64,000 nucleotides of DNA from Gammaproteobacteria bacterium (GTDB lineage Bacteria; Pseudomonadota; Gammaproteobacteria; Eutrophobiales; Eutrophobiaceae), in NCBI GenBank assembly GCA_965250225.1, contig CBDFNQ010000035.1, forward strand, positions 129,641 to 193,640, given 5' to 3'. The notes beneath the pieces were generated by a model. It worked only from the letters and a program-made list of their open reading frames with translations. It did no database searches and was not told the origin of the DNA. Position 1 is the stretch's first letter, and each line of letters opens with the position of its first letter. Both the position numbers and the translations under genes were made by a program. This document shows, piece by piece, positions 1 through 64,000 of the stretch.

Positions 1-829
1 GGATAAAATGACCGGCTATCTCTGATCGAGGTATAGCTGACTTTTTTATTTTCTTTGAACCGCCTGAATTAAGCTGAGCAGACTCAGGACGCAAGCCAAA
101 GATTTGTGGCGTTGGCAATGCCAGGCGAAAAACCCAGGCATCCATAATATTAGTGAGCCAATCTTCATAGCTCCATAATGCGATGCCATTGTTTCCCCAG
201 GATTGTCCCCAGGAATTTTGCAGCCAGAACCCTTCCTTATTGTAACCGACGATGGCGAAGGCATGGCCTCCCTCCATTTTATCGGATCTTTCAATGATCC
301 CATTACGAGGTCGATTCCAGCCATGATGAACCTTGGCCGAAACAATAATAGTACCCACCTCATTTAGCGCTACATGGAAATCTGAAATATTCGGTTTTAA
401 TCGATAATAAGCGCCGATGGTGTGCTGGCGGGCGTTCTTTGCCCGTTTAATGGTGAGTTCGCCTTTACTGCCAACCGAATAAGGCCATTTCCCCTCTTCG
501 CAAACCCCCATATTTTTCCAGCCATGGATGACACCACGAATGCTGGAACCATCATAATCTTCACCCGGCCATTCATCATGACGTTTCGCCATTTCATACA
601 ACATACGTGGACTGACACGAGTTGTTTGTTGCATGAGTGTATACATACGGTTGATTGCGGCTGCCAGTGCAAACCCGGTACAAGCCCCTTCGCTTTTTTG
701 ATCAAGGATATGTAAATTTTCAGGTGGGTCGATATTGTCTTGTAATTGGATAAGTGCGGGTTGGTAGTTCCAATCACGGCTGTCTGGTACATCCGGTTTG
801 GCATTCTTAATCCTTCGATAGGTTGACAT
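1..829 (-). CDS. Papain-like (family C1) cysteine peptidase domain protein with no signal peptide; the 3' part lies beyond the window edge
   Basis: The minus-strand frame is open from ATG 829-827 (SD GGAGAGG at 840-834) to position 1 with no stop, so it is missing from the ORF track. Hand translation MSTYRRIKNAKPDVPDSRDWNY...DQKSEGACTGFALAAAINRMY...MEGGHAFAIVGYNKEGFWLQNSWGQSWG shows the Gln-x5-Cys, His and Asn-Ser-Trp blocks of papain-family peptidases. Track ORFs 46..363(-) and 397..804(-) are out-of-frame shadows. Confidence 0.7.
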   Translation of the reverse strand, partial: MSTYRRIKNAKPDVPDSRDWNYQPALIQLQDNIDPPENLHILDQKSEGACTGFALAAAINRMYTLMQQTTRVSPRMLYEMAKRHDEWPGEDYDGSSIRGVIHGWKNMGVCEEGKWPYSVGSKGELTIKRAKNARQHTIGAYYRLKPNISDFHVALNEVGTIIVSAKVHHGWNRPRNGIIERSDKMEGGHAFAIVGYNKEGFWLQNSWGQSWGNNGIALWSYEDWLTNIMDAWVFRLALPTPQIFGLRPESAQLNSGGSKKIKKSAIPRSEIAGHFI

Positions 830-987
830 TTTTCCTCTCCTTTTGTCTAGAGTAAGTATAAATTACTACTTCAGAATATAGCATTATTGAAATCCCTGGA
901 CAGAATATTATTAAAGAGGTAGACGTCCTCTGATATTTTTTATTCTTGAGGGGGACATCATTTTCACGGCTACGGTATCATTGCATT

Positions 988-2757
988 ATGAATGACACCT
1001 TCACAGTTCCCAGAATTCATATACTGGATCCCATATTATCGAATCAAATTGCGGCTGGTGAGGTCATCGAGCGGCCTGCTTCGGTGGTTAAGGAATTACT
1101 GGAAAATTCTCTTGATGCCAATGCTAAACAGATCACTATAGATCTCGAACGAGCGGGTAGTACATTAATTCGTGTTACCGACAGTGGGCACGGTATTCAT
1201 CCCGACGATATGTCGATGGCACTACAAAGTCATTCCACAAGTAAGATCCATAAGACATCTGATCTGGCATCGATCACCAGTCTCGGTTTTCGCGGTGAAG
1301 CATTGGCAAGTATTGCATCGGTGTCGCGCTTCACTTTGCAAAGTTGTCACGATAGTAGTCAACAAGGTGTGTCGCTAACCTTTTCAGCAGATCAAACTCC
1401 CGTGTTAGAACCGTGTGCTCGACCTGGAGGTACTACAGTTGAAGTGCGAAATTTATTTTTTAATACACCAGCAAGAAGAAAATTTTTACGTACAGAGACT
1501 ACTGAATACCTACACAGTATTAGTTTAGTAAAGGCAATGGCATTATGTCATTTTGATTGTGCTTTTCGTATGCAGCACAATCAACGATCTGTTCTAAATC
1601 TTACAATAGCAAGCAATAATTACTCAAAAAGAATCAGTGAAATCTGTGGCAGACAATTCCTGGAGAATTCACAAGCGTTTGATTTTTCCCGCGAAGCAAT
1701 GCGTTTATGGGGTTGGTTGGGAGATGCTGAAATAGCGCGCAGTCAAACAGATAAACAATACCTTTATATTAATGGACGCTATATTCGAGACAAACATATC
1801 AATCATGCAATACGACTTGCCTTTCAGGATCTACTCTATCCTGGACGCCATCCCAGTTATGTGATCTTTCTTGAACTGGATCCGGCTCAAATGGATGTTA
1901 ACGTGCATCCAGGCAAACAAGAAGTACGCTTTCAACGAACCCGTGATGTGCATGATTTTGTTTATAGTTGTCTGAATCAGGTTTTATCACCGAATAGCTC
2001 AAGCCTGGTCGATGTGCCAATGAACGACATTTCATTGTCGTCATCCAATAATGATGATACAGAAATTCATGAGTCAGCTGAACCATATGCTTCTGATAAT
2101 ACAAATTTCCGAGAAAATAATAACATACTGCTGCGAACAATATTTGATGCAAATAACGATTTACCAGATCACAATCTATCGTTAAATAATCGTTATCTGA
2201 TCACGCAGGTAAAGGAAGGTTTTTTATTGATCGATGTATTTGCTGCGCGAGAGCAGATGGTATTAGAAACACTGCAACAACAATATACAAAAAATTCTGT
2301 CATCAGTAGACCTTTATTAATGCCAGTCGATTATCAGAACACATTAGATAATATTGATCTGTTAGAAGAACATTCGGCAATCTTATCAAGGATTGGATTT
2401 CATTATAGACGCACAGCACCTGAACGTTTATTGATCCGTGAATTGCCCGAATGCCTTCGAACTATTCAAATAAATATTTTTTTAAATGACCTGATTGCTT
2501 TATTAACTAAGAACGACAGTGAAGAAAATTTGACTAAAACTATAATGAAATTGGCTGCCAGTCATTGCAACGATGAAATGCCAGAAACATTACGAGGAAC
2601 ATCATCTGGAAAATTCTCAGTAGAATTACCTGTTGATGAACGCAAACTATTAATTGCCTATTACCATCAGCAGATGAAAAATAAGTCACGTTTTAAAAAA
2701 ACACTCTGGTGTGTTCTCGATGATGATGCGATAAAAAAAATTCTTTCTTCGCATTAA
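988..2757 (+). CDS. mutL: DNA mismatch repair protein MutL
   Basis: GHKL ATPase N-terminus ILSNQIAAGEVIERPASVVKELLENSLDA. ATG 988 gives the canonical MutL N-terminus; TTG 946 from the track is a less likely upstream start. The gene order mutL-miaA-hfq is conserved. Confidence 0.95.
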   Translation: MNDTFTVPRIHILDPILSNQIAAGEVIERPASVVKELLENSLDANAKQITIDLERAGSTLIRVTDSGHGIHPDDMSMALQSHSTSKIHKTSDLASITSLGFRGEALASIASVSRFTLQSCHDSSQQGVSLTFSADQTPVLEPCARPGGTTVEVRNLFFNTPARRKFLRTETTEYLHSISLVKAMALCHFDCAFRMQHNQRSVLNLTIASNNYSKRISEICGRQFLENSQAFDFSREAMRLWGWLGDAEIARSQTDKQYLYINGRYIRDKHINHAIRLAFQDLLYPGRHPSYVIFLELDPAQMDVNVHPGKQEVRFQRTRDVHDFVYSCLNQVLSPNSSSLVDVPMNDISLSSSNNDDTEIHESAEPYASDNTNFRENNNILLRTIFDANNDLPDHNLSLNNRYLITQVKEGFLLIDVFAAREQMVLETLQQQYTKNSVISRPLLMPVDYQNTLDNIDLLEEHSAILSRIGFHYRRTAPERLLIRELPECLRTIQINIFLNDLIALLTKNDSEENLTKTIMKLAASHCNDEMPETLRGTSSGKFSVELPVDERKLLIAYYHQQMKNKSRFKKTLWCVLDDDAIKKILSSH

Positions 2758-2766
2758 ATATTATTT

Positions 2767-3699
2767 ATGTCTAAGGTTATTTTTTTAATGGGTTCAACTG
2801 CAACGGGTAAAACCGATATGGCGGTGGAATTAACCCGTCATTTCCCGATGGAGATCATCAGTGTTGATTCGGCAATGGTCTACAAGGACATGAATATAGG
2901 AACGGCAAAACCGACTGCCGATATTTTACAAAATGCTCCCCATCGTTTGATTGACATTTGTGATCCTAAAGAATCTTATTCAGCTGCACGTTTTCGTACC
3001 GATGCCTTACGAGAGATTAAGATGATAGAAGCGGATAGAAAAATCCCTTTATTAGTCGGTGGTACTGGATTGTATTTTCGTACACTGGAAGAGGGGATCA
3101 GTATATTGCCCGAGGCTGATTCCAGTATTCGAACTCAGCTGGATGCTGAACGTCGGCAATCTGGTCTTGCAGCTTTATACGAAAGATTAAAAGCCATCGA
3201 TCCAGGGTCTGCTGAACGTATTGATGCGAATGACCCACAACGAATACAGAGGGCATTGGAGGTTTTTGAAATCAGTGGCAAAACCATGAGTGAACTGTTT
3301 GAAGAGAATCAGAGTGAGCGTTTAGACAGAGATATCATCAAGATTATTTTATTGCCACAAGATAGAAAAACTCATCGCCAGGTGGTTGAACAGCGTTTTT
3401 TACAAATGTTAGAGCATGGCTTGCTCGATGAAGTCCAGCAGCTCTTTGAACGCGGCGATCTGACTGCTGAATTACCGGCAATGCGAATGGTTGGCTACCG
3501 ACAAGTGTGGCGCTATCTTGAGGGTGAATTGGAGTATGAAGAAATGAAAAAACACGCTATTATTGCAACGCGTCAATTAGCTAAACGCCAGACGACCTGG
3601 CTGAGAAAAGAACAAAACGGTCAATTTCTTGACTCGCAAGGTAATGAGAAATTCAGTAAAGTAAAAGAAGTTATAATCAACTATCCTTTAACTGGATAA
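2767..3699 (+). CDS. miaA: tRNA dimethylallyltransferase MiaA
   Basis: P-loop MGSTATGKT and DSAMVYKDMNIGTAKP motif. Position between mutL and hfq. Confidence 0.95.
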   Translation: MSKVIFLMGSTATGKTDMAVELTRHFPMEIISVDSAMVYKDMNIGTAKPTADILQNAPHRLIDICDPKESYSAARFRTDALREIKMIEADRKIPLLVGGTGLYFRTLEEGISILPEADSSIRTQLDAERRQSGLAALYERLKAIDPGSAERIDANDPQRIQRALEVFEISGKTMSELFEENQSERLDRDIIKIILLPQDRKTHRQVVEQRFLQMLEHGLLDEVQQLFERGDLTAELPAMRMVGYRQVWRYLEGELEYEEMKKHAIIATRQLAKRQTTWLRKEQNGQFLDSQGNEKFSKVKEVIINYPLTG

Positions 3700-3826
3700 A
3701 ATCCTGTAATATGGGGTATGACAACTCGCTAGAAGTTGATAATTATACTTAACTATAATAATTACTGTTAAACACACTACATCGGGCTGATAAGCAAGAA
3801 TACATAATAATAAGGAGATACCCAAA

Positions 3827-4069
3827 ATGAGCAAAGGGCATACATTACAAGACCCGTTTCTCAATGCACTCAGAAAGGAGAGGATTCCGGTTTCAATATT
3901 TTTGGTCAATGGGATCAAACTTCAAGGCCAGGTTGAATCGTTCGACCAGTTTGTTGTGCTGTTGAAAAATACGGTAAGCCAGTTGGTTTATAAACACGCA
4001 ATTTCAACCATAGTCCCGGCGAAAAACGTCAAAATGCCAAGGGCCGATGAGGATGGTGGGGATAATTAG
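3827..4069 (+). CDS. hfq: RNA chaperone Hfq
   Basis: [48 protein letters not shown] carries the Sm1/Sm2 motifs. AAGGAG SD lies upstream. Confidence 0.97.
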
Positions 4070-4095
4070 TACAATCTATCTACGGTAATTCTTAT

Positions 4096-5391
4096 TTGAA
4101 TCAATCACTTGATGATAAAGAACGAGCCGTTTTAGTTCACATCGATTTTGGTAAAGCCGATTTCGATGAAGACCAGGAAGAGTTTGTTGAATTGGTGAAT
4201 TCTGCCGGTATTGAGCCGGTTGAGCTCGTTGTTGGTAGTCGAAATTCACCCGATCCTAAGTATTATTTAGGCAGTGGAAAAGCCGAAGAGATTGCTGCCG
4301 CCTGTTCACTGCACAAAACTGATGTAGTGATCTTTAATCATTCACTTTCACCGAGTCAGGAGCGCAATCTGGAACGTCTTTGTCAATCTCGTGTGGTTGA
4401 TCGTGTGGGTTTGATCCTGGACATATTTGCCCAGAGAGCCTTTAGTTATGAAGGTAAGTTGCAGGTGGAACTTGCACAACTCACACACTTGTCGACTCGT
4501 TTGATCCGTGGTTGGACCCATTTGGAACGTCAGAAGGGTGGTATTGGATTACGTGGCCCTGGTGAGAGCCAACTTGAAACGGATAGACGTTTGATACGCC
4601 AACGGATTAAAACTATCAAGGCACGTTTAGCTAAGGTCAAGAGCCAACGGCATCAAGGGAGACAGAAACGAATTCGATCCTCTGTGCCTCTTGTTGCTCT
4701 GGTTGGTTATACTAACGCAGGAAAATCGACGTTATTCAATACCTTAACTGGCGCTGAGGTGTATGTCGCTGATCAGTTATTTGCGACGCTTGATCCGACT
4801 CAAAGACGTTTACAATTATCCTCCGGGCATGTGGCCGTGTTAACCGATACGGTGGGGTTTATTCGCCAGATCCCACATGATTTGATTGAATCCTTTCGCG
4901 CCACGTTAGAGGAAGTGAAGGAGGCAGATTTATTATTGCATGTGTTGGATGTGAATGATCCGCAGAGGTTAGCGCATATGGAACAGGTGAATGAGGTCAT
5001 TCATGAGATTGGGGCTGAACACGTTCCTCAAATAGAGGTGTATAATAAGATCGATTTGAATGAAGCATTCGCTGATGCGAGGTTGGAGACGAATAAGGAG
5101 GGTGATCCTAAACGTGTTTGGCTATCAGCAAAGACGACTGAGGGTATGGATGCTCTGAAAGAGGCCATTAATCTATCGCTTTATGAAAAAAATACACATC
5201 ATCAATTGCATATACCGCCAAGTGCTGGCAAATTACGCGCTCAATTATTTGATGCGGGTGCAGTTGAAGAGGAATCACTGCATGAACAAGGTGGTTGGAT
5301 AATGAATATACATCTTGATGAAACAACTCTGGAGTCTCTCTGTCAACAATCGGGTATTAGCTCGGCAGAGATACAGACGTCACTTATTTAA
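4096..5391 (+). CDS. hflX: GTPase HflX
   Basis: TTG start. G motifs GYTNAGKST, DTVGF and NKID. The N-terminal region resembles the HflX domain. Follows hfq. Confidence 0.93.
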   Translation: MNQSLDDKERAVLVHIDFGKADFDEDQEEFVELVNSAGIEPVELVVGSRNSPDPKYYLGSGKAEEIAAACSLHKTDVVIFNHSLSPSQERNLERLCQSRVVDRVGLILDIFAQRAFSYEGKLQVELAQLTHLSTRLIRGWTHLERQKGGIGLRGPGESQLETDRRLIRQRIKTIKARLAKVKSQRHQGRQKRIRSSVPLVALVGYTNAGKSTLFNTLTGAEVYVADQLFATLDPTQRRLQLSSGHVAVLTDTVGFIRQIPHDLIESFRATLEEVKEADLLLHVLDVNDPQRLAHMEQVNEVIHEIGAEHVPQIEVYNKIDLNEAFADARLETNKEGDPKRVWLSAKTTEGMDALKEAINLSLYEKNTHHQLHIPPSAGKLRAQLFDAGAVEEESLHEQGGWIMNIHLDETTLESLCQQSGISSAEIQTSLI

Positions 5392-5427
5392 CTAATTTTT
5401 AATAAATATATTTTGGAGAGTATGACT

Positions 5428-6579
5428 ATGGGCTGGAATGAGCCTTCAGGCAACAATAACGACAAAGACAAAGATCCCTGGGGTAACCGTGGGAATGATG
5501 ATGGGCCACCTGATCTCGATGAGATCATGAAAAAATGGCAGAAAGGCCTGGGTGGTATATTTGGTAAAAAATCCAATGGCTCACCGACTCGCTCAGGTAA
5601 TCGTGGCTCCTTACCGTGGGGGCTCATGTTAGCGGCATTGGTTGCCTGGCTTGCCTATGACATGTCTTATGCCATAGATCAGCAGGAACGTGGTGTTGTT
5701 TTACGCTTTGGACGAGCGGTAGATACCATGCAACCAGGCTTAAATTTTCGCTTTCCTCGTCCAGTAGAAGAGGTTCTCAAAGTCAACGTTGGTCAGGTTC
5801 GTCAGATAACCTCTCGCTCCTCGATGCTGACCCAGGATGAAAACATTGTCGATGTTGATGTTGCTGTAAAATGGCAGATTAAGGATCCGACAGAATATCT
5901 ATTTAATGTCTATGACCCTGTATCAACATTACATCAGGCAACCGAGAGTGCAGTCCGTGATGTGATTGGTAAATCAAAGCTGGATTTTGCCTTGACCGAA
6001 GGCCGTAATGAGATTGCCCAGAAACAACAATTACTCTTGCAGAGTATTCTGGATGAATATAAAGCCGGGATCTTGATTGTTGGTGTTGAATTGCAATCAA
6101 CGAAACCACCTGAACAGGTGAAAGATGCCTTTGATGATGTCATTAAGGCACGGGAAGACAAAGAACGTAAGGTCAATGAAGCAGAAGCCTATCGTAATGA
6201 AATTATTCCTCAGGCGAGAGGTGAAGCCGCTCGTATCACGGAAGAATCCAATGGTTATAAAGCGCGTGTCATAGCCAAGGCAGAAGGTGAGGCCAGTCGT
6301 TTTGATCAGCAATTACGGGAATATCAACGGGCACCGGAAATCACTCGTCAGCGTTTGTATCTGGATGCGATGGAAAATGTGTTTTCCAATAGCAGTAAGA
6401 TTTTATTAGATGCAGATAATAGCAACAGTCTGATGTATTTACCCATTGATCAACTAATGAAACAAAACAGCTTAATGCCTTCAAATAACAACACGCCTCG
6501 GAGCACATCCAGTCAATCATCACAATTGAACAATACCGCTCCTTCTCGTATTCCTGACACAACAAGAGGAGTCCGCTAA
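5428..6579 (+). CDS. hflK: FtsH protease modulator HflK (SPFH/band 7)
   Basis: N-terminus MGWNEPSGNNNDKDKDPWG is typical of HflK, and a band-7 domain is present. GGAG at 5415-5418 favours ATG 5428; alternative starts are TTG 5413 and ATG 5422. Confidence 0.93.
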   Translation: MGWNEPSGNNNDKDKDPWGNRGNDDGPPDLDEIMKKWQKGLGGIFGKKSNGSPTRSGNRGSLPWGLMLAALVAWLAYDMSYAIDQQERGVVLRFGRAVDTMQPGLNFRFPRPVEEVLKVNVGQVRQITSRSSMLTQDENIVDVDVAVKWQIKDPTEYLFNVYDPVSTLHQATESAVRDVIGKSKLDFALTEGRNEIAQKQQLLLQSILDEYKAGILIVGVELQSTKPPEQVKDAFDDVIKAREDKERKVNEAEAYRNEIIPQARGEAARITEESNGYKARVIAKAEGEASRFDQQLREYQRAPEITRQRLYLDAMENVFSNSSKILLDADNSNSLMYLPIDQLMKQNSLMPSNNNTPRSTSSQSSQLNNTAPSRIPDTTRGVR

Positions 6580-7442
6580 TGTCTTTCAGAATTATAAGTA
6601 TAATCTTTGTTCTTATTATTGTTGGCTCAGCGACACTCTTTAAGGTTGACCAATGGCAATCAGCATTAGTATTAAAGTTTGGTGAGATCGTTCGTACTGA
6701 TTTCAAACCAGGCTTACATTACAAGATTCCTTTTGTAAATACCGTGGCTAAATTTCAATCTCGATTATTAAGTCTGGATAAGGATCCTCAACGTTTCTTA
6801 ACCTATGAGAAAAAAGATTTAATTGTCGATTATTACGCTAAATGGCGTATTGCTGATATTGAAAAATTTTATATTGCAAGCCGTGGTGGTGATATTGAAT
6901 ACGCGAATAGCCTGTTAGGGCAAAGTATCAATCAGGCGCTACGAGATGAGTTCGGTAAACGTACTGTGCAAGAAGTAGTCGCTGGTGAGCGTGATGAAGT
7001 TATGAATGCAGTGCAAGAAATTTCTGTAGAGCTTGAAGATCGCTATGGTATTGAGGTTGTCGATGTTCGAACAAAACGGATTGACTTGCCAGAAGAAGTT
7101 AGTAGCAAGGTGTATGATCGTATGCGATCTGAACGTGTCCGTGTTGCGAAAGAATTGCGTGCACAAGGTGCTGAGGCGGCAGAGCGTATACAGGCGAATG
7201 CTGATCGTGAGCGTGAAGTGATTCTGGCAAATGCTTATAGAGATGGGGAAACTATTCGTGGTGAAGGTGATGCTCAGGCAACAGGTACATATGCAGCATC
7301 ATTTGGGAAAGACGAAGAGTTCTATGCATTTTATCGAAGTTTGAACGCGTATGAGAGTAGTTTTAAAAATAACAATAATGTTTTGTTGCTTGAGCCTGAT
7401 TCAGAATTTTTTAAATATTTTAATAATCAATCAGGTCATTAA
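6579..7442 (+). CDS. hflC: FtsH protease modulator HflC (SPFH/band 7)
   Basis: Band-7 paralog. The start overlaps the hflK stop (TAATG). N-terminal TM helix. Confidence 0.93.
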   Translation: MSFRIISIIFVLIIVGSATLFKVDQWQSALVLKFGEIVRTDFKPGLHYKIPFVNTVAKFQSRLLSLDKDPQRFLTYEKKDLIVDYYAKWRIADIEKFYIASRGGDIEYANSLLGQSINQALRDEFGKRTVQEVVAGERDEVMNAVQEISVELEDRYGIEVVDVRTKRIDLPEEVSSKVYDRMRSERVRVAKELRAQGAEAAERIQANADREREVILANAYRDGETIRGEGDAQATGTYAASFGKDEEFYAFYRSLNAYESSFKNNNNVLLLEPDSEFFKYFNNQSGH

Positions 7443-7459
7443 TTGACACAAAAAAAACG

Positions 7460-7488
7460 AGCCAGGTTTCAATGCCTGGCTTTTGTTT
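7460..7488 (+). terminator. Rho-independent terminator after hflC
   Basis: Stem AGCCAGG/CCTGGCT (7 bp) with an 8-nt loop, followed by TTTGTTTG about 18 nt after the hflC stop. Confidence 0.65.
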
Positions 7489-7566
7489 GTGTGGCATTTA
7501 ATCGGAGCAATCTTGGGTAATGATAGCCAGTATGAATGAATCCCTTTCACAGTCTGGACAGCCATT

Positions 7567-7751
7567 ATGTGGTCAATGATTTTAACCGCAATTGCCTTGA
7601 TGTTAATATTGGAAGGTATATTGCCTTTCATATCACCGGATAAATGGCGGCAAGTTTTCTTATTGGTGTTACAAATGAAAACCTCTGAAATACGTTTTCT
7701 GGGTTTGTCGAGCATGTTAGGTGGCTTACTTATTTTATTTCTGGTGTTGTA

Positions 7752-7752
<1 letters not shown>
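7567..7752 (+). CDS. Small two-TM membrane protein, DUF2065/YjeT-like
   Basis: 61 aa with two hydrophobic helices. It occupies the slot between hflC and hisZ/purA that yjeT holds in enterobacteria. Confidence 0.65.
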
Positions 7753-10264
<2,512 letters not shown>

Positions 10265-10352
10265 AATTATATTGTTGTTTAAGCAGACATAAAAAAGACG
10301 CTTGAATCTGCTGCTTAATTTATTTCTCAGAGACAGAAACGGGTAAGTTAGA

Positions 10353-10667
10353 TCACGCTTTTTTTGAAGATTTTTCAACAACACCCTGTACATTGGATGC
10401 GTATGTTTCACACAATTTTTGTATCTTTTGCGCATCTTCCATTGATTTGTCTGATATATCCTGTGCGTTCGCTACTTGAGACTCAAGATATTTCTGAAAC
10501 GATTCAACATCATTAATTTCAGTTGCAGATTTCAGTGCATTAACATTTGCCTTGGTGCTTTCCTGAATAGCTTTTAACTGGATAGCGGCAACTTTCTCAA
10601 TACTTTTTACTGCCAACTCGTTTAGCTCTTTAACAGGAGCCAGAAACTGTTCAAATGTCTTGTCCAT
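10353..10667 (-). CDS. Phasin-family protein (PHA granule-associated)
   Basis: About 104-aa alpha-helical protein, MDKTFEQFLAPVKELNELAVKSIEKVAAIQLKAIQE..., matching phasin (Phasin_2-type) architecture. The second ATG is favoured as the start. Confidence 0.6.
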   Translation of the reverse strand: MDKTFEQFLAPVKELNELAVKSIEKVAAIQLKAIQESTKANVNALKSATEINDVESFQKYLESQVANAQDISDKSMEDAQKIQKLCETYASNVQGVVEKSSKKA

Positions 10668-10811
10668 TATATTTTCTTCCAATTGTTTGTGAGTGGGTAT
10701 CTAAAAAAAAGGATACTACATTAAAAATTGCTGCAAAGCAATATATTCTGTGGATTAAGGGGTTGGTATTCAGAATAGTGTGTGTGGTAATGATTGATTT
10801 CAATAATCTTA

Positions 10812-11384
10812 TTACATTAGCTCTGGCTTCATTGCTGTCAGGTTGATTAAGGTTTCTTCCCTATTATCCGGTGGCCGCACACCAAACAATCTTTCCATCA
10901 GTCCAAGATCTTTGCGACTCCACCATAAGAATGGATAGGATATTGATTCATTGGACACCTCAAATCCGGCACCTCTGATTAATTGCAAATATTCCTCGGC
11001 TGTCTTCTGCACTCGCATCGGGTGTCTGAAAAGTAATCGAATTATCCATGAGTGGATGTAGTGTTTTGTCGACTCCGCAAATAACAGAATACCGCCCGGT
11101 TTGAGTATTCTGTAGTACTCTTTGATGGCTTTTTGTTGATAAATAAGATGGTGGAAGGTCTGGTGGCAAAATAACAAATCGACCGAATCGTCATGGAGTT
11201 GCATGTTCGAATTGGAACAACAAACAAATTCAACATCAATACCAATTAGTTTATCCGGGGAAAAACGATCATCTAGCATCTTGAGAGAACGGCCATAGCC
11301 GCAACCGACATCAGCAATAACGGAATATCTCCGTTGTTCTTTCGGTAGTAAACTTTGTAAATCGTTTAGCGCTCTTTCCAACAC
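10812..11384 (-). CDS. Class I SAM-dependent methyltransferase
   Basis: Motif I VIADVGCGYGRS and post-I/II LKPGGILLFAE. GTG start. A stop lies 11 codons upstream, so the N-terminus is short for the family. Confidence 0.75.
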   Translation of the reverse strand: MLERALNDLQSLLPKEQRRYSVIADVGCGYGRSLKMLDDRFSPDKLIGIDVEFVCCSNSNMQLHDDSVDLLFCHQTFHHLIYQQKAIKEYYRILKPGGILLFAESTKHYIHSWIIRLLFRHPMRVQKTAEEYLQLIRGAGFEVSNESISYPFLWWSRKDLGLMERLFGVRPPDNREETLINLTAMKPELM

Positions 11385-11599
11385 CTGGACCGTCCAGGTA
11401 TCGGTGTGTAAAAACTATTTTCCAAAAGCTGATTCAGGGACATGGGGCTCTGTTATCGAGGCACTCATCAAAATTACGTTTCAATACTCAAGGGAGAAAT
11501 CGGATTATTTAGATTACGACAAAATTCTAGTAATCGGAAATGGTTTTCACAGGATGGAGTCCTCGACGAGTGTCTTCTTCGAATAGAAAGTTTTTTGTA

Positions 11600-11686
11600 T
11601 GGTGCCCAGGAGAGGACTTGAACCTCCACGGGGTTACCCCCACTAGCACCTGAAGCTAGCGCGTCTACCAATTCCGCCACCTGGGC
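11600..11686 (-). tRNA. tRNA-Leu (anticodon CAG)
   Basis: Minus strand reads GCCCAGGTGGCGGAATTGGTAGACGCGCTAGCTTCAGGTGCTAGTGGGGGTAACCCCGTGGAGGTTCAAGTCCTCTCCTGGGCACCA. It has a 7-bp acceptor stem, anticodon stem CTAGC/GCTAG with loop TTCAGGT, a long variable arm GGGG-TAA-CCCC, a TTCAAGT T-loop and an encoded CCA. Confidence 0.95.
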
Positions 11687-11733
11687 ATTTCTATTTAGGC
11701 GGGCACCAAATTTTTTTATATTGAGCATTAATT

Positions 11734-11753
11734 AAATAAACGCGCTACGCGCG
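11734..11753 (-). terminator. Minus-strand intrinsic terminator with no upstream CDS
   Basis: Minus strand reads CGCGC-GTA-GCGCG followed by TTTATTT. On the plus strand no T-tract follows the hairpin. The stem is short (5 GC pairs). Confidence 0.4.
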
Positions 11754-11929
11754 GTCGCTAGAAAATGTGTTCCAGACATTTTCAACCGAATATATCCATA
11801 TATTCGTTTTGGACTCCATGTCCTTCGCGATACTCATGCTTCCTCGGTAATTGCTCCCGGCATTACTCTACCCATCCTTGGAGTCGTGCACATCGGTCGC
11901 TCTTATGCGTCCGTGCATCCGCGACACTT

Positions 11930-12081
11930 GGACTCCTGCTTCGCTCTACCACCTACCTCCCTGTAGGTGTGTCCATCGTCTACCCGCCGTTCACGCCATC
12001 CTGGCTGCCACGGCATTCGGGCTCCTCGGCTCTGGCCTCCTGCTTCGCTCTACCACCTACTTCCCTGTAGGCGTGCCCATC
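11930..12081. repeat. 48-nt imperfect direct repeat (11930-11977 and 12034-12081), part of a degenerate roughly 104-119-nt tandem periodicity starting near 11811
   Basis: GGACTCCTGCTTCGCTCTACCACCTACCTCCCTGTAGGTGTGTCCATC versus GGCCTCCTGCTTCGCTCTACCACCTACTTCCCTGTAGGCGTGCCCATC, 44/48 identical by eye. A weaker third unit begins with GGACTCCATGTCCTTCGC at 11811. Confidence 0.85.
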
Positions 12082-12098
12082 ATTCCGTCACCTGGGCA

Positions 12099-12107
12099 TG
12101 TTATAGT
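12099..12107 (+). promoter_or_regulatory. Candidate extended -10 promoter for rnr
   Basis: TGtTATAGT at 12099-12107 matches the TGnTATAAT extended -10 pattern. No good -35 element. It would give a roughly 40-nt rnr leader. Confidence 0.3.
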
Positions 12108-12129
12108 GTCGAATTGAAAACAACGGCGG

Positions 12130-12158
12130 ACTCTACCGATCCCCCTGGATATTGTCAA
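12130..12158 (-). promoter_or_regulatory. Candidate sigma70 promoter for the minus-strand sRNA
   Basis: Minus strand has TTGACA (12158-12153), a 17-nt spacer, then TAGAGT (12135-12130). It overlaps the rnr start codon region. Confidence 0.3.
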
Positions 12159-14326
12159 TGAGCAAACGCGGGCAAAAAAACAAACGCGGTTCGTCAGATG
12201 ATTACGAATACATCATTCCTGAGCGACAGCAAATTCTGGATTTTCTGGTTGAACATGGCCAGCCATGTGGTATTCGTGGGATTGCTGCAGCACTGATGCA
12301 GGAAGATCACAGTGAATCACGAAAGGCATTGCGTCGTCGTCTCAGGGCGATGGAGCGTGATGGGCAGATCATACGTAATCGTAAAGAAGGTTATGCCCCG
12401 ATCAATAAAATCGATTTGCTACAAGGAAGTATTATTGCGCATCCAGATGGTTATGGATTCATGGCACTGGATGAGGGTGGTGATGATTTGTTTTTATCCC
12501 CCAAACAAATGCGCAAAGTGTTGCACGGTGATCGGATCCTTGCTCGTGTTTTAGGGATCGATCATCGGGGGCGAAAAGAGGTCAGTATTGTTGAGGTGTT
12601 GGAGAGGGCTAATCAACGCGTGGTTGGCCGCTTTTCGAGGGACGGCCACATTGCTTATTTGATCCCGGATAACAAGCGTATTCATCAAGACATCATTATC
12701 CCAGATGGCAAACAAGGCGAAGCAAAGAAAGGTGATATTGTGGTTGCGGAGATTATTCAGCAACCCGATAAACACACACAACCGATAGGCCAGATTGTGC
12801 AAGTCCTTGGTAACCGTATGGAGCCAGGAATGGCTGTAGATATCGCAATACAAAATCACAACTTGCCCAATGACTGGCCGGAAGAGGTACTTGAGGAGAT
12901 TGCGAGGTTCGGTGAAGCGATCGATGATAAACAAATTAGTGGTAGAAAAGATATTCGTGATCTGGCTTTAGTCACTATTGATGGTGAAGATGCCAGGGAT
13001 TTTGACGACGCAGTGTACTGTGAACACCGGGGTCAGGAATGGCGGTTGTTGGTTGCCATTGCGGATGTTTCAAGTTATGTTTTACCAGGGACATCATTGG
13101 ATAATGAAGCGTATGAACGTGGAACTTCAGTTTACTTTCCCCAGAGAGTTATACCGATGTTGCCTGAAGTATTGTCGAATGGTTTATGTTCTTTGAATCC
13201 AAAGATTGATCGCCTGTGTATGGTTTGCGAACTGAGTATCGACAACAAAGGTAATATCAAACGAACAAAGTTTTATGAAGCCGTCATGAGTTCAGCCGCA
13301 CGATTAACCTATGATAAAGTTGCAGGAATATTAATTGATAACAATAAAGAGCTAAAGGAAGAATACAAATCTGTATTATCCCATCTATCTAATCTGTATC
13401 AGTTGTTCCAGTTGTTACATGAAAAACGTAAACAAAAAGGTATGCTGGATTTTGATACCAACGAACCCAGTTTCAAGTTTTCTGATGATGGTCATATCGA
13501 ATCGATCAGTTCTTATCAACGCAACGATGCACATAAAATGATCGAAGAATTTATGTTGGCGGCAAATGTAGCCTCGGCCAATTTCCTGATCGAAAAAAAA
13601 TGTCCGGCAATGTACCGGGTTCATGAAACTCCGAAAGAAGAAAAGTTAAAAGATCTGCGTGCTTTCCTGTCCGAACTTGGTTTGCAGCTGGCTGGGGGCG
13701 ATGAACCCGCCGCAATGGATTACGCAATGTTAATGCAGTCGATCAGTGATAGGGAGGATGCGCATCTGATTAACATGGTGCTATTACGCAGTATGCCATT
13801 GGCCGTTTATGATGCGACGAACCAGGGGCATTTTGGTTTAGCATTCGAGGCCTATACACATTTCACATCACCGATCCGTCGGTATCCTGATCTTATGGTT
13901 CATCGTGCTATAAAACATATGATCCAGAATGACGCTCCTGAAAAATTTTCTTATTCTCAAGCTCAGGTTCAAAAAATGGCTCAGCATTGTTCTGAAACCG
14001 AACGACGTGCCGAAGAGGCCTCACGTGAGGTTGTACGTTGGTATAAATGTAAATACATGGATGAAAAAATCGGTGAAGAGTTTCATGGAACCATCAGTTC
14101 AGTTACCTCGTTTGGATTATTTGTTGAGCTCGATGAGATATTCATTGAAGGGCTGGTTCATGTGACAGCATTGCTTCCTGAGGATTATTATCACTTTGAA
14201 GCAGTCGCCCATCGTTTACGAGGCGAGCGTAAAAACCATGTTTTTCAATTGGGCAATCGTCTTAAAATCAAGGTGGTGCGTGTTGATCTTGAAGATAAGA
14301 AGATCGATTTTGAATTGGTGCAGTAA
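12158..14326 (+). CDS. rnr: Ribonuclease R
   Basis: Cold-shock-like N-terminal domains, an RNB catalytic domain (IDGEDARDFDDAV, HFGLAFEAYTHFTSPIRRYPDL) and a C-terminal S1 domain (GTISSVTSFGLFVEL). ATG 12158 is preferred over TTG 12152. Confidence 0.95.
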   Translation: MSKRGQKNKRGSSDDYEYIIPERQQILDFLVEHGQPCGIRGIAAALMQEDHSESRKALRRRLRAMERDGQIIRNRKEGYAPINKIDLLQGSIIAHPDGYGFMALDEGGDDLFLSPKQMRKVLHGDRILARVLGIDHRGRKEVSIVEVLERANQRVVGRFSRDGHIAYLIPDNKRIHQDIIIPDGKQGEAKKGDIVVAEIIQQPDKHTQPIGQIVQVLGNRMEPGMAVDIAIQNHNLPNDWPEEVLEEIARFGEAIDDKQISGRKDIRDLALVTIDGEDARDFDDAVYCEHRGQEWRLLVAIADVSSYVLPGTSLDNEAYERGTSVYFPQRVIPMLPEVLSNGLCSLNPKIDRLCMVCELSIDNKGNIKRTKFYEAVMSSAARLTYDKVAGILIDNNKELKEEYKSVLSHLSNLYQLFQLLHEKRKQKGMLDFDTNEPSFKFSDDGHIESISSYQRNDAHKMIEEFMLAANVASANFLIEKKCPAMYRVHETPKEEKLKDLRAFLSELGLQLAGGDEPAAMDYAMLMQSISDREDAHLINMVLLRSMPLAVYDATNQGHFGLAFEAYTHFTSPIRRYPDLMVHRAIKHMIQNDAPEKFSYSQAQVQKMAQHCSETERRAEEASREVVRWYKCKYMDEKIGEEFHGTISSVTSFGLFVELDEIFIEGLVHVTALLPEDYYHFEAVAHRLRGERKNHVFQLGNRLKIKVVRVDLEDKKIDFELVQ

Positions 14327-14334
14327 TCATTCCG

Positions 14335-15090
14335 ATGCCGAGAGAAAAAAAAGAATTTGTCTATGGTATTCATGCAGTGCGTTTTGCCCTGCAAGGTACA
14401 CCTGAATCTGTATTTGAACTTTGGGTCAAAGAAGATAAAAAACCATCTCATGATATTGTACAGATAAAAAAAATAGCGAAGAAAAATGCAATTTCTATCC
14501 AGACAGTCACCGCCAGGACATTAGAGGAAAAAACACACTCAAGCCAACATCAGGGGATTGCATTGTTAAGGCAAGCCCGTCATGTGAACAATGAAAATGA
14601 TCTGCAAAGTTGGCTCAAGGAGTACGAAGATAAACTGAAGTTATTTTTAATTCTGGATAATGTCCAGGATCCGCACAATCTCGGTGCTTGTCTGCGTACT
14701 GCTGATGCAGCCGGCGTCGATGGCATTATTGTTTCAAAAGATAATTCGGTGGGTCTAACGCCTACTGTTTGTAAGGTTGCGAGTGGTGCAGCGGAAACTA
14801 TTACCTTTTATACAGTCACCAATCTGGCTCGTACTATTCGACAATTAAAAGAACACAATATCTGGATCACAGGCACCGATGGAGAAGCAGAACAAAGTCT
14901 TTATCAAACCGACTTTACGTTATCCGTAGCTCTAGTTCTGGGTGCTGAAGGTCAAGGTTTGCGTGAAAACACACGTAAGCATTGCGATCAATTGATCAGT
15001 ATCCCCATGAATGGAACAGTGGAAAGTCTGAATGTTTCAGTTGCAACCGGTGTGTGTCTGTTTGAGGTGCTAAGACAGAGGAATAATTAA
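14335..15090 (+). CDS. rlmB: 23S rRNA (guanosine-2'-O)-methyltransferase RlmB (SpoU family)
   Basis: SpoU motifs LDNVQDPHNLGACLRTA, LVLGAEGQGL and ESLNVSVATG. The rnr-rlmB order is conserved. Confidence 0.92.
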   Translation: MPREKKEFVYGIHAVRFALQGTPESVFELWVKEDKKPSHDIVQIKKIAKKNAISIQTVTARTLEEKTHSSQHQGIALLRQARHVNNENDLQSWLKEYEDKLKLFLILDNVQDPHNLGACLRTADAAGVDGIIVSKDNSVGLTPTVCKVASGAAETITFYTVTNLARTIRQLKEHNIWITGTDGEAEQSLYQTDFTLSVALVLGAEGQGLRENTRKHCDQLISIPMNGTVESLNVSVATGVCLFEVLRQRNN

Positions 15091-15971
15091 TTTTTTTCTG
15101 AGTAATATTTTGTATCTTTCCAGCTCACTTTCCAGGATGTATTAGTCCAGAGTTTTATGCGAGTGAAAAAGTTATTGGGTTTTTTTACGGATTTCTTTTT
15201 TTTCGAGGCATGTTGAACTTCAGGTTTTGGTTTTTTTGTTTGAATATTTTCATTGATCTGCTCTTTTTCGCTTACAAGTTCGACTGACTCAACAATCATC
15301 GACATATCAGTCAGCTCTTTACCTGATTTGATATGATTTTTCTTTGTCAATAAATCATCGATCACCGTTTGTATTTGTGATCGTATCTGATCAGACAGGT
15401 TAGTATCGACCATTAAAAAGGAAAAATTTTTCAGCATGTCATCGATCTCTGAAGTTATATTGTTTCGATAGACCTTTTCTTTCATTTTAAGAGTGACAAT
15501 TCTATCTTTTATCGAATTCATCGGGACAATACATCTGAAAGGGGGTATTGGTTGCCCTCTTTCCTTTAGTAAAAGCCTTAATCCAATAGCGGTTTGAGAG
15601 TCTTTCTTGAATTCCTCAATCTCGGAACTTAAATCGTCAGAGAAATCAATTTGTTTTTCTTCTATTTCATCCTGGGATATTTCGATGAGTGTTTTATTGA
15701 AGACTTGGCTTAATGATTTTAGTACTTTGTGATCCAGGCTTCTCAGGACTTCTTTTACCATGTCTGTCGGGGAATCTTTCATCTGCTCCGACAGCATTGT
15801 GAGAAAATTCTGTATTTCATCGGGGATGTTGTAACTGATATTATCTAATAGTAGTACCGAGTTCAGACCATTCTTCATTTGTTCCAGGTCATTGGTTACG
15901 GCGATAAGCTTTTCCAGGGCCAGGCGCCTTTTTTGTAAGCTTTCGAGAGTTTCAGACTGATTATTGGACAT
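15087..15971 (-). CDS. Hypothetical acidic coiled-coil protein with a basic Trp-rich C-terminal tail
   Basis: 294-aa ORF with no recognisable motif. Lys-rich tail KKKKSVKKPNNFFTRIKLWTNTSWKVSWKDTKYY. The stop overlaps the rlmB stop (convergent). Confidence 0.5.
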   Translation of the reverse strand: MSNNQSETLESLQKRRLALEKLIAVTNDLEQMKNGLNSVLLLDNISYNIPDEIQNFLTMLSEQMKDSPTDMVKEVLRSLDHKVLKSLSQVFNKTLIEISQDEIEEKQIDFSDDLSSEIEEFKKDSQTAIGLRLLLKERGQPIPPFRCIVPMNSIKDRIVTLKMKEKVYRNNITSEIDDMLKNFSFLMVDTNLSDQIRSQIQTVIDDLLTKKNHIKSGKELTDMSMIVESVELVSEKEQINENIQTKKPKPEVQHASKKKKSVKKPNNFFTRIKLWTNTSWKVSWKDTKYYSEKN

Positions 15972-16163
15972 AAATTTACATAGATTGAATAAAAGCCGTT
16001 ACCTAAATATTTATTAATAGTAGAATGTTCCGACCGGGTTGACATTAAAAATTACCACTATGAATAGTATATCGGCCCATTATTCTGAAAATGCATATAA
16101 ACATAAGCGTACAATTTCATCAACGATTACATATTGTTAGATATTTGCAGTAATATTCAACAT

Positions 16164-17477
16164 ATGGTCAAACCTATTTCATCAGATTGGTTCAAGGATG
16201 ATCAGCAATTTATCTGGCATCCTTACAGTTCTTTCACCAATCCATTACCCGTTTATCCAGTCGAATCAGCAAAGGGCGTTCGTATCCGATTAAGCAATGG
16301 GCAGGAATTGATCGATGGCATGGCGTCGTGGTGGTGTGTGATCCATGGTTACAATCACCCCGTTTTAAACGCAGCTTTAAAACAGCAAATAGATTCCATG
16401 TCGCATGTTATGTTTGGAGGCTTAACACATGAGCCGGCTGCGCGACTGGCAGCCAAATTAGTAGAGTTAACGCCTGAACCATTACAAAGTGTTTTCTTTT
16501 CAGATTCCGGATCGGTCTCAATTGAAGTTGCTATGAAAATGGCAATTCAATATTGGCAGGCAAAGGGTCAAAAAACCAAACAAAAATTCATTAGTTTTCG
16601 TCAGGGATACCATGGCGATACTCTGGGGGCGATGTCTGTCTGTGATCCGGTCACGGGCATGCATAATTTATTTAATTCTATACTACCTAAACAGTTTTTT
16701 GTCTCTGCGCCTCAACCAGCTTTTGGTAAAAATTGTTCAGAGGGTCATTTAACCGAGGTTCGAAACACATTAGAGCAACATGCTGAGGAGATTGCAGCGC
16801 TGATCATAGAGCCCATTGTGCAGGGGGCAGGAGGCATGCGATTCTATTCCGCAGACTATTTGTCTGAGCTTAGAGAGATATGCACTGAATATGAAGTTCT
16901 CTTGATCCTGGATGAGATTGCCACGGGGTTTGGGCGAACTGGAAAACTGTTTGCCGCAGAACACGCGGAGGTGTCAGCCGATATTCTTTGTCTTGGTAAG
17001 TCCTTAACCGGTGGTTATTTAACTCTTGCTGCAACACTGACTACACGTGAAATTGCCGAGTGCATTAGCCGAGCTGAGCCAGGCCTGTTCATGCATGGCC
17101 CAACCTTTATGGCCAATCCTCTGTCTTGTTCAGTTGCTTTAGTCAGTATCGAACTTTTGGAGCAGTCTAATTGGCAAAAGAATGTTCAGAGGATTGAGCA
17201 GCATTTGCTCAGTAGCCTGGAAATTTGTCGTAATTATGACTGTGTCCTGGATGTACGAGTATTGGGGGCGATTGGTGTGATCGAGATGACGCGTCCTGTT
17301 GATATGAATAAAATCGTGCCGAAGTTTGTAGACGCTGGTATCTGGGTCAGGCCATTTGGTACTCTGGTCTATTTGATGCCTGCTTTTCTAATTAGTAATG
17401 CAGATTTAAACTATTTAACACAGTCTTTAATTGAGATATTGTCATCTGAGGATATTTTGCTCGATGAACATCAATAA
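16164..17477 (+). CDS. bioA: Adenosylmethionine-8-amino-7-oxononanoate aminotransferase
   Basis: Class III aminotransferase. WHPYSS N-terminus, LILDEIATGFGRTGKLFA, and the PLP lysine in LCLGKSLTGGYL. ATG 16164 is preferred over the track TTG 16134. Confidence 0.88.
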   Translation: MVKPISSDWFKDDQQFIWHPYSSFTNPLPVYPVESAKGVRIRLSNGQELIDGMASWWCVIHGYNHPVLNAALKQQIDSMSHVMFGGLTHEPAARLAAKLVELTPEPLQSVFFSDSGSVSIEVAMKMAIQYWQAKGQKTKQKFISFRQGYHGDTLGAMSVCDPVTGMHNLFNSILPKQFFVSAPQPAFGKNCSEGHLTEVRNTLEQHAEEIAALIIEPIVQGAGGMRFYSADYLSELREICTEYEVLLILDEIATGFGRTGKLFAAEHAEVSADILCLGKSLTGGYLTLAATLTTREIAECISRAEPGLFMHGPTFMANPLSCSVALVSIELLEQSNWQKNVQRIEQHLLSSLEICRNYDCVLDVRVLGAIGVIEMTRPVDMNKIVPKFVDAGIWVRPFGTLVYLMPAFLISNADLNYLTQSLIEILSSEDILLDEHQ

Positions 17478-17506
17478 GATACTGATTATATAAGATGTTT
17501 TAGCGG

Positions 17507-17535
17507 TTGCATGGCTCTTTGCCATGCTTTATCAT
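17507..17535 (+). promoter_or_regulatory. Candidate sigma70 promoter of the rpsF operon
   Basis: TTGCAT (17507-17512), a 17-nt spacer, then TATCAT (17530-17535), about 65 nt upstream of rpsF. Confidence 0.45.
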
Positions 17536-17602
17536 CGCGCCCTTATTTTCCTTGTCACACTGGCCCGCAACCGGGTGACTAATAATCCTAGAGGATATTA
17601 CA

Positions 17603-18127
17603 ATGCGACATTATGAAATTGTGTTTCTGGTTCATCCGGATCAGAGCGAACAAGTGTCTGGTATGGTTGACCGTTATCGTGCCACGATCGAAGAAAATGG
17701 TGGTTCTATTCACCGTCAGGAAGACTGGGGTCGTCGTCTTCTTGCTTATCCAATCAACAAAATCCACAAAGCGCACTATGTTTTAATGAACATCGAATGT
17801 GATCAAACGGCTCTGGACCAGTTAACCAGTGCGTTTCGCTTCAACGATGCTGTGATCCGGAATCTGGTTATCCTGAAAGACGATGCTGTCACCGAGGCAT
17901 CTCCACTGGCAAAATCAAATGAAGAACCTGAGCAGGATAGTCGTCCTTCCACGCCAGCTTCCAAAAGTGCCAAAGCCAATACGACCGAAGCCAATACGAC
18001 TGAAGCGAATACGACTGAAGCCAAAACTGATGAGCCGTCTGAAGATGATGCGCCGCCAGTTAATGAAGAAGAATCATCTGTAGAAGATTCTGCGCAAGTC
18101 GACAGCACTGATAATAAAGAGGAATAA
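17603..18127 (+). CDS. rpsF: 30S ribosomal protein S6 with an extended acidic, repeat-containing C-terminal tail
   Basis: [18 protein letters not shown]... is the canonical S6 core (about 100 aa), followed by a roughly 70-aa Glu/Asp/Thr-rich tail. Confidence 0.95.
17975..18034 (+). repeat. 15-bp in-frame tandem repeat (3 copies plus 1 degenerate) in the rpsF tail
   Basis: GCCAATACGACCGAA / GCCAATACGACTGAA / GCGAATACGACTGAA / GCCAAAACTGATGAG encode [20 protein letters not shown]. Confidence 0.9.
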
Positions 18128-18130
18128 ATT

Positions 18131-18355
18131 ATGTCACGTTATTTTCGTCGTAAACGTTATTGCCGTTTCACTGCTGAAGGTGTGAGTGAGATTGACTACA
18201 AAGATTTGAATACACTAAAGAATTACGTTAGTGAAACCGGGAAGATCGTCCCAAGCCGAATTTCGGGAACTAAAGCCAGGTACCAACGTCAGTTGTCCAC
18301 GGCCATCAAGCGTGCGCGGTTTTTGGCATTGATTCCTTACTGCGACTCGCACTAG
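18131..18355 (+). CDS. rpsR: 30S ribosomal protein S18
   Basis: [47 protein letters not shown] is canonical S18. It lies 3 nt after rpsF with no priB between them. Confidence 0.96.
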
Positions 18356-18440
18356 ATTTTTTATGCCAGTAACACTGGTGTATATAAACCAGGCAATGCG
18401 CCAGATAGCACGTTCGGCATTTGCTGATATTTTTTAAACC

Positions 18441-19367
18441 ATGCACGCACTTGGTCGGTATTTAACCCAGGGACGGTTGCAGGCAATCATTGGCCTGAGT
18501 TTTTTGACATTGATGTCTATGTTCATACCGCCACTGGCCTATGTGTTCAGTGGTGCATCGTTGGGCTTTATTACTCTAAGACAAGATCCTCAGATCACCC
18601 TGCAGGTGGTTATGGGGAGCATGACAGTAATAGTGATATTATTACTGATGACGGGGATCAATCCGACTGCACTGATCCAGTTTGTTCTGGGGATTTGGCT
18701 GCCTGTCATGAGTGCAGCCATTGTTTTACGGGTGACACAATCACAGGGATTAATGTTGCTGGGTGCTGGCTTTATTGGCTTCCTGTTTATATTGTTTATG
18801 CATTACAGGATTGAGGATATAGCAGCTGAATATCGTCAATTGTTTGAAGTGTTTTGGCAGCAACATATTCTGCCGGGTCTTGAGATCAATGCTAAGAGCA
18901 ATGAAATAGACGAACTGAAGCAAGTGTTCGATAAAACCATTCCTTATATGAATGGTATCAGAGCCTGTTTTATTACCACTGGCATAGCAATAACAGTGTT
19001 AGTGTCCCGTTGGTGGCAGGCAAAGGTATTTCACCCGGGCGGTTTTCGAAAGGAATTTTTTGCATTGCAATTGCCAAAGGTTTTACTTATTCCGTTGGCG
19101 GTCTGCTCCGGGATTGTATTTTCTGCTGCGCAGTTGGATGATTCCATTGCACGCGATTGTCTGATCTTGTGTATGGGGTTATATGTTTTTCAGGGCATTG
19201 CTTGTGTGCATGCCTATTGTGCAAGAAAAGAATTACAACGGGGCTGGTTGATCGGGATGTATTTGGCGTTAATATTTTCATCCGTATATGCTGTGATCAT
19301 CCTCGCTTGTATTGGTGTAGCCGATTCGGTTATAGGGCGAAAACTGCCTACGAATGATGTTTCATGA
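18441..19367 (+). CDS. Polytopic inner-membrane protein (DUF2232-like) between rpsR and rplI
   Basis: 308 aa with about 7-8 hydrophobic helices. It occupies the rpsR-rplI slot, as membrane proteins do in several gammaproteobacterial lineages. Confidence 0.6.
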   Translation: MHALGRYLTQGRLQAIIGLSFLTLMSMFIPPLAYVFSGASLGFITLRQDPQITLQVVMGSMTVIVILLLMTGINPTALIQFVLGIWLPVMSAAIVLRVTQSQGLMLLGAGFIGFLFILFMHYRIEDIAAEYRQLFEVFWQQHILPGLEINAKSNEIDELKQVFDKTIPYMNGIRACFITTGIAITVLVSRWWQAKVFHPGGFRKEFFALQLPKVLLIPLAVCSGIVFSAAQLDDSIARDCLILCMGLYVFQGIACVHAYCARKELQRGWLIGMYLALIFSSVYAVIILACIGVADSVIGRKLPTNDVS

Positions 19368-19415
19368 ATCAATATCCATGATTTAGTTTTTAAGTTATTA
19401 ATAGAGGTTATAGAG

Positions 19416-19868
19416 ATGGAAGTAATTTTACTTGAGAAAATTCAAAAGCTTGGCGAGCTTGGGCAGACTGTCAGTGTGAAACCTGGTTTTGGTCGCAATT
19501 ATTTGATCCCGGCTGGCAAAGCGGTTCCAGCAACAAAAGATAATGTTGAGCAGTTTGAAGCACGTCGCGCTGAATTAGAAAAAGCTCAGACCGAGGCACT
19601 GGGTATTGCTCAGGCAAGGGCTGATAAAATCAACGAATTGGTTATCAGCATTGCGCAAAAAGTGGGTACGGAAGGAAAATTATTTGGTTCCGTCACGCCA
19701 CACGATATCGCTGAAGCTGCGACACAGGCTGGTGTTGAATTGCAAAAAAGTGAAGTCCAGTTACCGGATGGGCCTTTCCGTGCAATCGGTGAGTATGAAG
19801 TTGCGATACATCTGCATGCGGATGTGAATGCAACTCTGAAATTGACAGTAGTCGCGGAAGAAGAATAA
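19416..19868 (+). CDS. rplI: 50S ribosomal protein L9
   Basis: [37 protein letters not shown] is the canonical L9 N-domain. Confidence 0.96.
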
Positions 19869-20000
19869 GTCGTATAATCTATACTGATGAGTTGGCTATC
19901 TAAACCAGCTCAGATTTACCGTTTTCACACAACCGAAGCTGCTGAGTTTTCTTCTAAACATCACAAGATTCGGTTCCAAAAGTCGATTCAGGGGATCTAA

Positions 20001-21407
20001 ATGCAGGATTTTGCCCAGCCACCAGAGTCAATGGATGCAGAAATTGCATCATTGAAAACACCGCCTCACTCGATCGAAGCGGAACAGGCGGTTTTGGGTG
20101 GTGTGTTGATTAACAATGAGGCCTGGGAAAAGGTCATTGAACGGATCCACGAAGATGACTTTTACCGCAAGGATCACCGCACCATATTTCAAGCTATTTA
20201 CTCTCTGGATGACGAAGGCAAACCGTTTGACGTTGTTACAGTGGCTGAATGGCTCGAAAATCATCAACTGCTTGAAGATGCGAGTGGTCTTAACTATATC
20301 GCAGCATTGGTTGATAACTGTTCTGGTACAGAGAATATCGCAGCCTATTCCGATATTATTCGCAAGCGTTCTGTCCTTCGGCAACTGATCAGAGCTACAT
20401 CTGAAATCAGCGAAAGTGTTTTTAATCCCCAGGGACGTAGCAGTGAAGAGCTTCTGGATTTTGCCGAACAGACAGTATTCGAAATTGCCGAACAGGAAAG
20501 TCGCGGTACTCGCACCTATAAGAGCATCAAGGACCTTTTGGTAACCGCGCTAGACAGAGTGGATGAACTGTTTCATCGTGACAGCCCGATAACGGGTATT
20601 GCAACTGGCTTCGATGATTTTGATGAACGCACAGCGGGGTTGCAAAACTCTGATTTGATTATCATTGCTGGGCGTCCTTCCATGGGCAAAACCGCTTTCG
20701 CTGTGAATATCGCTGAACACGCTGCAATTAAAGAAAAAAAATCGGTTGCCTTATTTAGCATGGAGATGCCAGGGGAACAATTGGCGATGAGGCTTATGTC
20801 ATCTCTGGGTCGAATCGATCAGCACAAGATCCGAACCGGTAAACTTAAAGATGAGGACTGGCCTCGATTGATCTCAGCTGTTGAGATCATGAAAGATTCA
20901 AAATTATTAATCGACGATACCCCCGCCTTATCACCCGCAGAATTACGTGCACGTTGTCGACGAATTCATCGTGAGCAGGGTCTAGATTTAATCGTAGTTG
21001 ATTATTTGCAGCTCATGCAAGTACCAAGTAATTCAGAAAACCGCGCAACCGAAATCGCTGAGATTTCACGCTCTCTCAAGGCCATGGCGAAGGAACTCAG
21101 TGTTCCTGTTGTGGCCTTATCGCAATTGAATCGTAGTCTGGAATCACGAACCGATAAACGCCCCGTGATGTCTGATTTGCGTGAGTCTGGTGCGATTGAG
21201 CAGGATGCAGACTTGATCGTCTTCATCTATCGCGACGAGGTCTATGATGAAGACAGTCCACATAAAGGTAAGGCCGAGATTATTATCAGTAAACAACGAA
21301 ATGGTCCAATTGGAACCGTGAAACTGGCTTTTCGTGGAAAATACACGCGTTTTGAAAATTTTACACCAGATAATTTCGATAATTTGATCCCGGATTTTGG
21401 GGAATGA
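20001..21407 (+). CDS. dnaB: Replicative DNA helicase DnaB
   Basis: PPHSIEAEQAVLGGVL N-terminal domain, Walker A GRPSMGKTAF, Walker B LIVVDYLQL. Length is normal, with no intein. Confidence 0.96.
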   Translation: MQDFAQPPESMDAEIASLKTPPHSIEAEQAVLGGVLINNEAWEKVIERIHEDDFYRKDHRTIFQAIYSLDDEGKPFDVVTVAEWLENHQLLEDASGLNYIAALVDNCSGTENIAAYSDIIRKRSVLRQLIRATSEISESVFNPQGRSSEELLDFAEQTVFEIAEQESRGTRTYKSIKDLLVTALDRVDELFHRDSPITGIATGFDDFDERTAGLQNSDLIIIAGRPSMGKTAFAVNIAEHAAIKEKKSVALFSMEMPGEQLAMRLMSSLGRIDQHKIRTGKLKDEDWPRLISAVEIMKDSKLLIDDTPALSPAELRARCRRIHREQGLDLIVVDYLQLMQVPSNSENRATEIAEISRSLKAMAKELSVPVVALSQLNRSLESRTDKRPVMSDLRESGAIEQDADLIVFIYRDEVYDEDSPHKGKAEIIISKQRNGPIGTVKLAFRGKYTRFENFTPDNFDNLIPDFGE

Positions 21408-22477
21408 GTCGTCCCGCCAAAGTACGCATACATCTTCCCGCCCTCAGTCATAATCTTTCAAAGGTTCGAGAGTTAGCACCGAATAGCCAGGTAATGGCGA
21501 TCATTAAAGCTGATGGTTACGGCCATGGTATTGTGCGCGTTGCCAGCGCTTTATCCAATGCTGAAGCCTTTGGTGTTGCCTGTCTGGAAGAAGCAACAAC
21601 CTTACGTCAAGCGGGCATCACCAAACCCATTGTTTTGCTAGAAGGTGTGTACTGTGACAGTGAGCTTGAACAAGTTTGCAATCTGAATCTTGACCTTGTG
21701 GTTCATCACTCTGGTCAGATTGAAATGCTGGAACACCTTAAAACAGATATCAACATCTGGTTAAAAATTGATACCGGTATGCATCGTTTAGGTTTTTTAC
21801 CGTCTGAGTTTGAGGACGCTTATAAACGTCTAACGCAAATTAAATCAATTACCCAGCCGATTAAATTAATGACACATCTTGCAACGGCTAATGAACGAGA
21901 TCCAGAATTAACCTTTCAGCAAATTCGTAGTTTGAAAGAATTTTCATCAGAATTAGCGCTTGAAAAAACCATTGCTAATTCAGCCGCGGTGCTCAACATA
22001 GAAGAAAGTCATTGTGACTGGGTTCGTCCAGGTTTGATGTTGTATGGTATTTCGCCGTTCAGTGATACCACAGGTGAAGATCATGGTTTGCAAGTCGCTA
22101 TGACACTCGAATCGAAATTAATCGCAGTGAAACAATTAAAGATGGGTGATCCGGTTGGTTACGGTGCATCGTGGTGTTGTCCTGAAGACATGCCGATAGG
22201 TATTGTTGCTGCCGGCTATGGCGATGGCTATCCAAGACATGCTCGATCGGGTACTTCTGTTTTGGTCAATGGTTTGCGTACTGGTTTAATTGGAAGGGCT
22301 TCGATGGATATGCTGGCAATTGATCTCTGGAATCAACCGAATGCCAAAGTCGGCGATCCAGTCATTCTTTGGGGCAGGGGTTTGCCGGTTGAAGAGATAG
22401 CGCGTGCAGCGAGAACCATTCCGTACCAATTGGTCTGTGCTGTTCATAAACGTTTACGCTTTGAAGAAGATGGCTAA
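21404..22477 (+). CDS. alr: Alanine racemase
   Basis: PLP-lysine motif AIIKADGYGHG and C-terminal GYGDGYPR. The start overlaps the dnaB stop. Confidence 0.93.
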   Translation: MSRPAKVRIHLPALSHNLSKVRELAPNSQVMAIIKADGYGHGIVRVASALSNAEAFGVACLEEATTLRQAGITKPIVLLEGVYCDSELEQVCNLNLDLVVHHSGQIEMLEHLKTDINIWLKIDTGMHRLGFLPSEFEDAYKRLTQIKSITQPIKLMTHLATANERDPELTFQQIRSLKEFSSELALEKTIANSAAVLNIEESHCDWVRPGLMLYGISPFSDTTGEDHGLQVAMTLESKLIAVKQLKMGDPVGYGASWCCPEDMPIGIVAAGYGDGYPRHARSGTSVLVNGLRTGLIGRASMDMLAIDLWNQPNAKVGDPVILWGRGLPVEEIARAARTIPYQLVCAVHKRLRFEEDG

Positions 22478-23837
22478 AGTCAAAAGCCAGTATCACTGTA
22501 GCGAATGTGGCACTACCACACCAAAGTGGATAGGACAGTGCCCCGAATGCAAACAGTGGAATACGCTCAATGAAAGCATCATTGAATCAGCTACGGCAAA
22601 TCGTCGGCAACAAATGCATGACCATCTCGCGAATCCTGCTGAGGTCTGTTATCTGAGTGATGTCGATACGGAACAGACTCCTCGTTTAAGTTGTGGTATT
22701 AAAGAACTGGATCGAGCACTAGGCGGCGGTTTGATTCAGGGCTCGGTGGTCTTGATAGGTGGTGATCCAGGTATTGGTAAATCAACTTTATTGATCCAGA
22801 TGTTATCTAGCATGACGACCAATTCCGCAGTGTCCTGTCTCTACGTCACGGCTGAAGAATCCAGCCAACAAGTGAGCCTGCGTGGAAGAAGACTGGAGTT
22901 GGCACTAGAAAAAATACGTATTTTTACCGAAAATCATTTAGAAAAAGTTGTCAAAATCATTGCGAAAGAAACACCTAACATCGTAGTGATTGATTCTATT
23001 CAAACTGTTTACACTGACGTCCTTCAATCTGCGCCTGGTTCTGTTGCACAAGTGCGAGAATGTACAGCGCAATTAGTACGACTGGCAAAACAAACCGATA
23101 CCATAGTGTTCCTGGTAGGGCATGTGACAAAAGAAGGATCGTTAGCGGGCCCGAAAGTACTGGAGCATATGGTGGATACCGTTTTGTATTTTGAAGGTGA
23201 TTCCGGTAGTCGCTTTCGTTTGGTGCGCGCGGTAAAAAATCGTTATGGCGCGGTCAATGAATTGGGGGTGTTTGCCATGACTGAACGTGGTTTGCGTGAA
23301 GTCAGCAATCCTTCGGCGATATTCCTTTCGAGTCATGATGAGCAAGTGTCCGGTAGTGTGGTCATGGTATCGCGTGAAGGGACGAGGCCCATCTTGTTGG
23401 AAGTTCAGGCTCTGGTTGATGAATCACACAGCAGTCAATCGCGACGTTTAACCGTTGGTCTTGATCAAAATCGTCTGGCTATGTTGTTAGCAGTATTACA
23501 TCGGCATGTTGGCATCGTTACCTATGACCAGGATGTTTTTGTCAATGCAGTAGGTGGCGTGCGTATCAATGAAACTGCGGCAGATCTGGCCATCGTACTT
23601 GCGATCATTTCAAGTTTAAAAAATAAGCCCTTGGCAAATGACTTGATAGTGTTTGGTGAAATAGGTTTGGCAGGAGAAATCCGGCCGGTTCAAAACGGTG
23701 AAGACAGATTAAAAGAAGCAGCAAAACATGGTTTTAAACAAGCAATTATTCCTAAAGCCAATCAACCAAAAGAACCCATCGATGATCTAAACATCATGCC
23801 TGTTACGCAGTTATCACAGGCACTTGCCTTTCTTTAA
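22470..23837 (+). CDS. radA: DNA repair protein RadA
   Basis: Zinc ribbon CSECG...CPEC, Walker A GDPGIGKST, the KNRYG motif and a Lon-like C-terminal domain. ATG 22470 overlaps the alr stop; the track start 22404 is an in-frame extension. Confidence 0.95.
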   Translation: MAKVKSQYHCSECGTTTPKWIGQCPECKQWNTLNESIIESATANRRQQMHDHLANPAEVCYLSDVDTEQTPRLSCGIKELDRALGGGLIQGSVVLIGGDPGIGKSTLLIQMLSSMTTNSAVSCLYVTAEESSQQVSLRGRRLELALEKIRIFTENHLEKVVKIIAKETPNIVVIDSIQTVYTDVLQSAPGSVAQVRECTAQLVRLAKQTDTIVFLVGHVTKEGSLAGPKVLEHMVDTVLYFEGDSGSRFRLVRAVKNRYGAVNELGVFAMTERGLREVSNPSAIFLSSHDEQVSGSVVMVSREGTRPILLEVQALVDESHSSQSRRLTVGLDQNRLAMLLAVLHRHVGIVTYDQDVFVNAVGGVRINETAADLAIVLAIISSLKNKPLANDLIVFGEIGLAGEIRPVQNGEDRLKEAAKHGFKQAIIPKANQPKEPIDDLNIMPVTQLSQALAFL

Positions 23838-24382
23838 TTTGTCTCTGTTTCCCAACCACTACCAATGGCCTTAAAGGGCAATTTCAGTCTCAGTTCGGGC
23901 ACCTGTTTTGCTATCCAGGCAGGGAATGTATTTGAGTTGGGTCCCGGAAATATTTTATAGGTATCTTTCCACGGATAACGATTGGCTGCGGTATCAATTT
24001 TAGCAATCAATTGATCAACACCCTGGCCACGTTTTTCCAGAATAAGAGAGGGTTTCTTGCCATACCAATAACGATCGGGCTCATCTTGTTCAATACGCAG
24101 TACATCCAGGCCACTATGCTGCCGCCAGCCAATGACTTCATAAACGGTATATTGTTTTGCATTGGAAGGTTTTACTGATATCCATGTGTGTACAGCAAAC
24201 AAGCCGCGCCAACCAAATGTCGGTGCAGTATATACATGTATCACCGCCTCATGAGTCGTTTCGGTTTTCGGTGCAATCCCGGCAGGTTTTCGGCTTGCCG
24301 TACGCCAGTCTCCAGATGGGTAACCATAAACTAACAGCAGTGGAGAAATTATGAATAAAAGTAATAAGAGTTTTTTATACAT
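23834..24382 (-). CDS. Secreted or anchored protein, DUF3750-like
   Basis: N-terminal signal/anchor MYKKLLLLLFIISPLLLVYG. Conserved-looking blocks FGWRGLFAVHTWI and FPGPNSNTFPAWI. The family name is from memory. Confidence 0.5.
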   Translation of the reverse strand: MYKKLLLLLFIISPLLLVYGYPSGDWRTASRKPAGIAPKTETTHEAVIHVYTAPTFGWRGLFAVHTWISVKPSNAKQYTVYEVIGWRQHSGLDVLRIEQDEPDRYWYGKKPSLILEKRGQGVDQLIAKIDTAANRYPWKDTYKIFPGPNSNTFPAWIAKQVPELRLKLPFKAIGSGWETETN

Positions 24383-24563
24383 TTTTTTAAAAATAGATAA
24401 TCAAGGCGTTACCTAACCATTGACATAATATCAGTGCTTATGTTCCAGGAAAATACAAACGATCTAGTTAATCGCAGGATAAAACGGTTTGGCAAATTTA
24501 ATTCGCTAAGAGTTTAGCTGGTGTCAATTACAAACAGAAAAATAGTCTTAAGATGCCAAATAT

Positions 24564-24932
24564 TTATGATGTAAGACATCCAAGCTCACGTTCCAGGATA
24601 GTTTCATCACCAACATTCAGCTCGACCAGTCGTTTTAAACTGGTCATGCTATCCAGATCAATAAAATCACATTGAAAACCAATGTGATTATTTTCTTCGT
24701 GAGCGACATGGGCCGTCATACGGATTCTGACCGCTTCTTCCTCGAGTGGAATTTCTATATCAAAAAATTCTCCTAAAAGATCATCATCCCAATCATCCGG
24801 TTTTTGGATTAACAGGCCGTTAAGAGAAATATCGATCAGGTCACCGATCCAGTTTCGGTTTTCCCAGAGCAAGTAAACGGGGGTATCTAAAATTACCCGG
24901 CTAAATTTTCGTTTATTTTCCTGTTGCATCAT
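24564..24932 (-). CDS. PilZ domain protein (c-di-GMP receptor type)
   Basis: KRKFSRV (RxxxR-like) and DISLNGLLI (D/NxSxxG) motifs in a 122-aa protein. Confidence 0.7.
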   Translation of the reverse strand: MMQQENKRKFSRVILDTPVYLLWENRNWIGDLIDISLNGLLIQKPDDWDDDLLGEFFDIEIPLEEEAVRIRMTAHVAHEENNHIGFQCDFIDLDSMTSLKRLVELNVGDETILERELGCLTS

Positions 24933-24961
24933 AGCTCACCTGCTGTGGCCTTCAAATTTGC

Positions 24962-26251
24962 TCAGTCACTTACGCTGATTTTTCCAAGTACATCTTGCCG
25001 TTGTATTATCTTGGCGGTTCTTACTGCATTATCGGCGGACTGAACAATTTCTAAAGTATAATTCTGAATTTTCAGGCTAGTACCGGTTTCAGGAATATCC
25101 TCCAGTTGTTCCAGAATAAGACCGTTCAGTGTTTTAGGCCCTTCTGAAGGTAGCTCCCATTCTAATGTACGATTGATATCGCGAATGGTTTCGGTTCCAT
25201 CGATCAAATAACTACCATCTGCCTGTGGTTTGATGGATTGATTGTCAGTCTGGATATTGTCTGAAAAATCACCCACAATTTCTTTCAGAATATCTTCCAG
25301 TGTCACCAGGCCTTGCAGCACACCATATTCGTCCACAACCAGGCCAATACGTCTGTTAAGTTCTTGAAAGTTAAGTAATTGTGTATGTAAAGGTGTGCCC
25401 TCAGGTACAAAATAGGGTTCCCTGGCAATGCTTACAATTTCTTCGTGAGTGAAATCCGTTTGATCCTTCAATAGGGCTATCATTTCCTTAACATGGATAA
25501 TACCAATCACATTATCAATTTTGCCGCGATAAAGCGGTAAACGAGAGTGAGTGCTATGGCCGAATGTATCGACAATCTCGGAATAGGGTGCTTCTAAATC
25601 AACACCTTCTATCTCACTGGATGGGATCATGAGGTCATCAACCGTTGTGTGCTCCATATCCAGAATACTCAGCAACATCTGTTTATGACGGTTGGGGATC
25701 ATGCTTCCGGCCTCGTGCACGACACTTCTTAGTTCTTCGAGATTCAGCGGCGTATCGTCTGGATCATCAGTATTCACACCAAAGTATCTTAATAGGCCAT
25801 TAGTGACTGCATTGACCAACCAGACTGCCGGGTAGAGAATTCTTTGCAGGAACTTCAGGACATAGGCTGAGGGGAAAGCGATACGTTCTGGATGAAATGC
25901 CGCATAGGTTTTGGGAGCCACTTCGGCGAAAATAAGAAACACAACCACCAGGATTACAGGAGCCAGGGCGATACCCAAATTACCCAGCAACCTCATGCCA
26001 ATCAGCGTTGCTACCGATGCGGCGATGAAATTTACCAGGTTATTGCACAACAGGATCAAACCTATCAGGCGATCGGGTTTAGCGAGTAATTGATGAGCTA
26101 ATATTGCTGATCGGTGCTCGTTCTCAACCAGGTGTTTCAGACGATAACGATTCAACGCCATCATGGCTGTCTCTGAGCTGGAGAAAAAAGCAGATAAAAG
26201 TAATAGAATAAATAGGCCACTGAACAGGGCCCATAATGGAATCTCGTCCAA
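24962..26251 (-). CDS. HlyC/CorC family transporter (DUF21 TM domain + CBS pair + CorC_HlyC)
   Basis: Four N-terminal TM helices, a CBS pair region and a C-terminal transporter-associated domain. Neighbour of ypjD-like and ffh, as in E. coli yfjD. Confidence 0.85.
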   Translation of the reverse strand: MDEIPLWALFSGLFILLLLSAFFSSSETAMMALNRYRLKHLVENEHRSAILAHQLLAKPDRLIGLILLCNNLVNFIAASVATLIGMRLLGNLGIALAPVILVVVFLIFAEVAPKTYAAFHPERIAFPSAYVLKFLQRILYPAVWLVNAVTNGLLRYFGVNTDDPDDTPLNLEELRSVVHEAGSMIPNRHKQMLLSILDMEHTTVDDLMIPSSEIEGVDLEAPYSEIVDTFGHSTHSRLPLYRGKIDNVIGIIHVKEMIALLKDQTDFTHEEIVSIAREPYFVPEGTPLHTQLLNFQELNRRIGLVVDEYGVLQGLVTLEDILKEIVGDFSDNIQTDNQSIKPQADGSYLIDGTETIRDINRTLEWELPSEGPKTLNGLILEQLEDIPETGTSLKIQNYTLEIVQSADNAVRTAKIIQRQDVLGKISVSD

Positions 26252-26347
26252 AGAGGTTTTGACCTCAGGTTAAAATGGACTTGTATTTTCTCCCCAGTGG
26301 TAGGGGGGGTGTCAAGTATTTATAAAAACACTATTTAAAACAAAAGC

Positions 26348-27151
26348 TTAGAATTTATCGAGCAGCATTTCATAAATAAATTTAGAACCAAAATAGCCCA
26401 GCATCAGCAAGATGAATCCACCGAGAGTCCAGTAGGTCAGGGTTTGTCCGCGCCAACCCTTTATCCAACGACCCAACAGTAAAATAGCAAACAGCAACCA
26501 GGCCAACAGTGAGAGGATGGTTTTGTGCGCAAGATCCTGGGCAAACATATCGTGTAAAAACATCAAGCCAGTGGCCAGACTCAGGCTCAGGACGAAAAAA
26601 CCAAGAGCCATTACCTGAATCAGTAATTCTTCCATCACCTGCAGAGGAGGCAGGGTATCCATGATCCGGGTTGCCTGTTTATTTCGCAACTGCCTGTCCT
26701 GAAATGCCAGTAGACAGGCTTGCAAGGCGGCAATGGTTAACAAGCTATAGGCAATGAGTGACAGCAATATGTGAAGATCCAGCCCAAAATCACCTTGCTC
26801 GACCAGATGAAAATCACTGGGAAACATCATAGCCAGTAATATTGCTAGCGCTGCCATAGGTAAGACAATGATCGCGATATTCAGAATCGGTTTTTTCAAA
26901 GACATGAGCAGGACAAACAGGGCGATCAAACAGCCGGTTAAAGACGCAGCATTGTAAAAACCTAAATTGAGCTGACCCAGGAGATCCAGGCTTTTTATTA
27001 AAATTACAGCGTGGAGAATGACTGCAATAAAGCAAATCACAGAGGTGATGGTATTGTTCCGATCAGATGCCGACTTATTTCTGATGTTCATGATCAGGCG
27101 GATGGCGCCGACCAGGTATAAAATGATGGCTACGATACTGAGTGTGTTCAT
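26348..27151 (-). CDS. Cytochrome c assembly family membrane protein (CcsA/YpjD-like)
   Basis: 267 aa with about 8 TM helices. Divergent from ffh, as E. coli ypjD is. Confidence 0.75.
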   Translation of the reverse strand: MNTLSIVAIILYLVGAIRLIMNIRNKSASDRNNTITSVICFIAVILHAVILIKSLDLLGQLNLGFYNAASLTGCLIALFVLLMSLKKPILNIAIIVLPMAALAILLAMMFPSDFHLVEQGDFGLDLHILLSLIAYSLLTIAALQACLLAFQDRQLRNKQATRIMDTLPPLQVMEELLIQVMALGFFVLSLSLATGLMFLHDMFAQDLAHKTILSLLAWLLFAILLLGRWIKGWRGQTLTYWTLGGFILLMLGYFGSKFIYEMLLDKF

Positions 27152-27271
27152 AACGGTATTCTCATGGATATTCAGTATGATTGCACATTTTTCTTTTGCT
27201 GGAATTCAGGTCAGCAGATTTGAATTCTGTTAAAATCCCCGGTTCTAAAATTATCAACTAATGAAGTAATC

Positions 27272-28633
27272 ATGTTCGATCAACTTACTGGCCGTTTAAG
27301 CGGCGTTATTAAAGAATTGCGCGGTCAGGCCCGACTGACTGAAGAAAACATGTCAGCTACCCTGCGCGAAGTGCGTATGGCCTTGCTCGAGGCCGATGTG
27401 GCCTTACCCGTCGTTAAGGATTTCATTGCTGAGGTCAAACAGCGTTCCTTAGGACAGGATGTTAGTGACAGTATGAATCCAGGTCAGATGATCATCAAGA
27501 TCGTCAATGATGAACTGGTTAAATTAATGGGTGATGAAGCGGTTCCGTTGAATCTCAATGCTCAACCTCCGGTGGTTATTCTGATGGCGGGTTTACAGGG
27601 TGCGGGTAAGACCACAACCGTAGCAAAATTGTCACGACATTTAAAAGAACAGTTGAAGAAAAAGGTCATGGTCACTAGTTGTGACGTTTATCGACCAGCG
27701 GCGATTGAACAATTACAGACCCTGGCAACAGATGTTGGGGTTGAATTTTTCCCAAGTGAAACAGGACAAAAACCCGAGCGTATCGCCAAGGCGGCAAAGG
27801 AAAAAGCCGCCAAACAATTTATGGATGTACTGATCGTTGATACTGCCGGCCGCTTGCATATCGATGATGAGATGATGGCTGAAATACAGGAAGTGCATAC
27901 CGTTCTAAAGCCAACCGAGACCTTGTTTATTATCGATAGTATGACCGGGCAGGATGCCGTGCATGCTGCTAAGGCTTTCAGTGAAGCACTGGACCTTACC
28001 GGTGTGATCCTGACCAAGACCGATGGTGATGCTCGTGGTGGTGCAGCCTTATCCGTTAGACAAGTGACTGGCAAACCGATCAAGTTTTTAGGCACGGGTG
28101 AAAAAAGTACAGAGCTGACTCCATTCCATCCAGATCGAATCGCCTCTCGTATTCTTGGCATGGGTGACATGCTGAGTTTGATTGAAGAAGTCGAACAAAA
28201 GACTGATAAGGACAAGGCTGAAAAACTGGCGAAGAAGATCAAGAAAGGTCAGGGTTTTAATCTAGCAGATTTTAAGGAGCAGTTACAACAAATGCGTAAC
28301 ATGGGAGGCATGGGGAGTTTAGTGGATAAGATGCCTGGCATGAGCGGAATACCTGCCGGTGTTGCCAATCAGGTGGATGACAAACAAATGTTCAAGCTAG
28401 AAGCAATCATCGATTCTATGACAGTGAAGGAACGTAGACGTCCGGAAGTAATTAATGGCTCTCGCAAACGTCGCATTGCCAATGGTTCCGGCACACAGAT
28501 CCAGGACGTGAATCGTCTGTTAAAACAATTCAAGCAAATGCAAAAGATGATGAAAAAGTTTTCTAAAAAAGGCGGCATGGCCAATATGATGCGCGGCCTC
28601 AGTGGAAAAATACCACCGGGTATGCGTTTTTAG
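27272..28633 (+). CDS. ffh: Signal recognition particle protein Ffh
   Basis: NG domain GLQGAGKTTT, DTAGRL, TKTDGD. Met-rich M domain MRNMGGMGSLVDKMPGM. Confidence 0.97.
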   Translation: MFDQLTGRLSGVIKELRGQARLTEENMSATLREVRMALLEADVALPVVKDFIAEVKQRSLGQDVSDSMNPGQMIIKIVNDELVKLMGDEAVPLNLNAQPPVVILMAGLQGAGKTTTVAKLSRHLKEQLKKKVMVTSCDVYRPAAIEQLQTLATDVGVEFFPSETGQKPERIAKAAKEKAAKQFMDVLIVDTAGRLHIDDEMMAEIQEVHTVLKPTETLFIIDSMTGQDAVHAAKAFSEALDLTGVILTKTDGDARGGAALSVRQVTGKPIKFLGTGEKSTELTPFHPDRIASRILGMGDMLSLIEEVEQKTDKDKAEKLAKKIKKGQGFNLADFKEQLQQMRNMGGMGSLVDKMPGMSGIPAGVANQVDDKQMFKLEAIIDSMTVKERRRPEVINGSRKRRIANGSGTQIQDVNRLLKQFKQMQKMMKKFSKKGGMANMMRGLSGKIPPGMRF

Positions 28634-28655
28634 AATTCATCCTCCGTCGTAAAAA

Positions 28656-28922
28656 TTATTTCGTATAGTGATAGCGGCACGAAATGATAGTGAGTTGCTT
28701 ATTATCTACGATGTAAACAAGGCGGTTGGTCTCATCAATTCGCCGAGACCAAAAACCCGATAAGCTTTCCTTTAATGGTTCCGGTTTTCCAATTCCCTCA
28801 AAGGGAGTTCGCTGTGTATCTGTGATCAGTTTATTAATACGCTTCAATGTTTTTTTATCTTGATTTTGCCAATAGACGTAATCAAGCCATGCTTCTCTTG
28901 TCCACGCTAATACCTTAATCAT
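28656..28922 (-). CDS. yoeB: Type II toxin YoeB/Txe family (mRNA interferase)
   Basis: 88 aa. AWLDYVYWQNQDKKTLKRINKLI...PFEGIGKPEPLK...GFWSRRIDETNRLVY...CRYHY matches the YoeB signature. Overlaps the upstream antitoxin by 8 nt. Confidence 0.9.
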   Translation of the reverse strand: MIKVLAWTREAWLDYVYWQNQDKKTLKRINKLITDTQRTPFEGIGKPEPLKESLSGFWSRRIDETNRLVYIVDNKQLTIISCRYHYTK

Positions 28923-29169
28923 CGGTTAGATCATGATGTTTTGTTTTTCCTGAATGGTATTGTTCTATTGATTTGGCTAAATGCGCTGCATTATTGGGAT
29001 TTCCAAGTAAATGAACCGTTTCCATTAATCCGTTGAAATGTTCAAGTGACATGACCACAGCATCATCAGCATCCCGGCGCGATATGATAGTGTAACTTAC
29101 ATCATCAACCACTTGATCTAGGATGCTTTTTAGCCTGTTACGAGCCTCTGAAAAATTGACCACTCTCAT
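28915..29169 (-). CDS. yefM: Type II antitoxin YefM/Phd family
   Basis: 84 aa. MRVVNFSEARNRLKSILDQVVDD...VMSLEHFNGLMETVHLL is typical of Phd/YefM. Confidence 0.9.
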   Translation of the reverse strand: MRVVNFSEARNRLKSILDQVVDDVSYTIISRRDADDAVVMSLEHFNGLMETVHLLGNPNNAAHLAKSIEQYHSGKTKHHDLTDD

Positions 29170-29186
29170 GAGATAACACCTCTAAT

Positions 29187-29204
29187 TGTACAGTAATATG
29201 TACA
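29187..29204 (-). promoter_or_regulatory. Putative YefM-YoeB operator: two TGTACA cores 12 bp centre to centre
   Basis: TGTACA at 29187-29192 and at 29199-29204, 18-35 nt upstream of the yefM start. This is the same core hexamer and spacing as the E. coli yefM-yoeB operator, as I remember it. Confidence 0.55.
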
Positions 29205-29252
29205 AGTATAACTTGTTCAATATATTGGTCAAGTATTTGTAGCCAGTGTTTT

Positions 29253-29338
29253 CCAGGACGTGAATCGCCTAAAAAGACGGTATGGACAACATGATGCGTG
29301 GCCTCAGTGGTAAACTGCTACTGGGTATGGGTTTTTAG
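29253..29338 (+). pseudogene. Diverged, internally deleted second copy of the ffh 3' end
   Basis: CCAGGACGTGAATCG... and ...ATGATGCGTGGCCTCAGTGGTAAACTGCTACTGGGTATGGGTTTTTAG parallel ffh 28501-28633. It still reads MRGLSGKLLLGMGF* versus MRGLSGKIPPGMRF* in the live gene. About 45 nt are missing internally. Confidence 0.8.
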
Positions 29339-29369
29339 AATTTGTCGTTAGGTATTAAAAGGAGCTAGC

Positions 29370-30098
29370 ATGGGGTTAATAGCAACAATAATTGTGAAAC
29401 TAGTCGATCCAATTGGGTTTGTTGTCGTATTCGTAGTTTCCATTTTTTCACGGAGTAAATGGATAATTCCAGTCGCCGCTATTTCTGGTGCTGTAGTGAT
29501 TGAAACTATTTTGACATCGAACCAATATACAAGAACTTGGGGACAAGGTTTATTTCAAGGATTTATTGCGAGTGGCATACATGCATTAATTTGCTATTGG
29601 CTAATTGGAAAATTTAAGACTCCACAGTCGATCAAAGAAAATAACTATACAGAAACTTTGATAACGAAAAACGATACTGAAGCTAATGATAATATAGGAG
29701 ATACTAACCCTATTGATTCTGTTGCTAAACACCTTCAAGTAATGGGATATGATTTCACGCCATATGGAGCGAGTGTAGCGTTACTAGAAATACAAAGCGG
29801 CTATAACGAGGTAGAAACTGCTTCTCATGTCGCGCTTACAACATTGGCTCTCGATATTAAGGGAGCAGGTACAGATATTGTAAAATTAGCATCGTTTATT
29901 CCGCATGCGCATGTCTTACTTGAAGTTTTAAAGAAGTATAAAGATCAGAATATGATGAATCCTACTCAATGGAAAAATGATGCCAACGCAGTTCTGAGAA
30001 TTAGTAGTGTGGATGAGCATCAGGAAGAATGGCTGGGAAAAATCCTTAGTGATCCTATTGCGGGAAAAGAAAGGCTTGCCACTAGGAGAATTGACTAG
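29370..30098 (+). CDS. Hypothetical membrane-anchored protein (3 N-terminal TM helices plus a soluble C-terminal domain)
   Basis: 242-aa ORF with SD AAGGAG upstream. No recognisable motif. Confidence 0.5.
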   Translation: MGLIATIIVKLVDPIGFVVVFVVSIFSRSKWIIPVAAISGAVVIETILTSNQYTRTWGQGLFQGFIASGIHALICYWLIGKFKTPQSIKENNYTETLITKNDTEANDNIGDTNPIDSVAKHLQVMGYDFTPYGASVALLEIQSGYNEVETASHVALTTLALDIKGAGTDIVKLASFIPHAHVLLEVLKKYKDQNMMNPTQWKNDANAVLRISSVDEHQEEWLGKILSDPIAGKERLATRRID

Positions 30099-30147
30099 GA
30101 TCAAAGAAATATCAAAAGTGACAGTGTCGATTGATCATTGCTTGTGG

Positions 30148-30651
30148 CTATTCGCTATTGGCTTTTTTTGTACTCATAACGATGCCATAGGCGCAAGCAA
30201 TCATTATCACAATAAATACTACCAAACTCCATTCGGCGATACTGAAACTGAGAAAGCGCCATTTAACTTCAGCGCATTCGCCTGAGCCACTGAGGATCAT
30301 GCTCAGGGCTTCTGAGAATGGAAAGACATCGAGCATGTATTCCAGGCCTGGTCCACATTCTGGTACTTGATCCTTAGGTAAGTGTTGTAACCAGACTTGT
30401 CTTCCAGCGATGCCTGCGCCAATCAACGCAGTAATGTCGATCACACTAAAATACAAGATTGAAAATATTTTTTTCGGAGCATGCAAACTGGCGATCAAGG
30501 CAATAACAGCAACTGCGATGTAAGCAATACGCTGCAGGATACACAGAGGGCAGGGTTCTAATCCTTCATAATGTTCAAGATAGAGGCCAAAGCCGAGTAG
30601 TCCAAAACAGACAAGTGAAATTAGTGCAAATAGAGTTCTAGTAGAAGCCAT
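30148..30651 (-). CDS. dsbB: Disulfide bond formation protein B
   Basis: Four TM helices, the first periplasmic loop CPLCILQR and second-loop cysteines (PECGPG, SGECAEV). Confidence 0.88.
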   Translation of the reverse strand: MASTRTLFALISLVCFGLLGFGLYLEHYEGLEPCPLCILQRIAYIAVAVIALIASLHAPKKIFSILYFSVIDITALIGAGIAGRQVWLQHLPKDQVPECGPGLEYMLDVFPFSEALSMILSGSGECAEVKWRFLSFSIAEWSLVVFIVIMIACAYGIVMSTKKANSE

Positions 30652-30695
30652 CGTTCGTTTTAATTTTTAATTTATGTTAGTTAAGATAAGTAATT

Positions 30696-31676
30696 CTATG
30701 TTGATTGAGTCAAAACGTCATGAATAAATTTTGGGATTCGTTTTTCTAGCCAGTATTCAGGTTTAGCAAATGATGAACCGGAGATAAAACCGACGTGTCC
30801 GCCGTGTGCGCTTACATCAAGTGTCGTACCGTTTGAGAGTTCTTTTTGATTAGGGACAGCGTCTTCTGGAACAAACGGATCGTCTTTGGCATGAATGATC
30901 AAACAGCGTGTTGTTATCTTGGGAAGAAACTGTCGACAGCTGGATTTCAGATAATAATCTTTTGCGGATTTAAATCCATGTAATCTTGCGGTGATATGAT
31001 GATCGAACGCCCAGAAATCACGATATTCATTCAATCGTGCTAAATCAACAGGTGCTTGTCGTTGTTTAAACTTAATGCGTATTTTCTCACGCAGACTTTT
31101 GATCAAATACCACTGATAAAATCGTGAGAATCCTTGATTGAGTTTGTCTGCACAACGATCTAACTCAAAGGGTACTGAGACTCCAATTGCCGCGGTGAGA
31201 GGACAGGCTGTCGATTGCTCTGCGAGATATTTCAATAGCGCATTGCCACCCAGTGAATAGCCTATTGCAAATAAAGGTACCTGAGGGTGACGTTGTCTGA
31301 GTGTATTGAGTGAAAATCTAATGTCACCTGTATCACCCGAATGATAACTTCGATCCAGACGGTTCGGTTCATCAGAACAGCCACGAAAATGCATCAGGAC
31401 ACCAATCCAACCATTCTTATGAATGGCATTCAACATACCCCGAGCATAAGGTGAGTTAATGGAACCTTCCAGGCCATGAAAAAGTATTACGACAGGTTTG
31501 TTTTGTCCTGCCGGTTTTTCTGTCCAACACAGGTCAACAAAATCACCATCGGCTAACTCAAGTCGTTCAGGGAATAAACTGTTTTTATACCGAGACTTGA
31601 AAATCCTGGGCCAAAGGGTTTGGAGATGAGGACTTTTGCACCAGCAAGCGGGTTTGAAGGAGCTGAGTGAAATCAA
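30696..31676 (-). CDS. Alpha/beta-fold hydrolase, YheT-like
   Basis: HGLEGS oxyanion region, nucleophile elbow GYSLGGN and C-terminal HGGHVGF. Confidence 0.8.
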   Translation of the reverse strand: MISLSSFKPACWCKSPHLQTLWPRIFKSRYKNSLFPERLELADGDFVDLCWTEKPAGQNKPVVILFHGLEGSINSPYARGMLNAIHKNGWIGVLMHFRGCSDEPNRLDRSYHSGDTGDIRFSLNTLRQRHPQVPLFAIGYSLGGNALLKYLAEQSTACPLTAAIGVSVPFELDRCADKLNQGFSRFYQWYLIKSLREKIRIKFKQRQAPVDLARLNEYRDFWAFDHHITARLHGFKSAKDYYLKSSCRQFLPKITTRCLIIHAKDDPFVPEDAVPNQKELSNGTTLDVSAHGGHVGFISGSSFAKPEYWLEKRIPKFIHDVLTQST

Positions 31677-32015
31677 ACTTAAAAGTGATAGTTATGTATT
31701 TTCGATTTAATTGTTATGCCGGGCTGATTGCCATGGAGGGTGGAAATACAGGAAGCGCAGGAGCCGTTTCCTGTAAGACTCGGTATCCAGTGGAATAACG
31801 AATTAAAGTTTTTTAAGAGCCGTAATATTTCTTTGTAGTCGCTGTTCAGCATATCCAGGCTTGTATATGTTCCAGATTTCAAGGGTTAGTGGCCACACCA
31901 TCATGACTCTCTCTGGGAGATGCCTCCACGAATTCATTATTTGCACTGGCATCATCTTCATCGGAAGAAAGGGATTTTAATGAAGTTTTCGTGCGGTCAA
32001 GTTTCATGTCTGGAT

Positions 32016-33121
32016 TATATACTCAATCAACTTCAAGTTGCAGGATCGATGATCTGAAAGTTATCATTAATTCTATCGTTCAATGAGTCCGCGATATCCG
32101 GTAAAGTGTTTTTGAAAAAGTCATCGATTTGCTCACGAAATTCCTTGGCCGAATGGAAATAGTGGTTATTACGGACGTGTTCGTTCATCACTTTCCATAA
32201 ACGTTCTATCGGATTCAAATTAGGACTATAAGGCGGCAGGATGTGTATCTTAATATTAAGTTCGTTTGCCTTTTCTTTAACACTCGCCGCCTTATGATAA
32301 CCCGCCCCATCAACTATCCAGTGAAGGGTGTTTGCATCAACGTATTGCGCTCGTAATTTGGATAGAAAATCAACAATGCTGTCGGCATTAATCGTGTCAT
32401 AGGTTTCTGTCACCGTGTTTGACAAGGCATTGAGTTCAATCGCACCTAATAGGTTAATCCGTGTGCGACTCGCGGTTGTTTTGATAAGCTTATTTGTCCC
32501 TCTCTTTATCCAACCGTGACTCAATTTCGTCGACTGTGTCGGATGCACGCCATCACCAAACAAAATAGGCTCATCAGCACCGACGTTTGCTTTCAATACG
32601 TCATACTGCTTGATAAAGGCATGTTGTTGTTCAACATCGGCTTTGGCGGGGATCCCTTTGGGTTGTTTATAAACAAATCCTTGACGATGCAACCATTTAT
32701 GTAAACCCGATACCGTGTAGTCAACCCCATAACGGGTCTTGATGTAAGCCACAATTTGGTGGTTATGTTGATATAGATGTGCTGTCAGATGTGCGAGTAA
32801 TTCGTCACATTGTCGCTTGCTTAATTTCTCCTCGGAACCGCCGTTTGCACAGTGCAATTTCTGCTCTCCGGTATAGTCCTTCAAGTGACGAAGTATACAG
32901 GTTTCATGTTTGCGCAAGGCTTGCGCTATCATCGTTGTGCTCCACCCTTCAGAATTCAGTAATACGGCTTTGATACGATCACCTTCCCGGATATCTCGCA
33001 CTTGCTTATGTCGTGCTTCTAATTTCAATTTGTTTTCTGCGGTTAATTCAATCTTGCTCATAGGTGATAGACTGATCTCTTAATTCATAAACATCAAGCT
33101 CTTTCATCGATCTTGGGTATA
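32016..33121 (-). mobile_element. IS630-family insertion sequence, copy A (1106 bp including flanking TA)
   Basis: Ends defined by comparison with copy B. TATATACTCAATCAACTTCAAG... at 32016 and ...CATCGATCTTGGGTATA at 33121. Imperfect terminal inverted repeats. TA at both junctions. Confidence 0.9.
32033..33061 (-). CDS. IS630-family (Tc1/mariner-like DDE) transposase
   Basis: 342 aa. N-terminal HTH and DDE region ILFGDGVHPTQ...WIVDGAGYHKA...PPYSPNLNPIERLW. Translation is identical to the 45793..46821 copy. Confidence 0.92.
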   Translation of the reverse strand: MSKIELTAENKLKLEARHKQVRDIREGDRIKAVLLNSEGWSTTMIAQALRKHETCILRHLKDYTGEQKLHCANGGSEEKLSKRQCDELLAHLTAHLYQHNHQIVAYIKTRYGVDYTVSGLHKWLHRQGFVYKQPKGIPAKADVEQQHAFIKQYDVLKANVGADEPILFGDGVHPTQSTKLSHGWIKRGTNKLIKTTASRTRINLLGAIELNALSNTVTETYDTINADSIVDFLSKLRAQYVDANTLHWIVDGAGYHKAASVKEKANELNIKIHILPPYSPNLNPIERLWKVMNEHVRNNHYFHSAKEFREQIDDFFKNTLPDIADSLNDRINDNFQIIDPAT

Positions 33122-33364
33122 GACAGTATTACACTGGAATTGTGTCAGCGTTATGTGGAAGAAATTATGTTGCTCAGCGAAACAGAGATCGAACAAGCGA
33201 TCCGACTTCTGTTTGAACAACATCGCCTGGTAACCGAAGGTTCAGCCGCTTTGAGTATTGGCGGCATAATTAAACGAAAAGAGCAATTCAAGGGAAAGAA
33301 AGTCGTTGCGGTCGTATGCGGACGGAGTATTGATCTGGATGTGTTTAAACGAATTATCAATTAG
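33122..33364 (+). pseudogene. C-terminal remnant of a PLP-dependent (fold type II) threonine/serine dehydratase-like gene
   Basis: DSITLELCQRYVEEIMLLSETEIEQAIRLLFEQHRLVTEGSAALSIGGII...KGKKVVAVVCGRSIDL resembles the C-terminal third of threonine ammonia-lyases. No matching N-terminal part is found on the other side of the IS. Confidence 0.45.
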
Positions 33365-33595
33365 CAAATAAAGACAGTCTGATAAAGCTGTCGATTATAT
33401 TAAGGCCGCTCGGGAACCGGGTGAATCATTCTATACATCTGTATAGTCAATGATTGAAAACTATATTTTCATACGCTGGCAGGATATTTCAAATACAAAA
33501 TGAGTTGCTAAGTTGAGTCTACCCAGATGCAGTAATAAGCGCCATCCTTGTTAATTACACTTCCCTTATGCGTTATCGAAAATCGGAGATAAAAA

Positions 33596-34078
33596 TTGCC
33601 AGAAATATTAGTTAGAAAAGCAAGCATTGAAGATTCAGGTTTAATCCTTGGGTTTATTAAAGAACTTGCAAGATATGAAAAGGCAGAAGATGAAGTCATT
33701 GCAACGGTTGAAGATATCGAAAATAATCTTTTCAACCGTAGCTCAACAACTGAAGCGGTCATTTGTACTTCTGACCAACTAGCAATTGGTCTTGCGATAT
33801 ACTTTTTAAACTTCTCAACATGGCTTGGTAAAAATGGATTGTACCTGGAAGATCTATATGTTTCTCCAGATCATAGAAGTGCCGGGATAGGAAAAAAACT
33901 TTTAAAACATTTAGCTGTATTGGCAGTTGAAAACAATTATAGAAGGTTTGAGTGGAGTGTTCTGGACTGGAATGAACCGGCGATAAAATTCTATGAGTCA
34001 ATCGGTGCAAAAGCGCAATGTGAATGGATAAGCTATCGCCTTGAAGGCCAATCCTTATTGGATTTTGCCAGGAGTTAA
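33596..34078 (+). CDS. GNAT family N-acetyltransferase (diamine/SSAT-like)
   Basis: 160 aa with TTG start and GGAG SD. The motif A region is RSAGIGKKLLKHL. Typical IRKA..ED...I..LI.ELA.YEK N-terminus. Confidence 0.8.
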   Translation: MPEILVRKASIEDSGLILGFIKELARYEKAEDEVIATVEDIENNLFNRSSTTEAVICTSDQLAIGLAIYFLNFSTWLGKNGLYLEDLYVSPDHRSAGIGKKLLKHLAVLAVENNYRRFEWSVLDWNEPAIKFYESIGAKAQCEWISYRLEGQSLLDFARS

Positions 34079-34182
34079 ACCGCAGTTGGCAGCATTAATG
34101 TGTAGATGCAAACAGAAGATAATCTTCATCTTAGATATTATTTAATTGCTCTATTGAATATTACAAATAGATATATAATTTC

Positions 34183-35457
34183 ACACTGCTGTCCCGTTAA
34201 GAACGAATAAAGTAGGCCTGAAATCCTATGATTTGTCACAATGAAATAACGACAAGTCATTGAAAAACAAAAGGAGAACAGGCCTTGAGTCATCATAATA
34301 CTGTGTTTTCACAACTACTGAGACTAATACCGAGACATGAATTTGAAACGCTTGCAAAACAGCATCATCAGGGACGCACTTTTCGAACGGCCTCTCGATG
34401 GTCTCAGTTCGTCTCTATGTCGATGGCACAATTATCTGGTCGAAGCAGCTTGCGTGATATAGTGGAGAACATCTCGGCACAGACACACCGTCTTTATCAT
34501 TTAGGTAGTGCAAAATTGTCGCGTTCTAACTTATCCCGCATTAATGAAAACAAACCTTCCACTCTGTACGAAGCGTTGTTTGGGAAACTGTTACATCGAT
34601 GTCAGGGGTTAGCACCAGGCCACAATTTCCGTTTCAAAAACGCACTCTATTCACTTGATGCCTCGACCATTGATTTGTGTTTGTCGGTTTTTCCGTGGGC
34701 TGATTTTCGCACAACAAAAGGAGCGATAAAGTTACATGTCGGATTAAATCATGCAGGCTATCTGCCCGAATTTGTGACCCTCACCGAAGGCAAAGACCAT
34801 GATATTACTGTGGGTCGAATGCTGAATTTCCCTAAAGGCAGTATTGTCGCTATTGATAAAGCATACAATGACTACGCTTGGTATAAGCAATTGACTGAAA
34901 AGGGCATATACTTTGTTACTCGCCTTAAAAACAATGCAAAATTCCGCATTGTGTGTCATCGACCCGTGTTAAAAGGAAAAAGCTTAACGAGTGATCAAAC
35001 GATTGAATTCACTGGTATTCAGACGGCAAAGAAATGCCCTGTTCAACTTCGCCGTATTGGTTATAGGGATGTTGCAACAGGTAAGTATTACGTATTTCTA
35101 AGTAATAATTTCAAACTCGCTGCCAAGACAATAGCCGATATTTACAAAGCGCGATGGCAAGTGGAATTGTTTTTTAAGTGGGTCAAGCAAGATTTGAAAA
35201 TAAAATCATTTGTGGGCACAAGCAAGAATGCAGTGATGACGCAAATTTGGATTGCGATGTGCATGTACTTACTTATTGCATTCATCAAATTTCAATCAAA
35301 ATTGAAGAAGAGCATGCAACAGATATTACGATTGTTACAGCTTAATTTGTTTGAAAAACGAGAGCTAATCGCTTTGCTAAGAGGTGACCCTTTACATGAT
35401 AGCTTGCCGGATATTAATCAGATGGCTTTGTTATGAAAGTTAACGGGACAGCAGTGT
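34183..35457 (+). mobile_element. IS4-family insertion sequence (1275 bp)
   Basis: Perfect 18-bp terminal inverted repeats ACACTGCTGTCCCGTTAA (34183-34200) and TTAACGGGACAGCAGTGT (35440-35457) bracket a DDE transposase. No clear target-site duplication was seen. Confidence 0.88.
34285..35436 (+). CDS. IS4-family DDE transposase (DUF4372-type N-terminus)
   Basis: 383 aa with TTG start. LDASTIDL, AIDKAYNDY and YKARWQVELFFKWVKQDLKIKSF motifs. Confidence 0.9.
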   Translation: MSHHNTVFSQLLRLIPRHEFETLAKQHHQGRTFRTASRWSQFVSMSMAQLSGRSSLRDIVENISAQTHRLYHLGSAKLSRSNLSRINENKPSTLYEALFGKLLHRCQGLAPGHNFRFKNALYSLDASTIDLCLSVFPWADFRTTKGAIKLHVGLNHAGYLPEFVTLTEGKDHDITVGRMLNFPKGSIVAIDKAYNDYAWYKQLTEKGIYFVTRLKNNAKFRIVCHRPVLKGKSLTSDQTIEFTGIQTAKKCPVQLRRIGYRDVATGKYYVFLSNNFKLAAKTIADIYKARWQVELFFKWVKQDLKIKSFVGTSKNAVMTQIWIAMCMYLLIAFIKFQSKLKKSMQQILRLLQLNLFEKRELIALLRGDPLHDSLPDINQMALL

Positions 35458-35955
35458 TTATAAAAATATGTTTAATTGTGCATGAAATTCAGTATTTGTG
35501 CTTCTGACTACAGGGGCATATTTCAGATGGATATATGGTGTCAATTTATATCCCTGGAAATATATCCCCTTCGATAGATTACCCAATCAGAGATTTCGCG
35601 CATAATACGCCAAATATTAATAATTTGGTTCAATCACATTCAACAATGAATTATGAGAGACAGTTAAGGCTCATATCATTCTTCTTGACCACTCAACAGG
35701 TTGGCTAGAAGATGGTTTGAAGGCGTTATTCAATTAACTTATTGTCGATGCTGAAATGTTGTAAATTGATGACGGAAATCTTATGTATTCTTGATCGTAG
35801 GAGTTTATTCCAGATATAGTCTCCGAAAATCGCAGTCATCATTTTTTTCTTACGCAACCGGGACGTTTGAACTGAACTTTATGGCTATTCAATAATTTGA
35901 GCTATAGAAAAAACAGTATATTCTGAATAGAAAAGAAATAAATAAGGTATTCACT

Positions 35956-36747
35956 ATGAAAAGCACAGGCAAACAACAGACGAAAGCATTAATCTTCGGT
36001 ATTATTTTGCTGTTTATATCTGGTTTTACTAACGCCGCCAAACTTGAACAAGTACAACAAGAAGGCGAAAAGAAACTGGTCGAAGCAGAACAGTCACAAA
36101 AGAAGATCGACAAGATAGTCGAAGGCGCGCAGGAGCGTCTCATTCAATACCAAAGTTTGCTAAAACAAATTGAAGGCTTAAAGACTTACAACGAGCAGTT
36201 ATCGACACAGGTTCAAGGACAAGAGAATTTGATCGCCCGCTTTGATGAGTCCATCACCCAGGTCGCGTTGATTGAACGTCAGATGGGGCCCCTGGTGGCG
36301 AAGATGGCAGACGGTCTGGAGCAATTTATTGAACTGGACTTGCCCTTTTATACAGAGGAGCGACAAGAACGATTGGCGTTTATACAAGAGAGTCTGGTTG
36401 CAGCGGATGTGGATGTAGCGGAGAAGTTTCGCCAGGTCATTGAAGCCTATCAAATCGAAAACGAATACGGTCGTAAGATAGACACCTACCAGGACATCGT
36501 CACGCTCAACGGAGCGGAAATGGAAGTCGATGTCTTGCGTATTGGACGCATTGCCATGGTGAGTCAAAGCAAAGACACCAAGATCTCGGCGCGTTGGGAC
36601 AACGACACAAAAAGCTGGCAAGTCCTGGATAATGTCACCTATCGCAATGCCATCCGCCAGGGGATCAAGATGGCGAAAAAACAAGCCTCCATTGGCATAC
36701 TGACTCTGCCCATTGCACCGGCCACAACGGCGGAGGTGGCGCAATGA
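35956..36747 (+). CDS. DUF3450 periplasmic coiled-coil protein (TtpB-like component of TonB2-type systems)
   Basis: Signal peptide followed by a long coiled coil. First gene of a six-gene cluster with tight or overlapping junctions. Confidence 0.75.
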   Translation: MKSTGKQQTKALIFGIILLFISGFTNAAKLEQVQQEGEKKLVEAEQSQKKIDKIVEGAQERLIQYQSLLKQIEGLKTYNEQLSTQVQGQENLIARFDESITQVALIERQMGPLVAKMADGLEQFIELDLPFYTEERQERLAFIQESLVAADVDVAEKFRQVIEAYQIENEYGRKIDTYQDIVTLNGAEMEVDVLRIGRIAMVSQSKDTKISARWDNDTKSWQVLDNVTYRNAIRQGIKMAKKQASIGILTLPIAPATTAEVAQ

Positions 36748-38120
36748 GAACACATCAACACAACACATCATTAACACTCAAAGCATTTCTACCCATTCTG
36801 TTCATTGCCTTAAGTCTTCCAATAAGCGCATCGGCAAAAGAAGACACCCTGTCCATGGACACCCTGTTACAACAAGTCAAAGCCGGCCGTGCCAAAGACG
36901 CGGCGGACAACAAACAACGCGAACAAGCTTTTATCAAGGAAAGGGCGCAGCAAGTCGCCCGGATCAAGCAAGCTATGCTGGATGTTCAGGCATTGGAAGC
37001 AAAGAGTGCGGCACTGGAACAACGTTTTAATGCAAATGAATTATTGGTAGAAGAAAAACGCCAACAGCGTAACGAACGCCTGGGTTCTTTAAAAGAATTG
37101 TTTGGGCATCTGACGGGCGCCGCAGGTGATATGCGCAGTCGCTTTCAAAATTCGATCACCACCAGCCAATTCCCGGAACGTGAGGCATTTTTGAGTGGAC
37201 TCATTAAGAAAATGAACAGCGATACGGACTTGCCTACCCTGACAGAAATCGAGCGGGTCTGGTATGAACTACATCGAGAGATGACCGAATCCGGCCGCGT
37301 CGTCAAATACACAACGATAGTCGGCACAGAAAAAGCTCGTGAGATTGTCCGCGTTGGACTCTTTAATATCGTCTCCAACAGCGACTATCTGGCCTATGAT
37401 TCGGACACACGCAGCGTCTCCGTTCTTCCACGTCAACCGGTCGGTTTAGCAGAAGGTGTCAGCGCATTACAATCCTCCTCTGATGGTGTTACTGCTATTG
37501 GCATAGATCCCACCGGCGCTGCCGGTGGGGGCTTTTTAAAGGCCATTATCAATACACCCACATTGGAAGAACGCTGGCATCAAGGTCGCCAGGTGGGCTA
37601 TATCATCACTGGCGTTGGTGCCTTTGCGGTGCTCGTCGCCTTATGGCGTTTCCTGATCCTCAGCTTTACCTCGACCAAGATCCGCGCGCAACTGACACGA
37701 AAAGATATCAAAACCAACAACCCATTGGGTCGTATCTTAAAAGTCGCCGAAGACAATCCACAGACCGATACCGAAAGTCTTGAGCTGAAACTGGGTGAGG
37801 CGATCTTAAAAGAAGGACCGAAGATCCAGTCGGGCCTGTCCTTGTTGAAAATCATCGCCATGGTGGCACCCCTGCTCGGTTTGTTGGGAACGGTGACCGG
37901 TATGATCATTGTCTTCCAGGCGATCACCATTTATGGGGCGGGCGATCCGAAGGCGATGGCCGGCGGGATCTCCAGTGCTCTGGTGACGACCGTACTGGGA
38001 TTGATTGTCGCCATCCCTACCCTATTAATGCACACAATGCTCCATGGCAAGGCAAAAAACATGTTGCACATATTGGAAGAACAAAGTGCCGGCATTGTTG
38101 CCGAGCGGACTGGCCAATAA
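36744..38120 (+). CDS. Large MotA/TolQ/ExbB proton-channel family protein (TtpC-like)
   Basis: 458 aa. Signal/anchor, periplasmic coiled coil and a C-terminal three-TM channel domain with APLLGLLGTVTGMI. Confidence 0.82.
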   Translation: MRTHQHNTSLTLKAFLPILFIALSLPISASAKEDTLSMDTLLQQVKAGRAKDAADNKQREQAFIKERAQQVARIKQAMLDVQALEAKSAALEQRFNANELLVEEKRQQRNERLGSLKELFGHLTGAAGDMRSRFQNSITTSQFPEREAFLSGLIKKMNSDTDLPTLTEIERVWYELHREMTESGRVVKYTTIVGTEKAREIVRVGLFNIVSNSDYLAYDSDTRSVSVLPRQPVGLAEGVSALQSSSDGVTAIGIDPTGAAGGGFLKAIINTPTLEERWHQGRQVGYIITGVGAFAVLVALWRFLILSFTSTKIRAQLTRKDIKTNNPLGRILKVAEDNPQTDTESLELKLGEAILKEGPKIQSGLSLLKIIAMVAPLLGLLGTVTGMIIVFQAITIYGAGDPKAMAGGISSALVTTVLGLIVAIPTLLMHTMLHGKAKNMLHILEEQSAGIVAERTGQ

Positions 38121-38151
38121 CTGAACGTCACGAACAAGCAGGAGAGATACC

Positions 38152-38682
38152 ATGCTGCTGTATTTATTAGACGCACTTGAGGCCATTGATCATTTTTTTC
38201 ATTCCGGTGGACCGGTGTTGTATCTCATTGCCTTGTTGACCTTTGTCATGTGGGTGCTGATGCTGGAGCGGTTCTGGTATTACTATGGCGGCTACCGCGG
38301 CGATGCCCGGAAAGTCATCGACACCTGGGAAGCACGCCTGGAACGACAATCCTGGGCAGCGCATGCGATACGCGACAAACTCATATCCGAGACGCGGATC
38401 AAGATCGATCAGAACCTGTCTTTAATTAAAACCATGATTGCGATTTGTCCGCTGTTTGGTTTACTCGGCACGGTCACCGGCATGATCGACGTCTTTAGCA
38501 TTTTATCTATTACCGGTGGTGCCGATGCAAAATCCATGGCCGGTGGCGTCTCGCGTGCCACCATCCCAACCATGGCCGGCATGGTGGCGGCCTTATCGGG
38601 TGTCTTTGCCAATATCTACATCTGCCAAAAAGCCTCACGCGAACGCAAACTCATTGAAGAACACTTAACCATGGATCATTAA
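38152..38682 (+). CDS. exbB: ExbB/TolQ-type proton channel subunit
   Basis: 176 aa with three TM helices. CPLFGLLGTVTGMIDVF signature. Confidence 0.85.
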   Translation: MLLYLLDALEAIDHFFHSGGPVLYLIALLTFVMWVLMLERFWYYYGGYRGDARKVIDTWEARLERQSWAAHAIRDKLISETRIKIDQNLSLIKTMIAICPLFGLLGTVTGMIDVFSILSITGGADAKSMAGGVSRATIPTMAGMVAALSGVFANIYICQKASRERKLIEEHLTMDH

Positions 38683-38684
38683 TT

Positions 38685-39104
38685 ATGAGAAGACGAAGCT
38701 TTAGTTCCGATGCCGCTAGCGACGACGAAGGTGCGGTTGATTTGACACCAATGCTGGACGTGGTGTTCATTATGTTGATCTTTTTTATTGTCACTGCGAC
38801 GTTTATCAAGGAAGCCGGCATTGAAGTCAATCGCCCGGACGCCAACACCTCCGAGCAAAAAGACAACACCACAGTACTGGTGGCGATCAATGCCGACAAC
38901 AGTATCTGGATAGACAAACGGCGTGTTGATATACGCTCGGTTCGGGCCAATATTGAACGGCTGCACGCGGAGAACCCGGAAGGCGGCGTGGTCATACAGG
39001 CGGATGAATTGGCGTCTGTGAAAACCTTCACCGGGGTATTGGATGCGGCTCGGGAAGTGGTGCCGCACGAGAAAATATCACTGGCAACGGACATCAAAAA
39101 TTAG
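38685..39104 (+). CDS. exbD: ExbD/TolR biopolymer transport protein
   Basis: 139 aa. DLTPMLDVVFIMLIFFIV N-terminal TM with the conserved Asp, plus a periplasmic domain. Confidence 0.88.
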   Translation: MRRRSFSSDAASDDEGAVDLTPMLDVVFIMLIFFIVTATFIKEAGIEVNRPDANTSEQKDNTTVLVAINADNSIWIDKRRVDIRSVRANIERLHAENPEGGVVIQADELASVKTFTGVLDAAREVVPHEKISLATDIKN

Positions 39105-39106
39105 CC

Positions 39107-39727
39107 ATGCAAAGTAGCCTGCTTAGAACCCTGTTTGTCCTGCCCCAGGCGGCCCTGGTGACCTTGTTGCTATTGGTGTTAATGGTGAGCTTGATTGAAT
39201 TTGCCGACAAACGGCTGGACACAGAAAAACGCATAAAACTGCCGGACATCCTGATGCCGGAAGTGGAAATCGAGATCCAGCGTTTAATTGAAAAGCCGGA
39301 AAAACCGGAAGTCGATGAGACACCGCCACCGGACATCCCCGAGCAAGACTTCGATGAAATTGATGGCAATGCCGCCGTCGGTCAGGTGGGACTTCCAGGC
39401 AAGATACAGACTAAACTGGACTTGAATATAGGTGCCGGACTGCAAGCGACCGACGGTGAATATTTACCCATCGTCAAAGTCGCCCCGCAATACCCAAGAC
39501 GCGCCTTAAGCCGCGGTATCGAAGGCTACGCGATAGTCGAGTACACCGTTACCAAACGAGGCACGGTCAAAGATGCGTTTATTGTGGAAGCCAAACCCGA
39601 AGGCACCTTCGATAAGGCCGCGATCAAATCGGCTTTGCGCTACAAATACAAACCCCGTGTGGTCGACGGTGAACCGATTGAAGTGTCGGGCGTGCGCACC
39701 AAGATCACCTTCGAGCTGGAAGACTAA
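39107..39727 (+). CDS. tonB: Energy transducer TonB
   Basis: N-terminal anchor, Pro/Glu-rich spacer EKPEKPEVDETPPPDIPE, and C-terminal domain APQYPRRALSRGIEGYAIVEYTVTKRGTV...KYKP. Confidence 0.88.
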   Translation: MQSSLLRTLFVLPQAALVTLLLLVLMVSLIEFADKRLDTEKRIKLPDILMPEVEIEIQRLIEKPEKPEVDETPPPDIPEQDFDEIDGNAAVGQVGLPGKIQTKLDLNIGAGLQATDGEYLPIVKVAPQYPRRALSRGIEGYAIVEYTVTKRGTVKDAFIVEAKPEGTFDKAAIKSALRYKYKPRVVDGEPIEVSGVRTKITFELED

Positions 39728-39731
39728 GTGT

Positions 39732-41168
39732 ATGGTAAAATTGGCTGATCACTCCTCATTACGTTCACTGGGCACGGTCTTGTTGATCGCATCCGTCCTG
39801 CTCGGTTCAACGCAGGTTCATGCCAGGAAAAAAGACGACACCAAAGCCACCGGCGCGATTGACACGAAGACATTCGAGGTATTAACCAAGGCACAAGAGC
39901 TGACCGAAAACAGTCAATACGACGAAGCGATAAAGACACTCGACACCCTCAAGGACTCGAACAAATTAAACGGCTACGCCAAGAGCCAGATGTGGAACTT
40001 CTACGCCTTCATCTACGCCAGTCAGGAAAAATACAAAAACGCCATCGGCGCGTACAAACAATTACTCGCCGAGCCCGATGCGCCCGAAGGCTTGAAGCTG
40101 ACCGCCAAATACACTCTGGCGCAACTGTACTTTCAGTTGGAAGATTATCCTGCTGTGATCAATTTTATGGAAGAGTGGTTAAAGGAAATTCCCAAACCGA
40201 CGGCGACCGCGCACATCATGCTGGCGCAGGCTTATTATCAAAGTAAAACCTATGATCCGGCCTTAAAGAATCTGAATAAGGCCATCAACATTGAGCAGGG
40301 CGAAGGCAAGAAAATCAAAGAAAACTGGCTGCGCATGAAAGTGGCGATCTATTTTGAAAAGAAAGACACCAAGAACACCTTAAAAACCTACGAAACCTTA
40401 TTACAGCACTATCCGAAACTGACCTACATGAAACAAATCGCAGGCTTGCATGGCGAGTTGGGGAATGAGAAAAAACGCCTGACGACTTATGATGCGATCT
40501 ATCTGCACGGCGGCTTAGAAAATGGCTCCGACGTGTTAAACTTAGCCTATATGTACCTGGGACAGGAAATACCCTATAAGGCGGGGAAGATCATCGCAAA
40601 TGGAATGAAGCAAAATGCAATCAAGGAAAATAAAAAAAATGTAGAGACCCTGGCCAATGCCTGGGCGCAGGCAAATGAACACAAAAAAGCCATCCCGGCC
40701 CTGGAAAAAGCCGCCGGTTTATCCGACAAGGGTCTGTTATACGCACGTCTTGCCGGGGTGTATTTTGATGCGGGCGAATTCAAGAAAGCCGTCGATGCCG
40801 CCAAAAAAGCCGATGAGAAAGGCAAGTTAAAACGCAAAGACAATAACCTCATGCTGCTCGGCATGGCCTCATTCAATATCAAAGACTTCGAAGGCGCACT
40901 GCAAGCCTTTCGCGGAGCGAAGAAATCGAAAAAGAGTTTTAGTGATGCCAGGAAATGGGAAAAGTACACCTTGAGTGAACTGGAACGACTGCGCGTATTG
41001 GAAGAGAGTAAATTCCAATTGGCAGAAAAAACCAAAGAGACACTGGAATCGGATGAAAGTAATGTTGAGGCTATTGGACAGAAACTGTTATTGAGTAATG
41101 ATGCGGTAAATGAAAATGAAGCGGTACAAAAAAGCAAGACAGATCCAGCACATACAGCTAACGAATAG
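39732..41168 (+). CDS. Secreted TPR-repeat protein (TtpD-like)
   Basis: ATG 39732 is followed by signal peptide LGTVLLIASVLLGSTQVHA. Multiple TPR-like helices. The track start 39573 overlaps tonB and is rejected. Confidence 0.75.
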   Translation: MVKLADHSSLRSLGTVLLIASVLLGSTQVHARKKDDTKATGAIDTKTFEVLTKAQELTENSQYDEAIKTLDTLKDSNKLNGYAKSQMWNFYAFIYASQEKYKNAIGAYKQLLAEPDAPEGLKLTAKYTLAQLYFQLEDYPAVINFMEEWLKEIPKPTATAHIMLAQAYYQSKTYDPALKNLNKAINIEQGEGKKIKENWLRMKVAIYFEKKDTKNTLKTYETLLQHYPKLTYMKQIAGLHGELGNEKKRLTTYDAIYLHGGLENGSDVLNLAYMYLGQEIPYKAGKIIANGMKQNAIKENKKNVETLANAWAQANEHKKAIPALEKAAGLSDKGLLYARLAGVYFDAGEFKKAVDAAKKADEKGKLKRKDNNLMLLGMASFNIKDFEGALQAFRGAKKSKKSFSDARKWEKYTLSELERLRVLEESKFQLAEKTKETLESDESNVEAIGQKLLLSNDAVNENEAVQKSKTDPAHTANE

Positions 41169-41179
41169 TAAAGGTCGAA

Positions 41180-41470
41180 ATGAACGTTAAACTAGTACTA
41201 TTTATTTATCTTGTATCGATGCCGCTCTGTGTGTTTGCAATGGATGAAGAAAGTACCGAAAAGGAAAAAGCCTGTATCGTCTCTGAAAAACCCGATCTGC
41301 CGAATGCTCTTATGGCAACTGAGCAAGAAATGTTTGATGTGCAAAAGAAAATAAAAGAGTATATAAAAAAAGGCGACGAATACCTTCAATGCATTGCACT
41401 GCATGAGAAAGGCTGGGGCGAGGAGATCCGCGTCCCATGCAAATCACAGGAATTCGTTTTGCTACATTGA
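41180..41470 (+). CDS. Small secreted hypothetical protein
   Basis: 96 aa with signal peptide MNVKLVLFIYLVSMPLCVFA. Three Cys. No family recognised. Confidence 0.4.
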   Translation: MNVKLVLFIYLVSMPLCVFAMDEESTEKEKACIVSEKPDLPNALMATEQEMFDVQKKIKEYIKKGDEYLQCIALHEKGWGEEIRVPCKSQEFVLLH

Positions 41471-41542
41471 TGCGGGAATTGACACGCAGAAACAACAATG
41501 GCGCTTTTGTAGGCTTGAATAGCTATCACTAAAGCTTGATAT

Positions 41543-42864
41543 GAGGCTGTAAATAAATTTGTGTAACTGCTCATCATCGATAACCTAAACAAAGGTAAAC
41601 AATAATGAGCAGAACAATGAATCAAGAAAAACTCCAAGCACTGGCAGAAGAACTCGCCAAAGATTTAAAAACCCCGGGCGATCTGAATGCACTGAGCGCA
41701 CAACTCACCAAGTTAACGGTTGAAGCGGCGTTAAAGGCAGAGATGAATCATCACCTGGGCTACGAACAAAACGCCCCAGAAGGTCATCACAGCGGCAATA
41801 GTCGTAATGGTTACTCCATTAAAACGCTCAAAGGTGACCATGGAGAATTTGACCTGCAAACCCCGCGAGATCGCAATGCCAGTTTTGAGCCGCCGTTAGT
41901 CAAGAAGAATCAACCGCGCATTACCGGCATGGACGATCAGATCCCTAGCCTGTATGCCAAGGGCATGAGTACACGCGATACCGCTGCGGCATTTGACGAG
42001 ATGTACGGCGCAGAGATCTCCGCCGGCCTTGTTTCACAAGCGACCAATGCGGCGACGGAGCAAGTTGTTGAGTAGCAAAACAGACCACTGGATGCCGTCT
42101 ATCCTATCGTTTATTTAGACTGTATTGTGCTCAAGATCCGCCAAGATAAACGGGTGATCAATAAAGCGATTTATCTCGTTCTTGGTATCAATATCGAGGG
42201 TCACAAAGAATTGCTAGGCCTGTGGATGTCGGAAAATGAAGGTGCTAAATTTTGGCTGTCCGTACTAACAGACCTACAAAACAGAGGTGTTAAACATATG
42301 CTTATCACCTGCGTCGATGGTCTGAAGGGTTTTCCTGATGCAATCAACGCAACGTTCCCTGATGCTAGAATTCAACTGTGTATCGTTCATATGGTGCGTA
42401 ATTCATTGAAGTTTGTACCCTGGAAAGACTACAAAGAATTGACTGCAGATTTGAAACGCATTTATCAATCCGCCACGGAGCAAGAGGCCAGTTTAGAGCT
42501 AGAACGGTTTGCCGATAAATGGGATGCCAAGTATCCGCAGATCAGCAAATCCTGGCGCACACACTGGCCTAACCTGATCACGCTGTTTGATTATCCCGCC
42601 GATATACGTAAGGTGATTTATACGACTAATGCGATCGAGTCTTTGAACAGTGTGATCCGCAAATCAGTAAAGACGCGTAAAGTCTTTCCGAGTGATGATG
42701 CGGCATTAAAAGTGATTTATTTGGCTGTTGAATCCGCCTCTAAAAAATGGACGATGCCTATCAGAAATTGGAAAGAAGCATTAAATCGTTTTATGATTGA
42801 GTTCGAGGAACAGTTGGCTCCTCATATTTAAAACGGGCAGTTACACAGTTTGGTTTACAGGCTC
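41543..42864 (+). mobile_element. IS256-family insertion sequence (about 1.32 kb)
   Basis: Terminal inverted repeats GAGGCTGTAAATAAATTTGTGTAACTGC (left, from 41543) and, reverse-complemented, GAGCCTGTAAACCAAACTGTGTAACTGC (right, ending at 42864). No 8-bp target duplication. Confidence 0.85.
41605..42831 (+). pseudogene. IS256-family (mutator-type) transposase interrupted by one in-frame TAG
   Basis: Track ORFs 41605..42075 and 42127..42831 are in the same frame. The stop at 42073-42075 falls where homologs have Trp (...EQVVE*QNRPLDAVYPIVYLD...). The rest is intact (GINIEGHKELLGLWMSENEGAKFW). Confidence 0.85.
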
Positions 42865-43225
42865 CCGTGTCAATCCTTCCATAATTGTTTTCAATTGCTA
42901 ATGCAACTAAATGTTTTAAAAGTTTCATTCCTGCCCCAGTACCTCTATGGCTTGGAGAAACATATAGATCTTCCAAGTACAGTCCATTTTTACCAAGCCA
43001 TGTTGAGAAATTCAAAAAGTATACTGCAAAACCGATAGGTATATTGTCATAAGTACAAATGATAGCTTCAATTGTTTTACTATTGTTGAAAAAATTGTTT
43101 TCGATATCTTCAACTGATGCAATTACTTTTTCTTCAGCTTTTTCATGTCTTGCAAGTTCTTTAATAAATCCAAGGATTAAATTCGCATCTTCAATGTTTG
43201 CCTTTCTAATTAATATTTTTGGCAA
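42865..43225 (-). pseudogene. GNAT acetyltransferase paralog truncated at its 3' end by the IS256 element
   Basis: Residues 1-117 parallel the 33596 GNAT (MPKILIRKANIEDANLILGFIKELARHEKAE...LYLEDLYVSPSHRGTGAGMKLLKHL...ENNYGR). The reading frame then runs into the IS256 right inverted repeat. Confidence 0.8.
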
Positions 43226-43280
43226 TCTATGTCTCCTAACTGTGAGTCAAATGGGGCAAGCTTGGCAATTCGCTTTTTGA

Positions 43281-43500
43281 TCAGCTCGTATAATTCTCCG
43301 AACATTTAGTAAAGTTTAATCCAAAATAATGCCCTAATTTCCAATAAAAATAAGTGTCGCCAGCATAGGTATTAACCAGAAATACAATCAGTCTTGCTTT
43401 AATAGGGGCTAATACAATATAGTGACTAAGCTCTAATAAATAAGCATCTTCATCGACCAATATGTTCTTTAATTACACCCCTGGAATAGATGTTCTGTAT
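43281..43500 (-). pseudogene. Frameshifted remnant of a COG1943-type (IS200-like/REP-associated) Y1 transposase
   Basis: Minus strand reads ...HLFQG.. then, after a frameshift and a stop, LKNILVDEDAYLLELSHYIVLAPIKARLI. This resembles the GHLFQGRFKS-LVDEDAYLL...Y..LNPVRAGLV block of that family. There is no start codon and no N-terminal HUH part. Confidence 0.4.
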
Positions 43501-43604
43501 TCGGTACTAATGTAATGAACCATCCCACCTACTAGTCTGGCAATATTGTGTTGCCAGCTTATTATTCAAATTCAATTATTTGAATAACGAACGGGAGTTC
43601 TATC

Positions 43605-44516
43605 ATGAATATTAGTACATTGGGTATCGATATAGCAAAGAACGTATTTCAACTGCATGGTGTTGATGCTAGAAGCAAAGTAGTTTTAAAGAAGCGGATT
43701 AGCCGAGATAAACTGGCAAGCACCATAACTAGAGTTATTGTCAAATCTGGTGTTTGACCAATTGAATCAAGCGGCGATCTGATTGTTATTTGACACTTCT
43801 ATACCGTCTTTAAATTGAACACCTTTGATGACCTTGGCGAGGTGATCAAATCCTCTTAGGCGTCGCCATTTACCTTGTGCACATTCTCCAAGCTTAAACA
43901 TCATATGCAACATGCCGTCACGCGACAGACAGCCTCTTGCTCGTTTCGTCCTGTGACGGATTGTGGCAAAGGTAGATCCAATCGGATCACGGGTTCACCT
44001 GATTTAGCGCGTACTTTGGGGCTCCTAACCGTCACCGGCCCAATTCCTGTCAGGATCTTTCGTTCAGGCAGGTAACCATTACGGACTACCGCAGCGTTAC
44101 CCTCCGTTGTTAAACGCGCTGTATACTGCTGAAGCAGTTCTTCCAATTCAACTTGTACGGCCTGTTGGATCAATTCTTGTGCCCCGCTTTGTAACAGCTC
44201 TGATAATGCATCTGTAATGGTGTCTCGACCTTTGAGACCGACAACGTTATTCTTGTTCATAGTGCCGTATCCTCGTTTTGGTTGGTTGATTGTTTTTACG
44301 AACTTCAAATCAACCAGATACGCCGCTTCTTTTCAAGTGCTAAACACCAGATTTAGTTATAACTCGTGGAGGCACAAACTATTGGGCACGTGTTTTTCAA
44401 AGGAGTGGCCATACCGTCAAGCTAATTAGCCCTCAATTCGTTAAGCCTTTTGTCAAAACGAATAAGAACGATGCCAATGACGCTGAGGCTATAGTTGAAG
44501 CCGCTAGCAGGCCCGG
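43605..44516 (+). pseudogene. IS110-family transposase N-terminal fragment, split by an inserted element and truncated by IS3
   Basis: MNISTLGIDIAKNVFQLHGVDARSKVVLKKRISRDKLAS... (43605 to about 43731) resumes as GGTNYWARVFQRSGHTVKLISPQFVKPFVKTNKNDANDAEAIVEAASRPG (about 44366 to 44516). The C-terminal two thirds are absent. Confidence 0.75.
43732..44365 (-). mobile_element. Internally deleted, non-autonomous IS256-family element (about 630 bp) inserted in the IS110 gene
   Basis: Inverted repeats GAGTTATTGTCAAATCTGGTGTTTGA (43732-) and, reverse-complemented, GAGTTATAACTAAATCTGGTGTTTAG (-44365). The minus strand encodes an IS256-type N-terminus (...AVVRNGYLPERKILTGIGPVTVRSPKVRAKSGEPV) joined out of frame to the family C-terminus (DPIGSTFATIRHRTKRARGCLSRDGMLHMMFKLGECAQGKWRRLRGFDHLAKVIKGVQFKDGI). 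Confidence 0.7.
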
Positions 44517-44523
44517 AGTATTT

Positions 44524-45143
44524 CAAGATAGTTGTCGCGTAAACGTAAAAAATAGTTAAGCCGCCCTCTTAACCGTAGATGTATATTCATTGGCTTTATC
44601 AGGGTTTAATAACACCTCCTGAACAGGTTCCCAATTCCTTGTGTTACCTGACCAACGCTGCGGATATTTTGCTTTGGCTGCCTGATAAACTTGATGGCGT
44701 TTCGCCAGAATTGTTTTATCGTTTCCCGCGTGGCGTTGTGCCGGCGTCACAAATTTAATCGCACTATGAAGATGCTCATGGTTATACCAGCTGACAAAAC
44801 CTGCGACCCATTCACGTGCATCGACTAATGTCTTAAAGGGCAGTGAGGGATATTCAGGACGATATTTCAAGGTCTTAAACAAGGATTCAGAATACGGATT
44901 ATCATTGCTGACCGAGGGACGACTCAAGGATGGGATAATACCCAACTGTTGTAAGGTCGCCAACATCGTGGCCCCTGTCATCGGGCTGCCATTGTCTGAA
45001 TGCAACACGACCTGGTGGCGTTGAAGGCCTTCACGGTAACACACATCCACCAACAAATTCGCCGCCAAGTCACTGCTCTCCGAGTCATGTACCTGCCACC
45101 CTACAATCTTCCGGCTATAGATATCCATCATCAGATACAAGTA
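44524..45143 (-). mobile_element. IS3-family element, 3' fragment (orfB C-terminal part and right end)
   Basis: Track ORF 44556..45140 encodes the rve integrase core ...YLYLMMDIYSRKIVGW...HSDNGSPMTG...NPYSESLFKTLKYRP. The end sequence CAAGATAGTTGTCGCG resembles the other end TGAGATTAAGTGTCGAC at 47693. Boundaries are approximate. Confidence 0.75.
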
Positions 45144-45144
45144 A

Positions 45145-45732
45145 AAAAATAACCCTTTAATTAAATAAGGTAAACCCCCGGCTCTGCCGGGGGACTCTCA
45201 AAGGTTTGACCGTTCCCACGGTCTATCTATCCTAGTTACTCTACCAAAAGTAACAAAGGAAATAGAAATGAGAGATTACAAAAGTTTGTCCCATAGCAGA
45301 TGGGATTGTAAGTATCATCGTGTTTATACTGAAATATCGTCAGAAGGTTGTTTATGGGAGTTTTAGGTCTTATATCGGGGAGATGCTTCACGAGTTAGCG
45401 AGTCATCTAGAAAGTAAGATTGAAGAGGGACATATTGATGGGTGCTCATATCCATATGTGCATCAGTATTCCGCCAAAGTATCCGGTATCGAAAGTAGTG
45501 GCTACATCAAAGGGAAAAGTGCGATTATGATTTCACGGAGATTTGGCAGGAAGGCAAGGAATTACAAAGGAGAAAGCTTCTGGGCCAAAGGATATTTCGT
45601 TTCAACAATAGGTTTAGATGAAGAAATGGTACGAGAGTACATACGAACACAGGGCGAACGAGATAAATATTTCGATCAACAAAACTTACCGCATTAGCGG
45701 TGGGCTTTGCCCCTTTGAGGGGCTCACCCGTA
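45145..45732 (+). mobile_element. IS200/IS605-family element (decayed) inserted in IS3 orfB
   Basis: Left-end hairpin CCCCCGGCTCTGCCGGGGG (from about 45174) and right-end hairpin GCCCCTTTGAGGGGC (about 45708-45722) flank a tnpA pseudogene. It abuts IS630 copy B. Confidence 0.7.
45268..45697 (+). pseudogene. IS200-type Y1 (HUH) transposase TnpA with at least 3 frameshifts
   Basis: MRDYKSLSHSRWDCKYH (frame 1) continues as VFILKYRQKVVYGSFRSYIGEML (frame 2, shift near 45319). The HUH region GAHIHMCISIPPKYPVSKVV is readable only in the third frame (about 45435-45500). The reading then returns to GYIKGKSAIMISRRFG...FWAKGYFVSTIGLDEEMVREYIR. Confidence 0.8.
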
Positions 45733-46838
45733 TATACCCAAGATCGATGAAAGAGCTTGATGTTTATGAATTAAGAGATCAGTCTATCACCTATGAGCAA
45801 GATTGAATTAACCGCAGAAAACAAATTGAAATTAGAAGCACGACATAAGCAAGTGCGAGATATCCGGGAAGGTGATCGTATCAAAGCCGTATTACTGAAT
45901 TCTGAAGGGTGGAGCACAACGATGATAGCGCAAGCCTTGCGCAAACATGAAACCTGTATACTTCGTCACTTGAAGGACTATACCGGAGAGCAGAAATTGC
46001 ACTGTGCAAACGGCGGTTCCGAGGAGAAATTAAGCAAGCGACAATGTGACGAATTACTCGCACATCTGACAGCACATCTATATCAACATAACCACCAAAT
46101 TGTGGCTTACATCAAGACCCGTTATGGGGTTGACTACACGGTATCGGGTTTACATAAATGGTTGCATCGTCAAGGATTTGTTTATAAACAACCCAAAGGG
46201 ATCCCCGCCAAAGCCGATGTTGAACAACAACATGCCTTTATCAAGCAGTATGACGTATTGAAAGCAAACGTCGGTGCTGATGAGCCTATTTTGTTTGGTG
46301 ATGGCGTGCATCCGACACAGTCGACGAAATTGAGTCACGGTTGGATAAAGAGAGGGACAAATAAGCTTATCAAAACAACCGCGAGTCGCACACGGATTAA
46401 CCTATTAGGTGCGATTGAACTCAATGCCTTGTCAAACACGGTGACAGAAACCTATGACACGATTAATGCCGACAGCATTGTTGATTTTCTATCCAAATTA
46501 CGAGCGCAATACGTTGATGCAAACACCCTTCACTGGATAGTTGATGGGGCGGGTTATCATAAGGCGGCGAGTGTTAAAGAAAAGGCAAACGAACTTAATA
46601 TTAAGATACACATCCTGCCGCCTTATAGTCCTAATTTGAATCCGATAGAACGTTTATGGAAAGTGATGAACGAACACGTCCGTAATAACCACTATTTCCA
46701 TTCGGCCAAGGAATTTCGTGAGCAAATCGATGACTTTTTCAAAAACACTTTACCGGATATCGCGGACTCATTGAACGATAGAATTAATGATAACTTTCAG
46801 ATCATCGATCCTGCAACTTGAAGTTGATTGAGTATATA
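45733..46838 (+). mobile_element. IS630-family insertion sequence, copy B (1106 bp), inverted relative to copy A
   Basis: Same ends as copy A; the end sequences and all ORF translations are identical. TA at both junctions. Inserted at ...ADKEIY of IS3 orfB. Confidence 0.9.
45793..46821 (+). CDS. IS630-family transposase (identical to the 32033..33061 copy)
   Basis: The 342-aa translation is identical to copy A, and so are the two antisense track ORFs. Confidence 0.92.
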   Translation: MSKIELTAENKLKLEARHKQVRDIREGDRIKAVLLNSEGWSTTMIAQALRKHETCILRHLKDYTGEQKLHCANGGSEEKLSKRQCDELLAHLTAHLYQHNHQIVAYIKTRYGVDYTVSGLHKWLHRQGFVYKQPKGIPAKADVEQQHAFIKQYDVLKANVGADEPILFGDGVHPTQSTKLSHGWIKRGTNKLIKTTASRTRINLLGAIELNALSNTVTETYDTINADSIVDFLSKLRAQYVDANTLHWIVDGAGYHKAASVKEKANELNIKIHILPPYSPNLNPIERLWKVMNEHVRNNHYFHSAKEFREQIDDFFKNTLPDIADSLNDRINDNFQIIDPAT

Positions 46839-47693
46839 TCTCTTTGTCCGCCAATAAAGGCACGATTTTATTCGGTGGCAGAGCCGCATAGTCGGTTTGG
46901 TTCACCACCTCAATAATGCGCTGCCGCATGACATCATCAAGTTTATTCCTCGGCTGATGATCTGCATCCAAACGCCCATCGCGTAAGTTATCGGCCTTCT
47001 CCCAGCGTTGTACGGTACGTACCGATAAGCCCACGATATCACACGCAGTGGCTTTACGTGCCCCGGCTTGACGAGCTTCCTCTATCCACGTTAACAGCTG
47101 TTGGCGCTGTTCCTCCATGCTCAATTGTCCTCGTCGTTTCCCCAGATCGCCTGGGCTTTTTTTTCAGAACCAATAATGCCGCCGTCTCCGCTAACGCTTT
47201 CTCTTTACGTCTGAGTTCTGATTTGAGTTGCTTATTTTCTTCCCGTAAGGCTTTCAGTTGTCCCCGCTCTGCGTGTCTGTCCCGGTCAGGCTTGAACTGA
47301 ATAAATTCCTGTTGCCATTGTTGGATATGATGCGCATACAGTCCATGTTGACGACAATAAGCATTGGCCGCTTCTTCGTCTAATGCAGCACAATCCATAA
47401 TGGCCTGTAATTTCTCTGCTGCACTCCAATCCTGTGGCCGTCTCTCTTTTGTGCTCATTGTGCTGTTGCTTCCTAATGATTGTTGTCTTGTTTCTCTGAC
47501 CCATCTCCCCACAGTAGAGAGGGCTATGCCATACTCTTTTGCAATAGCTTCGATGGTTACTTCCGGTGCCCGGGTTAACATCTTCTCTACCACACTGTTC
47601 TTAAATGATTCACTATGTTTTTTTGACATGTTCTATCACCTTCTGTTTTTCTTCTAAAAAAATAAATTCAATCTTGGTCGACACTTAATCTCA
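46839..47693 (-). mobile_element. IS3-family element, 5' fragment (left end, orfA, frameshift site, orfB N-terminal part)
   Basis: orfA 47054..47629(-) has an HTH (IAKEYGIALSTVGRWV) and a leucine-zipper region. An A8 run (T8 on + at 47157-47164) in the context CTG-AAA-AAA-AAG is the expected -1 slippery site. The -1 frame continues ...MEEQRQQLLTWIEEARQAGARKATACDIVGLSVRTVQRW... up to the IS630 junction. Confidence 0.75.
47054..47629 (-). CDS. IS3-family transposase OrfA
   Basis: 191-aa ORF with an HTH_Tnp_1-type N-terminus. It is probably still translatable, although the element is broken. Confidence 0.7.
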   Translation of the reverse strand: MSKKHSESFKNSVVEKMLTRAPEVTIEAIAKEYGIALSTVGRWVRETRQQSLGSNSTMSTKERRPQDWSAAEKLQAIMDCAALDEEAANAYCRQHGLYAHHIQQWQQEFIQFKPDRDRHAERGQLKALREENKQLKSELRRKEKALAETAALLVLKKKPRRSGETTRTIEHGGTAPTAVNVDRGSSSSRGT

Positions 47694-47950
47694 GCCGAGT
47701 ATTATCGATTGCTTAGACAGCGCGCATTTACGTCTTGGAAAAATGCAACAGCAGTTTAATTGAAGTGGATTAGAGAAGTCGTATCGATTTTTGAATTAAC
47801 TTGATTAGTACTCCCATTCAGTCAGGCTAGTGGAGACTTATTGTCCCACTGTTTGTGGATGTGACTTGAGTGTTAAACGTCATACTTAGCGTTTAATAAA
47901 AGTGACATATAGTTTAGCCGGTTATATTGGTTAATTACGGGTAAATATTT

Positions 47951-49573
47951 TTAACTTCGTGCCACTTTAGACCAATCTCTTAGCACCTGATGGGATGCGT
48001 TATAGCCCGGCGCACCAGTAACCCCTCCACCGGGATGTGTTCCCGCACCACACAGATACAAGCCTTCAATGGGTGTACGATATTGGGAACAGTCAGGTAG
48101 TGGCCGCATAAAAAATAGCTGATCTAGGCTTAACTCTCCGTGAAAGATATTGCCCTCGGTAATTCCGAATGTACGTTCAAGATCCAGTGGTGTAAAAACA
48201 CGGCGGGCGATAATCGATGCTGGTACATTGGGTGCGTATTCCGCAATTTTCTTTACCACTAGGTCACCAAGATAGTCCCGTTTCTCTTCCCAACTACCTG
48301 TTGCGAGTTTATAGGGAACATACTGCACGAAACAGGTAAGCATATGCCGACCTTCCGGTGCAAGTGTATTGTCGACGTTCGAGGCAACAACGCAATCCAC
48401 CCACAAATCTTCAGGTATCTGTCCGCGCTGCGAAATGTTATAACAATCTTCAGCGCCTTGTAATGTCGGCACTAGGGTAAATAAAGCACGTTGTCCCGGC
48501 CCGGCATCAGCGGGCATACCATTGACACGGGGTTCCTCACTCAAGACAAAATTGACCTTCGCACTTGGCCCATCCATTTTGATACCGTTCACGGCTTGGC
48601 GAAAATCATCATCGAGATCATTTGCGTCCAACAGCCCAAGAAAGGTTCGTTTTGGATCGGCATTTGATAAAACGATATTCGCGCTGATTTCTTCGCCATC
48701 TTCAAGCACCACACCACGTAATTTTCCATTCGACAGGACAATCCTGGCGACGGGCGAGGAAGTTCGGATGTCCACCCCAAACTCACGACAAGCCGTGGCC
48801 ATGGCGGTTGTTATCGCCCCCATACCCCCGATCACGTGGCCATAAAAGCCTTGTTGCTCCTCAGAGCCACCGCTGAGTAGGTGAAATAACAGACCCATTG
48901 CGCTGCCGGGCTGATATGGCCCACCATGCTTACCATAGGTGTTGTTGGCAAGGATCAATGATTTCACCTGATCACTCTCAAAATGCTGGTTGAGAAAGTC
49001 AGCCAGACTGCCCATAAGAAACGAATTCATCTGCCCTATTTGTGTACCACTTATTTTCCTGAAGCGTTTAAAGACTCGATACAATTGCTTGATCCGTGTC
49101 AGGCCCTTAGCGTTGATATCCGGTGGTGGTTCAAGAAAAAACGGTTGCAGGTATGCAGCCAGTGCCTTCAGCTCTTCATCGATGCGAATAAAGGTTTCGG
49201 CATCGGAAACTGAATACGGTTTTAGTTCTGCCAATGTTCTCTGATTATCCGACCACCATGGAATAACTGTCGCGTCAGGTAAGGCGATTTGCAATCCCGG
49301 TTCACACGGCACCATGCGTAGTCCATATTTACTCAGGTTCAGATCACGTATTATTTCCGGCCGCAACATACTGGCGATATAGGACGTGGTTGAAACGCGG
49401 CAACCGGGTGCCAATTCCGGATCGACTTCTTCAGTGACACAACAGCCACCGACAATCTCCCTTCTTTCGAGTACCAGTACTTTTCTACCCGCCATCGCCA
49501 GATAGGCTGCGGCGGTCAATCCATTATGTCCGGCACCAATTACAATCGCGTCATATTCACTATTATTAGCCAT
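47951..49573 (-). CDS. NAD(P)/FAD-dependent oxidoreductase, phytoene desaturase (CrtI)-related family
   Basis: 540 aa. Dinucleotide fold YDAIVIGAGHNGLTAAAYLAMAGRKVLVLERREIVGG. C-terminal GLYLCGAGTHPGGGVTG. Confidence 0.8.
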   Translation of the reverse strand: MANNSEYDAIVIGAGHNGLTAAAYLAMAGRKVLVLERREIVGGCCVTEEVDPELAPGCRVSTTSYIASMLRPEIIRDLNLSKYGLRMVPCEPGLQIALPDATVIPWWSDNQRTLAELKPYSVSDAETFIRIDEELKALAAYLQPFFLEPPPDINAKGLTRIKQLYRVFKRFRKISGTQIGQMNSFLMGSLADFLNQHFESDQVKSLILANNTYGKHGGPYQPGSAMGLLFHLLSGGSEEQQGFYGHVIGGMGAITTAMATACREFGVDIRTSSPVARIVLSNGKLRGVVLEDGEEISANIVLSNADPKRTFLGLLDANDLDDDFRQAVNGIKMDGPSAKVNFVLSEEPRVNGMPADAGPGQRALFTLVPTLQGAEDCYNISQRGQIPEDLWVDCVVASNVDNTLAPEGRHMLTCFVQYVPYKLATGSWEEKRDYLGDLVVKKIAEYAPNVPASIIARRVFTPLDLERTFGITEGNIFHGELSLDQLFFMRPLPDCSQYRTPIEGLYLCGAGTHPGGGVTGAPGYNASHQVLRDWSKVARS

Positions 49574-49852
49574 ATAGTCTCCTCATAATGCTTTCCGACC
49601 TCATCAGAAATGGCTTGCAGGGGAAAATATTATGGCACTCATTAGTCCTATAGAAAATCTAACCACTTTTTTATACTGTCAGGGTATAGTTGAAAAACTC
49701 CGAGTCTTTTATTACAGACCCAGCCAGTGATTTCCGATATACCCCTAATAATCTACCCCTGTAGATAGAAGCATAAGTGATTATTTTCATGCATAATTTG
49801 GTCTCCAAAACATATAAGAAAGTTTCCGATTTGATTGATTGGTTCTACACAA

Positions 49853-51109
49853 ATGGAAAAATATTCATTATTAAATTTGCTGCGTCACGCATGCTCTGGA
49901 AACACAGCATGGTCCCAGGCATGGCGACATCCTGAGCCGAAACCGGCTTATGATGTCCTCATCATTGGCGGTGGTGGACATGGCCTGGCAACGGCTCATT
50001 ATCTGGCAAAGGAACATGGTATTCGCGATGTCGCCGTATTGGAGAAATCCTGGATAGGTGGTGGCAACACTGGTCGCAATACCACCATTGTTCGCTCCGA
50101 CTACCTGCTTGAAGAAAACTCGCAGTTTTATGAATTTTCACTGGGCTTGTGGGAGACACTGAGCAATGACTTGAATTTCAACGTCATGCTCAGTCAACGT
50201 GGTGCACTGAATCTGGCTCATAGCGAAGCCGATCTGGCAAGCATGGCTAAACTGGGTAACGCTTTGCGTATTGCAGGTATTGATGCGGAATTGATGACGC
50301 GGGAAGAGGTGCAAAAATTTGTACCCTTACTTGATTGCTCTGATGATACAAGATATCCCGTCCACGGTGCCTTGTTACAGGGTCGGGGCGGCACAGCCCG
50401 ACATGATGCCGTGGCCTGGGGTTATGCCCGATCGGCCGACAGTTATGGCGTGGATATTATTCAGAACTGTGAAGTGACCGGTATGCAGATTGAAAAAGGT
50501 CGCATCCGGGGAGTGAAGACAAACCGCGGTACTATTCGCGCCGACAAGGTTGCTATCGAAGTTGCCGGCCATAGCAGCCAGGTCGCGACACTGGCCGGGT
50601 TGCGTCTACCCATTGAGTCACATTTGTTACAGGCCATGGTGACCGAGCCCATTAAGCCCGCACTCGATACTGTGGTAATGGGTCATGCCTTTGACGGCTA
50701 TGTCAGCCAGACTGACAAGGGTGAGATCGTCATGGGGGCGCAGCTGGATTATTATCCCAGCTATTCGCAACGCGGTAACTTACCACGCATTGAGGATATT
50801 GCCCGCTACACTTGCACCATGTTCCCAAGCTTCAGCCGACTGAGAATGATGCGTTCATGGGCCGGTATTAATGACATGACCATGGACGGTAGCCCGATCA
50901 TGGGTCCAACTCCGATAGATGGACTCTACATCAACGGTGGTTGGTGTTACGGCGGCTTTAAGGCGACGCCCGCGTCAGGCTGGACCTTCGCCCATACCCT
51001 GGCTCATGAGCAGGTTCATCCACTCATCGAACCATTTAATTTGGATAGGTTTATGTCGGGAAAAACCATTGATGAAACCGGAACCGGCCCGTTTCCACAA
51101 AGACACTGA
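49853..51109 (+). CDS. soxB: Sarcosine oxidase subunit beta (heterotetrameric type)
   Basis: MEKYSLLNLLRHA... N-terminus, YDVLIIGGGGHGLATAHYLAKEHGI, VLEKSWIGGGNTGRNTT. Followed by soxD, soxA and soxG. ATG 49853 is preferred over the track start. Confidence 0.9.
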   Translation: MEKYSLLNLLRHACSGNTAWSQAWRHPEPKPAYDVLIIGGGGHGLATAHYLAKEHGIRDVAVLEKSWIGGGNTGRNTTIVRSDYLLEENSQFYEFSLGLWETLSNDLNFNVMLSQRGALNLAHSEADLASMAKLGNALRIAGIDAELMTREEVQKFVPLLDCSDDTRYPVHGALLQGRGGTARHDAVAWGYARSADSYGVDIIQNCEVTGMQIEKGRIRGVKTNRGTIRADKVAIEVAGHSSQVATLAGLRLPIESHLLQAMVTEPIKPALDTVVMGHAFDGYVSQTDKGEIVMGAQLDYYPSYSQRGNLPRIEDIARYTCTMFPSFSRLRMMRSWAGINDMTMDGSPIMGPTPIDGLYINGGWCYGGFKATPASGWTFAHTLAHEQVHPLIEPFNLDRFMSGKTIDETGTGPFPQRH

Positions 51110-51120
51110 GGATAAAGCGT

Positions 51121-51402
51121 ATGCAATTGATAAAGTGTCCATGGTGCGGTGATCGCTCACAAAACGAGTTTAGTTACTATTGTGATGAAGAAGGCATCCC
51201 TGCCAGTAATGAAAAGGAAGGGACAGATAAAGACATGCTTGAGCGGCTTTACCTGAGAACAAACCACATTGGTTTTCACCATGAGGTTTGGCAGCACAGT
51301 GGCGGTTGTCGTGGTTGGCTTAGCCTGCAACGCCACAATCAAAGCCATGAAATCAAGACCAGCAAGCCACTAAATCGTACTCCAGGCAAGCCGGAATCAT
51401 GA
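51121..51402 (+). CDS. soxD: Sarcosine oxidase subunit delta
   Basis: 93 aa. MQLIKCPWCGDRSQNEFSY zinc-ribbon N-terminus is typical of SoxD. Confidence 0.88.
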   Translation: MQLIKCPWCGDRSQNEFSYYCDEEGIPASNEKEGTDKDMLERLYLRTNHIGFHHEVWQHSGGCRGWLSLQRHNQSHEIKTSKPLNRTPGKPES

Positions 51403-54400
51403 GCCAATCTCATCGTAAATCCAGCGGCGGTTTCATTAACCGCAAGTTGCCAATCAACTTTAGCTTCAATGGCAACGCCTATCAGGGCTATGCGGGTGAC
51501 ACCCTTGCTTCTGCCTTGCTGGCGAACGGCGTGCATTTTATTGGTCGAAGTTTTAAATATCACCGTCCCCGTGGCGTCTTTGCCATTGGTTCTGAAGAAC
51601 CTAATGCCCTGGTGCAACTCGAACGTGGTGCCTACACAGAACCAAATACACGCGCAAGCCAGGTTGAACTCTATGAAGGTCTCAGTGCATCCAGCCAGAA
51701 TTGCTGGCCCAGCCTGAATTTCGACATGCTCGCCGTTAACGATAAGCTGTCCGCCTTTCTCAAGGCCGGGTTTTATTACAAAACCTTTATGTCACCACGC
51801 TGGTTGTGGCCAGGTTATGAAAAGATGATCCGCAAGGCCGCCGGGATGGGGGATTCTCCAGTACAGGCAGATCCAGATCATTACCAACAAAAACACGAAC
51901 ACTGCGATGTACTGGTGGTTGGCGCGGGGCCAGCGGGACTTATTGCTGCACACACAGCGGCCAGTTCCGGCGCCCGGGTCATTTTCGTCGAAGAGGCAGC
52001 TGAGGTAGGTGGCTGGTTACGACGGGACAAGATGCAACTGAAAAATAAAGCGGCGCTTGACTGGTTTACGCCGATCATTGCAGCATTAAAAGACCGACCC
52101 AATGTGCTCATGCTCACCCGTACAACCGCTTTTGGCTACTATGATCATAATCTTGTCGCCTGTCTCGAGCGGCTAAGCGATCATATCAATAGTCAAGCGG
52201 GTTCTGTCGATGGTATGCCCCGCCAACGTCTTTGGCGCATCCGGGCAAAGCAAGTCATTTTGGCAACGGGTGCGATTGAGCGTCCTCTCACCTTTGCCAA
52301 TAACGATCTACCGGGCATCATGCTGGCCGGTGCTGCCCGTGGCTACCTGAACCAGTTTGCCGTTAAAGTCGGTCGTCGCGCCGTGATCTTGACCAATAAT
52401 GATAGCGCCTATCACAGCGCCATCGATCTTCATGATGGCGGTGTTAAAATCGAATGTATTATTGATCTACGGCTAATGCTAGTCCCTGACTCGGCATTAG
52501 TCAGGGCGGTATCGGAACGAAATATCCAGGTCATAAAAAATAGCACCATCACACATGCCTATGGCAAAAAGGCGGTTAACGCCGTTGAAATAAGTCAGGT
52601 TGATGCGCTACAAAGCGGCAAGTCACTGCGTATGTCATGCGATCTTGTTTGCGTTTCCGGCGGCTGGACTCCGGTCATCCACCTCCATGCACAGTCCGGC
52701 GGTCGTGCCCGTTACGACACGGATCTGGCTACCTTTGTCCCGGCTGAGTGTAAACAGGCAGAAAGATCTGTGGGGGCGGCACGCGGCCTGTTCGGGTTAA
52801 GCGATTGTATCCGGGACGGACTCCAGGCGGGGACAGAGATGGCGCAGCTATGTGGTTTTCGTGTGGGCGAATCTGTGAGCATTCCAGAGCAAACAGATGG
52901 ACTGAATGCCGTATCGGTAACCGATCCAACCCCTTCAAGTCCCCAACAACAATCCCGATACAAGCAATTCATCGATCTGCAAAACGACGTCACCACCCAT
53001 GATATCAAACAAGCACACACGGAAGGTTACATATCGGTAGAACATTTAAAGCGCTACACCACTCTGGGGATGGGAACGGATCAAGGCAAGACCTCCAATA
53101 TAAACGGATTGGAATTACTGGCTCGGCATCGACAAGAGACGATCCCTGAAGTGGGGACAACTACTTTTCGGCCACCCTATACACCCATAAGCCTTGGCAG
53201 CCTGGCCGGTTCTGCTATAAAAACACGGTTAGAGCCAAAACGACTCAGTCCCATGCATGCTCAGCAGGAAAAAGCCGGAGCGGTGTTTGTGCCCAATGGG
53301 CTGTGGCTCAGACCGCAATGCTATCCACTGCTGGGTGAATCCAACTCAGTCGCCGTACTACGTGAGATGACAGCGGTTAGAAATAAGCTGGGTATAGTGG
53401 ATGTATCTACATTGGGAAAAGTTGAAATAAAGGGAAAGGACGCGGTTGAGTTTCTTAACCGTGTTTATATCAATGGCTGGGATTCACTGGCTGTGGGTCG
53501 TTGCCGCTACGGTTTGATGCTGCGTGAAGATGGCATGATCCTGGATGATGGAACGACCTCGCGACTGGCGGAACATCATTTTTTCATGACCACGACGACG
53601 GGCAACGCTGAACAGGTTTTGCAACATCTCGAATTTTTCCTGGAAGTGGTCTGGCGCGATCTGGATGTCAATATTATTCCCGTCACTGAGCAATGGGCGG
53701 CGCTTGCCATGGCCGGCCCACAAAGCCGAGAACTTTTGTGCCAACTGTTTCCCGATGTGGATCTATCCAGCGAAGCGCTGCCTTATATGGGCATGCTTGA
53801 ATGTACGCTAGCGGGCTATCCAGTCCGAATCATGCGCATTAGTTTTTCCGGCGAGTTGGCCTATGAGATATACATACCCTCAAGCCAAGGCGCAAAACTG
53901 TGGAACCAGTTACTCAACCTGGGCAAGGCATATGGTGTTACACCTTATGGTCTGGATGTATTGGACATGCTTCGCGTCGAGAAAGGTTTTATCGGCATGG
54001 GCACTGATGCAGATGGCCGCGTAACACCTTACGATCTAGGCATGGGCCGGATGGTAAGCAAGAAAAAAGATTTTATCGGCCGTATTGCCTTGAAGCGTCC
54101 TGCACTGCACGCAGATGACAGGCTGAGTCTGGTCGGTTTAATCGCGGACGATAATGCTGAACTACGTGAAGGTGCGCACATATTGGCAACAAAAAACGCA
54201 TCCGGCTTTGGTGCATCAATCGGCCACATCAGTTCCGCCGCCTATAGCATCGCTTTGAACAAGCCCGTTGCACTTGCCATGATTAAAGGCGGACAAGCAA
54301 GACGCGATGAGACCGTCTTTGTTTGTGATCCCGTCCGTGACAACAAAATCGTCCCTGTCAAGGTAGTGAATCCGTGCTTTTACGATCCTGCCGGAGACAG

Positions 54401-54413
54401 GTTACGCGACTAG
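51399..54413 (+). CDS. soxA: Sarcosine oxidase subunit alpha
   Basis: 1004 aa. The N-terminal region resembles a 2Fe-2S fold, followed by NAD/FAD fold DVLVVGAGPAGLIAA and a C-terminal GcvT-like folate-binding domain (VDVSTLGKVEIKGKDA). Confidence 0.92.
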   Translation: MSQSHRKSSGGFINRKLPINFSFNGNAYQGYAGDTLASALLANGVHFIGRSFKYHRPRGVFAIGSEEPNALVQLERGAYTEPNTRASQVELYEGLSASSQNCWPSLNFDMLAVNDKLSAFLKAGFYYKTFMSPRWLWPGYEKMIRKAAGMGDSPVQADPDHYQQKHEHCDVLVVGAGPAGLIAAHTAASSGARVIFVEEAAEVGGWLRRDKMQLKNKAALDWFTPIIAALKDRPNVLMLTRTTAFGYYDHNLVACLERLSDHINSQAGSVDGMPRQRLWRIRAKQVILATGAIERPLTFANNDLPGIMLAGAARGYLNQFAVKVGRRAVILTNNDSAYHSAIDLHDGGVKIECIIDLRLMLVPDSALVRAVSERNIQVIKNSTITHAYGKKAVNAVEISQVDALQSGKSLRMSCDLVCVSGGWTPVIHLHAQSGGRARYDTDLATFVPAECKQAERSVGAARGLFGLSDCIRDGLQAGTEMAQLCGFRVGESVSIPEQTDGLNAVSVTDPTPSSPQQQSRYKQFIDLQNDVTTHDIKQAHTEGYISVEHLKRYTTLGMGTDQGKTSNINGLELLARHRQETIPEVGTTTFRPPYTPISLGSLAGSAIKTRLEPKRLSPMHAQQEKAGAVFVPNGLWLRPQCYPLLGESNSVAVLREMTAVRNKLGIVDVSTLGKVEIKGKDAVEFLNRVYINGWDSLAVGRCRYGLMLREDGMILDDGTTSRLAEHHFFMTTTTGNAEQVLQHLEFFLEVVWRDLDVNIIPVTEQWAALAMAGPQSRELLCQLFPDVDLSSEALPYMGMLECTLAGYPVRIMRISFSGELAYEIYIPSSQGAKLWNQLLNLGKAYGVTPYGLDVLDMLRVEKGFIGMGTDADGRVTPYDLGMGRMVSKKKDFIGRIALKRPALHADDRLSLVGLIADDNAELREGAHILATKNASGFGASIGHISSAAYSIALNKPVALAMIKGGQARRDETVFVCDPVRDNKIVPVKVVNPCFYDPAGDRLRD

Positions 54414-54427
54414 ATACAGGTATAAAT

Positions 54428-54952
54428 ATGAACGATACAAATGAATCACTGTTGTTCGCTGACAAGGATTTAAAAATCTCACAACAAAAGGGCATCGCAT
54501 TATTACACCTTTCCTCGCGTCACACTGTCCCTGCCGCGCTTCAGCAGATCGTTACAAATCTTGATATGACTATTCCGATGGAAGCGAATACGGTGATTCA
54601 TGGCGATCAGGAAAGTCGCGTATTTTGGTTTGGACCGGGGAGTTGGCTCATCCGTTGTGCGAATACAGATAAACCGCTCATCAATGATCCGGATAATGCC
54701 ATCACGGATATTTCCGATAGCCGCCTCATTTATCAAATTGAAGGGGATAAGGCATGTGAATTAATGTCCCTGGGCTGTCCCCTGGATTTTCGATCAAATG
54801 AGATCGCAGCAGATCGTTGCGGCCACACGATTTACAACCATTTTCATATTTTTATATACAGAATGGCCGAGTCTTGTTTTGAAGTGTATATAGAAAGGAG
54901 CTATGCCCATGGCTTTAGCTTGGAATTAATCAGTGCGGCTAATAACATATAA
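54428..54952 (+). CDS. soxG: Sarcosine oxidase subunit gamma
   Basis: 174 aa from ATG 54428. Position after soxA and typical size. The track start 54374 overlaps soxA. Confidence 0.75.
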   Translation: MNDTNESLLFADKDLKISQQKGIALLHLSSRHTVPAALQQIVTNLDMTIPMEANTVIHGDQESRVFWFGPGSWLIRCANTDKPLINDPDNAITDISDSRLIYQIEGDKACELMSLGCPLDFRSNEIAADRCGHTIYNHFHIFIYRMAESCFEVYIERSYAHGFSLELISAANNI

Positions 54953-55020
54953 ATATTTTTTTTATATCAAAAGGATTTTATTTGAGTAATGGTCTTTAAA
55001 AATAACAGGCGGGTAGAAAA

Positions 55021-56148
55021 ATGAGTTTAGAACAAACACTAGCGAAAGAATATTATTTTGACACTGGGATTTTTGAACAGGAACGTCAACATATCTTCCA
55101 TTCTGAATGGTTCTGTGCCGGACGTACATCGGATATTGTCGAAGCCGGCGACTACCAACTGGTGAATATCGCCGACGAAAGCATCATAGTCACCCGCACG
55201 TCAGCGGGTAAACTCAATGCATTCTATAACGTATGTCGACATAGAGGGACTCAACTGGTTGACAGTAGCGAGTTATCAGAAAAGGGTTCTTCCCCTTGCG
55301 GTAAATTTAAAGGTTCGATCAAATGCCCTTACCATGCCTGGCTCTATAATCTCGATGGTACGCTGCGGGGAGCACCCCATGTTATGCAAAACGACGATTT
55401 TTGCAAAGAGAACTTTTCACTCTATCCAGTGGCCTTGCTATGCTGGGGAGGCTTCTATTTTTTAAACCTTGACCAACAGGTATCGGCTGAAAATGGTACA
55501 TTTGAAAAACAACTCAATGACATTCTTGAGCGGGTAAAACGTTATGAGCTGGAAAATTTGCTTACGGCGGAAAGAATCCGCTATAACGTTGAAGCAAACT
55601 GGAAGGTAATATTGGAAAATTACAATGAATGTTATCATTGCGGATCGGTTCACCCTGAGTTGTGTGAGATCGTTCCCGCATTCAAAAAAAATGGTGCCGC
55701 AGGTCTGGATTGGGAACGAGGCATTCTACAGCGTAAAGGGACTGACACCTATTCTGTTACCGGAACTTCAAACCGTGCCTCTCTGCCGAAATTAAATGAA
55801 GAAGAAAAAGTCCGACATAACGGTGAACTGGCTTATCCTAATATGATGTTGAGTCTGGCCCGTGATCACGCGGCTGTGTTTATTCTGTTTCCAAAAGACG
55901 CAGAACATACCATTATTGATTGTCATTTCCTGTTTCATCCTGATGAAATAAATAAAACCGATTTTAATCCCGCCGACGCCACTGGTTTTTGGGATATGGT
56001 AAACAAACAGGATTGGACCATCTGTGAAAAAGTACAACGAGGAATGCGTTCCCGTGCATTCAAGTCAGGCTTTTATGCACCAATGGAAGATTTGAGTCTC
56101 GATATTAGACACTATATTGAAAAGCGTTTGGGTAGGAAGAATAGCTAG
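55021..56148 (+). CDS. Rieske (2Fe-2S) non-heme iron oxygenase, alpha-subunit type (GbcA/CntA/choline-monooxygenase-like)
   Basis: Rieske ligands CRHRG...CPYHAW with a long insert between them. Catalytic-domain motif NYNECYHCGSVHPEL. No reductase partner lies adjacent. Confidence 0.8.
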   Translation: MSLEQTLAKEYYFDTGIFEQERQHIFHSEWFCAGRTSDIVEAGDYQLVNIADESIIVTRTSAGKLNAFYNVCRHRGTQLVDSSELSEKGSSPCGKFKGSIKCPYHAWLYNLDGTLRGAPHVMQNDDFCKENFSLYPVALLCWGGFYFLNLDQQVSAENGTFEKQLNDILERVKRYELENLLTAERIRYNVEANWKVILENYNECYHCGSVHPELCEIVPAFKKNGAAGLDWERGILQRKGTDTYSVTGTSNRASLPKLNEEEKVRHNGELAYPNMMLSLARDHAAVFILFPKDAEHTIIDCHFLFHPDEINKTDFNPADATGFWDMVNKQDWTICEKVQRGMRSRAFKSGFYAPMEDLSLDIRHYIEKRLGRKNS

Positions 56149-56196
56149 AATTCATTACTTGTTATTCTGCTAATTTAGGTACAAATAAATTTTTAA

Positions 56197-57093
56197 TCAT
56201 TGACCAGTCATTTTAAGTAACCAATCACGAAAGGCGGTGACGGGTGCGTATTTTGATTTATCAATTGGTGATACCAGATAATATCCAGCCTCACTTTTCA
56301 GTGGGGTGTTAAAAATAACAATCAATTCCTCTTTGTCCAACTCGTGCTGAATTAGAAACTTGGGTAGCAAAGCGACTCCAAGACCTGCCACGGCAGCCTG
56401 GGCAATGATGGAAAATTGCTCAAACAGCATACCTTGTCCCACAGGTACACTGACCCCATTTGAGCTTAACCAGTTCTCCCAGGCATTGGCGCGACTGCTC
56501 AGGCGCAACAGTGACAGTGAGATCAAATCGGCAGGCGTGTTAATGCTGTGTTGATTTAACAAGCTTGGCGAGCAAACCGGAATTGACTCTTCTCCCATTA
56601 GAAAAGTGCTCTCAGTTGCAGGCCAGTCGGGTCTGCCATAGTGTATGGCGGCATGCAGGTTTTCATCCTGAAAATTAAAAGGTGCAAGTTTGCTGACAAA
56701 GTTGACAGTGACATCGGGGTGCTCTTGTAAAAACATTGGAAAACGCGGCATTAGCCAGCGTGTACCGAAGGTGGGTAATATGGCTAAATTCAAGGTACCA
56801 CTGAGCGGATTAGTGATCGCATTGAGGGTGGCATTGCGAATAAGCTGCAGTGCGCGATGTACTTCCTGGGCATAAATTATACCGACTTCAGTTAACTGAA
56901 TGGATTTACGTATTCGTCTAAAGAGAGTGATACCTAGTTGTTCTTCCAGCGCATGGATCTGTCGGCTGACGGCACCTTGGGTCAAATTAATTTCTCGGGC
57001 AGCGGCGGTAAAACTGCCGGTTCGTGCGGCAGAATCAAATGCCATGAGCATGCTGGTGCTGGGTATGAGTCGCTTTTGATTAGACATGTCCAT
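56197..57093 (-). CDS. LysR-family transcriptional regulator (GcvA-like)
   Basis: N-terminal wHTH FDSAARTGSFTAAAREINLTQGAVSRQIHALEEQLG and a C-terminal substrate-binding domain. Confidence 0.88.
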   Translation of the reverse strand: MDMSNQKRLIPSTSMLMAFDSAARTGSFTAAAREINLTQGAVSRQIHALEEQLGITLFRRIRKSIQLTEVGIIYAQEVHRALQLIRNATLNAITNPLSGTLNLAILPTFGTRWLMPRFPMFLQEHPDVTVNFVSKLAPFNFQDENLHAAIHYGRPDWPATESTFLMGEESIPVCSPSLLNQHSINTPADLISLSLLRLSSRANAWENWLSSNGVSVPVGQGMLFEQFSIIAQAAVAGLGVALLPKFLIQHELDKEELIVIFNTPLKSEAGYYLVSPIDKSKYAPVTAFRDWLLKMTGQ

Positions 57094-57511
57094 TACTATA
57101 TATCATGAATCAATGAAGTAAAGTGGTTTGTCCAAACTTAATAATTACTCCAATATATCAATGTATTAAGCAAAATATTGAATCTATCTCTATTAGCTGG
57201 ATTAGATAATTCTATGAGGTATAAGCATATGTTCTCGCTGTGTTCTCATACTGTAGTTGTGGCTGATTGTGTCAGGCTAAGAAATGTTGCCTCAGGTAAA
57301 AACAGACACTTTTTTGAATCGCGTTGATAAGACCATGCTTATCTTGCCATGTATAATGAGGCGACATAAGTTTTGACTTAAACTACGTCAGCAGGCAAGT
57401 TAGTGTGTTGTTGCCAGTCATGTTTTTTTACTGTTCCTGATCATCGTAGTAGTTTATAAAACTCTGCATATTAGTGACTGTGCCGCAGCATATCTCAACC
57501 AGGTGTTACGC

Positions 57512-58813
57512 ATGCAATTAAATAAACCAAACCAAACAACATTTTTATTTGCCATTCGCTCGTCATGGGCGCTGTTGCTTGGTTTTGGCATACTCATGAT
57601 TGGTGATGGTTTACAGGGTTCGTTGCTCGCCATCAGGGCGGATCTGCAAGGTTATACCACCATCACCACTGGTTTAATCATGTCTTCCTACTATATCGGG
57701 TTTTTATGTGGTTCGATCATGGCTCCTAAAATCATGGTGCAGGTAGGGCACGTTCGAGTTTTTGCGGCACTTGCTGCGATCGCATCAGCAGCTATTTTGA
57801 TCCATGCTGTCTTTGTCTACATTCCGGCATGGATATTTCTCCGTTTGATCAGTGGCTTTTGCTTCGCCGGACTCTACGTTGTTGCTGAGAGTTGGTTAAA
57901 TGATAAGGCCACCAATGAATCGCGCGGTAAATTGCTTTCCTTGTATATGGTCGTCACTTATCTAGGTGTGGGGCTTGGGCAATTATGTCTGAATTTGGGA
58001 GAGCCAACGGAATATCCACTCTACATAGTGACATCGGTGCTGATTTCAATCGCAGTTGTTCCCTTGTTATTATCAGCGGGAGCACCGCCACATTATTCAG
58101 AATCTGTGGGCATTAGATTACGAGAGTTATATCAAATATCCCCTCTTGGGATTGTTGGCATGTTTGTAGTTGGACTGGTGACGGCGACATTTTTTGCACT
58201 GGGACCCGTATACGGACAGCGCCATGGTCTCGATGTCGAAAATATTTCCTATTTTATGACCGCTGCTGTGGTAGGGACGATTCTGTTTCAGTGGCCTATA
58301 GGAGCTCTATCGGATAAATTTGATCGAAGGATTGTCCTTACCATCGTCACCTTGTTAACTGCGGTAGCTGCTTTTGCCTGTGTGCCATTCTCCGCAATAT
58401 CAAATGAAATACTGTTTTTAGCTGTCGCTGTCTTTTGTGGTTTTGCATTGCCCATGTATTCTGTTTGTATTGCCTACACCAATGATCACCTACAGCCCAG
58501 GCAGATGATCGCCGCAAGTGGTGCACTAGTTCTGGTAAGTGGGATAGGTGCAGTGATAGGCCCTGTTTTGGTGGCCACGGTGATGAATTATATTGGCAAT
58601 GACGGGTTTTTCTGGAGCATGGGCGTTGTCCATTTGTTAACAGGTCTTTTTGCCTTATATATAATGACAAAAGAAGCTGCCACGCCTCTCGATCAACAAG
58701 GCGTCATTACACCAACATCCATCCATCCATCAAGTTCAGTGATTGAGAGCATGCAACAATATGCAAAAGATGAGGCCTTGTCACAGGGTTCTGAATCGTC
58801 AACAGAGAAGTGA
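57512..58813 (+). CDS. MFS transporter
   Basis: 12 predicted TM helices and the loop 2-3 motif DKFDRR. ATG 57512 is preferred over GTG 57503. Confidence 0.85.
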   Translation: MQLNKPNQTTFLFAIRSSWALLLGFGILMIGDGLQGSLLAIRADLQGYTTITTGLIMSSYYIGFLCGSIMAPKIMVQVGHVRVFAALAAIASAAILIHAVFVYIPAWIFLRLISGFCFAGLYVVAESWLNDKATNESRGKLLSLYMVVTYLGVGLGQLCLNLGEPTEYPLYIVTSVLISIAVVPLLLSAGAPPHYSESVGIRLRELYQISPLGIVGMFVVGLVTATFFALGPVYGQRHGLDVENISYFMTAAVVGTILFQWPIGALSDKFDRRIVLTIVTLLTAVAAFACVPFSAISNEILFLAVAVFCGFALPMYSVCIAYTNDHLQPRQMIAASGALVLVSGIGAVIGPVLVATVMNYIGNDGFFWSMGVVHLLTGLFALYIMTKEAATPLDQQGVITPTSIHPSSSVIESMQQYAKDEALSQGSESSTEK

Positions 58814-59032
58814 GGTATGTTCTATCCCCATTGCCTCAGATCAAAAACATAATCTATTACAAAAACTCATTACTTCATGAAGTAATTTAGTTTGTGTATT
58901 TTCTAAATTATGACCAATATATTAATTATAACACAATTTTTAAAGACTAATTGGCATCTGTCAAAAAAGATTATCGATTAGTGTTTGGAATGCAAATTAG
59001 CTATTAACATACAGAATAACCTGGTGATGATT

Positions 59033-60469
59033 ATGTCAACAAAAGAAAAATACCAACCTTCTACAACAGAAAAAGACTTTATAGATTCAGTAGAAAAAGG
59101 CAGTTATGAGCGCCAAATTGTCAATGGATTGAAAAAATTCATCGACAAGAATGTGGCAGAGGATATGCAATCCTTTTATTCAGAACCTGAATTACAGGCA
59201 TTGGTGGATCTGCGTGATTCGGATCGCGATATCGAACAGCGTATGCCGGTAAAAATAACCCGTCACTATTTCGAACTAGCTAAAAACAGTACCGCCTTGC
59301 AGACTCTGGTGAAGGCCAGTCCGAAAGAAATCTTTGATCTGGATGGTGCTCCCGATCCGGGCAAGCAAATGGACTACTGTCCGGTAGAAGGATTGATTCA
59401 TAAATACGAATTAGGTCTTATCTATGTGGCATCAACCTGTTCAGCCCATTGCCGTTTTTGTTATCGCGAAGAATTGATTGCCAGAAAAGAAGTAGAACGT
59501 CCTGATGGAACTGTGGCGCCAAAAGGTCTGGCGCAGATCGGTGAGATTGTCGAGTACATAAAAGAGCACAACGAGATCGTTGCAGAGAACGATGGTATCC
59601 ATCCAGAAACGGGTCGGGAAAAACTGCGGGAAATCCTGATGTCGGGTGGTGATCCCATGGTACTGGGTAATAAAAATATCGCTGCATGGTTGTCAGCACT
59701 GGCCGAGGTGGGTATTGAAAATATCCGAATTGGCACCAAGGAACTGGCATTCTATCCTGATCGTTTCGACGACAGCTTCTTCGACATGATGGACAAATTC
59801 CACGCGCTTTATCCGGGTGTCAGTCTAAGAATTATGATCCACTTTAATCATCCAGATGAATTCCTGAAAAAAGATGCGAATGGAAAATACATGGATGATC
59901 CGGAAGGTGGTCTGCATTGGGTGGATAGTACCAAACGCGCTATTAAGGAATTGCGCAGCCGTAACTGGATCAATGTCGATAATCAGGCACCGATTATTAA
60001 CGGCGTCAATAACGATCCAGATGCATTGCGCATTCAGCAACGTGAACTCAAGCGTAATGGTGTTGAAAACCACTATTACTTTTGTGGCAGGGATATTATT
60101 GGTCACAAGGCCTTTAATGTACCTATCGAAGAGGCCTGGCGAATTCTCAATGAATCGCAAAAGGGTTTGTCCGGTGTGGAAACCCATGCCCGGCTTTCTA
60201 TTACGCATTATAAGGGAAAGACCGAAGTGGCGGCAGTGACCAATAAACCTGTAGCCGGTTTACCCGGCAGTGAAAACGGCGTTGTCATACTGAAATTATT
60301 ACGTGGCGCGGCGGAAGCATCGGATCGCGGTAAAATTGCAATATTGGGTTGTAACCCGGAAGCAATCTGGTTTAGCGGTTATAACGATCGGGTGCTGTTC
60401 GATGAAGCGGGATTTTTTGATGATGTTGCGGAAAATCAAACATCACCCAAACTCGCAGAAGCGATGTAG
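59033..60469 (+). CDS. KamA-family radical SAM 2,3-aminomutase-like enzyme (atypical)
   Basis: CSAHCRFCYR (CxxxCxxC), SGGDPM, HFNHPDEF, NQAPIINGVN and YKGKT (candidate PLP lysine) are collinear with lysine 2,3-aminomutase. It has a long N-terminal region. ATG 59033 or 59027. Confidence 0.8.
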   Translation: MSTKEKYQPSTTEKDFIDSVEKGSYERQIVNGLKKFIDKNVAEDMQSFYSEPELQALVDLRDSDRDIEQRMPVKITRHYFELAKNSTALQTLVKASPKEIFDLDGAPDPGKQMDYCPVEGLIHKYELGLIYVASTCSAHCRFCYREELIARKEVERPDGTVAPKGLAQIGEIVEYIKEHNEIVAENDGIHPETGREKLREILMSGGDPMVLGNKNIAAWLSALAEVGIENIRIGTKELAFYPDRFDDSFFDMMDKFHALYPGVSLRIMIHFNHPDEFLKKDANGKYMDDPEGGLHWVDSTKRAIKELRSRNWINVDNQAPIINGVNNDPDALRIQQRELKRNGVENHYYFCGRDIIGHKAFNVPIEEAWRILNESQKGLSGVETHARLSITHYKGKTEVAAVTNKPVAGLPGSENGVVILKLLRGAAEASDRGKIAILGCNPEAIWFSGYNDRVLFDEAGFFDDVAENQTSPKLAEAM

Positions 60470-60579
60470 CCAATCTGGAGTAACGTTAATCAATAATATG
60501 AATAAGTCATACTTGGTATACCGATAAAATTAAGTGAAAAAGATTTTTGCAGATACTGAAATCGGAAAGGTAGTAATTA

Positions 60580-61290
60580 ATGATCGATAAACAAGTGGGA
60601 TCAGTAGCAGAGGCCGTCGTCGATATTTTCGATGGTGCAGTGGTCATGGTTGGTGGTTTTGGTGAAGCCGGCAGTCCTGTTGAATTGCTCCATGCCCTGA
60701 TTGATCAGGGCGCAAAAAATTTGACTATGGTCAATAACAATACCGGTAGCGGGCATGTAGGTTTGGCTGCATTGATTGAATGTGGACGGGTCGACAAAAT
60801 GATTTGCTCATTCCCGCGTACCGCCAACTCAACTGTATTTCCCGATATGTACCGTAGTGGTGATATTGAACTGGAACTGGTTCCACAAGGCACGCTGGCC
60901 GAACGCATCCGGGCGGGCGGTGCTGGTATCCCGGCTTTTTATACCGCAACCTCAGTTGGTACTCCATTGGCAGAAGGTAAAGAAGTCAGAACATTTGATA
61001 AGCGTGATTATGTTATGGAATATGGGTTAACAGCGGACTTCGCCCTGCTTAAATGTGCCCGGGCTGATTGCTATGGCAATTTGGTTTATAACAAAACTGC
61101 ACGCAATTTCAGTCCAATCATGGCGTCGGCAGCAAAGAAGACCATCGTGCAAACCGACGCGCTGCTTGAAGTCGGTGAGATTGATCCGGAAATTATTATA
61201 ACCCCGGGAATTTTTACGCATCGTATCGTTACGGTCGGCAACCCCATGCAGGAATCAAGACTAGTCAATGAGGGGAGGACGTATCCATGA
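60580..61290 (+). CDS. 3-oxoacid CoA-transferase subunit A
   Basis: FDGAVVMVGGFGEAGSPVELLHAL...LTMVNNNTG is typical of family I CoA-transferase alpha subunits. Confidence 0.9.
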   Translation: MIDKQVGSVAEAVVDIFDGAVVMVGGFGEAGSPVELLHALIDQGAKNLTMVNNNTGSGHVGLAALIECGRVDKMICSFPRTANSTVFPDMYRSGDIELELVPQGTLAERIRAGGAGIPAFYTATSVGTPLAEGKEVRTFDKRDYVMEYGLTADFALLKCARADCYGNLVYNKTARNFSPIMASAAKKTIVQTDALLEVGEIDPEIIITPGIFTHRIVTVGNPMQESRLVNEGRTYP

Positions 61291-61964
61291 CAGCAGAGAC
61301 AGTCGGCTGGAGTCGTGACGAAATGGCGCAACGAGCCGCACAGGATATTCCAGACGGAGCCTATGTCAATCTAGGTATTGGTATCCCGGAAAAGGTGACC
61401 CGATATATCCCTGAAGGTCGGGAAGTGATTTACCACACCGAGAATGGATTGCTGGGTATGGGACCTGCACCACAAGCCGGTCAGGAAGATCCCGAGTTGA
61501 TCAATGCTGGCAAGAAACAGGTCACTGCCATCCCGGGTGCGGCCTATTTTCATCATGCCGACAGTTTTTGCATGATCCGTGGTGGTCATATCGATTTATG
61601 TGTTCTGGGAGCCATGCAGGTATCGGCCAGTGGTGATCTGGCAAACTGGTCAACGGGGGCAGCGGATGCGATCCCGGCTGTCGGCGGCGCGATGGATCTG
61701 GTGGCCGGGGTGAAAACAATTTATGTGATCACCCAACACTGCACCAAATCCGGTGAGCCGAAGCTGGTAGAATATTGCAGTTATCCGTTAACAGGAAAAG
61801 CGGTGGTCAGTCGCATTTATACCGATCTGGCGGTGATTGATGTCAGGCCGACAGGATTTATCGTGGTGGAATTGGCGCCGGGAATTGATTTTAATTATGT
61901 ACAGCAAAGAACGGCTTGCGAATTAGTATTTAATGAGTCGCAAACAAAAACAGCCAATGCCTGA
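61287..61964 (+). CDS. 3-oxoacid CoA-transferase subunit B
   Basis: Catalytic Glu motif YHTENGLLGMGP. Overlaps the subunit A stop. Confidence 0.9.
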   Translation: MTAETVGWSRDEMAQRAAQDIPDGAYVNLGIGIPEKVTRYIPEGREVIYHTENGLLGMGPAPQAGQEDPELINAGKKQVTAIPGAAYFHHADSFCMIRGGHIDLCVLGAMQVSASGDLANWSTGAADAIPAVGGAMDLVAGVKTIYVITQHCTKSGEPKLVEYCSYPLTGKAVVSRIYTDLAVIDVRPTGFIVVELAPGIDFNYVQQRTACELVFNESQTKTANA

Positions 61965-61985
61965 ATATGACGGGTGAGTGATAAC

Positions 61986-63326
61986 ATGAAAGCAGTACAG
62001 CCGAAAAAAGTCGTGGCGCAGTCAAAAAGTGAGGCGCTTTATCAGCGCGCCCTGAATAGTATGCCCGGGGGTTGCAGTCGCAATACGGTTTTACGTAAAC
62101 CGCATCCACTCTATACAGAAAAAGGTGAGGGCTGTTATGTCACCGATATCGAAGGTGTAAAGCGTATAGATTTTGCCAATAATATGGCTTCCCTGATCCA
62201 TGGGCATGCCCATCCACAAGTGGTTGCTGCAGTAAGCGAACAACTACAAAAAGGCACGGCCTATACACTAGCGACCGAGGTAGAAATTCTATACGCCGAG
62301 CATCTGTGTGATCGCAACGGTGGTTTCGATAAGATCCGTTTTGTAAATTCAGGCACTGAAGCGGTCATGAGTTGTTTAAAGGCAGCGCGGGCATTCACAG
62401 GTCGTGCAAAGATTGCCAAGGTGGAAGGTGCCTATCATGGCCTTTACGACTATGCCGAAATAAGCCAAACCTCAAAGCCTGATAATTGGGGGGAAGTTGA
62501 AAGACCCGCCAGTGTGCCGGTTGCCTACGGTACGCCACAATCGGCATTGGATGATGTGATCGTTATCCCTTTCAACGATGTTGAAACAGCCATAGCAATA
62601 CTTGATCAATATGCAGATGAATTAGCCTGTGTTTTAATCGATGTCTTACCGCATCGGGTTGGTCTTGTTCCCGCAACTAATGAGTTTGTTCAGGCTTTGC
62701 ACACGTGGACACGTAACAATAAATCGCTACTGGTCTATGATGAAGTGATTACTTTTCGCACAAATTATAGCGGCGCGCAGACGTGGTACGATGTTCGTCC
62801 CGATTTAACTGCATTGGGTAAAATGATCGGAGGTGGCTTTCCAGTAGGCGCCCTGGCCGGTAGTGAAGAGGTTATGGCTGTTATGGATCCATTGGCGGAT
62901 AAGCTTTTATTTCCCCATTCCGGCACCTTTTCCGCAAACCCGATCACCATGACAGCAGGCCTTGTATCAATGCAATTGTTTGACGATAAGGCAGTAAAAA
63001 GATTGAACCGATTGGCCGATTACGCACGCAGTCAAATCGCTGAAGCGATTCAGATCGCGGATATCACAGCCTGCGTAACAGGCGAGGGTTCCATGTTCCG
63101 CGTTCATATGAAGCCTGAACCGCCAGATAATTATCGAGAGGCATTTGTCTCCACGGAAGAATCCAGACGATTACTGATATTGCTGGATCACCTGTTCGAT
63201 AACGGCATTATGATGATCAATACTTGTACCGGTACGCTCTCAACAGTAATGACGGTAAACGAAATTGATCGACTGGTTGAAGTCATGTTAGCTGGATTTC
63301 GTAAAATTAAAAGTGCGATAACATAA
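61986..63326 (+). CDS. Class III (GSA-aminomutase-like) PLP aminotransferase
   Basis: NSGTEAVM, LVYDEVITFR and LTALGKMIGGGFPVGAL (PLP lysine) parallel the HemL/omega-transaminase family. ATG 61986 is preferred over GTG 61974. Confidence 0.82.
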   Translation: MKAVQPKKVVAQSKSEALYQRALNSMPGGCSRNTVLRKPHPLYTEKGEGCYVTDIEGVKRIDFANNMASLIHGHAHPQVVAAVSEQLQKGTAYTLATEVEILYAEHLCDRNGGFDKIRFVNSGTEAVMSCLKAARAFTGRAKIAKVEGAYHGLYDYAEISQTSKPDNWGEVERPASVPVAYGTPQSALDDVIVIPFNDVETAIAILDQYADELACVLIDVLPHRVGLVPATNEFVQALHTWTRNNKSLLVYDEVITFRTNYSGAQTWYDVRPDLTALGKMIGGGFPVGALAGSEEVMAVMDPLADKLLFPHSGTFSANPITMTAGLVSMQLFDDKAVKRLNRLADYARSQIAEAIQIADITACVTGEGSMFRVHMKPEPPDNYREAFVSTEESRRLLILLDHLFDNGIMMINTCTGTLSTVMTVNEIDRLVEVMLAGFRKIKSAIT

Positions 63327-63372
63327 ACAAAGATAGCCTAATACATTTTATATATTTGAAAGTGATTGAATT

Positions 63373-64000
63373 ATGACGGATGTTTTTATTTGCGACGGGA
63401 TACGAACGCCCATTGGCCGTTATGGTGGTAGTCTTGCCGCTGTACGAACCGATGATTTGGCGGCGATTCCGCTGACGGCATTAATGAAAAGACACCCCGA
63501 TGTTGACTGGTTAGCAGTAGATGATGTGATACTCGGTTGTGCCAATCAGTCTGGAGAAGATAACCGCAATGTCGCGCGGATGGCCGGGCTATTATCAGGA
63601 TTGCCACAGGAAGTGCCCGCAAGCACCATCAACCGCTTGTGCGGTTCAGGTTTAAATGCCATTGGCAGTGCAGCAGTAACGATCAAGTCAGGCGAAGCAA
63701 ATTTAATTATTGCCGGTGGTGTGGAAAGCATGTCCCGTGCGCCGTTTGTTATTAGCATGGCCAATAGCGGTTTTGACCGCTCCCAGGAAATGTTTGACAC
63801 CACCATGGGCTGGCGCTTTATTAATAAAAAACTGGATCGTGAATACGGTACCGAGGCCATGCCGAAAACTGCTGAAAACCTGGCGCTGGAATTTAAGATA
63901 AGTCGTGAAGATCAAGATCGTTTTGCTATGTGGAGCCAGACCAAAGCGGCCAATGCACAGCAGGATGGCCAGCTAGCCGAGGAAATTATTCCTGTGGTCA
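63373..64000 (+). CDS. Thiolase (acetyl-CoA C-acyltransferase, PcaF/PaaJ-like); 3' end lies beyond the window
   Basis: Open frame from ATG 63373 to the window end, absent from the track because no stop is reached. MTDVFICDGIRTPIGRYGGSLAAVRTDDLAAIPL...VILGCANQSGEDNRNVARMA...STINRLCGSGLNAIG contains the active-site Cys motif. Confidence 0.88.
   Translation, partial: MTDVFICDGIRTPIGRYGGSLAAVRTDDLAAIPLTALMKRHPDVDWLAVDDVILGCANQSGEDNRNVARMAGLLSGLPQEVPASTINRLCGSGLNAIGSAAVTIKSGEANLIIAGGVESMSRAPFVISMANSGFDRSQEMFDTTMGWRFINKKLDREYGTEAMPKTAENLALEFKISREDQDRFAMWSQTKAANAQQDGQLAEEIIPVV

Follow-up and report, generated by a model that had tools for sequence, protein, structure and literature searches.

The gap of about 390 bases between a tRNA-Leu gene and rnr raises the question of which RNA is made there, from which promoter, and to what effect. 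In the preliminary description of the window, by which we mean the whole 64,000-nucleotide stretch of DNA analysed here, the gap was read as a CsrB/Rsm-type small RNA encoded on the minus strand by a gene of its own. The GGA count, the hairpins, the direct repeat, the promoter and the terminator-like hairpin that it reported all lie on that strand where it had placed them. Of the reading built on them, the strand, the promoter and the CsrB-like statistics held up, but membership of a known family and the free-standing gene did not. The gap lacks a credible coding sequence, as had been supposed: no minus-strand open reading frame of at least 40 amino acids lies inside it, and the three plus-strand open reading frames, previously set aside as non-coding, have no Pfam match, and a protein-coding reading of them was rejected.

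The tRNA-Leu transcription unit

The elements that bear on transcription are listed here with their window coordinates.

12130-12158, minus strand: promoter of the tRNA-Leu transcription unit, with -35 TTGACA (12158-12153), a 17-nt spacer and -10 TAGAGT (12135-12130)
12129-12124, minus strand: G+C-rich discriminator CCGCCG, directly after the -10 TAGAGT
11600-11686, minus strand: intact tRNA-Leu(CAG) (ARAGORN; Rfam RF00005, 54.5 bits), made downstream from the same transcription unit
12099-12107, plus strand: probable rnr promoter, an extended -10 (TG-n-TATAGT) approximately 50 nt before the rnr start codon (ATG at 12158)

The element TTGACA-17-TAGAGT, noted earlier at 12158-12130, is present and is the sole sigma-70-like site in a search of both strands over 11400-12400, with no second promoter-like site before tRNA-Leu. 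Its -35 overlaps the rnr ATG on the opposite strand, the DNA upstream of the -35 is rnr coding sequence, and transcription of the minus strand would start near 12123. TTGACA-17-TA[GA]AGT and CCGCCG are common to all eight aligned related loci, and the minus strand is supported as the transcribed one. In L166, L164 and L165, relatives with short gaps, the same promoter lies approximately 33-110 nt before tRNA-Leu(CAG), and we therefore read the candidate RNA as the 5′ leader of tRNA-Leu. The gap runs, on the tRNA strand, from the tRNA promoter to the mature 5′ end without an intervening promoter, and comparison of these sequences identifies it as a long external transcribed spacer, or 5′ leader, preceding tRNA-Leu(CAG) in its transcript. 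A separate sRNA gene between tRNA-Leu and rnr does not survive this comparison: in place of the independent transcription unit expected of CsrA-regulating sRNAs, the alignment points to a promoter shared with tRNA-Leu at all eight loci.

It is highly improbable that the plus strand is the functional one, either as a long pyrimidine-rich rnr 5′ UTR or as DNA-level sites that regulate rnr. The region does lie upstream of rnr, and its fold z-score is better on the plus strand (-4.05 versus -2.13 for the minus strand), yet no sigma-70-like promoter was found on the plus strand in 11400-12400. The extended -10 (TGnTATAGT; the conserved ACACTATAAC box read in reverse) is kept near the rnr ATG in seven of the eight aligned loci, and its distance from the rnr start is short and much the same in long and short leaders. 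This suggests that rnr has a proximal promoter and that this element probably serves as it. Gaps of about 134 nt suffice in 78 other genomes, the distance of the conserved leader blocks from rnr differs by 48 nt between the window and the relative L170, and the G-U pair of the repeat hairpin, as pointed out before, fits the minus strand only.

The GC hairpin and U-tract at 11734-11753, previously taken for a terminator, are present (CGCGC-GUA-GCGCG, 11753-11741, then UUUAUUU, 11740-11734), but as a terminator they are weak, and the U-tract is not conserved. The stem has 5 bp and -7.2 kcal/mol, against -21 and -28 kcal/mol for the terminators of CsrB and CsrC, and the U-tract is missing in L163, L161 and L167; L170 has UUUGU after the hairpin. 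As tRNA-Leu has no other promoter, efficient termination at this hairpin would silence the tRNA. These data make it very unlikely that the locus is a free-standing sRNA gene of the CsrB/CsrC/Rsm family, independent of the tRNA and equipped with its own promoter and Rho-independent terminator, although in the window genome the promoter and the hairpin with its U-tract do enclose about 390 nt of the minus strand, L170 also has UUUGU there, and the statistics given below are CsrB-like. The promoter is that of tRNA-Leu in all relatives, and the family itself is not recognized: neither a cmscan search of the full window at gathering thresholds nor one restricted to 11500-12300 at E<=10 matched any of the CsrB, CsrC, RsmX, RsmY or RsmZ models, the matches at E<=10 being tRNA and two chance matches to eukaryotic families. 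No TGTAAG-N6-CTTACA-type box with up to three mismatches was found near 12130-12400, in agreement with the earlier remark that a GacA/UvrY box is absent; across the window such boxes occur 18 times, with 24.6 expected by chance.

GGA motifs, hairpins and modules

The leader, read on the minus strand, is made up of the following hairpins, repeats and modules.

12073-12097, minus strand: tRNA-Leu remnant or 'minihelix', GCCCAGGUGACGGAAU + GA + UGGGCAC, repeat family D2
12033-12081, minus strand: 49-nt repeat, copy 1, with hairpin CCUAC-AGGGAA-GUAGG, D-loop-like GGUAGAG and GCAGGAG
12071-12056, minus strand: hairpin CCUAC-AGGGAA-GUAGG, GGA in loop
11970-12025, minus strand: module A, a three-tier stem-loop, GCCC / GCCGU / GCC-AGGAU-GGC / ACGGC / GGGU, then GAGACGAUGGACA-type sequence
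11929-11977, minus strand: 49-nt repeat, copy 2, with hairpin CCUAC-AGGGAG-GUAGG
11967-11952, minus strand: hairpin CCUAC-AGGGAG-GUAGG, GGA in loop
11880-11931, minus strand: module B, copy S2, with P1 GUCGC/GCGAC and P2 AUGC/GCAU, loop ACGGAC (11918-11905)
11847-11866, minus strand: hairpin GUAAU-GCCGGGAGCA-AUUAC, GGGAG in loop, from predicted folds
11736-11837, minus strand: module B, copy S3, with P1 (A)UCGC/GCGA(C) and P2 GGAC/GUCC, loop AUGGA (11823-11811)
11806-11787, minus strand: hairpin CGAAUAUA-UGGA-UAUAUUCG, GGA in loop
11783-11761, minus strand: hairpin GAAAAUGU-CUGGAAC-ACAUUUUC, GGA in loop
11698-11711, minus strand: spacer box UUUGGUGCCCGCC, by direct sequence reading

The four GGA-loop hairpins first described at this locus are all present, and the direct repeat is found as a 49-nt repeat whose copies are 92% identical. 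Copy 1 has no counterpart at the corresponding position in L170 and was therefore inserted or duplicated in the lineage of the window only; at the position of copy 2, L170 has a different 55-nt segment with GGA hairpins of its own. The 49-nt repeat was rejected as a dispersed element, there being only two copies in the window and none in 80 loci. The minihelix folds as GCCCA/UGGGC with loop CGGAA. Model R1 scores module B copy S2 at 45 bits (E=7e-8) and copy S3 at 37.8 bits (E=4e-6); the pairings of S2 were verified, with a degenerate P3, whereas P3 of S3 is the terminator-like hairpin, and S3 carries a 50-nt A+U-rich insertion (11810-11761) that supplies two GGA-loop hairpins (UGGA; CUGGAAC). 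Module A, the apical hairpin of which lies at 12005-11995, resembles the tRNA 5′ end and matches R1 weakly (17 bits). This R1 match at 12020-11972 was considered as a third copy of module B and is better explained as the separate, paralogous, tRNA-5′-end-related module A. A closing stem P0 round module B (GAGU/ACUC, GGAGUC/GACUCC), read by eye, was dropped because RNAalifold did not recover it.

The count of 17 GGA on the minus strand between 11771 and 12086 was reproduced, with three on the plus strand, but the chance expectation of about five that had been set against it ignored composition: the stretch is 66% purine, and about 12 are expected (12.5 from base composition; 11.9 +/- 2.3 in dinucleotide shuffles, 40 of 2,000 of which reached 17 or more). 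The GGA excess beyond composition is modest (p about 0.02-0.07). Within the 64 kb, the candidate has the highest GGA count per 316 nt on either strand (background 3.7 +/- 2.2). It has 14 A(N)GGA per 316 nt on the minus strand and reaches 11 AGGA/ANGGA per 240 nt, compared with a window mean of 1.2 and next peaks of 5-7, which is the concentration of AGGA/ARGGA sought by Kulkarni et al. 2006, with the 64-kb window alone as background (PMC1488887). The second-highest A(N)GGA peak of the window (45350-45589, plus strand) was rejected as an sRNA, being an IS200-like transposase remnant.

Composition-controlled display of GGA in hairpin loops is strong in the predicted folds. As the hairpin reading had implied, GGA falls in loops far oftener than in shuffles: 6-7 of the 11 hairpin loops of the minimum-free-energy fold carry it, compared with 1.2-1.4 +/- 1.0 in shuffles, although two of these loops trace to a single event, the internal 49-nt duplication. 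Shuffles matched the observed number in 1 of 400, 0 of 120 and 0 of 100 trials, and the mean unpaired probability was 0.67 for GGA versus 0.53 for all purines. The repeated placement of GGA in loops or single-stranded regions that Kulkarni et al. 2006 look for is thus seen in the predicted fold, and is of the same order as in CsrB and CsrC.

Conservation and tRNA-Leu ancestry

Across relatives the GGA loops are conserved and their stems carry compensatory changes. Module A of the window is matched in L170 at 55 of 56 nt and the minihelix region at 39 of 41. Copies of module B are 65-80% identical, while four-fold degenerate sites of rnr are saturated (0.23-0.37 identical; 0.29 for the window and L170). 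The P2 stem occurs as GGAC/GUCC, AUGC/GCAU, AUUGC/GCAAU and GCC/GGC, and the apical loop CA(N)GGA(N)G is retained in every copy despite these changes; P1 and P3 are nearly invariant in sequence. To judge from these alignments, the leader modules are under strong purifying selection, with a structure supported by compensatory changes. Lineage-specific insertions, in the window and in L170, each add GGA-loop hairpins. L170, the richest GGA array per nucleotide, has GGA in five of its nine hairpin loops, compared with 0.65 in shuffles, none of 200 of which reached five.

The distribution of the element is narrow, and the modules have so far been found only in a small clade of uncultured Gammaproteobacteria, in five genomes. 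L167 has module B, but its leader overall is not GGA-rich; the element is missing from the close relatives L164 and L165 and from the more distant L166, and L001 has no tRNA at the corresponding site. None of 78 other tRNA-Leu/rnr gaps, drawn from RNase R-anchored scans of genome and metagenome contigs, mostly distant (at most 58% identity; L001, 72%) and used purely as background, was comparable: their median is 134 nt with 0.9 GGA per 100 nt, and their purine fraction is mostly 0.4-0.5, the highest value (0.60) being that of the relative L163. Against 160 other loci, model R1 gave weak matches only, in coding regions or on the wrong strand. Two viral-contig matches to a module 18-mer were dismissed as chance, lying in G+C-rich coding sequence without a GGA hairpin. 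As blastn of the leader against plasmids and phages gave no match, an origin from a mobile element or att site is unsupported.

One aspect of the locus that the preliminary description had missed is the tRNA ancestry of the leader: its first segment copies the 5′ end of tRNA-Leu, and the repeat units that make it up derive from tRNA. In the window, GCCCAGGUGACGGAAU matches the first 16 nt of tRNA-Leu at 15 positions, with a local alignment score of 27 (shuffle 95th percentile, 20), and L163 has a 25-nt version of this copy. UGGGCAC in the leader equals the tRNA 3′ acceptor strand, and GGTAGA[CG] occurs four times in the leader compared with seven across the rest of the window on both strands; as these UGGGCAC and GGUAGA remnants are short, they are no more than suggestive. 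Parts of the leader are thus, by sequence similarity, derived from tRNA-Leu, the 16-nt 5′ copy alone being individually significant. Neither ARAGORN nor the Rfam tRNA model finds a tRNA within the leader. In L167 the leader contains a decayed yet recognisable tRNA-Leu copy, and the number of units varies from zero to three among relatives; a single unit, bounded by direct repeats of approximately 45 nt, distinguishes L163 from L164, whose RNase R shares 86% identity with that of L163. The L163 unit seems to mirror the arm order of a class II tRNA (5′ acceptor strand, D arm, a short AGGC-AGGA-GCCU arm, a long arm and a GC arm of 5 bp). Position 7 of the pseudo 5′ fragment follows the fragment's own tRNA, being A in the fragment and the tRNA of L170 and G in those of the window. 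The spacer box of the window, in which UGGUGCCC is the reverse complement of the tRNA 3′ end GGGCACCA, also stands before tRNA or pseudo-tRNA units in L161, L163 (two copies), L164, L165 and L167 (three copies) and is absent in L170 and L166.

Such an ancestry raises the possibility, in our view a fairly unlikely one, that the leader, although transcribed, has no function in trans and is a mere relic of tandem tRNA-Leu duplications. Its richness in GGA would then go back to GGA-containing stretches of the tRNA, CGGAAU of the D arm and CAGG of the acceptor and anticodon regions, and would have been increased by internal duplication. The tRNA-derived parts, the rapid shifts in unit number, the modest GGA excess over composition and the 49-nt repeat, a recent duplication at 92% identity, would all fit a relic, and the procedure of Kulkarni et al. 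excludes repeat-bearing intergenic regions as unlikely sRNAs (PMC1488887). However, 65-98% identity is incompatible with neutrality while four-fold sites of the neighbouring rnr are saturated, the hairpins are preserved by compensatory changes, and 5-7 hairpin loops bear GGA where same-composition shuffles have about one. Concerted evolution with the tRNA accounts for the short 5′ fragment only.

The same conservation could instead reflect a structured leader with a function other than CsrA titration, an explanation that is unlikely but deserves serious weight. The leader might act as a sponge, taking up sRNAs whose seeds are C/U-rich or, given its many AGGAG/GGAGG motifs, the anti-Shine-Dalgarno sequence, or it might be a platform for another protein; or it might act in cis on the folding and processing of pre-tRNA-Leu, the GCCCAGG pseudo-acceptor and the UGGUGCCC box competing for the tRNA 3′ acceptor/CCA strand. 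Sequence outside the GGA loops is very highly conserved, with 55 of 56 nt identical and P1 and P3 nearly invariant, position 7 of the pseudo 5′ fragment agrees with that of its tRNA, the box complementary to GGGCACCA precedes tRNA and pseudo-units in five relatives, and the 3′ETS of leuZ is a precedent for a tRNA spacer acting as a sponge. Such a function leaves unexplained why GGA alone is invariant in the loops of co-varying stems and why independent insertions gained GGA-loop hairpins. Close relatives make the tRNA without the element, so tRNA processing does not need it, and the UGGUGCCC box is missing from L170, where GGA is densest.

A possible decoy for a CsrA-type protein and its relation to known systems

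From the anatomy of the locus, the shared promoter, the tRNA-derived parts, the conservation, the co-variation and the CsrB-like statistics we infer how the leader might be processed, what it might bind and what regulatory logic it might follow. The explanation that we tentatively prefer, while giving it somewhat less than an even chance, is that the leader, derived from tRNA and cotranscribed with it, serves as a decoy for a CsrA-type protein. It would have arisen from degenerate tandem or partial tRNA-Leu copies and, in this clade, would have turned into an array of short stem-loops, most of whose apical loops present A(N)GGA. Leftward transcription would start from the conserved tRNA-type promoter with its G+C-rich discriminator. 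RNase P cleavage at the tRNA 5′ end, together with partial termination, in the window genome, at the weak hairpin and U-tract, could then yield a purine-rich RNA of approximately 390-440 nt, which may bind several CsrA/RsmA-type dimers through its GGA loops and titrate the protein as CsrB does. Because the promoter appears to be of the stable-RNA type and not GacA/UvrY-dependent, decoy output would be expected to follow growth rate and ppGpp, not BarA-UvrY.

Several points weigh against the decoy. Sequestration of CsrA during fast growth would be the reverse of the known CsrB/C logic, and the element is dispensable, since L164, L165 and L166 do without it and L001 does without the tRNA. The near-perfect conservation of 56 nt, stems and non-GGA positions included, exceeds what a simple sponge needs and hints at a more specific partner. 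By tblastn, csrA and uvrY were not found within the 64-kb window, whereas hfq was. A broader proposal, possible but rather doubtful, is that the leader represents a new family of CsrA/RsmA antagonists: exapted tRNA-Leu pseudogene copies, made as a tRNA leader under stringent control, would couple free CsrA to growth rate and ppGpp rather than to GacS/BarA, and unequal recombination between their tRNA-derived repeats would adjust decoy capacity, in the range of 0 to about 7 GGA hairpins, from one close relative to another.

Should the leader titrate CsrA, it would represent an antagonist of the Csr type with an independent evolutionary origin, derived from a tRNA, with a different biogenesis (RNase P release from a tRNA precursor) and an opposite input, stable-RNA growth-rate control as against a two-component system. 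It would also give more places in which to look for Csr/Rsm sRNAs in the many Gammaproteobacteria where homology searches come up empty, and would be a clear case of tRNA pseudogenes recruited as regulatory RNA. Were the partner something other than CsrA, the locus would still contain an undescribed RNA module, apparently under strong purifying selection, in the five genomes of this uncultured clade.

Among known systems, the candidate is closest in its statistics to the class of CsrA/RsmA-sequestering sRNAs formed by CsrB/CsrC of E. coli and RsmX/Y/Z of Pseudomonas and Legionella. Its size (approximately 390 nt) and architecture had been likened to that class, and the same statistics run on E. 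coli CsrB and CsrC agree. Base composition is near-identical to that of CsrB (A.28, C.20, G.33, U.18, compared with A.30, C.18, G.33, U.18), A(N)GGA occurs 3.6 times per 100 nt (CsrB, 5.1; CsrC, 5.3), GGA is in 6 of 11 hairpin loops (CsrB, 9 of 14; CsrC, 4 of 7; all far above shuffles), and the loops share the consensus CA(N)GGA(N)G. Unlike these RNAs, it has no homology to the Rfam models and no GacA/UvrY box, shares a stable-RNA promoter with tRNA-Leu, has a weak and non-conserved terminator, is in part tRNA-derived, and is far more conserved outside GGA than is usual for such sponges.

Tandem tRNA-Leu(CAG) arrays, of which E. coli leuQPV is an example, and their pseudogenes resemble the leader in unit period (about 90-130 nt, a tRNA plus spacer), in the copy of the 5′ acceptor and D arm and in the D-loop GGUAGA remnants. 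In contrast to them, the leader units lack the 3′ acceptor strand and the T loop, and they appear to be under purifying selection for a different structure.

The RrA/RrB/RrF sRNAs of E. coli, transcribed together with rrn operons, are reported to bind CsrA as well as Hfq in vitro, and the authors of that work suggest that their level reflects growth-rate regulation at rRNA promoters (PMC8144298). Like the leader, they are small RNAs inside a stable-RNA operon, and their promoters are growth-rate-regulated. They are short, lie at the rrn 3′ end between dual terminators and are confined to Enterobacterales, whereas the candidate, unrelated to them in sequence and from an unrelated clade, is long and precedes one tRNA gene as its 5′ leader.

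A tRNA spacer is also the source of 3′ETS-leuZ, a sponge for RyhB and RybB that base-pairs with Hfq-dependent sRNAs. The leader would likewise be a by-product of a tRNA precursor, tied to a tRNA promoter and proposed to act in trans as a decoy. However, 3′ETS-leuZ is a 3′ spacer, whereas the candidate is a 5′ leader whose recurring feature is the protein-type GGA-loop motif.

GGA presentation in the tRNA-Leu/rnr gap

The candidate RNA lies on the minus strand of a gap in the gene order hfq ... purA / SAM-methyltransferase / tRNA-Leu / gap / rnr / rlmB:

11600-11686, minus strand, tRNA-Leu(CAG)
11687-12157, tRNA-Leu/rnr gap, 471 nt
12158, plus strand, ATG of rnr (RNase R; TIGR02063, E=9e-267)

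In agreement with the preliminary description, which saw no credible coding sequence here, the gap holds no minus-strand ORF of at least 40 aa, and a Pfam search of its plus-strand ORFs gave no match. The hfq gene (3827-4060, plus strand; 78 aa aligned with E. coli Hfq at 73% identity) is upstream of purA, in a series of plus-strand ORFs (4096-8939). Downstream of rlmB, a 294-aa ORF (15087-15971, minus strand) has no NCBIfam or Pfam match.

Between 11771 and 12086, the minus strand carries the 17 GGA trinucleotides originally counted, and the plus strand only 3. An expected number of about 5 was too low, as the composition of this stretch (66% purine) predicts about 12, and at least 17 occur in 2% of dinucleotide shuffles. 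In density of both GGA and AGGA/ANGGA, the motif on which Kulkarni et al. relied (PMC1488887), the candidate region is the extreme of the 64-kb window, with 11 AGGA/ANGGA per 240 nt against a window mean of 1.2 and next peaks of 5-7. The second-highest A(N)GGA density comes from the remnant of an IS200-like Y1 transposase ORF, which begins part-way into the Pfam profile and therefore appears N-terminally truncated; it belongs to a mobile-element gene cluster (44556-46821) that also contains a minus-strand integrase-core (rve) fragment and an IS630-type DDE_3 transposase.

The signal that withstands control for composition is the predicted presentation of GGA in loops. All four hairpins with GGA loops described earlier are there on the minus strand, and in MFE folds, whose loop counts vary with the folding model, GGA is found in 6-7 of 11 hairpin loops, two of which trace to one duplication, against 1.2-1.4 +/- 1.0 in shuffles (count matched in 1/400, 0/120 and 0/100 shuffles). 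E. coli CsrB and CsrC served as positive controls.

GGA presentation in the candidate and in E. coli CsrB and CsrC (NC_000913.3), same statistics
CsrB: GGA loops 9/14; shuffle mean 1.5; A(N)GGA 5.1 per 100 nt
CsrC: GGA loops 4/7; shuffle mean 1.0; A(N)GGA 5.3 per 100 nt
Candidate: GGA loops 6/11; shuffle mean 1.4; A(N)GGA 3.6 per 100 nt

Base composition is also nearly equal (candidate A.28 C.20 G.33 U.18; CsrB A.30 C.18 G.33 U.18), and together these matches make the CsrB/CsrC-class likeness noted earlier quantitatively real. The pairing of tRNA-Leu(CAG) with rnr is common. In 78 further divergent loci the gap has a median length of 134 nt, with 0.9 GGA per 100 nt, and its purine share is mostly around 0.4-0.5. 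The window gap is an outlier among them (471 nt, 3.8 GGA per 100 nt, purine 0.61), followed by that of a relative, L163.

Promoters and the transcription unit

The closest available relatives, reached via RNase R and RlmB homologues, are all uncultured Gammaproteobacteria.

tRNA-Leu/rnr loci of relatives, with amino-acid identity of RNase R to that of the window
L161/L162: 77%
L170 (GCA_024449835.1): 75%
L163: 74%
L164: 74%
L165: 68%
L166: 63%
L167: 62%

The TTGACA-17-TAGAGT sequence at 12158-12130 (minus strand), noted previously, is the sole sigma-70-like site on either strand of the surrounding kilobase. CAT-TGACA...17 nt...GGTA[G/A]AGT, followed by CCGCCG, is common to all eight loci, window included, and the -35 overlaps the rnr start codon. 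The G+C-rich discriminator of these loci is of the kind usual in stable-RNA promoters under stringent control. The short distance from the -10 to the start of tRNA-Leu in L166 (about 33 nt) and in L164 and L165 (about 90-110 nt) identifies this as the tRNA-Leu promoter. Since the promoter is shared, and no second promoter-like site was found ahead of tRNA-Leu in the window, the candidate is the 5' leader of tRNA-Leu, not a separate gene.

The preliminary description had proposed a free-standing CsrB/Rsm-family gene. Its CsrB/CsrC-like statistics stand, but a gene of its own is very unlikely: the promoter is common with tRNA-Leu, the Rfam check for Csr/Rsm families gave no match, and the GacA/UvrY box is absent, as was already recognized. 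The proposed terminator exists as a 5-bp GC hairpin followed by UUUAUUU (11753-11734, minus strand), but it is weak (-7.2 kcal/mol) and not conserved.

A second box, conserved as ACACTATAAC in minus-strand orientation, corresponds to TG-n-TATAGT in plus-strand orientation (window 12099-12107). Its distance upstream of the rnr ATG is about 50 nt, a short spacing kept in seven of the eight loci (the window, L170, L161, L163, L164, L165 and L167), and it is probably an extended -10 promoter of rnr. In that case only about 10 nt would separate the starts of rnr and tRNA-Leu transcription, the transcript 5' ends would overlap, and the purine-rich region would not be needed as an rnr 5' UTR. Such a proximal promoter argues against a plus-strand rnr leader or DNA-level sites as the source of the signal, an explanation we find scarcely credible.

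tRNA-derived units and conserved modules

The leader begins with GCCCAGGUGACGGAAU, a 15/16 match to the first 16 nt of the tRNA, followed by GA-UGGGCAC, in which UGGGCAC is the tRNA 3' acceptor strand. In L163 the copied tRNA 5' end is 25 nt long, and L167 has a decayed yet recognisable tRNA-Leu copy (GGTAGAC..TTCAGGG..CCACCA). GGTAGA[CG], which resembles the D loop, is present four times in the window leader versus seven times in the rest of the window, both strands. These tRNA-like pieces indicate that the leader arose at least partly from tandem or partial tRNA-Leu duplications. The number of units shifts readily: L164, L165 and L166 lack them, L163 and L161 have one each and L167 two, with a larger array in L170 and the window; we read the arms of the L163 unit as standing in class II tRNA-like order. 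L163 and L164 (RNase R 86% identical) differ by one unit, with flanking direct repeats of about 45 nt, a difference that unequal recombination would explain. The direct repeat reported in the window leader is present (49 nt, 92% identity), both copies are missing from L170, and a 50-nt A+U-rich segment (11810-11761) breaks into a copy of module B, a recurring stem-loop unit; both copies and this segment are insertions in the window's lineage.

The other flank of tRNA-Leu is also variable: between purA and tRNA-Leu, L170 has a HigB-like toxin and HTH antitoxin pair (2691-3277) and a PEP-CTERM-domain gene, and in the window this place is taken by a SAM-dependent methyltransferase (10812-11384). 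The 77% relative is represented by two independent Logan assemblies, L161 and L162, and position 1 of each contig falls at tRNA-Leu nt 29, which suggests that the 5' part of tRNA-Leu is repeated elsewhere in that genome, breaking assembly.

Two stem-loop modules of the leader are conserved. In module A (window 12025-11970), GCC-AGGAU-GGC tops a stem of three tiers, and 55 of its 56 positions are identical in L170. In module B, P1 (GUCGC/GCGAC) leads through an internal loop to P2 (3-5 bp) and its apical loop, with P3 (CGCGC-RUA-GCGCG) directly after.

Copies of module B
window 11931-11880
window 11837-11736
L170
L163
L161 and L167

A covariance model of five copies scored its training copies at 38-73 bits and the L170 copy, kept outside model building, at 57 bits, with no convincing match in 160 other loci. 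RNAalifold on the four leader-proximal copies independently recovered P1, P2 and P3, and 4 of 13 pairs show compensatory changes; the modules are carried by five genomes only, two of them near-identical in module A, so these co-variation statistics are thin. P2 varies by copy (GGAC/GUCC, AUGC/GCAU, AUUGC/GCAAU), and the loop is constantly CA(N)GGA(N)G (AGGAA, AUGGA, ACGGAC, AGGAC, CAGGAA; in L170 a 7-nt AGUGGAG). Because four-fold degenerate rnr sites are saturated among these genomes (0.23-0.37 identity), conservation of the modules indicates purifying selection, not decaying junk. That the leader is a functionless relic of tRNA duplication, contradicted by both this conservation and the compensatory changes, is therefore improbable.

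In L170, GGA lies in 5 of 9 loops against a shuffle mean of 0.65 (0/200 shuffles reach 5). Segments found only in L170 fold as GGA-loop hairpins (AUGC-AUGGAA-GCAU, GAC-AGGAC-GUC), and the window's private insertions likewise supply such hairpins; these separate additions, all with the GGA-loop motif, argue that the motif itself is selected.

The pseudo 5' fragment, a partial copy of the tRNA-Leu 5' end (window 12097-12082 vs 11686-11671; L170 3759-3744 vs 3521-3506), carries its own tRNA's base at position 7 (G/G in the window, A/A in L170), and the tRNA 3' strand is altered to match. This suggests either that fragment and gene undergo gene conversion or that selection keeps both able to pair with one 3' strand. 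The box UUGGUGCCC is found 12-25 nt upstream of the tRNA, as well as ahead of pseudo-tRNA units (window 11698-11711, minus strand; L163 3781-3790 and 3916-3926; three times in L167; also L161, L164 and L165; missing in L170 and L166). It is the reverse complement of GGGCACCA, with which the mature tRNA ends at 3', and in the precursor it could base-pair with CCA and the 3' strand of the acceptor. A conserved leader that has some other partner, or that acts in cis on how the pre-tRNA folds or is processed, would fit this position-7 co-variation, the complementarity of the UGGUGCCC box to the tRNA 3' end and the 56 near-invariant nucleotides; it leaves the invariant GGA loops without explanation, and we consider it somewhat unlikely.

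A possible CsrA-titrating leader

The candidate leader shares its strand with the tRNA and follows the tRNA promoter, and its selected stem-loops display A(N)GGA; we are highly confident that it is a tRNA-derived tRNA-Leu leader with conserved GGA-loop modules. RNase P would cut the precursor at 11686/11687, perhaps with partial termination at the weak hairpin and U-tract in the window genome, and the freed 390-440-nt RNA may bind several CsrA/RsmA dimers through its GGA loops. Binding would lower free CsrA, and leader output would follow stable-RNA promoter control. We hold this whole CsrA/RsmA-titrating reading tentatively, as plausible but short of an even chance; csrA is absent from the 64-kb window.

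The finding is real and of more interest than a routine sRNA call. The leader falls outside every known Csr/Rsm family and appears Csr/Rsm-like by each sequence-level measure applied; its tRNA origin and its place in a tRNA leader are unusual. If it does act on CsrA, it would be a new form of a known kind of CsrA regulator RNA, for which the nearest published analogue is RrA/B/F of E. coli, co-transcribed with rrn operons and binding CsrA in vitro (PMC8144298).

Follow-up and report, generated by a model that had tools for sequence, protein, structure and literature searches.

A divergent KamA-like radical SAM enzyme and its gene cluster suggest a possible 2-aminoadipate route into the lower β-ketoadipate pathway

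We find that five co-directional genes at the end of a 64-kb stretch of gammaproteobacterial DNA (the window, here meaning the whole 64,000 nucleotides analysed) probably form a catabolic module that takes L-2-aminoadipate into the lower β-ketoadipate pathway. The probable route, judged like all functional assignments below from sequence and gene context, leads from lysine through 2-aminoadipate, 3-aminoadipate, 3-oxoadipate and 3-oxoadipyl-CoA to succinyl-CoA and acetyl-CoA. The 2-aminoadipate would arise from lysine via 2-aminoadipate semialdehyde/piperideine-6-carboxylate, or be taken up from outside. We found neither this route nor a 2-aminoadipate 2,3-aminomutase described in any paper.

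Organization of the cluster and its relatives

The genes occupy positions 59033-64000 of the window. The first (59033..60469, + strand) encodes a divergent KamA-family radical SAM/PLP enzyme, a putative 2-aminoadipate 2,3-aminomutase according to its motifs, alignment and PDB match to 2A5H. Its ATG start at 59033 agrees with the N-termini of homologues, and the TTG start listed at 58985 is probably too early. Next come subunits A (60580..61290, + strand; PcaI/ScoA family) and B (61287..61964, + strand; PcaJ/ScoB family) of a 3-oxoacid CoA-transferase, with a 4 bp overlap between their genes, followed by a class III (GSAM-like) aminotransferase (61974..63326, + strand; Pfam Aminotran_3), which is a putative 3-aminoadipate (β-amino acid) transaminase. 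The last gene is that of a 3-oxoadipyl-CoA thiolase (PcaF-type; 63373..64000, + strand; PRK09050, TIGR02430), which the window end cuts off after 209 aa. Upstream lie an MFS transporter (57503..58813, + strand; Pfam MFS_1, 122 bits), a candidate substrate importer, and a GcvA-like LysR-family regulator (56197..57093, − strand; Pfam HTH_1 and LysR_substrate; 274 bits against NCBIfam PRK11139 for the GcvA subfamily, cutoff 288), which is the probable regulator of the cluster. The original prediction had described this five-gene set, its order and orientation, and the two upstream genes correctly. A perfect 18-bp palindrome, ATTACTTCATGAAGTAAT (58869..58886), located 147 bp 5' of the KamA-like start, is a candidate operator; because it is not kept in other loci, this role is unproven.

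A survey of 79 related loci confirmed the expectation that the gene set would co-occur in other genomes. The aminotransferase accompanies the KamA-like gene most constantly (59 loci), followed by the CoA-transferase pair (35), a divergent LysR gene (33) and the thiolase (21), and this arrangement is not due to chance. The LysR genes in question are orthologous (median 61% identity) and lie divergently 5' of the KamA-like gene. The MFS transporter is not conserved; other loci have a TRAP DctPQM system in its place next to the LysR gene. Unrelated Planctomycete flanks aside, every neighbour family that recurs across the 79 loci belongs to the pathway, encodes a regulator, transporter or ferredoxin, or is an F420 gene; neighbours that vary include F420 biosynthesis, Rnf and betaine genes. 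The ferredoxin gene fdxA comes after the KamA-like gene in 11 loci, and one locus (L016) has Rnf genes before it. Woeseia oceani, Hoeflea and Cucumibacter marinus are cultivable carriers of the cluster. The family is large (>2,000 database proteins matched), and its closest members are 65-83% identical across phyla.

A second group of neighbours connects the KamA-like gene to lysine. An L-piperideine-6-carboxylate (P6C) dehydrogenase gene is found ≤10 kb from it in 14 of the 79 related loci, across three phyla (Woeseiaceae, other Gammaproteobacteria, Alphaproteobacteria and Planctomycetota), with none nearby in the other 65; one also lies near the KamA-like gene in L084/L085. Eight loci carry a lysine-6-dehydrogenase-like (LysDH-like) gene of the saccharopine-dehydrogenase family, with P. 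horikoshii 3ABI as best match. In two Woeseiaceae loci (L027 and L030), the genes for the LysDH-like protein, P6C dehydrogenase, KamA-like protein, FdxA, CoA-transferase A, CoA-transferase B and aminotransferase form a single co-directional array in which only short gaps separate the genes; upstream of it lies a divergent Lrp gene. The 64-kb window itself contains neither a P6C dehydrogenase nor a LysDH-like gene, and it lacks ferredoxin and Lrp genes as well.

Catalytic motifs and substrate-binding positions of the KamA-like enzyme

The KamA-like protein (~478 aa) retains what marks the KamA family, namely a CxxxCxxC [4Fe-4S]/SAM motif (CSAHCRFC; C136-x3-C140-x2-C143), a PLP-binding lysine and a fold like that of lysine 2,3-aminomutase (LAM). 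In alignments, GGD, HFNHP, NQ, Lys396 and Arg145 are invariant among the KamA-like proteins, with Lys396 opposite the LAM PLP lysine, Lys337, and Arg145 opposite the α-carboxylate Arg, LAM Arg134. By sequence, the PDB yields a single significant match, the LAM structure 2A5H, which is also by far the best fold match of the structure model (Foldseek, TM-score 0.51/0.59; E 1e-11, with every other entry at 1e-4 or weaker). Fold, motifs, PLP lysine and α-carboxylate Arg are shared with the LAM/KamA family at large (2A5H; AblA, EpmB, glutamate and arginine aminomutases), and the chemistry would likewise be a SAM/PLP-dependent 1,2-amino shift. Unlike LAM, however, the protein lacks the zinc-site cysteines (Cys268, Cys375/377/380), and both its hosts, which are aerobic marine heterotrophs, and its gene context differ; it is ~18% identical to LAM, with three large insertions and a different N-terminal region.

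This divergence is also seen in the profile scores, which are below every NCBIfam cutoff: 96.1 bits against 199.2 for KamA family radical SAM proteins (TIGR00238), 92.3 against 650 for glutamate 2,3-aminomutase (TIGR04368, the second-best match), 83.1 against 600 for arginine 2,3-aminomutase (TIGR04468), 80.2 against the equivalog cutoff of 525.4 for lysine 2,3-aminomutase (TIGR03820, KamA/AblA), and 76.3 against 369.3 for EpmB (TIGR03821). Such scores, the insertions and the altered N-terminal region would fit an enzyme that acts on another amino substrate, or whose radical SAM/PLP chemistry is not a 2,3-shift, with the linkage to lysine genes reflecting a general amino-acid catabolic island; that the aminotransferase is the sole constant partner in most loci, while other neighbours vary, points the same way. 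We consider this unlikely, as every aminomutase catalytic motif is kept, the partner chain is chemically complete only if a 3-amino and then a 3-oxo dicarboxylic acid is made, and the seven-gene Woeseiaceae array ties the KamA-like gene directly to 2-aminoadipate formation.

Profile and MAFFT alignments, the latter including the verified 2A5H sequence, agree that the two LAM residues which bind the lysine ε-ammonium, Asp293 and Asp330, correspond to Arg353 and to Ser389 or a gap, respectively. The predicted replacement of both Asp residues therefore stands, and their loss favours an acidic substrate. The Arg at the Asp293 position is invariant in the KamA-like family, but numerous uncharacterised KamA-like subfamilies besides this one share it, so the substrate cannot be read from it. 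We note that the structure model is weak near the active-site loops (pLDDT <50 at 102-126, 352-360 and 382-478), so that the residue equivalences depend solely on aligned sequences, and the HMM domain score for that region is low (4.3 bits).

These positions also bear on the current annotation of the family. KamA-like homologues are mostly named hypothetical protein or, by several sources, lysine 2,3-aminomutase; the NCBI name of the Woeseia oceani orthologue is 'KamA family radical SAM protein'. Were the enzyme a true lysine 2,3-aminomutase, it would first make β-lysine, the C6 amine of which would then be oxidised by the LysDH-like enzyme and an aldehyde dehydrogenase to give 3-aminoadipate, followed by the same later steps. 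The LysDH-like and aldehyde dehydrogenase neighbours fit this order of reactions, and the downstream chemistry is identical. Such a function is nevertheless improbable, and the annotation probably wrong: both ε-ammonium-binding Asp residues are lost, one being replaced by a cationic Arg, the equivalog score is far below its cutoff, the adjoining aldehyde dehydrogenases score above the curated threshold of an ordinary P6C dehydrogenase (NF050084, 798-817 bits versus 730), and many loci have a TRAP or MFS importer beside the core genes but lack a LysDH.

Partner enzymes and the predicted route

Both CoA-transferase subunits belong to the PcaIJ/ScoAB subfamilies (TIGR02429, 333 bits versus cutoff 128.5 for A; TIGR02428, 303.6 bits versus 243.55 for B), and subunit A has B. 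subtilis ScoA (3CDK) as best PDB match; the profile models do not separate PcaIJ from acetoacetate-specific ScoAB. By sequence, the window thiolase is of the 3-oxoadipyl-CoA (PcaF) type: about half of it (208 of ~400 residues) scores 349 bits with TIGR02430 and 364 bits with PRK09050, and has the β-ketoadipyl-CoA thiolase 6PCA/6PCB among its best PDB matches at E 5e-83, compared with ~1e-39 for acetoacetyl-CoA thiolases. A full-length orthologue in a related locus (L003), 78% identical, exceeds both cutoffs (678 versus 597 and 692 versus 605, respectively). PcaF-type enzymes account for 5 of the 19 cluster-linked thiolases; the others are generic, mostly Planctomycete, and most Planctomycete clusters carry a generic thiolase rather than a PcaF-type one.

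The aminotransferase scores 333.1 bits against a cutoff of 527.3 in the equivalog model for HemL (glutamate-1-semialdehyde 2,1-aminomutase), and its sequence places it in a GSAM-like clade with characterised β-amino-acid transaminases. Its best PDB match is the Sphaerobacter omega-transaminase 6K8H (E 1.6e-112), which is active on β- and γ-amino acids (PMC10589169), and the β-transaminases 2YKU and 4AO9 match at ~1e-54.

Together, the PcaF-type thiolase and the recurrent lysine-to-2-aminoadipate genes point to the C6 dicarboxylic amino acid 2-aminoadipate as substrate, with succinyl-CoA and acetyl-CoA as products. In the route we propose, the KamA-like enzyme, using its [4Fe-4S] cluster, SAM and PLP, would shift the amino group from C2 to C3 to yield 3-aminoadipate, and the aminotransferase would convert this to 3-oxoadipate. 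The CoA-transferase, probably with succinyl-CoA as donor, would then form 3-oxoadipyl-CoA for cleavage by the thiolase. Control of the operon would be exerted by the LysR regulator and substrate import by the MFS transporter (a TRAP system elsewhere), while in relatives FdxA would provide the radical SAM cluster with its low-potential electron. Substrate, order of the second and third steps, and direction of flux are what we infer here, and transamination could also take place on the CoA ester. The general logic of the original prediction, in which an α-amino acid becomes a β-amino acid, is transaminated to a 3-oxo acid, activated with CoA and finally thiolysed, is supported.

Glutamate, which it had offered as an example substrate, is not supported. 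From glutamate, the aminomutase would make β-glutamate, to be converted to 3-oxoglutarate (or acetoacetate after decarboxylation), its CoA ester and, by thiolysis, malonyl-CoA. Arg353 resembles the cationic residue that the glutamate 2,3-aminomutase of Clostridium difficile is reported to have at the Asp293 position, the glutamate model is the second-best NCBIfam match, a ScoAB-type transferase would fit acetoacetate, and β-glutamate is a known osmolyte, with betaine-catabolic genes adjoining the cluster in the window. Against this, the score is far under the glutamate cutoff, the thiolase is of the 3-oxoadipyl-CoA type, and the recurrent neighbours make 2-aminoadipate, a linkage to P6C dehydrogenase and LysDH-like genes that glutamate would leave unexplained. 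We therefore regard a glutamate substrate as very unlikely. The related suggestion of an osmolyte context finds weak support, as the window and just a few other loci have betaine or sarcosine genes next to the cluster. Aminoadipate itself, however, is a reported osmolyte, made by the lysine dehydrogenase route in Ruegeria pomeroyi (PMC4334477).

Relation to known pathways and significance

Known onward routes for aminoadipate lead via 2-oxoadipate to glutaryl-CoA, or through the DUF1338 enzyme HglS to 2-hydroxyglutarate; bacterial disposal of 2-aminoadipate from the lysine dehydrogenase or saccharopine routes is only partly known, and the routes described proceed via 2-oxoadipate. The cluster would provide a different continuation of the LysDH/P6C dehydrogenase route (Ruegeria pomeroyi SPO0234/SPO0235; Agrobacterium), which ends at aminoadipate; many relatives have homologues of its genes next to the cluster or within it. 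In the marine bacterium R. pomeroyi, this route to aminoadipate, there described as an osmolyte, is experimentally verified, which gives the substrate a precedent (PMC4334477; PMC9854754).

With the lower β-ketoadipate pathway, the cluster has in common the PcaF-type thiolase, the PcaIJ/ScoAB-subfamily CoA-transferase and the predicted products. Here, however, 3-oxoadipate would come from an amino acid via a β-transaminase and not from aromatic ring cleavage, and no pcaB, pcaC, pcaD, pcaG or pcaH-type genes recur in the related loci. Classical lysine fermentation (KamA, KamDE, Kdd, Kce, Kal, AtoAD, thiolase) resembles the cluster in its KamA-type first enzyme and its closing CoA-transferase and thiolase. 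As predicted, the cluster does not represent that pathway: KamDE (the B12-dependent 5,6-aminomutase), Kdd (3,5-diaminohexanoate dehydrogenase) and Kce are absent from the window at 44-64 kb and from the neighbour families that occur in four or more of the 79 loci. The GSAM-like β-transaminases of Sphaerobacter thermophilus (6K8H), Mesorhizobium (2YKU) and Variovorax (4AO9), the nearest PDB entries to the window aminotransferase, were studied on aromatic and aliphatic β-amino acids, whereas the putative substrate here, 3-aminoadipate, is dicarboxylic.

In sum, it is about evenly balanced whether these loci represent a widespread, undescribed catabolism of lysine and 2-aminoadipate by a new radical SAM/PLP 2-aminoadipate 2,3-aminomutase in aerobic marine Proteobacteria, Planctomycetota, Bacteroidota and Acidimicrobiia, with 3-aminoadipate as an unrecognised metabolite and lossless entry of carbon into the TCA cycle as succinyl-CoA plus acetyl-CoA by way of the β-ketoadipate end-steps. 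If so, C6 dicarboxylic substrates would become a fourth class for 2,3-aminomutases, 3-aminoadipate would be a natural metabolite, and amino-acid catabolism would be joined to the β-ketoadipate end-steps without carbon loss. The pathway may also consume aminoadipate used as an osmolyte. Reassignment would mend many annotations, since most homologues are hypothetical or probably misannotated, and a 2-aminoadipate 2,3-aminomutase and a 3-aminoadipate transaminase would be of interest for engineered C6 dicarboxylate (adipate-type) pathways. An oxygen-sensitive enzyme type, served by a dedicated ferredoxin, would then be at work in common aerobic marine heterotrophs.

The KamA-like protein and its operon

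In the ORF list, the KamA-like gene (59033–60469, + strand, 478 aa) is followed on the same strand by genes for CoA-transferase subunits A (60580–61290) and B (61287–61964, overlapping the subunit A gene by 4 bp), a class III aminotransferase (61974–63326, 450 aa) and a thiolase, which begins at 63373 and is cut by the window end after 209 codons. An MFS transporter gene (57503–58813, + strand) and a LysR regulator gene (56197–57093, − strand) lie upstream, and the co-directional gene set of the original prediction is thereby confirmed. The N-termini of homologues agree with the ATG at 59033 as start of the KamA-like gene, not with the listed TTG at 58985. The genes beyond 64000 are inferred from L003, the related locus most similar to the window, where the thiolase gene is the last of the operon and an agmatinase gene comes next.

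The KamA-like protein scores below the NCBIfam cutoffs for the KamA family (96 against 199), glutamate (92 against 650), arginine (83 against 600) and lysine (80 against 525) 2,3-aminomutases and EpmB (76 against 369). In Pfam, the Radical_SAM match is sub-threshold and nothing else matched. Its sole sequence match in the PDB is lysine 2,3-aminomutase (LAM) of Clostridium subterminale (2A5H, E 1.6e-11), over the N-terminal half. An AlphaFold model built from 33 homologues (mean pLDDT 69.5, pTM 0.73) was used for fold comparison only, the active-site loops being too uncertain for residue-level analysis; by far its best fold match is again 2A5H (E 1e-11, TM-score 0.51/0.59, 18% identity).

Residue equivalences were taken from an alignment of the exact 2A5H sequence with the family and intermediate relatives and, secondly, from a HMMER family profile compared with 2A5H; the two are concordant. 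The C136-x3-C140-x2-C143, GGD, HFNHP and NQ motifs are kept and family-invariant, as are Arg145 (LAM Arg134, which binds the alpha-carboxylate) and Lys396 (LAM Lys337, which binds PLP). In contrast to LAM, the protein lacks the zinc cysteines and carries three insertions. Of the two residues that bind the lysine epsilon-ammonium in LAM, Asp293 is replaced by Arg353, invariant in the family, and Asp330 by Ser389 or a gap. As the profile and the multiple alignments agree, the loss of both Asp residues, originally read by eye, holds; a caution is that the HMM domain spanning Arg353 is weak (4.3 bits). Judged by its sequence, the protein is a remote member of the KamA family, with the fold, motifs and predicted mode of action of a KamA-type aminomutase and scores outside the lysine, glutamate, arginine and EpmB subfamilies. 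Arg353 is compatible with an acidic substrate without specifying which one, and Arg is also common at this position in other, uncharacterised KamA-like subfamilies.

More than 2,000 database proteins match, which makes this a large family, and its conservation is unusual, the best 120 matches being 71–83% identical. We collected 80 genome loci (65–83% identity), nearly all marine, from Gamma- and Alphaproteobacteria, Planctomycetota (Mariniblastus, Pirellulaceae), Bacteroidota and Acidimicrobiia. The homologues are annotated at source as hypothetical, "KamA family radical SAM protein" or "lysine 2,3-aminomutase". Relatives of 35–50% identity form separate subfamilies, several of which (P0124–P0154) share the long architecture and have a "QCR" motif at the position of LAM Asp293; these may be further aminomutases acting on other acidic substrates. 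A bona fide glutamate 2,3-aminomutase, from which binding residues could be read, was sought among distant homologues; each of the ten tested was an uncharacterised KamA-like protein that reached none of the equivalog cutoffs.

Genomic surroundings and upstream sequence

Just upstream of the sarcosine oxidase and KamA-like region, three transposase ORFs of the IS256, IS3 and IS630 families (42127–46821) indicate that the catabolic genes may sit in a variable island. They are followed by a heterotetrameric sarcosine-oxidase-family set (SoxB, 665 bits; SoxA, 1321 bits; small delta- and gamma-like ORFs) and then a Rieske oxygenase gene (together 49835–56148). The oxygenase bears only a weak resemblance to the glycine-betaine monooxygenase GbcA (206 bits, cutoff 670), and no gene for a partner reductase is visible. 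At 36744–41168 the G+C content is raised (~0.50), with a strong AT skew (0.26 at 40–42 kb), and the large ORFs there (458 and 531 aa) have no NCBIfam match at E <= 1e-20. At the gathering threshold, Rfam yields a single match in the window, a tRNA gene (11603–11686, − strand).

A scan for promoters and terminators did not rise above chance, with 15 promoter-like sites where 17.3 were expected. A perfect 18-bp palindrome, ATTACTTCATGAAGTAAT (58869–58886), precedes the start codon of the KamA-like gene by 147 bp and may be an operator for the LysR protein, although the related loci do not conserve it. Another operator candidate was the k-mer ACCAGCATGCTGG, which in other loci is enriched in the sequence preceding the KamA-like gene; it was rejected as coding sequence for the N-terminus of the divergent LysR protein.

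Partner enzymes and conserved neighbourhood

The CoA-transferase subunits exceed the NCBIfam cutoffs as PcaI/ScoA (333 bits) and PcaJ/ScoB (304 bits). For the thiolase fragment, the top NCBIfam models are 3-oxoadipyl-CoA thiolases (364 and 349 bits, although only half of the protein is present), and the beta-ketoadipyl-CoA thiolases 6PCA and 6PCB are among its best PDB matches (E 5e-83, against ~1e-39 for acetoacetyl-CoA thiolases). The full-length orthologue in L003, 78% identical, scores 678 and so exceeds the equivalog cutoff for PcaF, 597. The aminotransferase resembles GSAM but falls below the HemL cutoff (333 against 527). Among solved structures it is closest to 6K8H (E 1.6e-112), the Sphaerobacter thermophilus omega-transaminase applied to beta- and gamma-amino acids (PMC10589169), and beta-transaminases of Mesorhizobium and Variovorax also match in the PDB search.

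ORFs were called and clustered for the 80 loci, Woeseia oceani and the window, and counts refer to the 79 loci that yielded the KamA-like gene. An orthologous aminotransferase gene neighbours it in 59 of the 79 (median 61% identity). Nearby are also a CoA-transferase pair (35/79), a divergent GcvA-type LysR gene (33/79) and a thiolase gene (21/79), while an FdxA ferredoxin gene directly follows in 11 loci (158 bits, cutoff 135). L-piperideine-6-carboxylate (P6C) dehydrogenase, an aldehyde-dehydrogenase-family enzyme whose product is 2-aminoadipate, is encoded within 10 kb in 14 of the 79 loci (NF050084, ~800 bits, cutoff 730). Because this gene is normally single-copy and the linkage spans three phyla, it cannot be due to chance. 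In three Mariniblastus loci the gene lies immediately after the KamA-like gene, and in L084 and L085, which have proper gene calls and a KamA-like protein 80% identical to that of the window, it lies 2 kb past the operon (817 bits). A 370-aa saccharopine-dehydrogenase-family protein (Pfam Sacchrp_dh_NADP and Sacchrp_dh_C) occurs in eight loci; its best PDB match is 3ABI, which we take to be the L-lysine dehydrogenase of Pyrococcus horikoshii. An Lrp/AsnC regulator gene often accompanies these two dehydrogenase genes. Two Woeseiaceae loci (L027, L030) combine them: downstream of an Lrp gene on the − strand, genes for the lysine-dehydrogenase-like protein, P6C dehydrogenase, KamA-like protein, FdxA, CoA-transferase A and B and aminotransferase run co-directionally with short gaps.

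The recurrent P6C dehydrogenase linkage and the PcaF-type thiolase are both left unexplained if the pathway runs from glutamate to beta-glutamate, the example offered in the original prediction, and we consider that substrate most improbable.

Several further neighbours recur. In six of the 79 loci, from Alpha- and Gammaproteobacteria (L011, L015, L032, L035, L036, L060), the cluster is flanked by genes for F420/FO biosynthesis ~1–8 kb from the KamA-like gene, which in L011 they follow on the same strand. CofGH scores 1159 bits, and the CofD-, CofE- and CofC-like labels are provisional, from the cluster reading alone; that a deazaflavin might reduce the radical SAM cluster is no more than a guess. 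A dimethylglycine-dehydrogenase/GcvT-fusion-like gene lies near the cluster in L003, L031, L034 and L058, in L003 (3645–8717) alongside an MttB-family methyltransferase-like gene. This echoes the sarcosine oxidase surroundings in the window and points, weakly but repeatedly, to a connection with methylamine or betaine catabolism.

Among plasmid-borne homologues, those closest to the window CoA-transferase and LysR proteins (68% and 45% identical) are encoded on Tistrella mobilis plasmid pTM2 (L082, NC_017966.1 335828–352532). Neighbouring genes encode a class I aminotransferase, a DUF1338 protein and an orthologue of P6C dehydrogenase (62% identical). There is no KamA-like gene in this locus, which may represent a different onward aminoadipate route in the same regulatory setting. 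In Pseudosulfitobacter, a plasmid-borne CoA-transferase homologue adjoins an IclR regulator gene. These plasmid contexts are suggestive, not decisive.

A putative route for 2-aminoadipate

The simplest chain that would use every conserved gene is the catabolism of 2-aminoadipate. The KamA-like aminomutase would convert 2-aminoadipate to 3-aminoadipate, which the beta-transaminase would convert to 3-oxoadipate; the CoA-transferase, with succinyl-CoA as natural donor, would then form 3-oxoadipyl-CoA, and the PcaF-type thiolase would cleave this to succinyl-CoA and acetyl-CoA. Such a route explains the lost Asp pair, the cationic Arg353, the thiolase type and the linkage to aminoadipate-forming enzymes, as well as the carboxylate importers beside the LysR gene (TRAP DctPQM in several loci, MFS in the window). 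A radical SAM enzyme requires a low-potential electron, a need in aerobes that fits FdxA and, in L016, Rnf. In that locus, a Woeseiaceae MAG, genes for RnfC, RnfD and three further ORFs (5070–9880) lie directly upstream of and co-directional with the KamA-like and FdxA genes, and the Rnf complex could supply reduced ferredoxin.

The same 3-aminoadipate would arise if lysine were first converted to beta-lysine and then oxidized at C6, but this order is at odds both with the replaced active-site residues and with the neighbouring genes, whose signature is that of an ordinary P6C dehydrogenase, and we regard it as quite improbable. A substantially different substrate or chemistry for the KamA-like protein is unlikely, if less so. 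In its favor, most of the 79 loci lack aminoadipate-forming genes nearby, and a tblastn search of the whole 64 kb of the window found no P6C dehydrogenase, lysine-dehydrogenase-like, FdxA or Lrp gene. PDB comparison likewise does not separate PcaI from ScoA for the window CoA-transferase, leaving it indistinguishable from ScoAB, and the thiolase of most Planctomycete clusters is generic rather than PcaF-type.

The route to 2-aminoadipate via lysine dehydrogenase and P6C dehydrogenase is known in bacteria (PMC9854754) and verified in marine Ruegeria pomeroyi, in which aminoadipate has been described as an osmolyte (PMC4334477). Upstream, the proposed 2-aminoadipate pathway would share the steps of this route, and its end-steps would be those of the beta-ketoadipate pathway. 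It differs from classical lysine fermentation, whose gene set is absent here, as had been noted from the sequence. A search of the full-text literature, with most subscription journals outside its coverage, returned no description of a 2-aminoadipate aminomutase or of such a route. In sum, sequence and gene context make it reasonably probable that a known enzyme type has here taken on a new substrate class and, joined to known modules, would constitute a new pathway.
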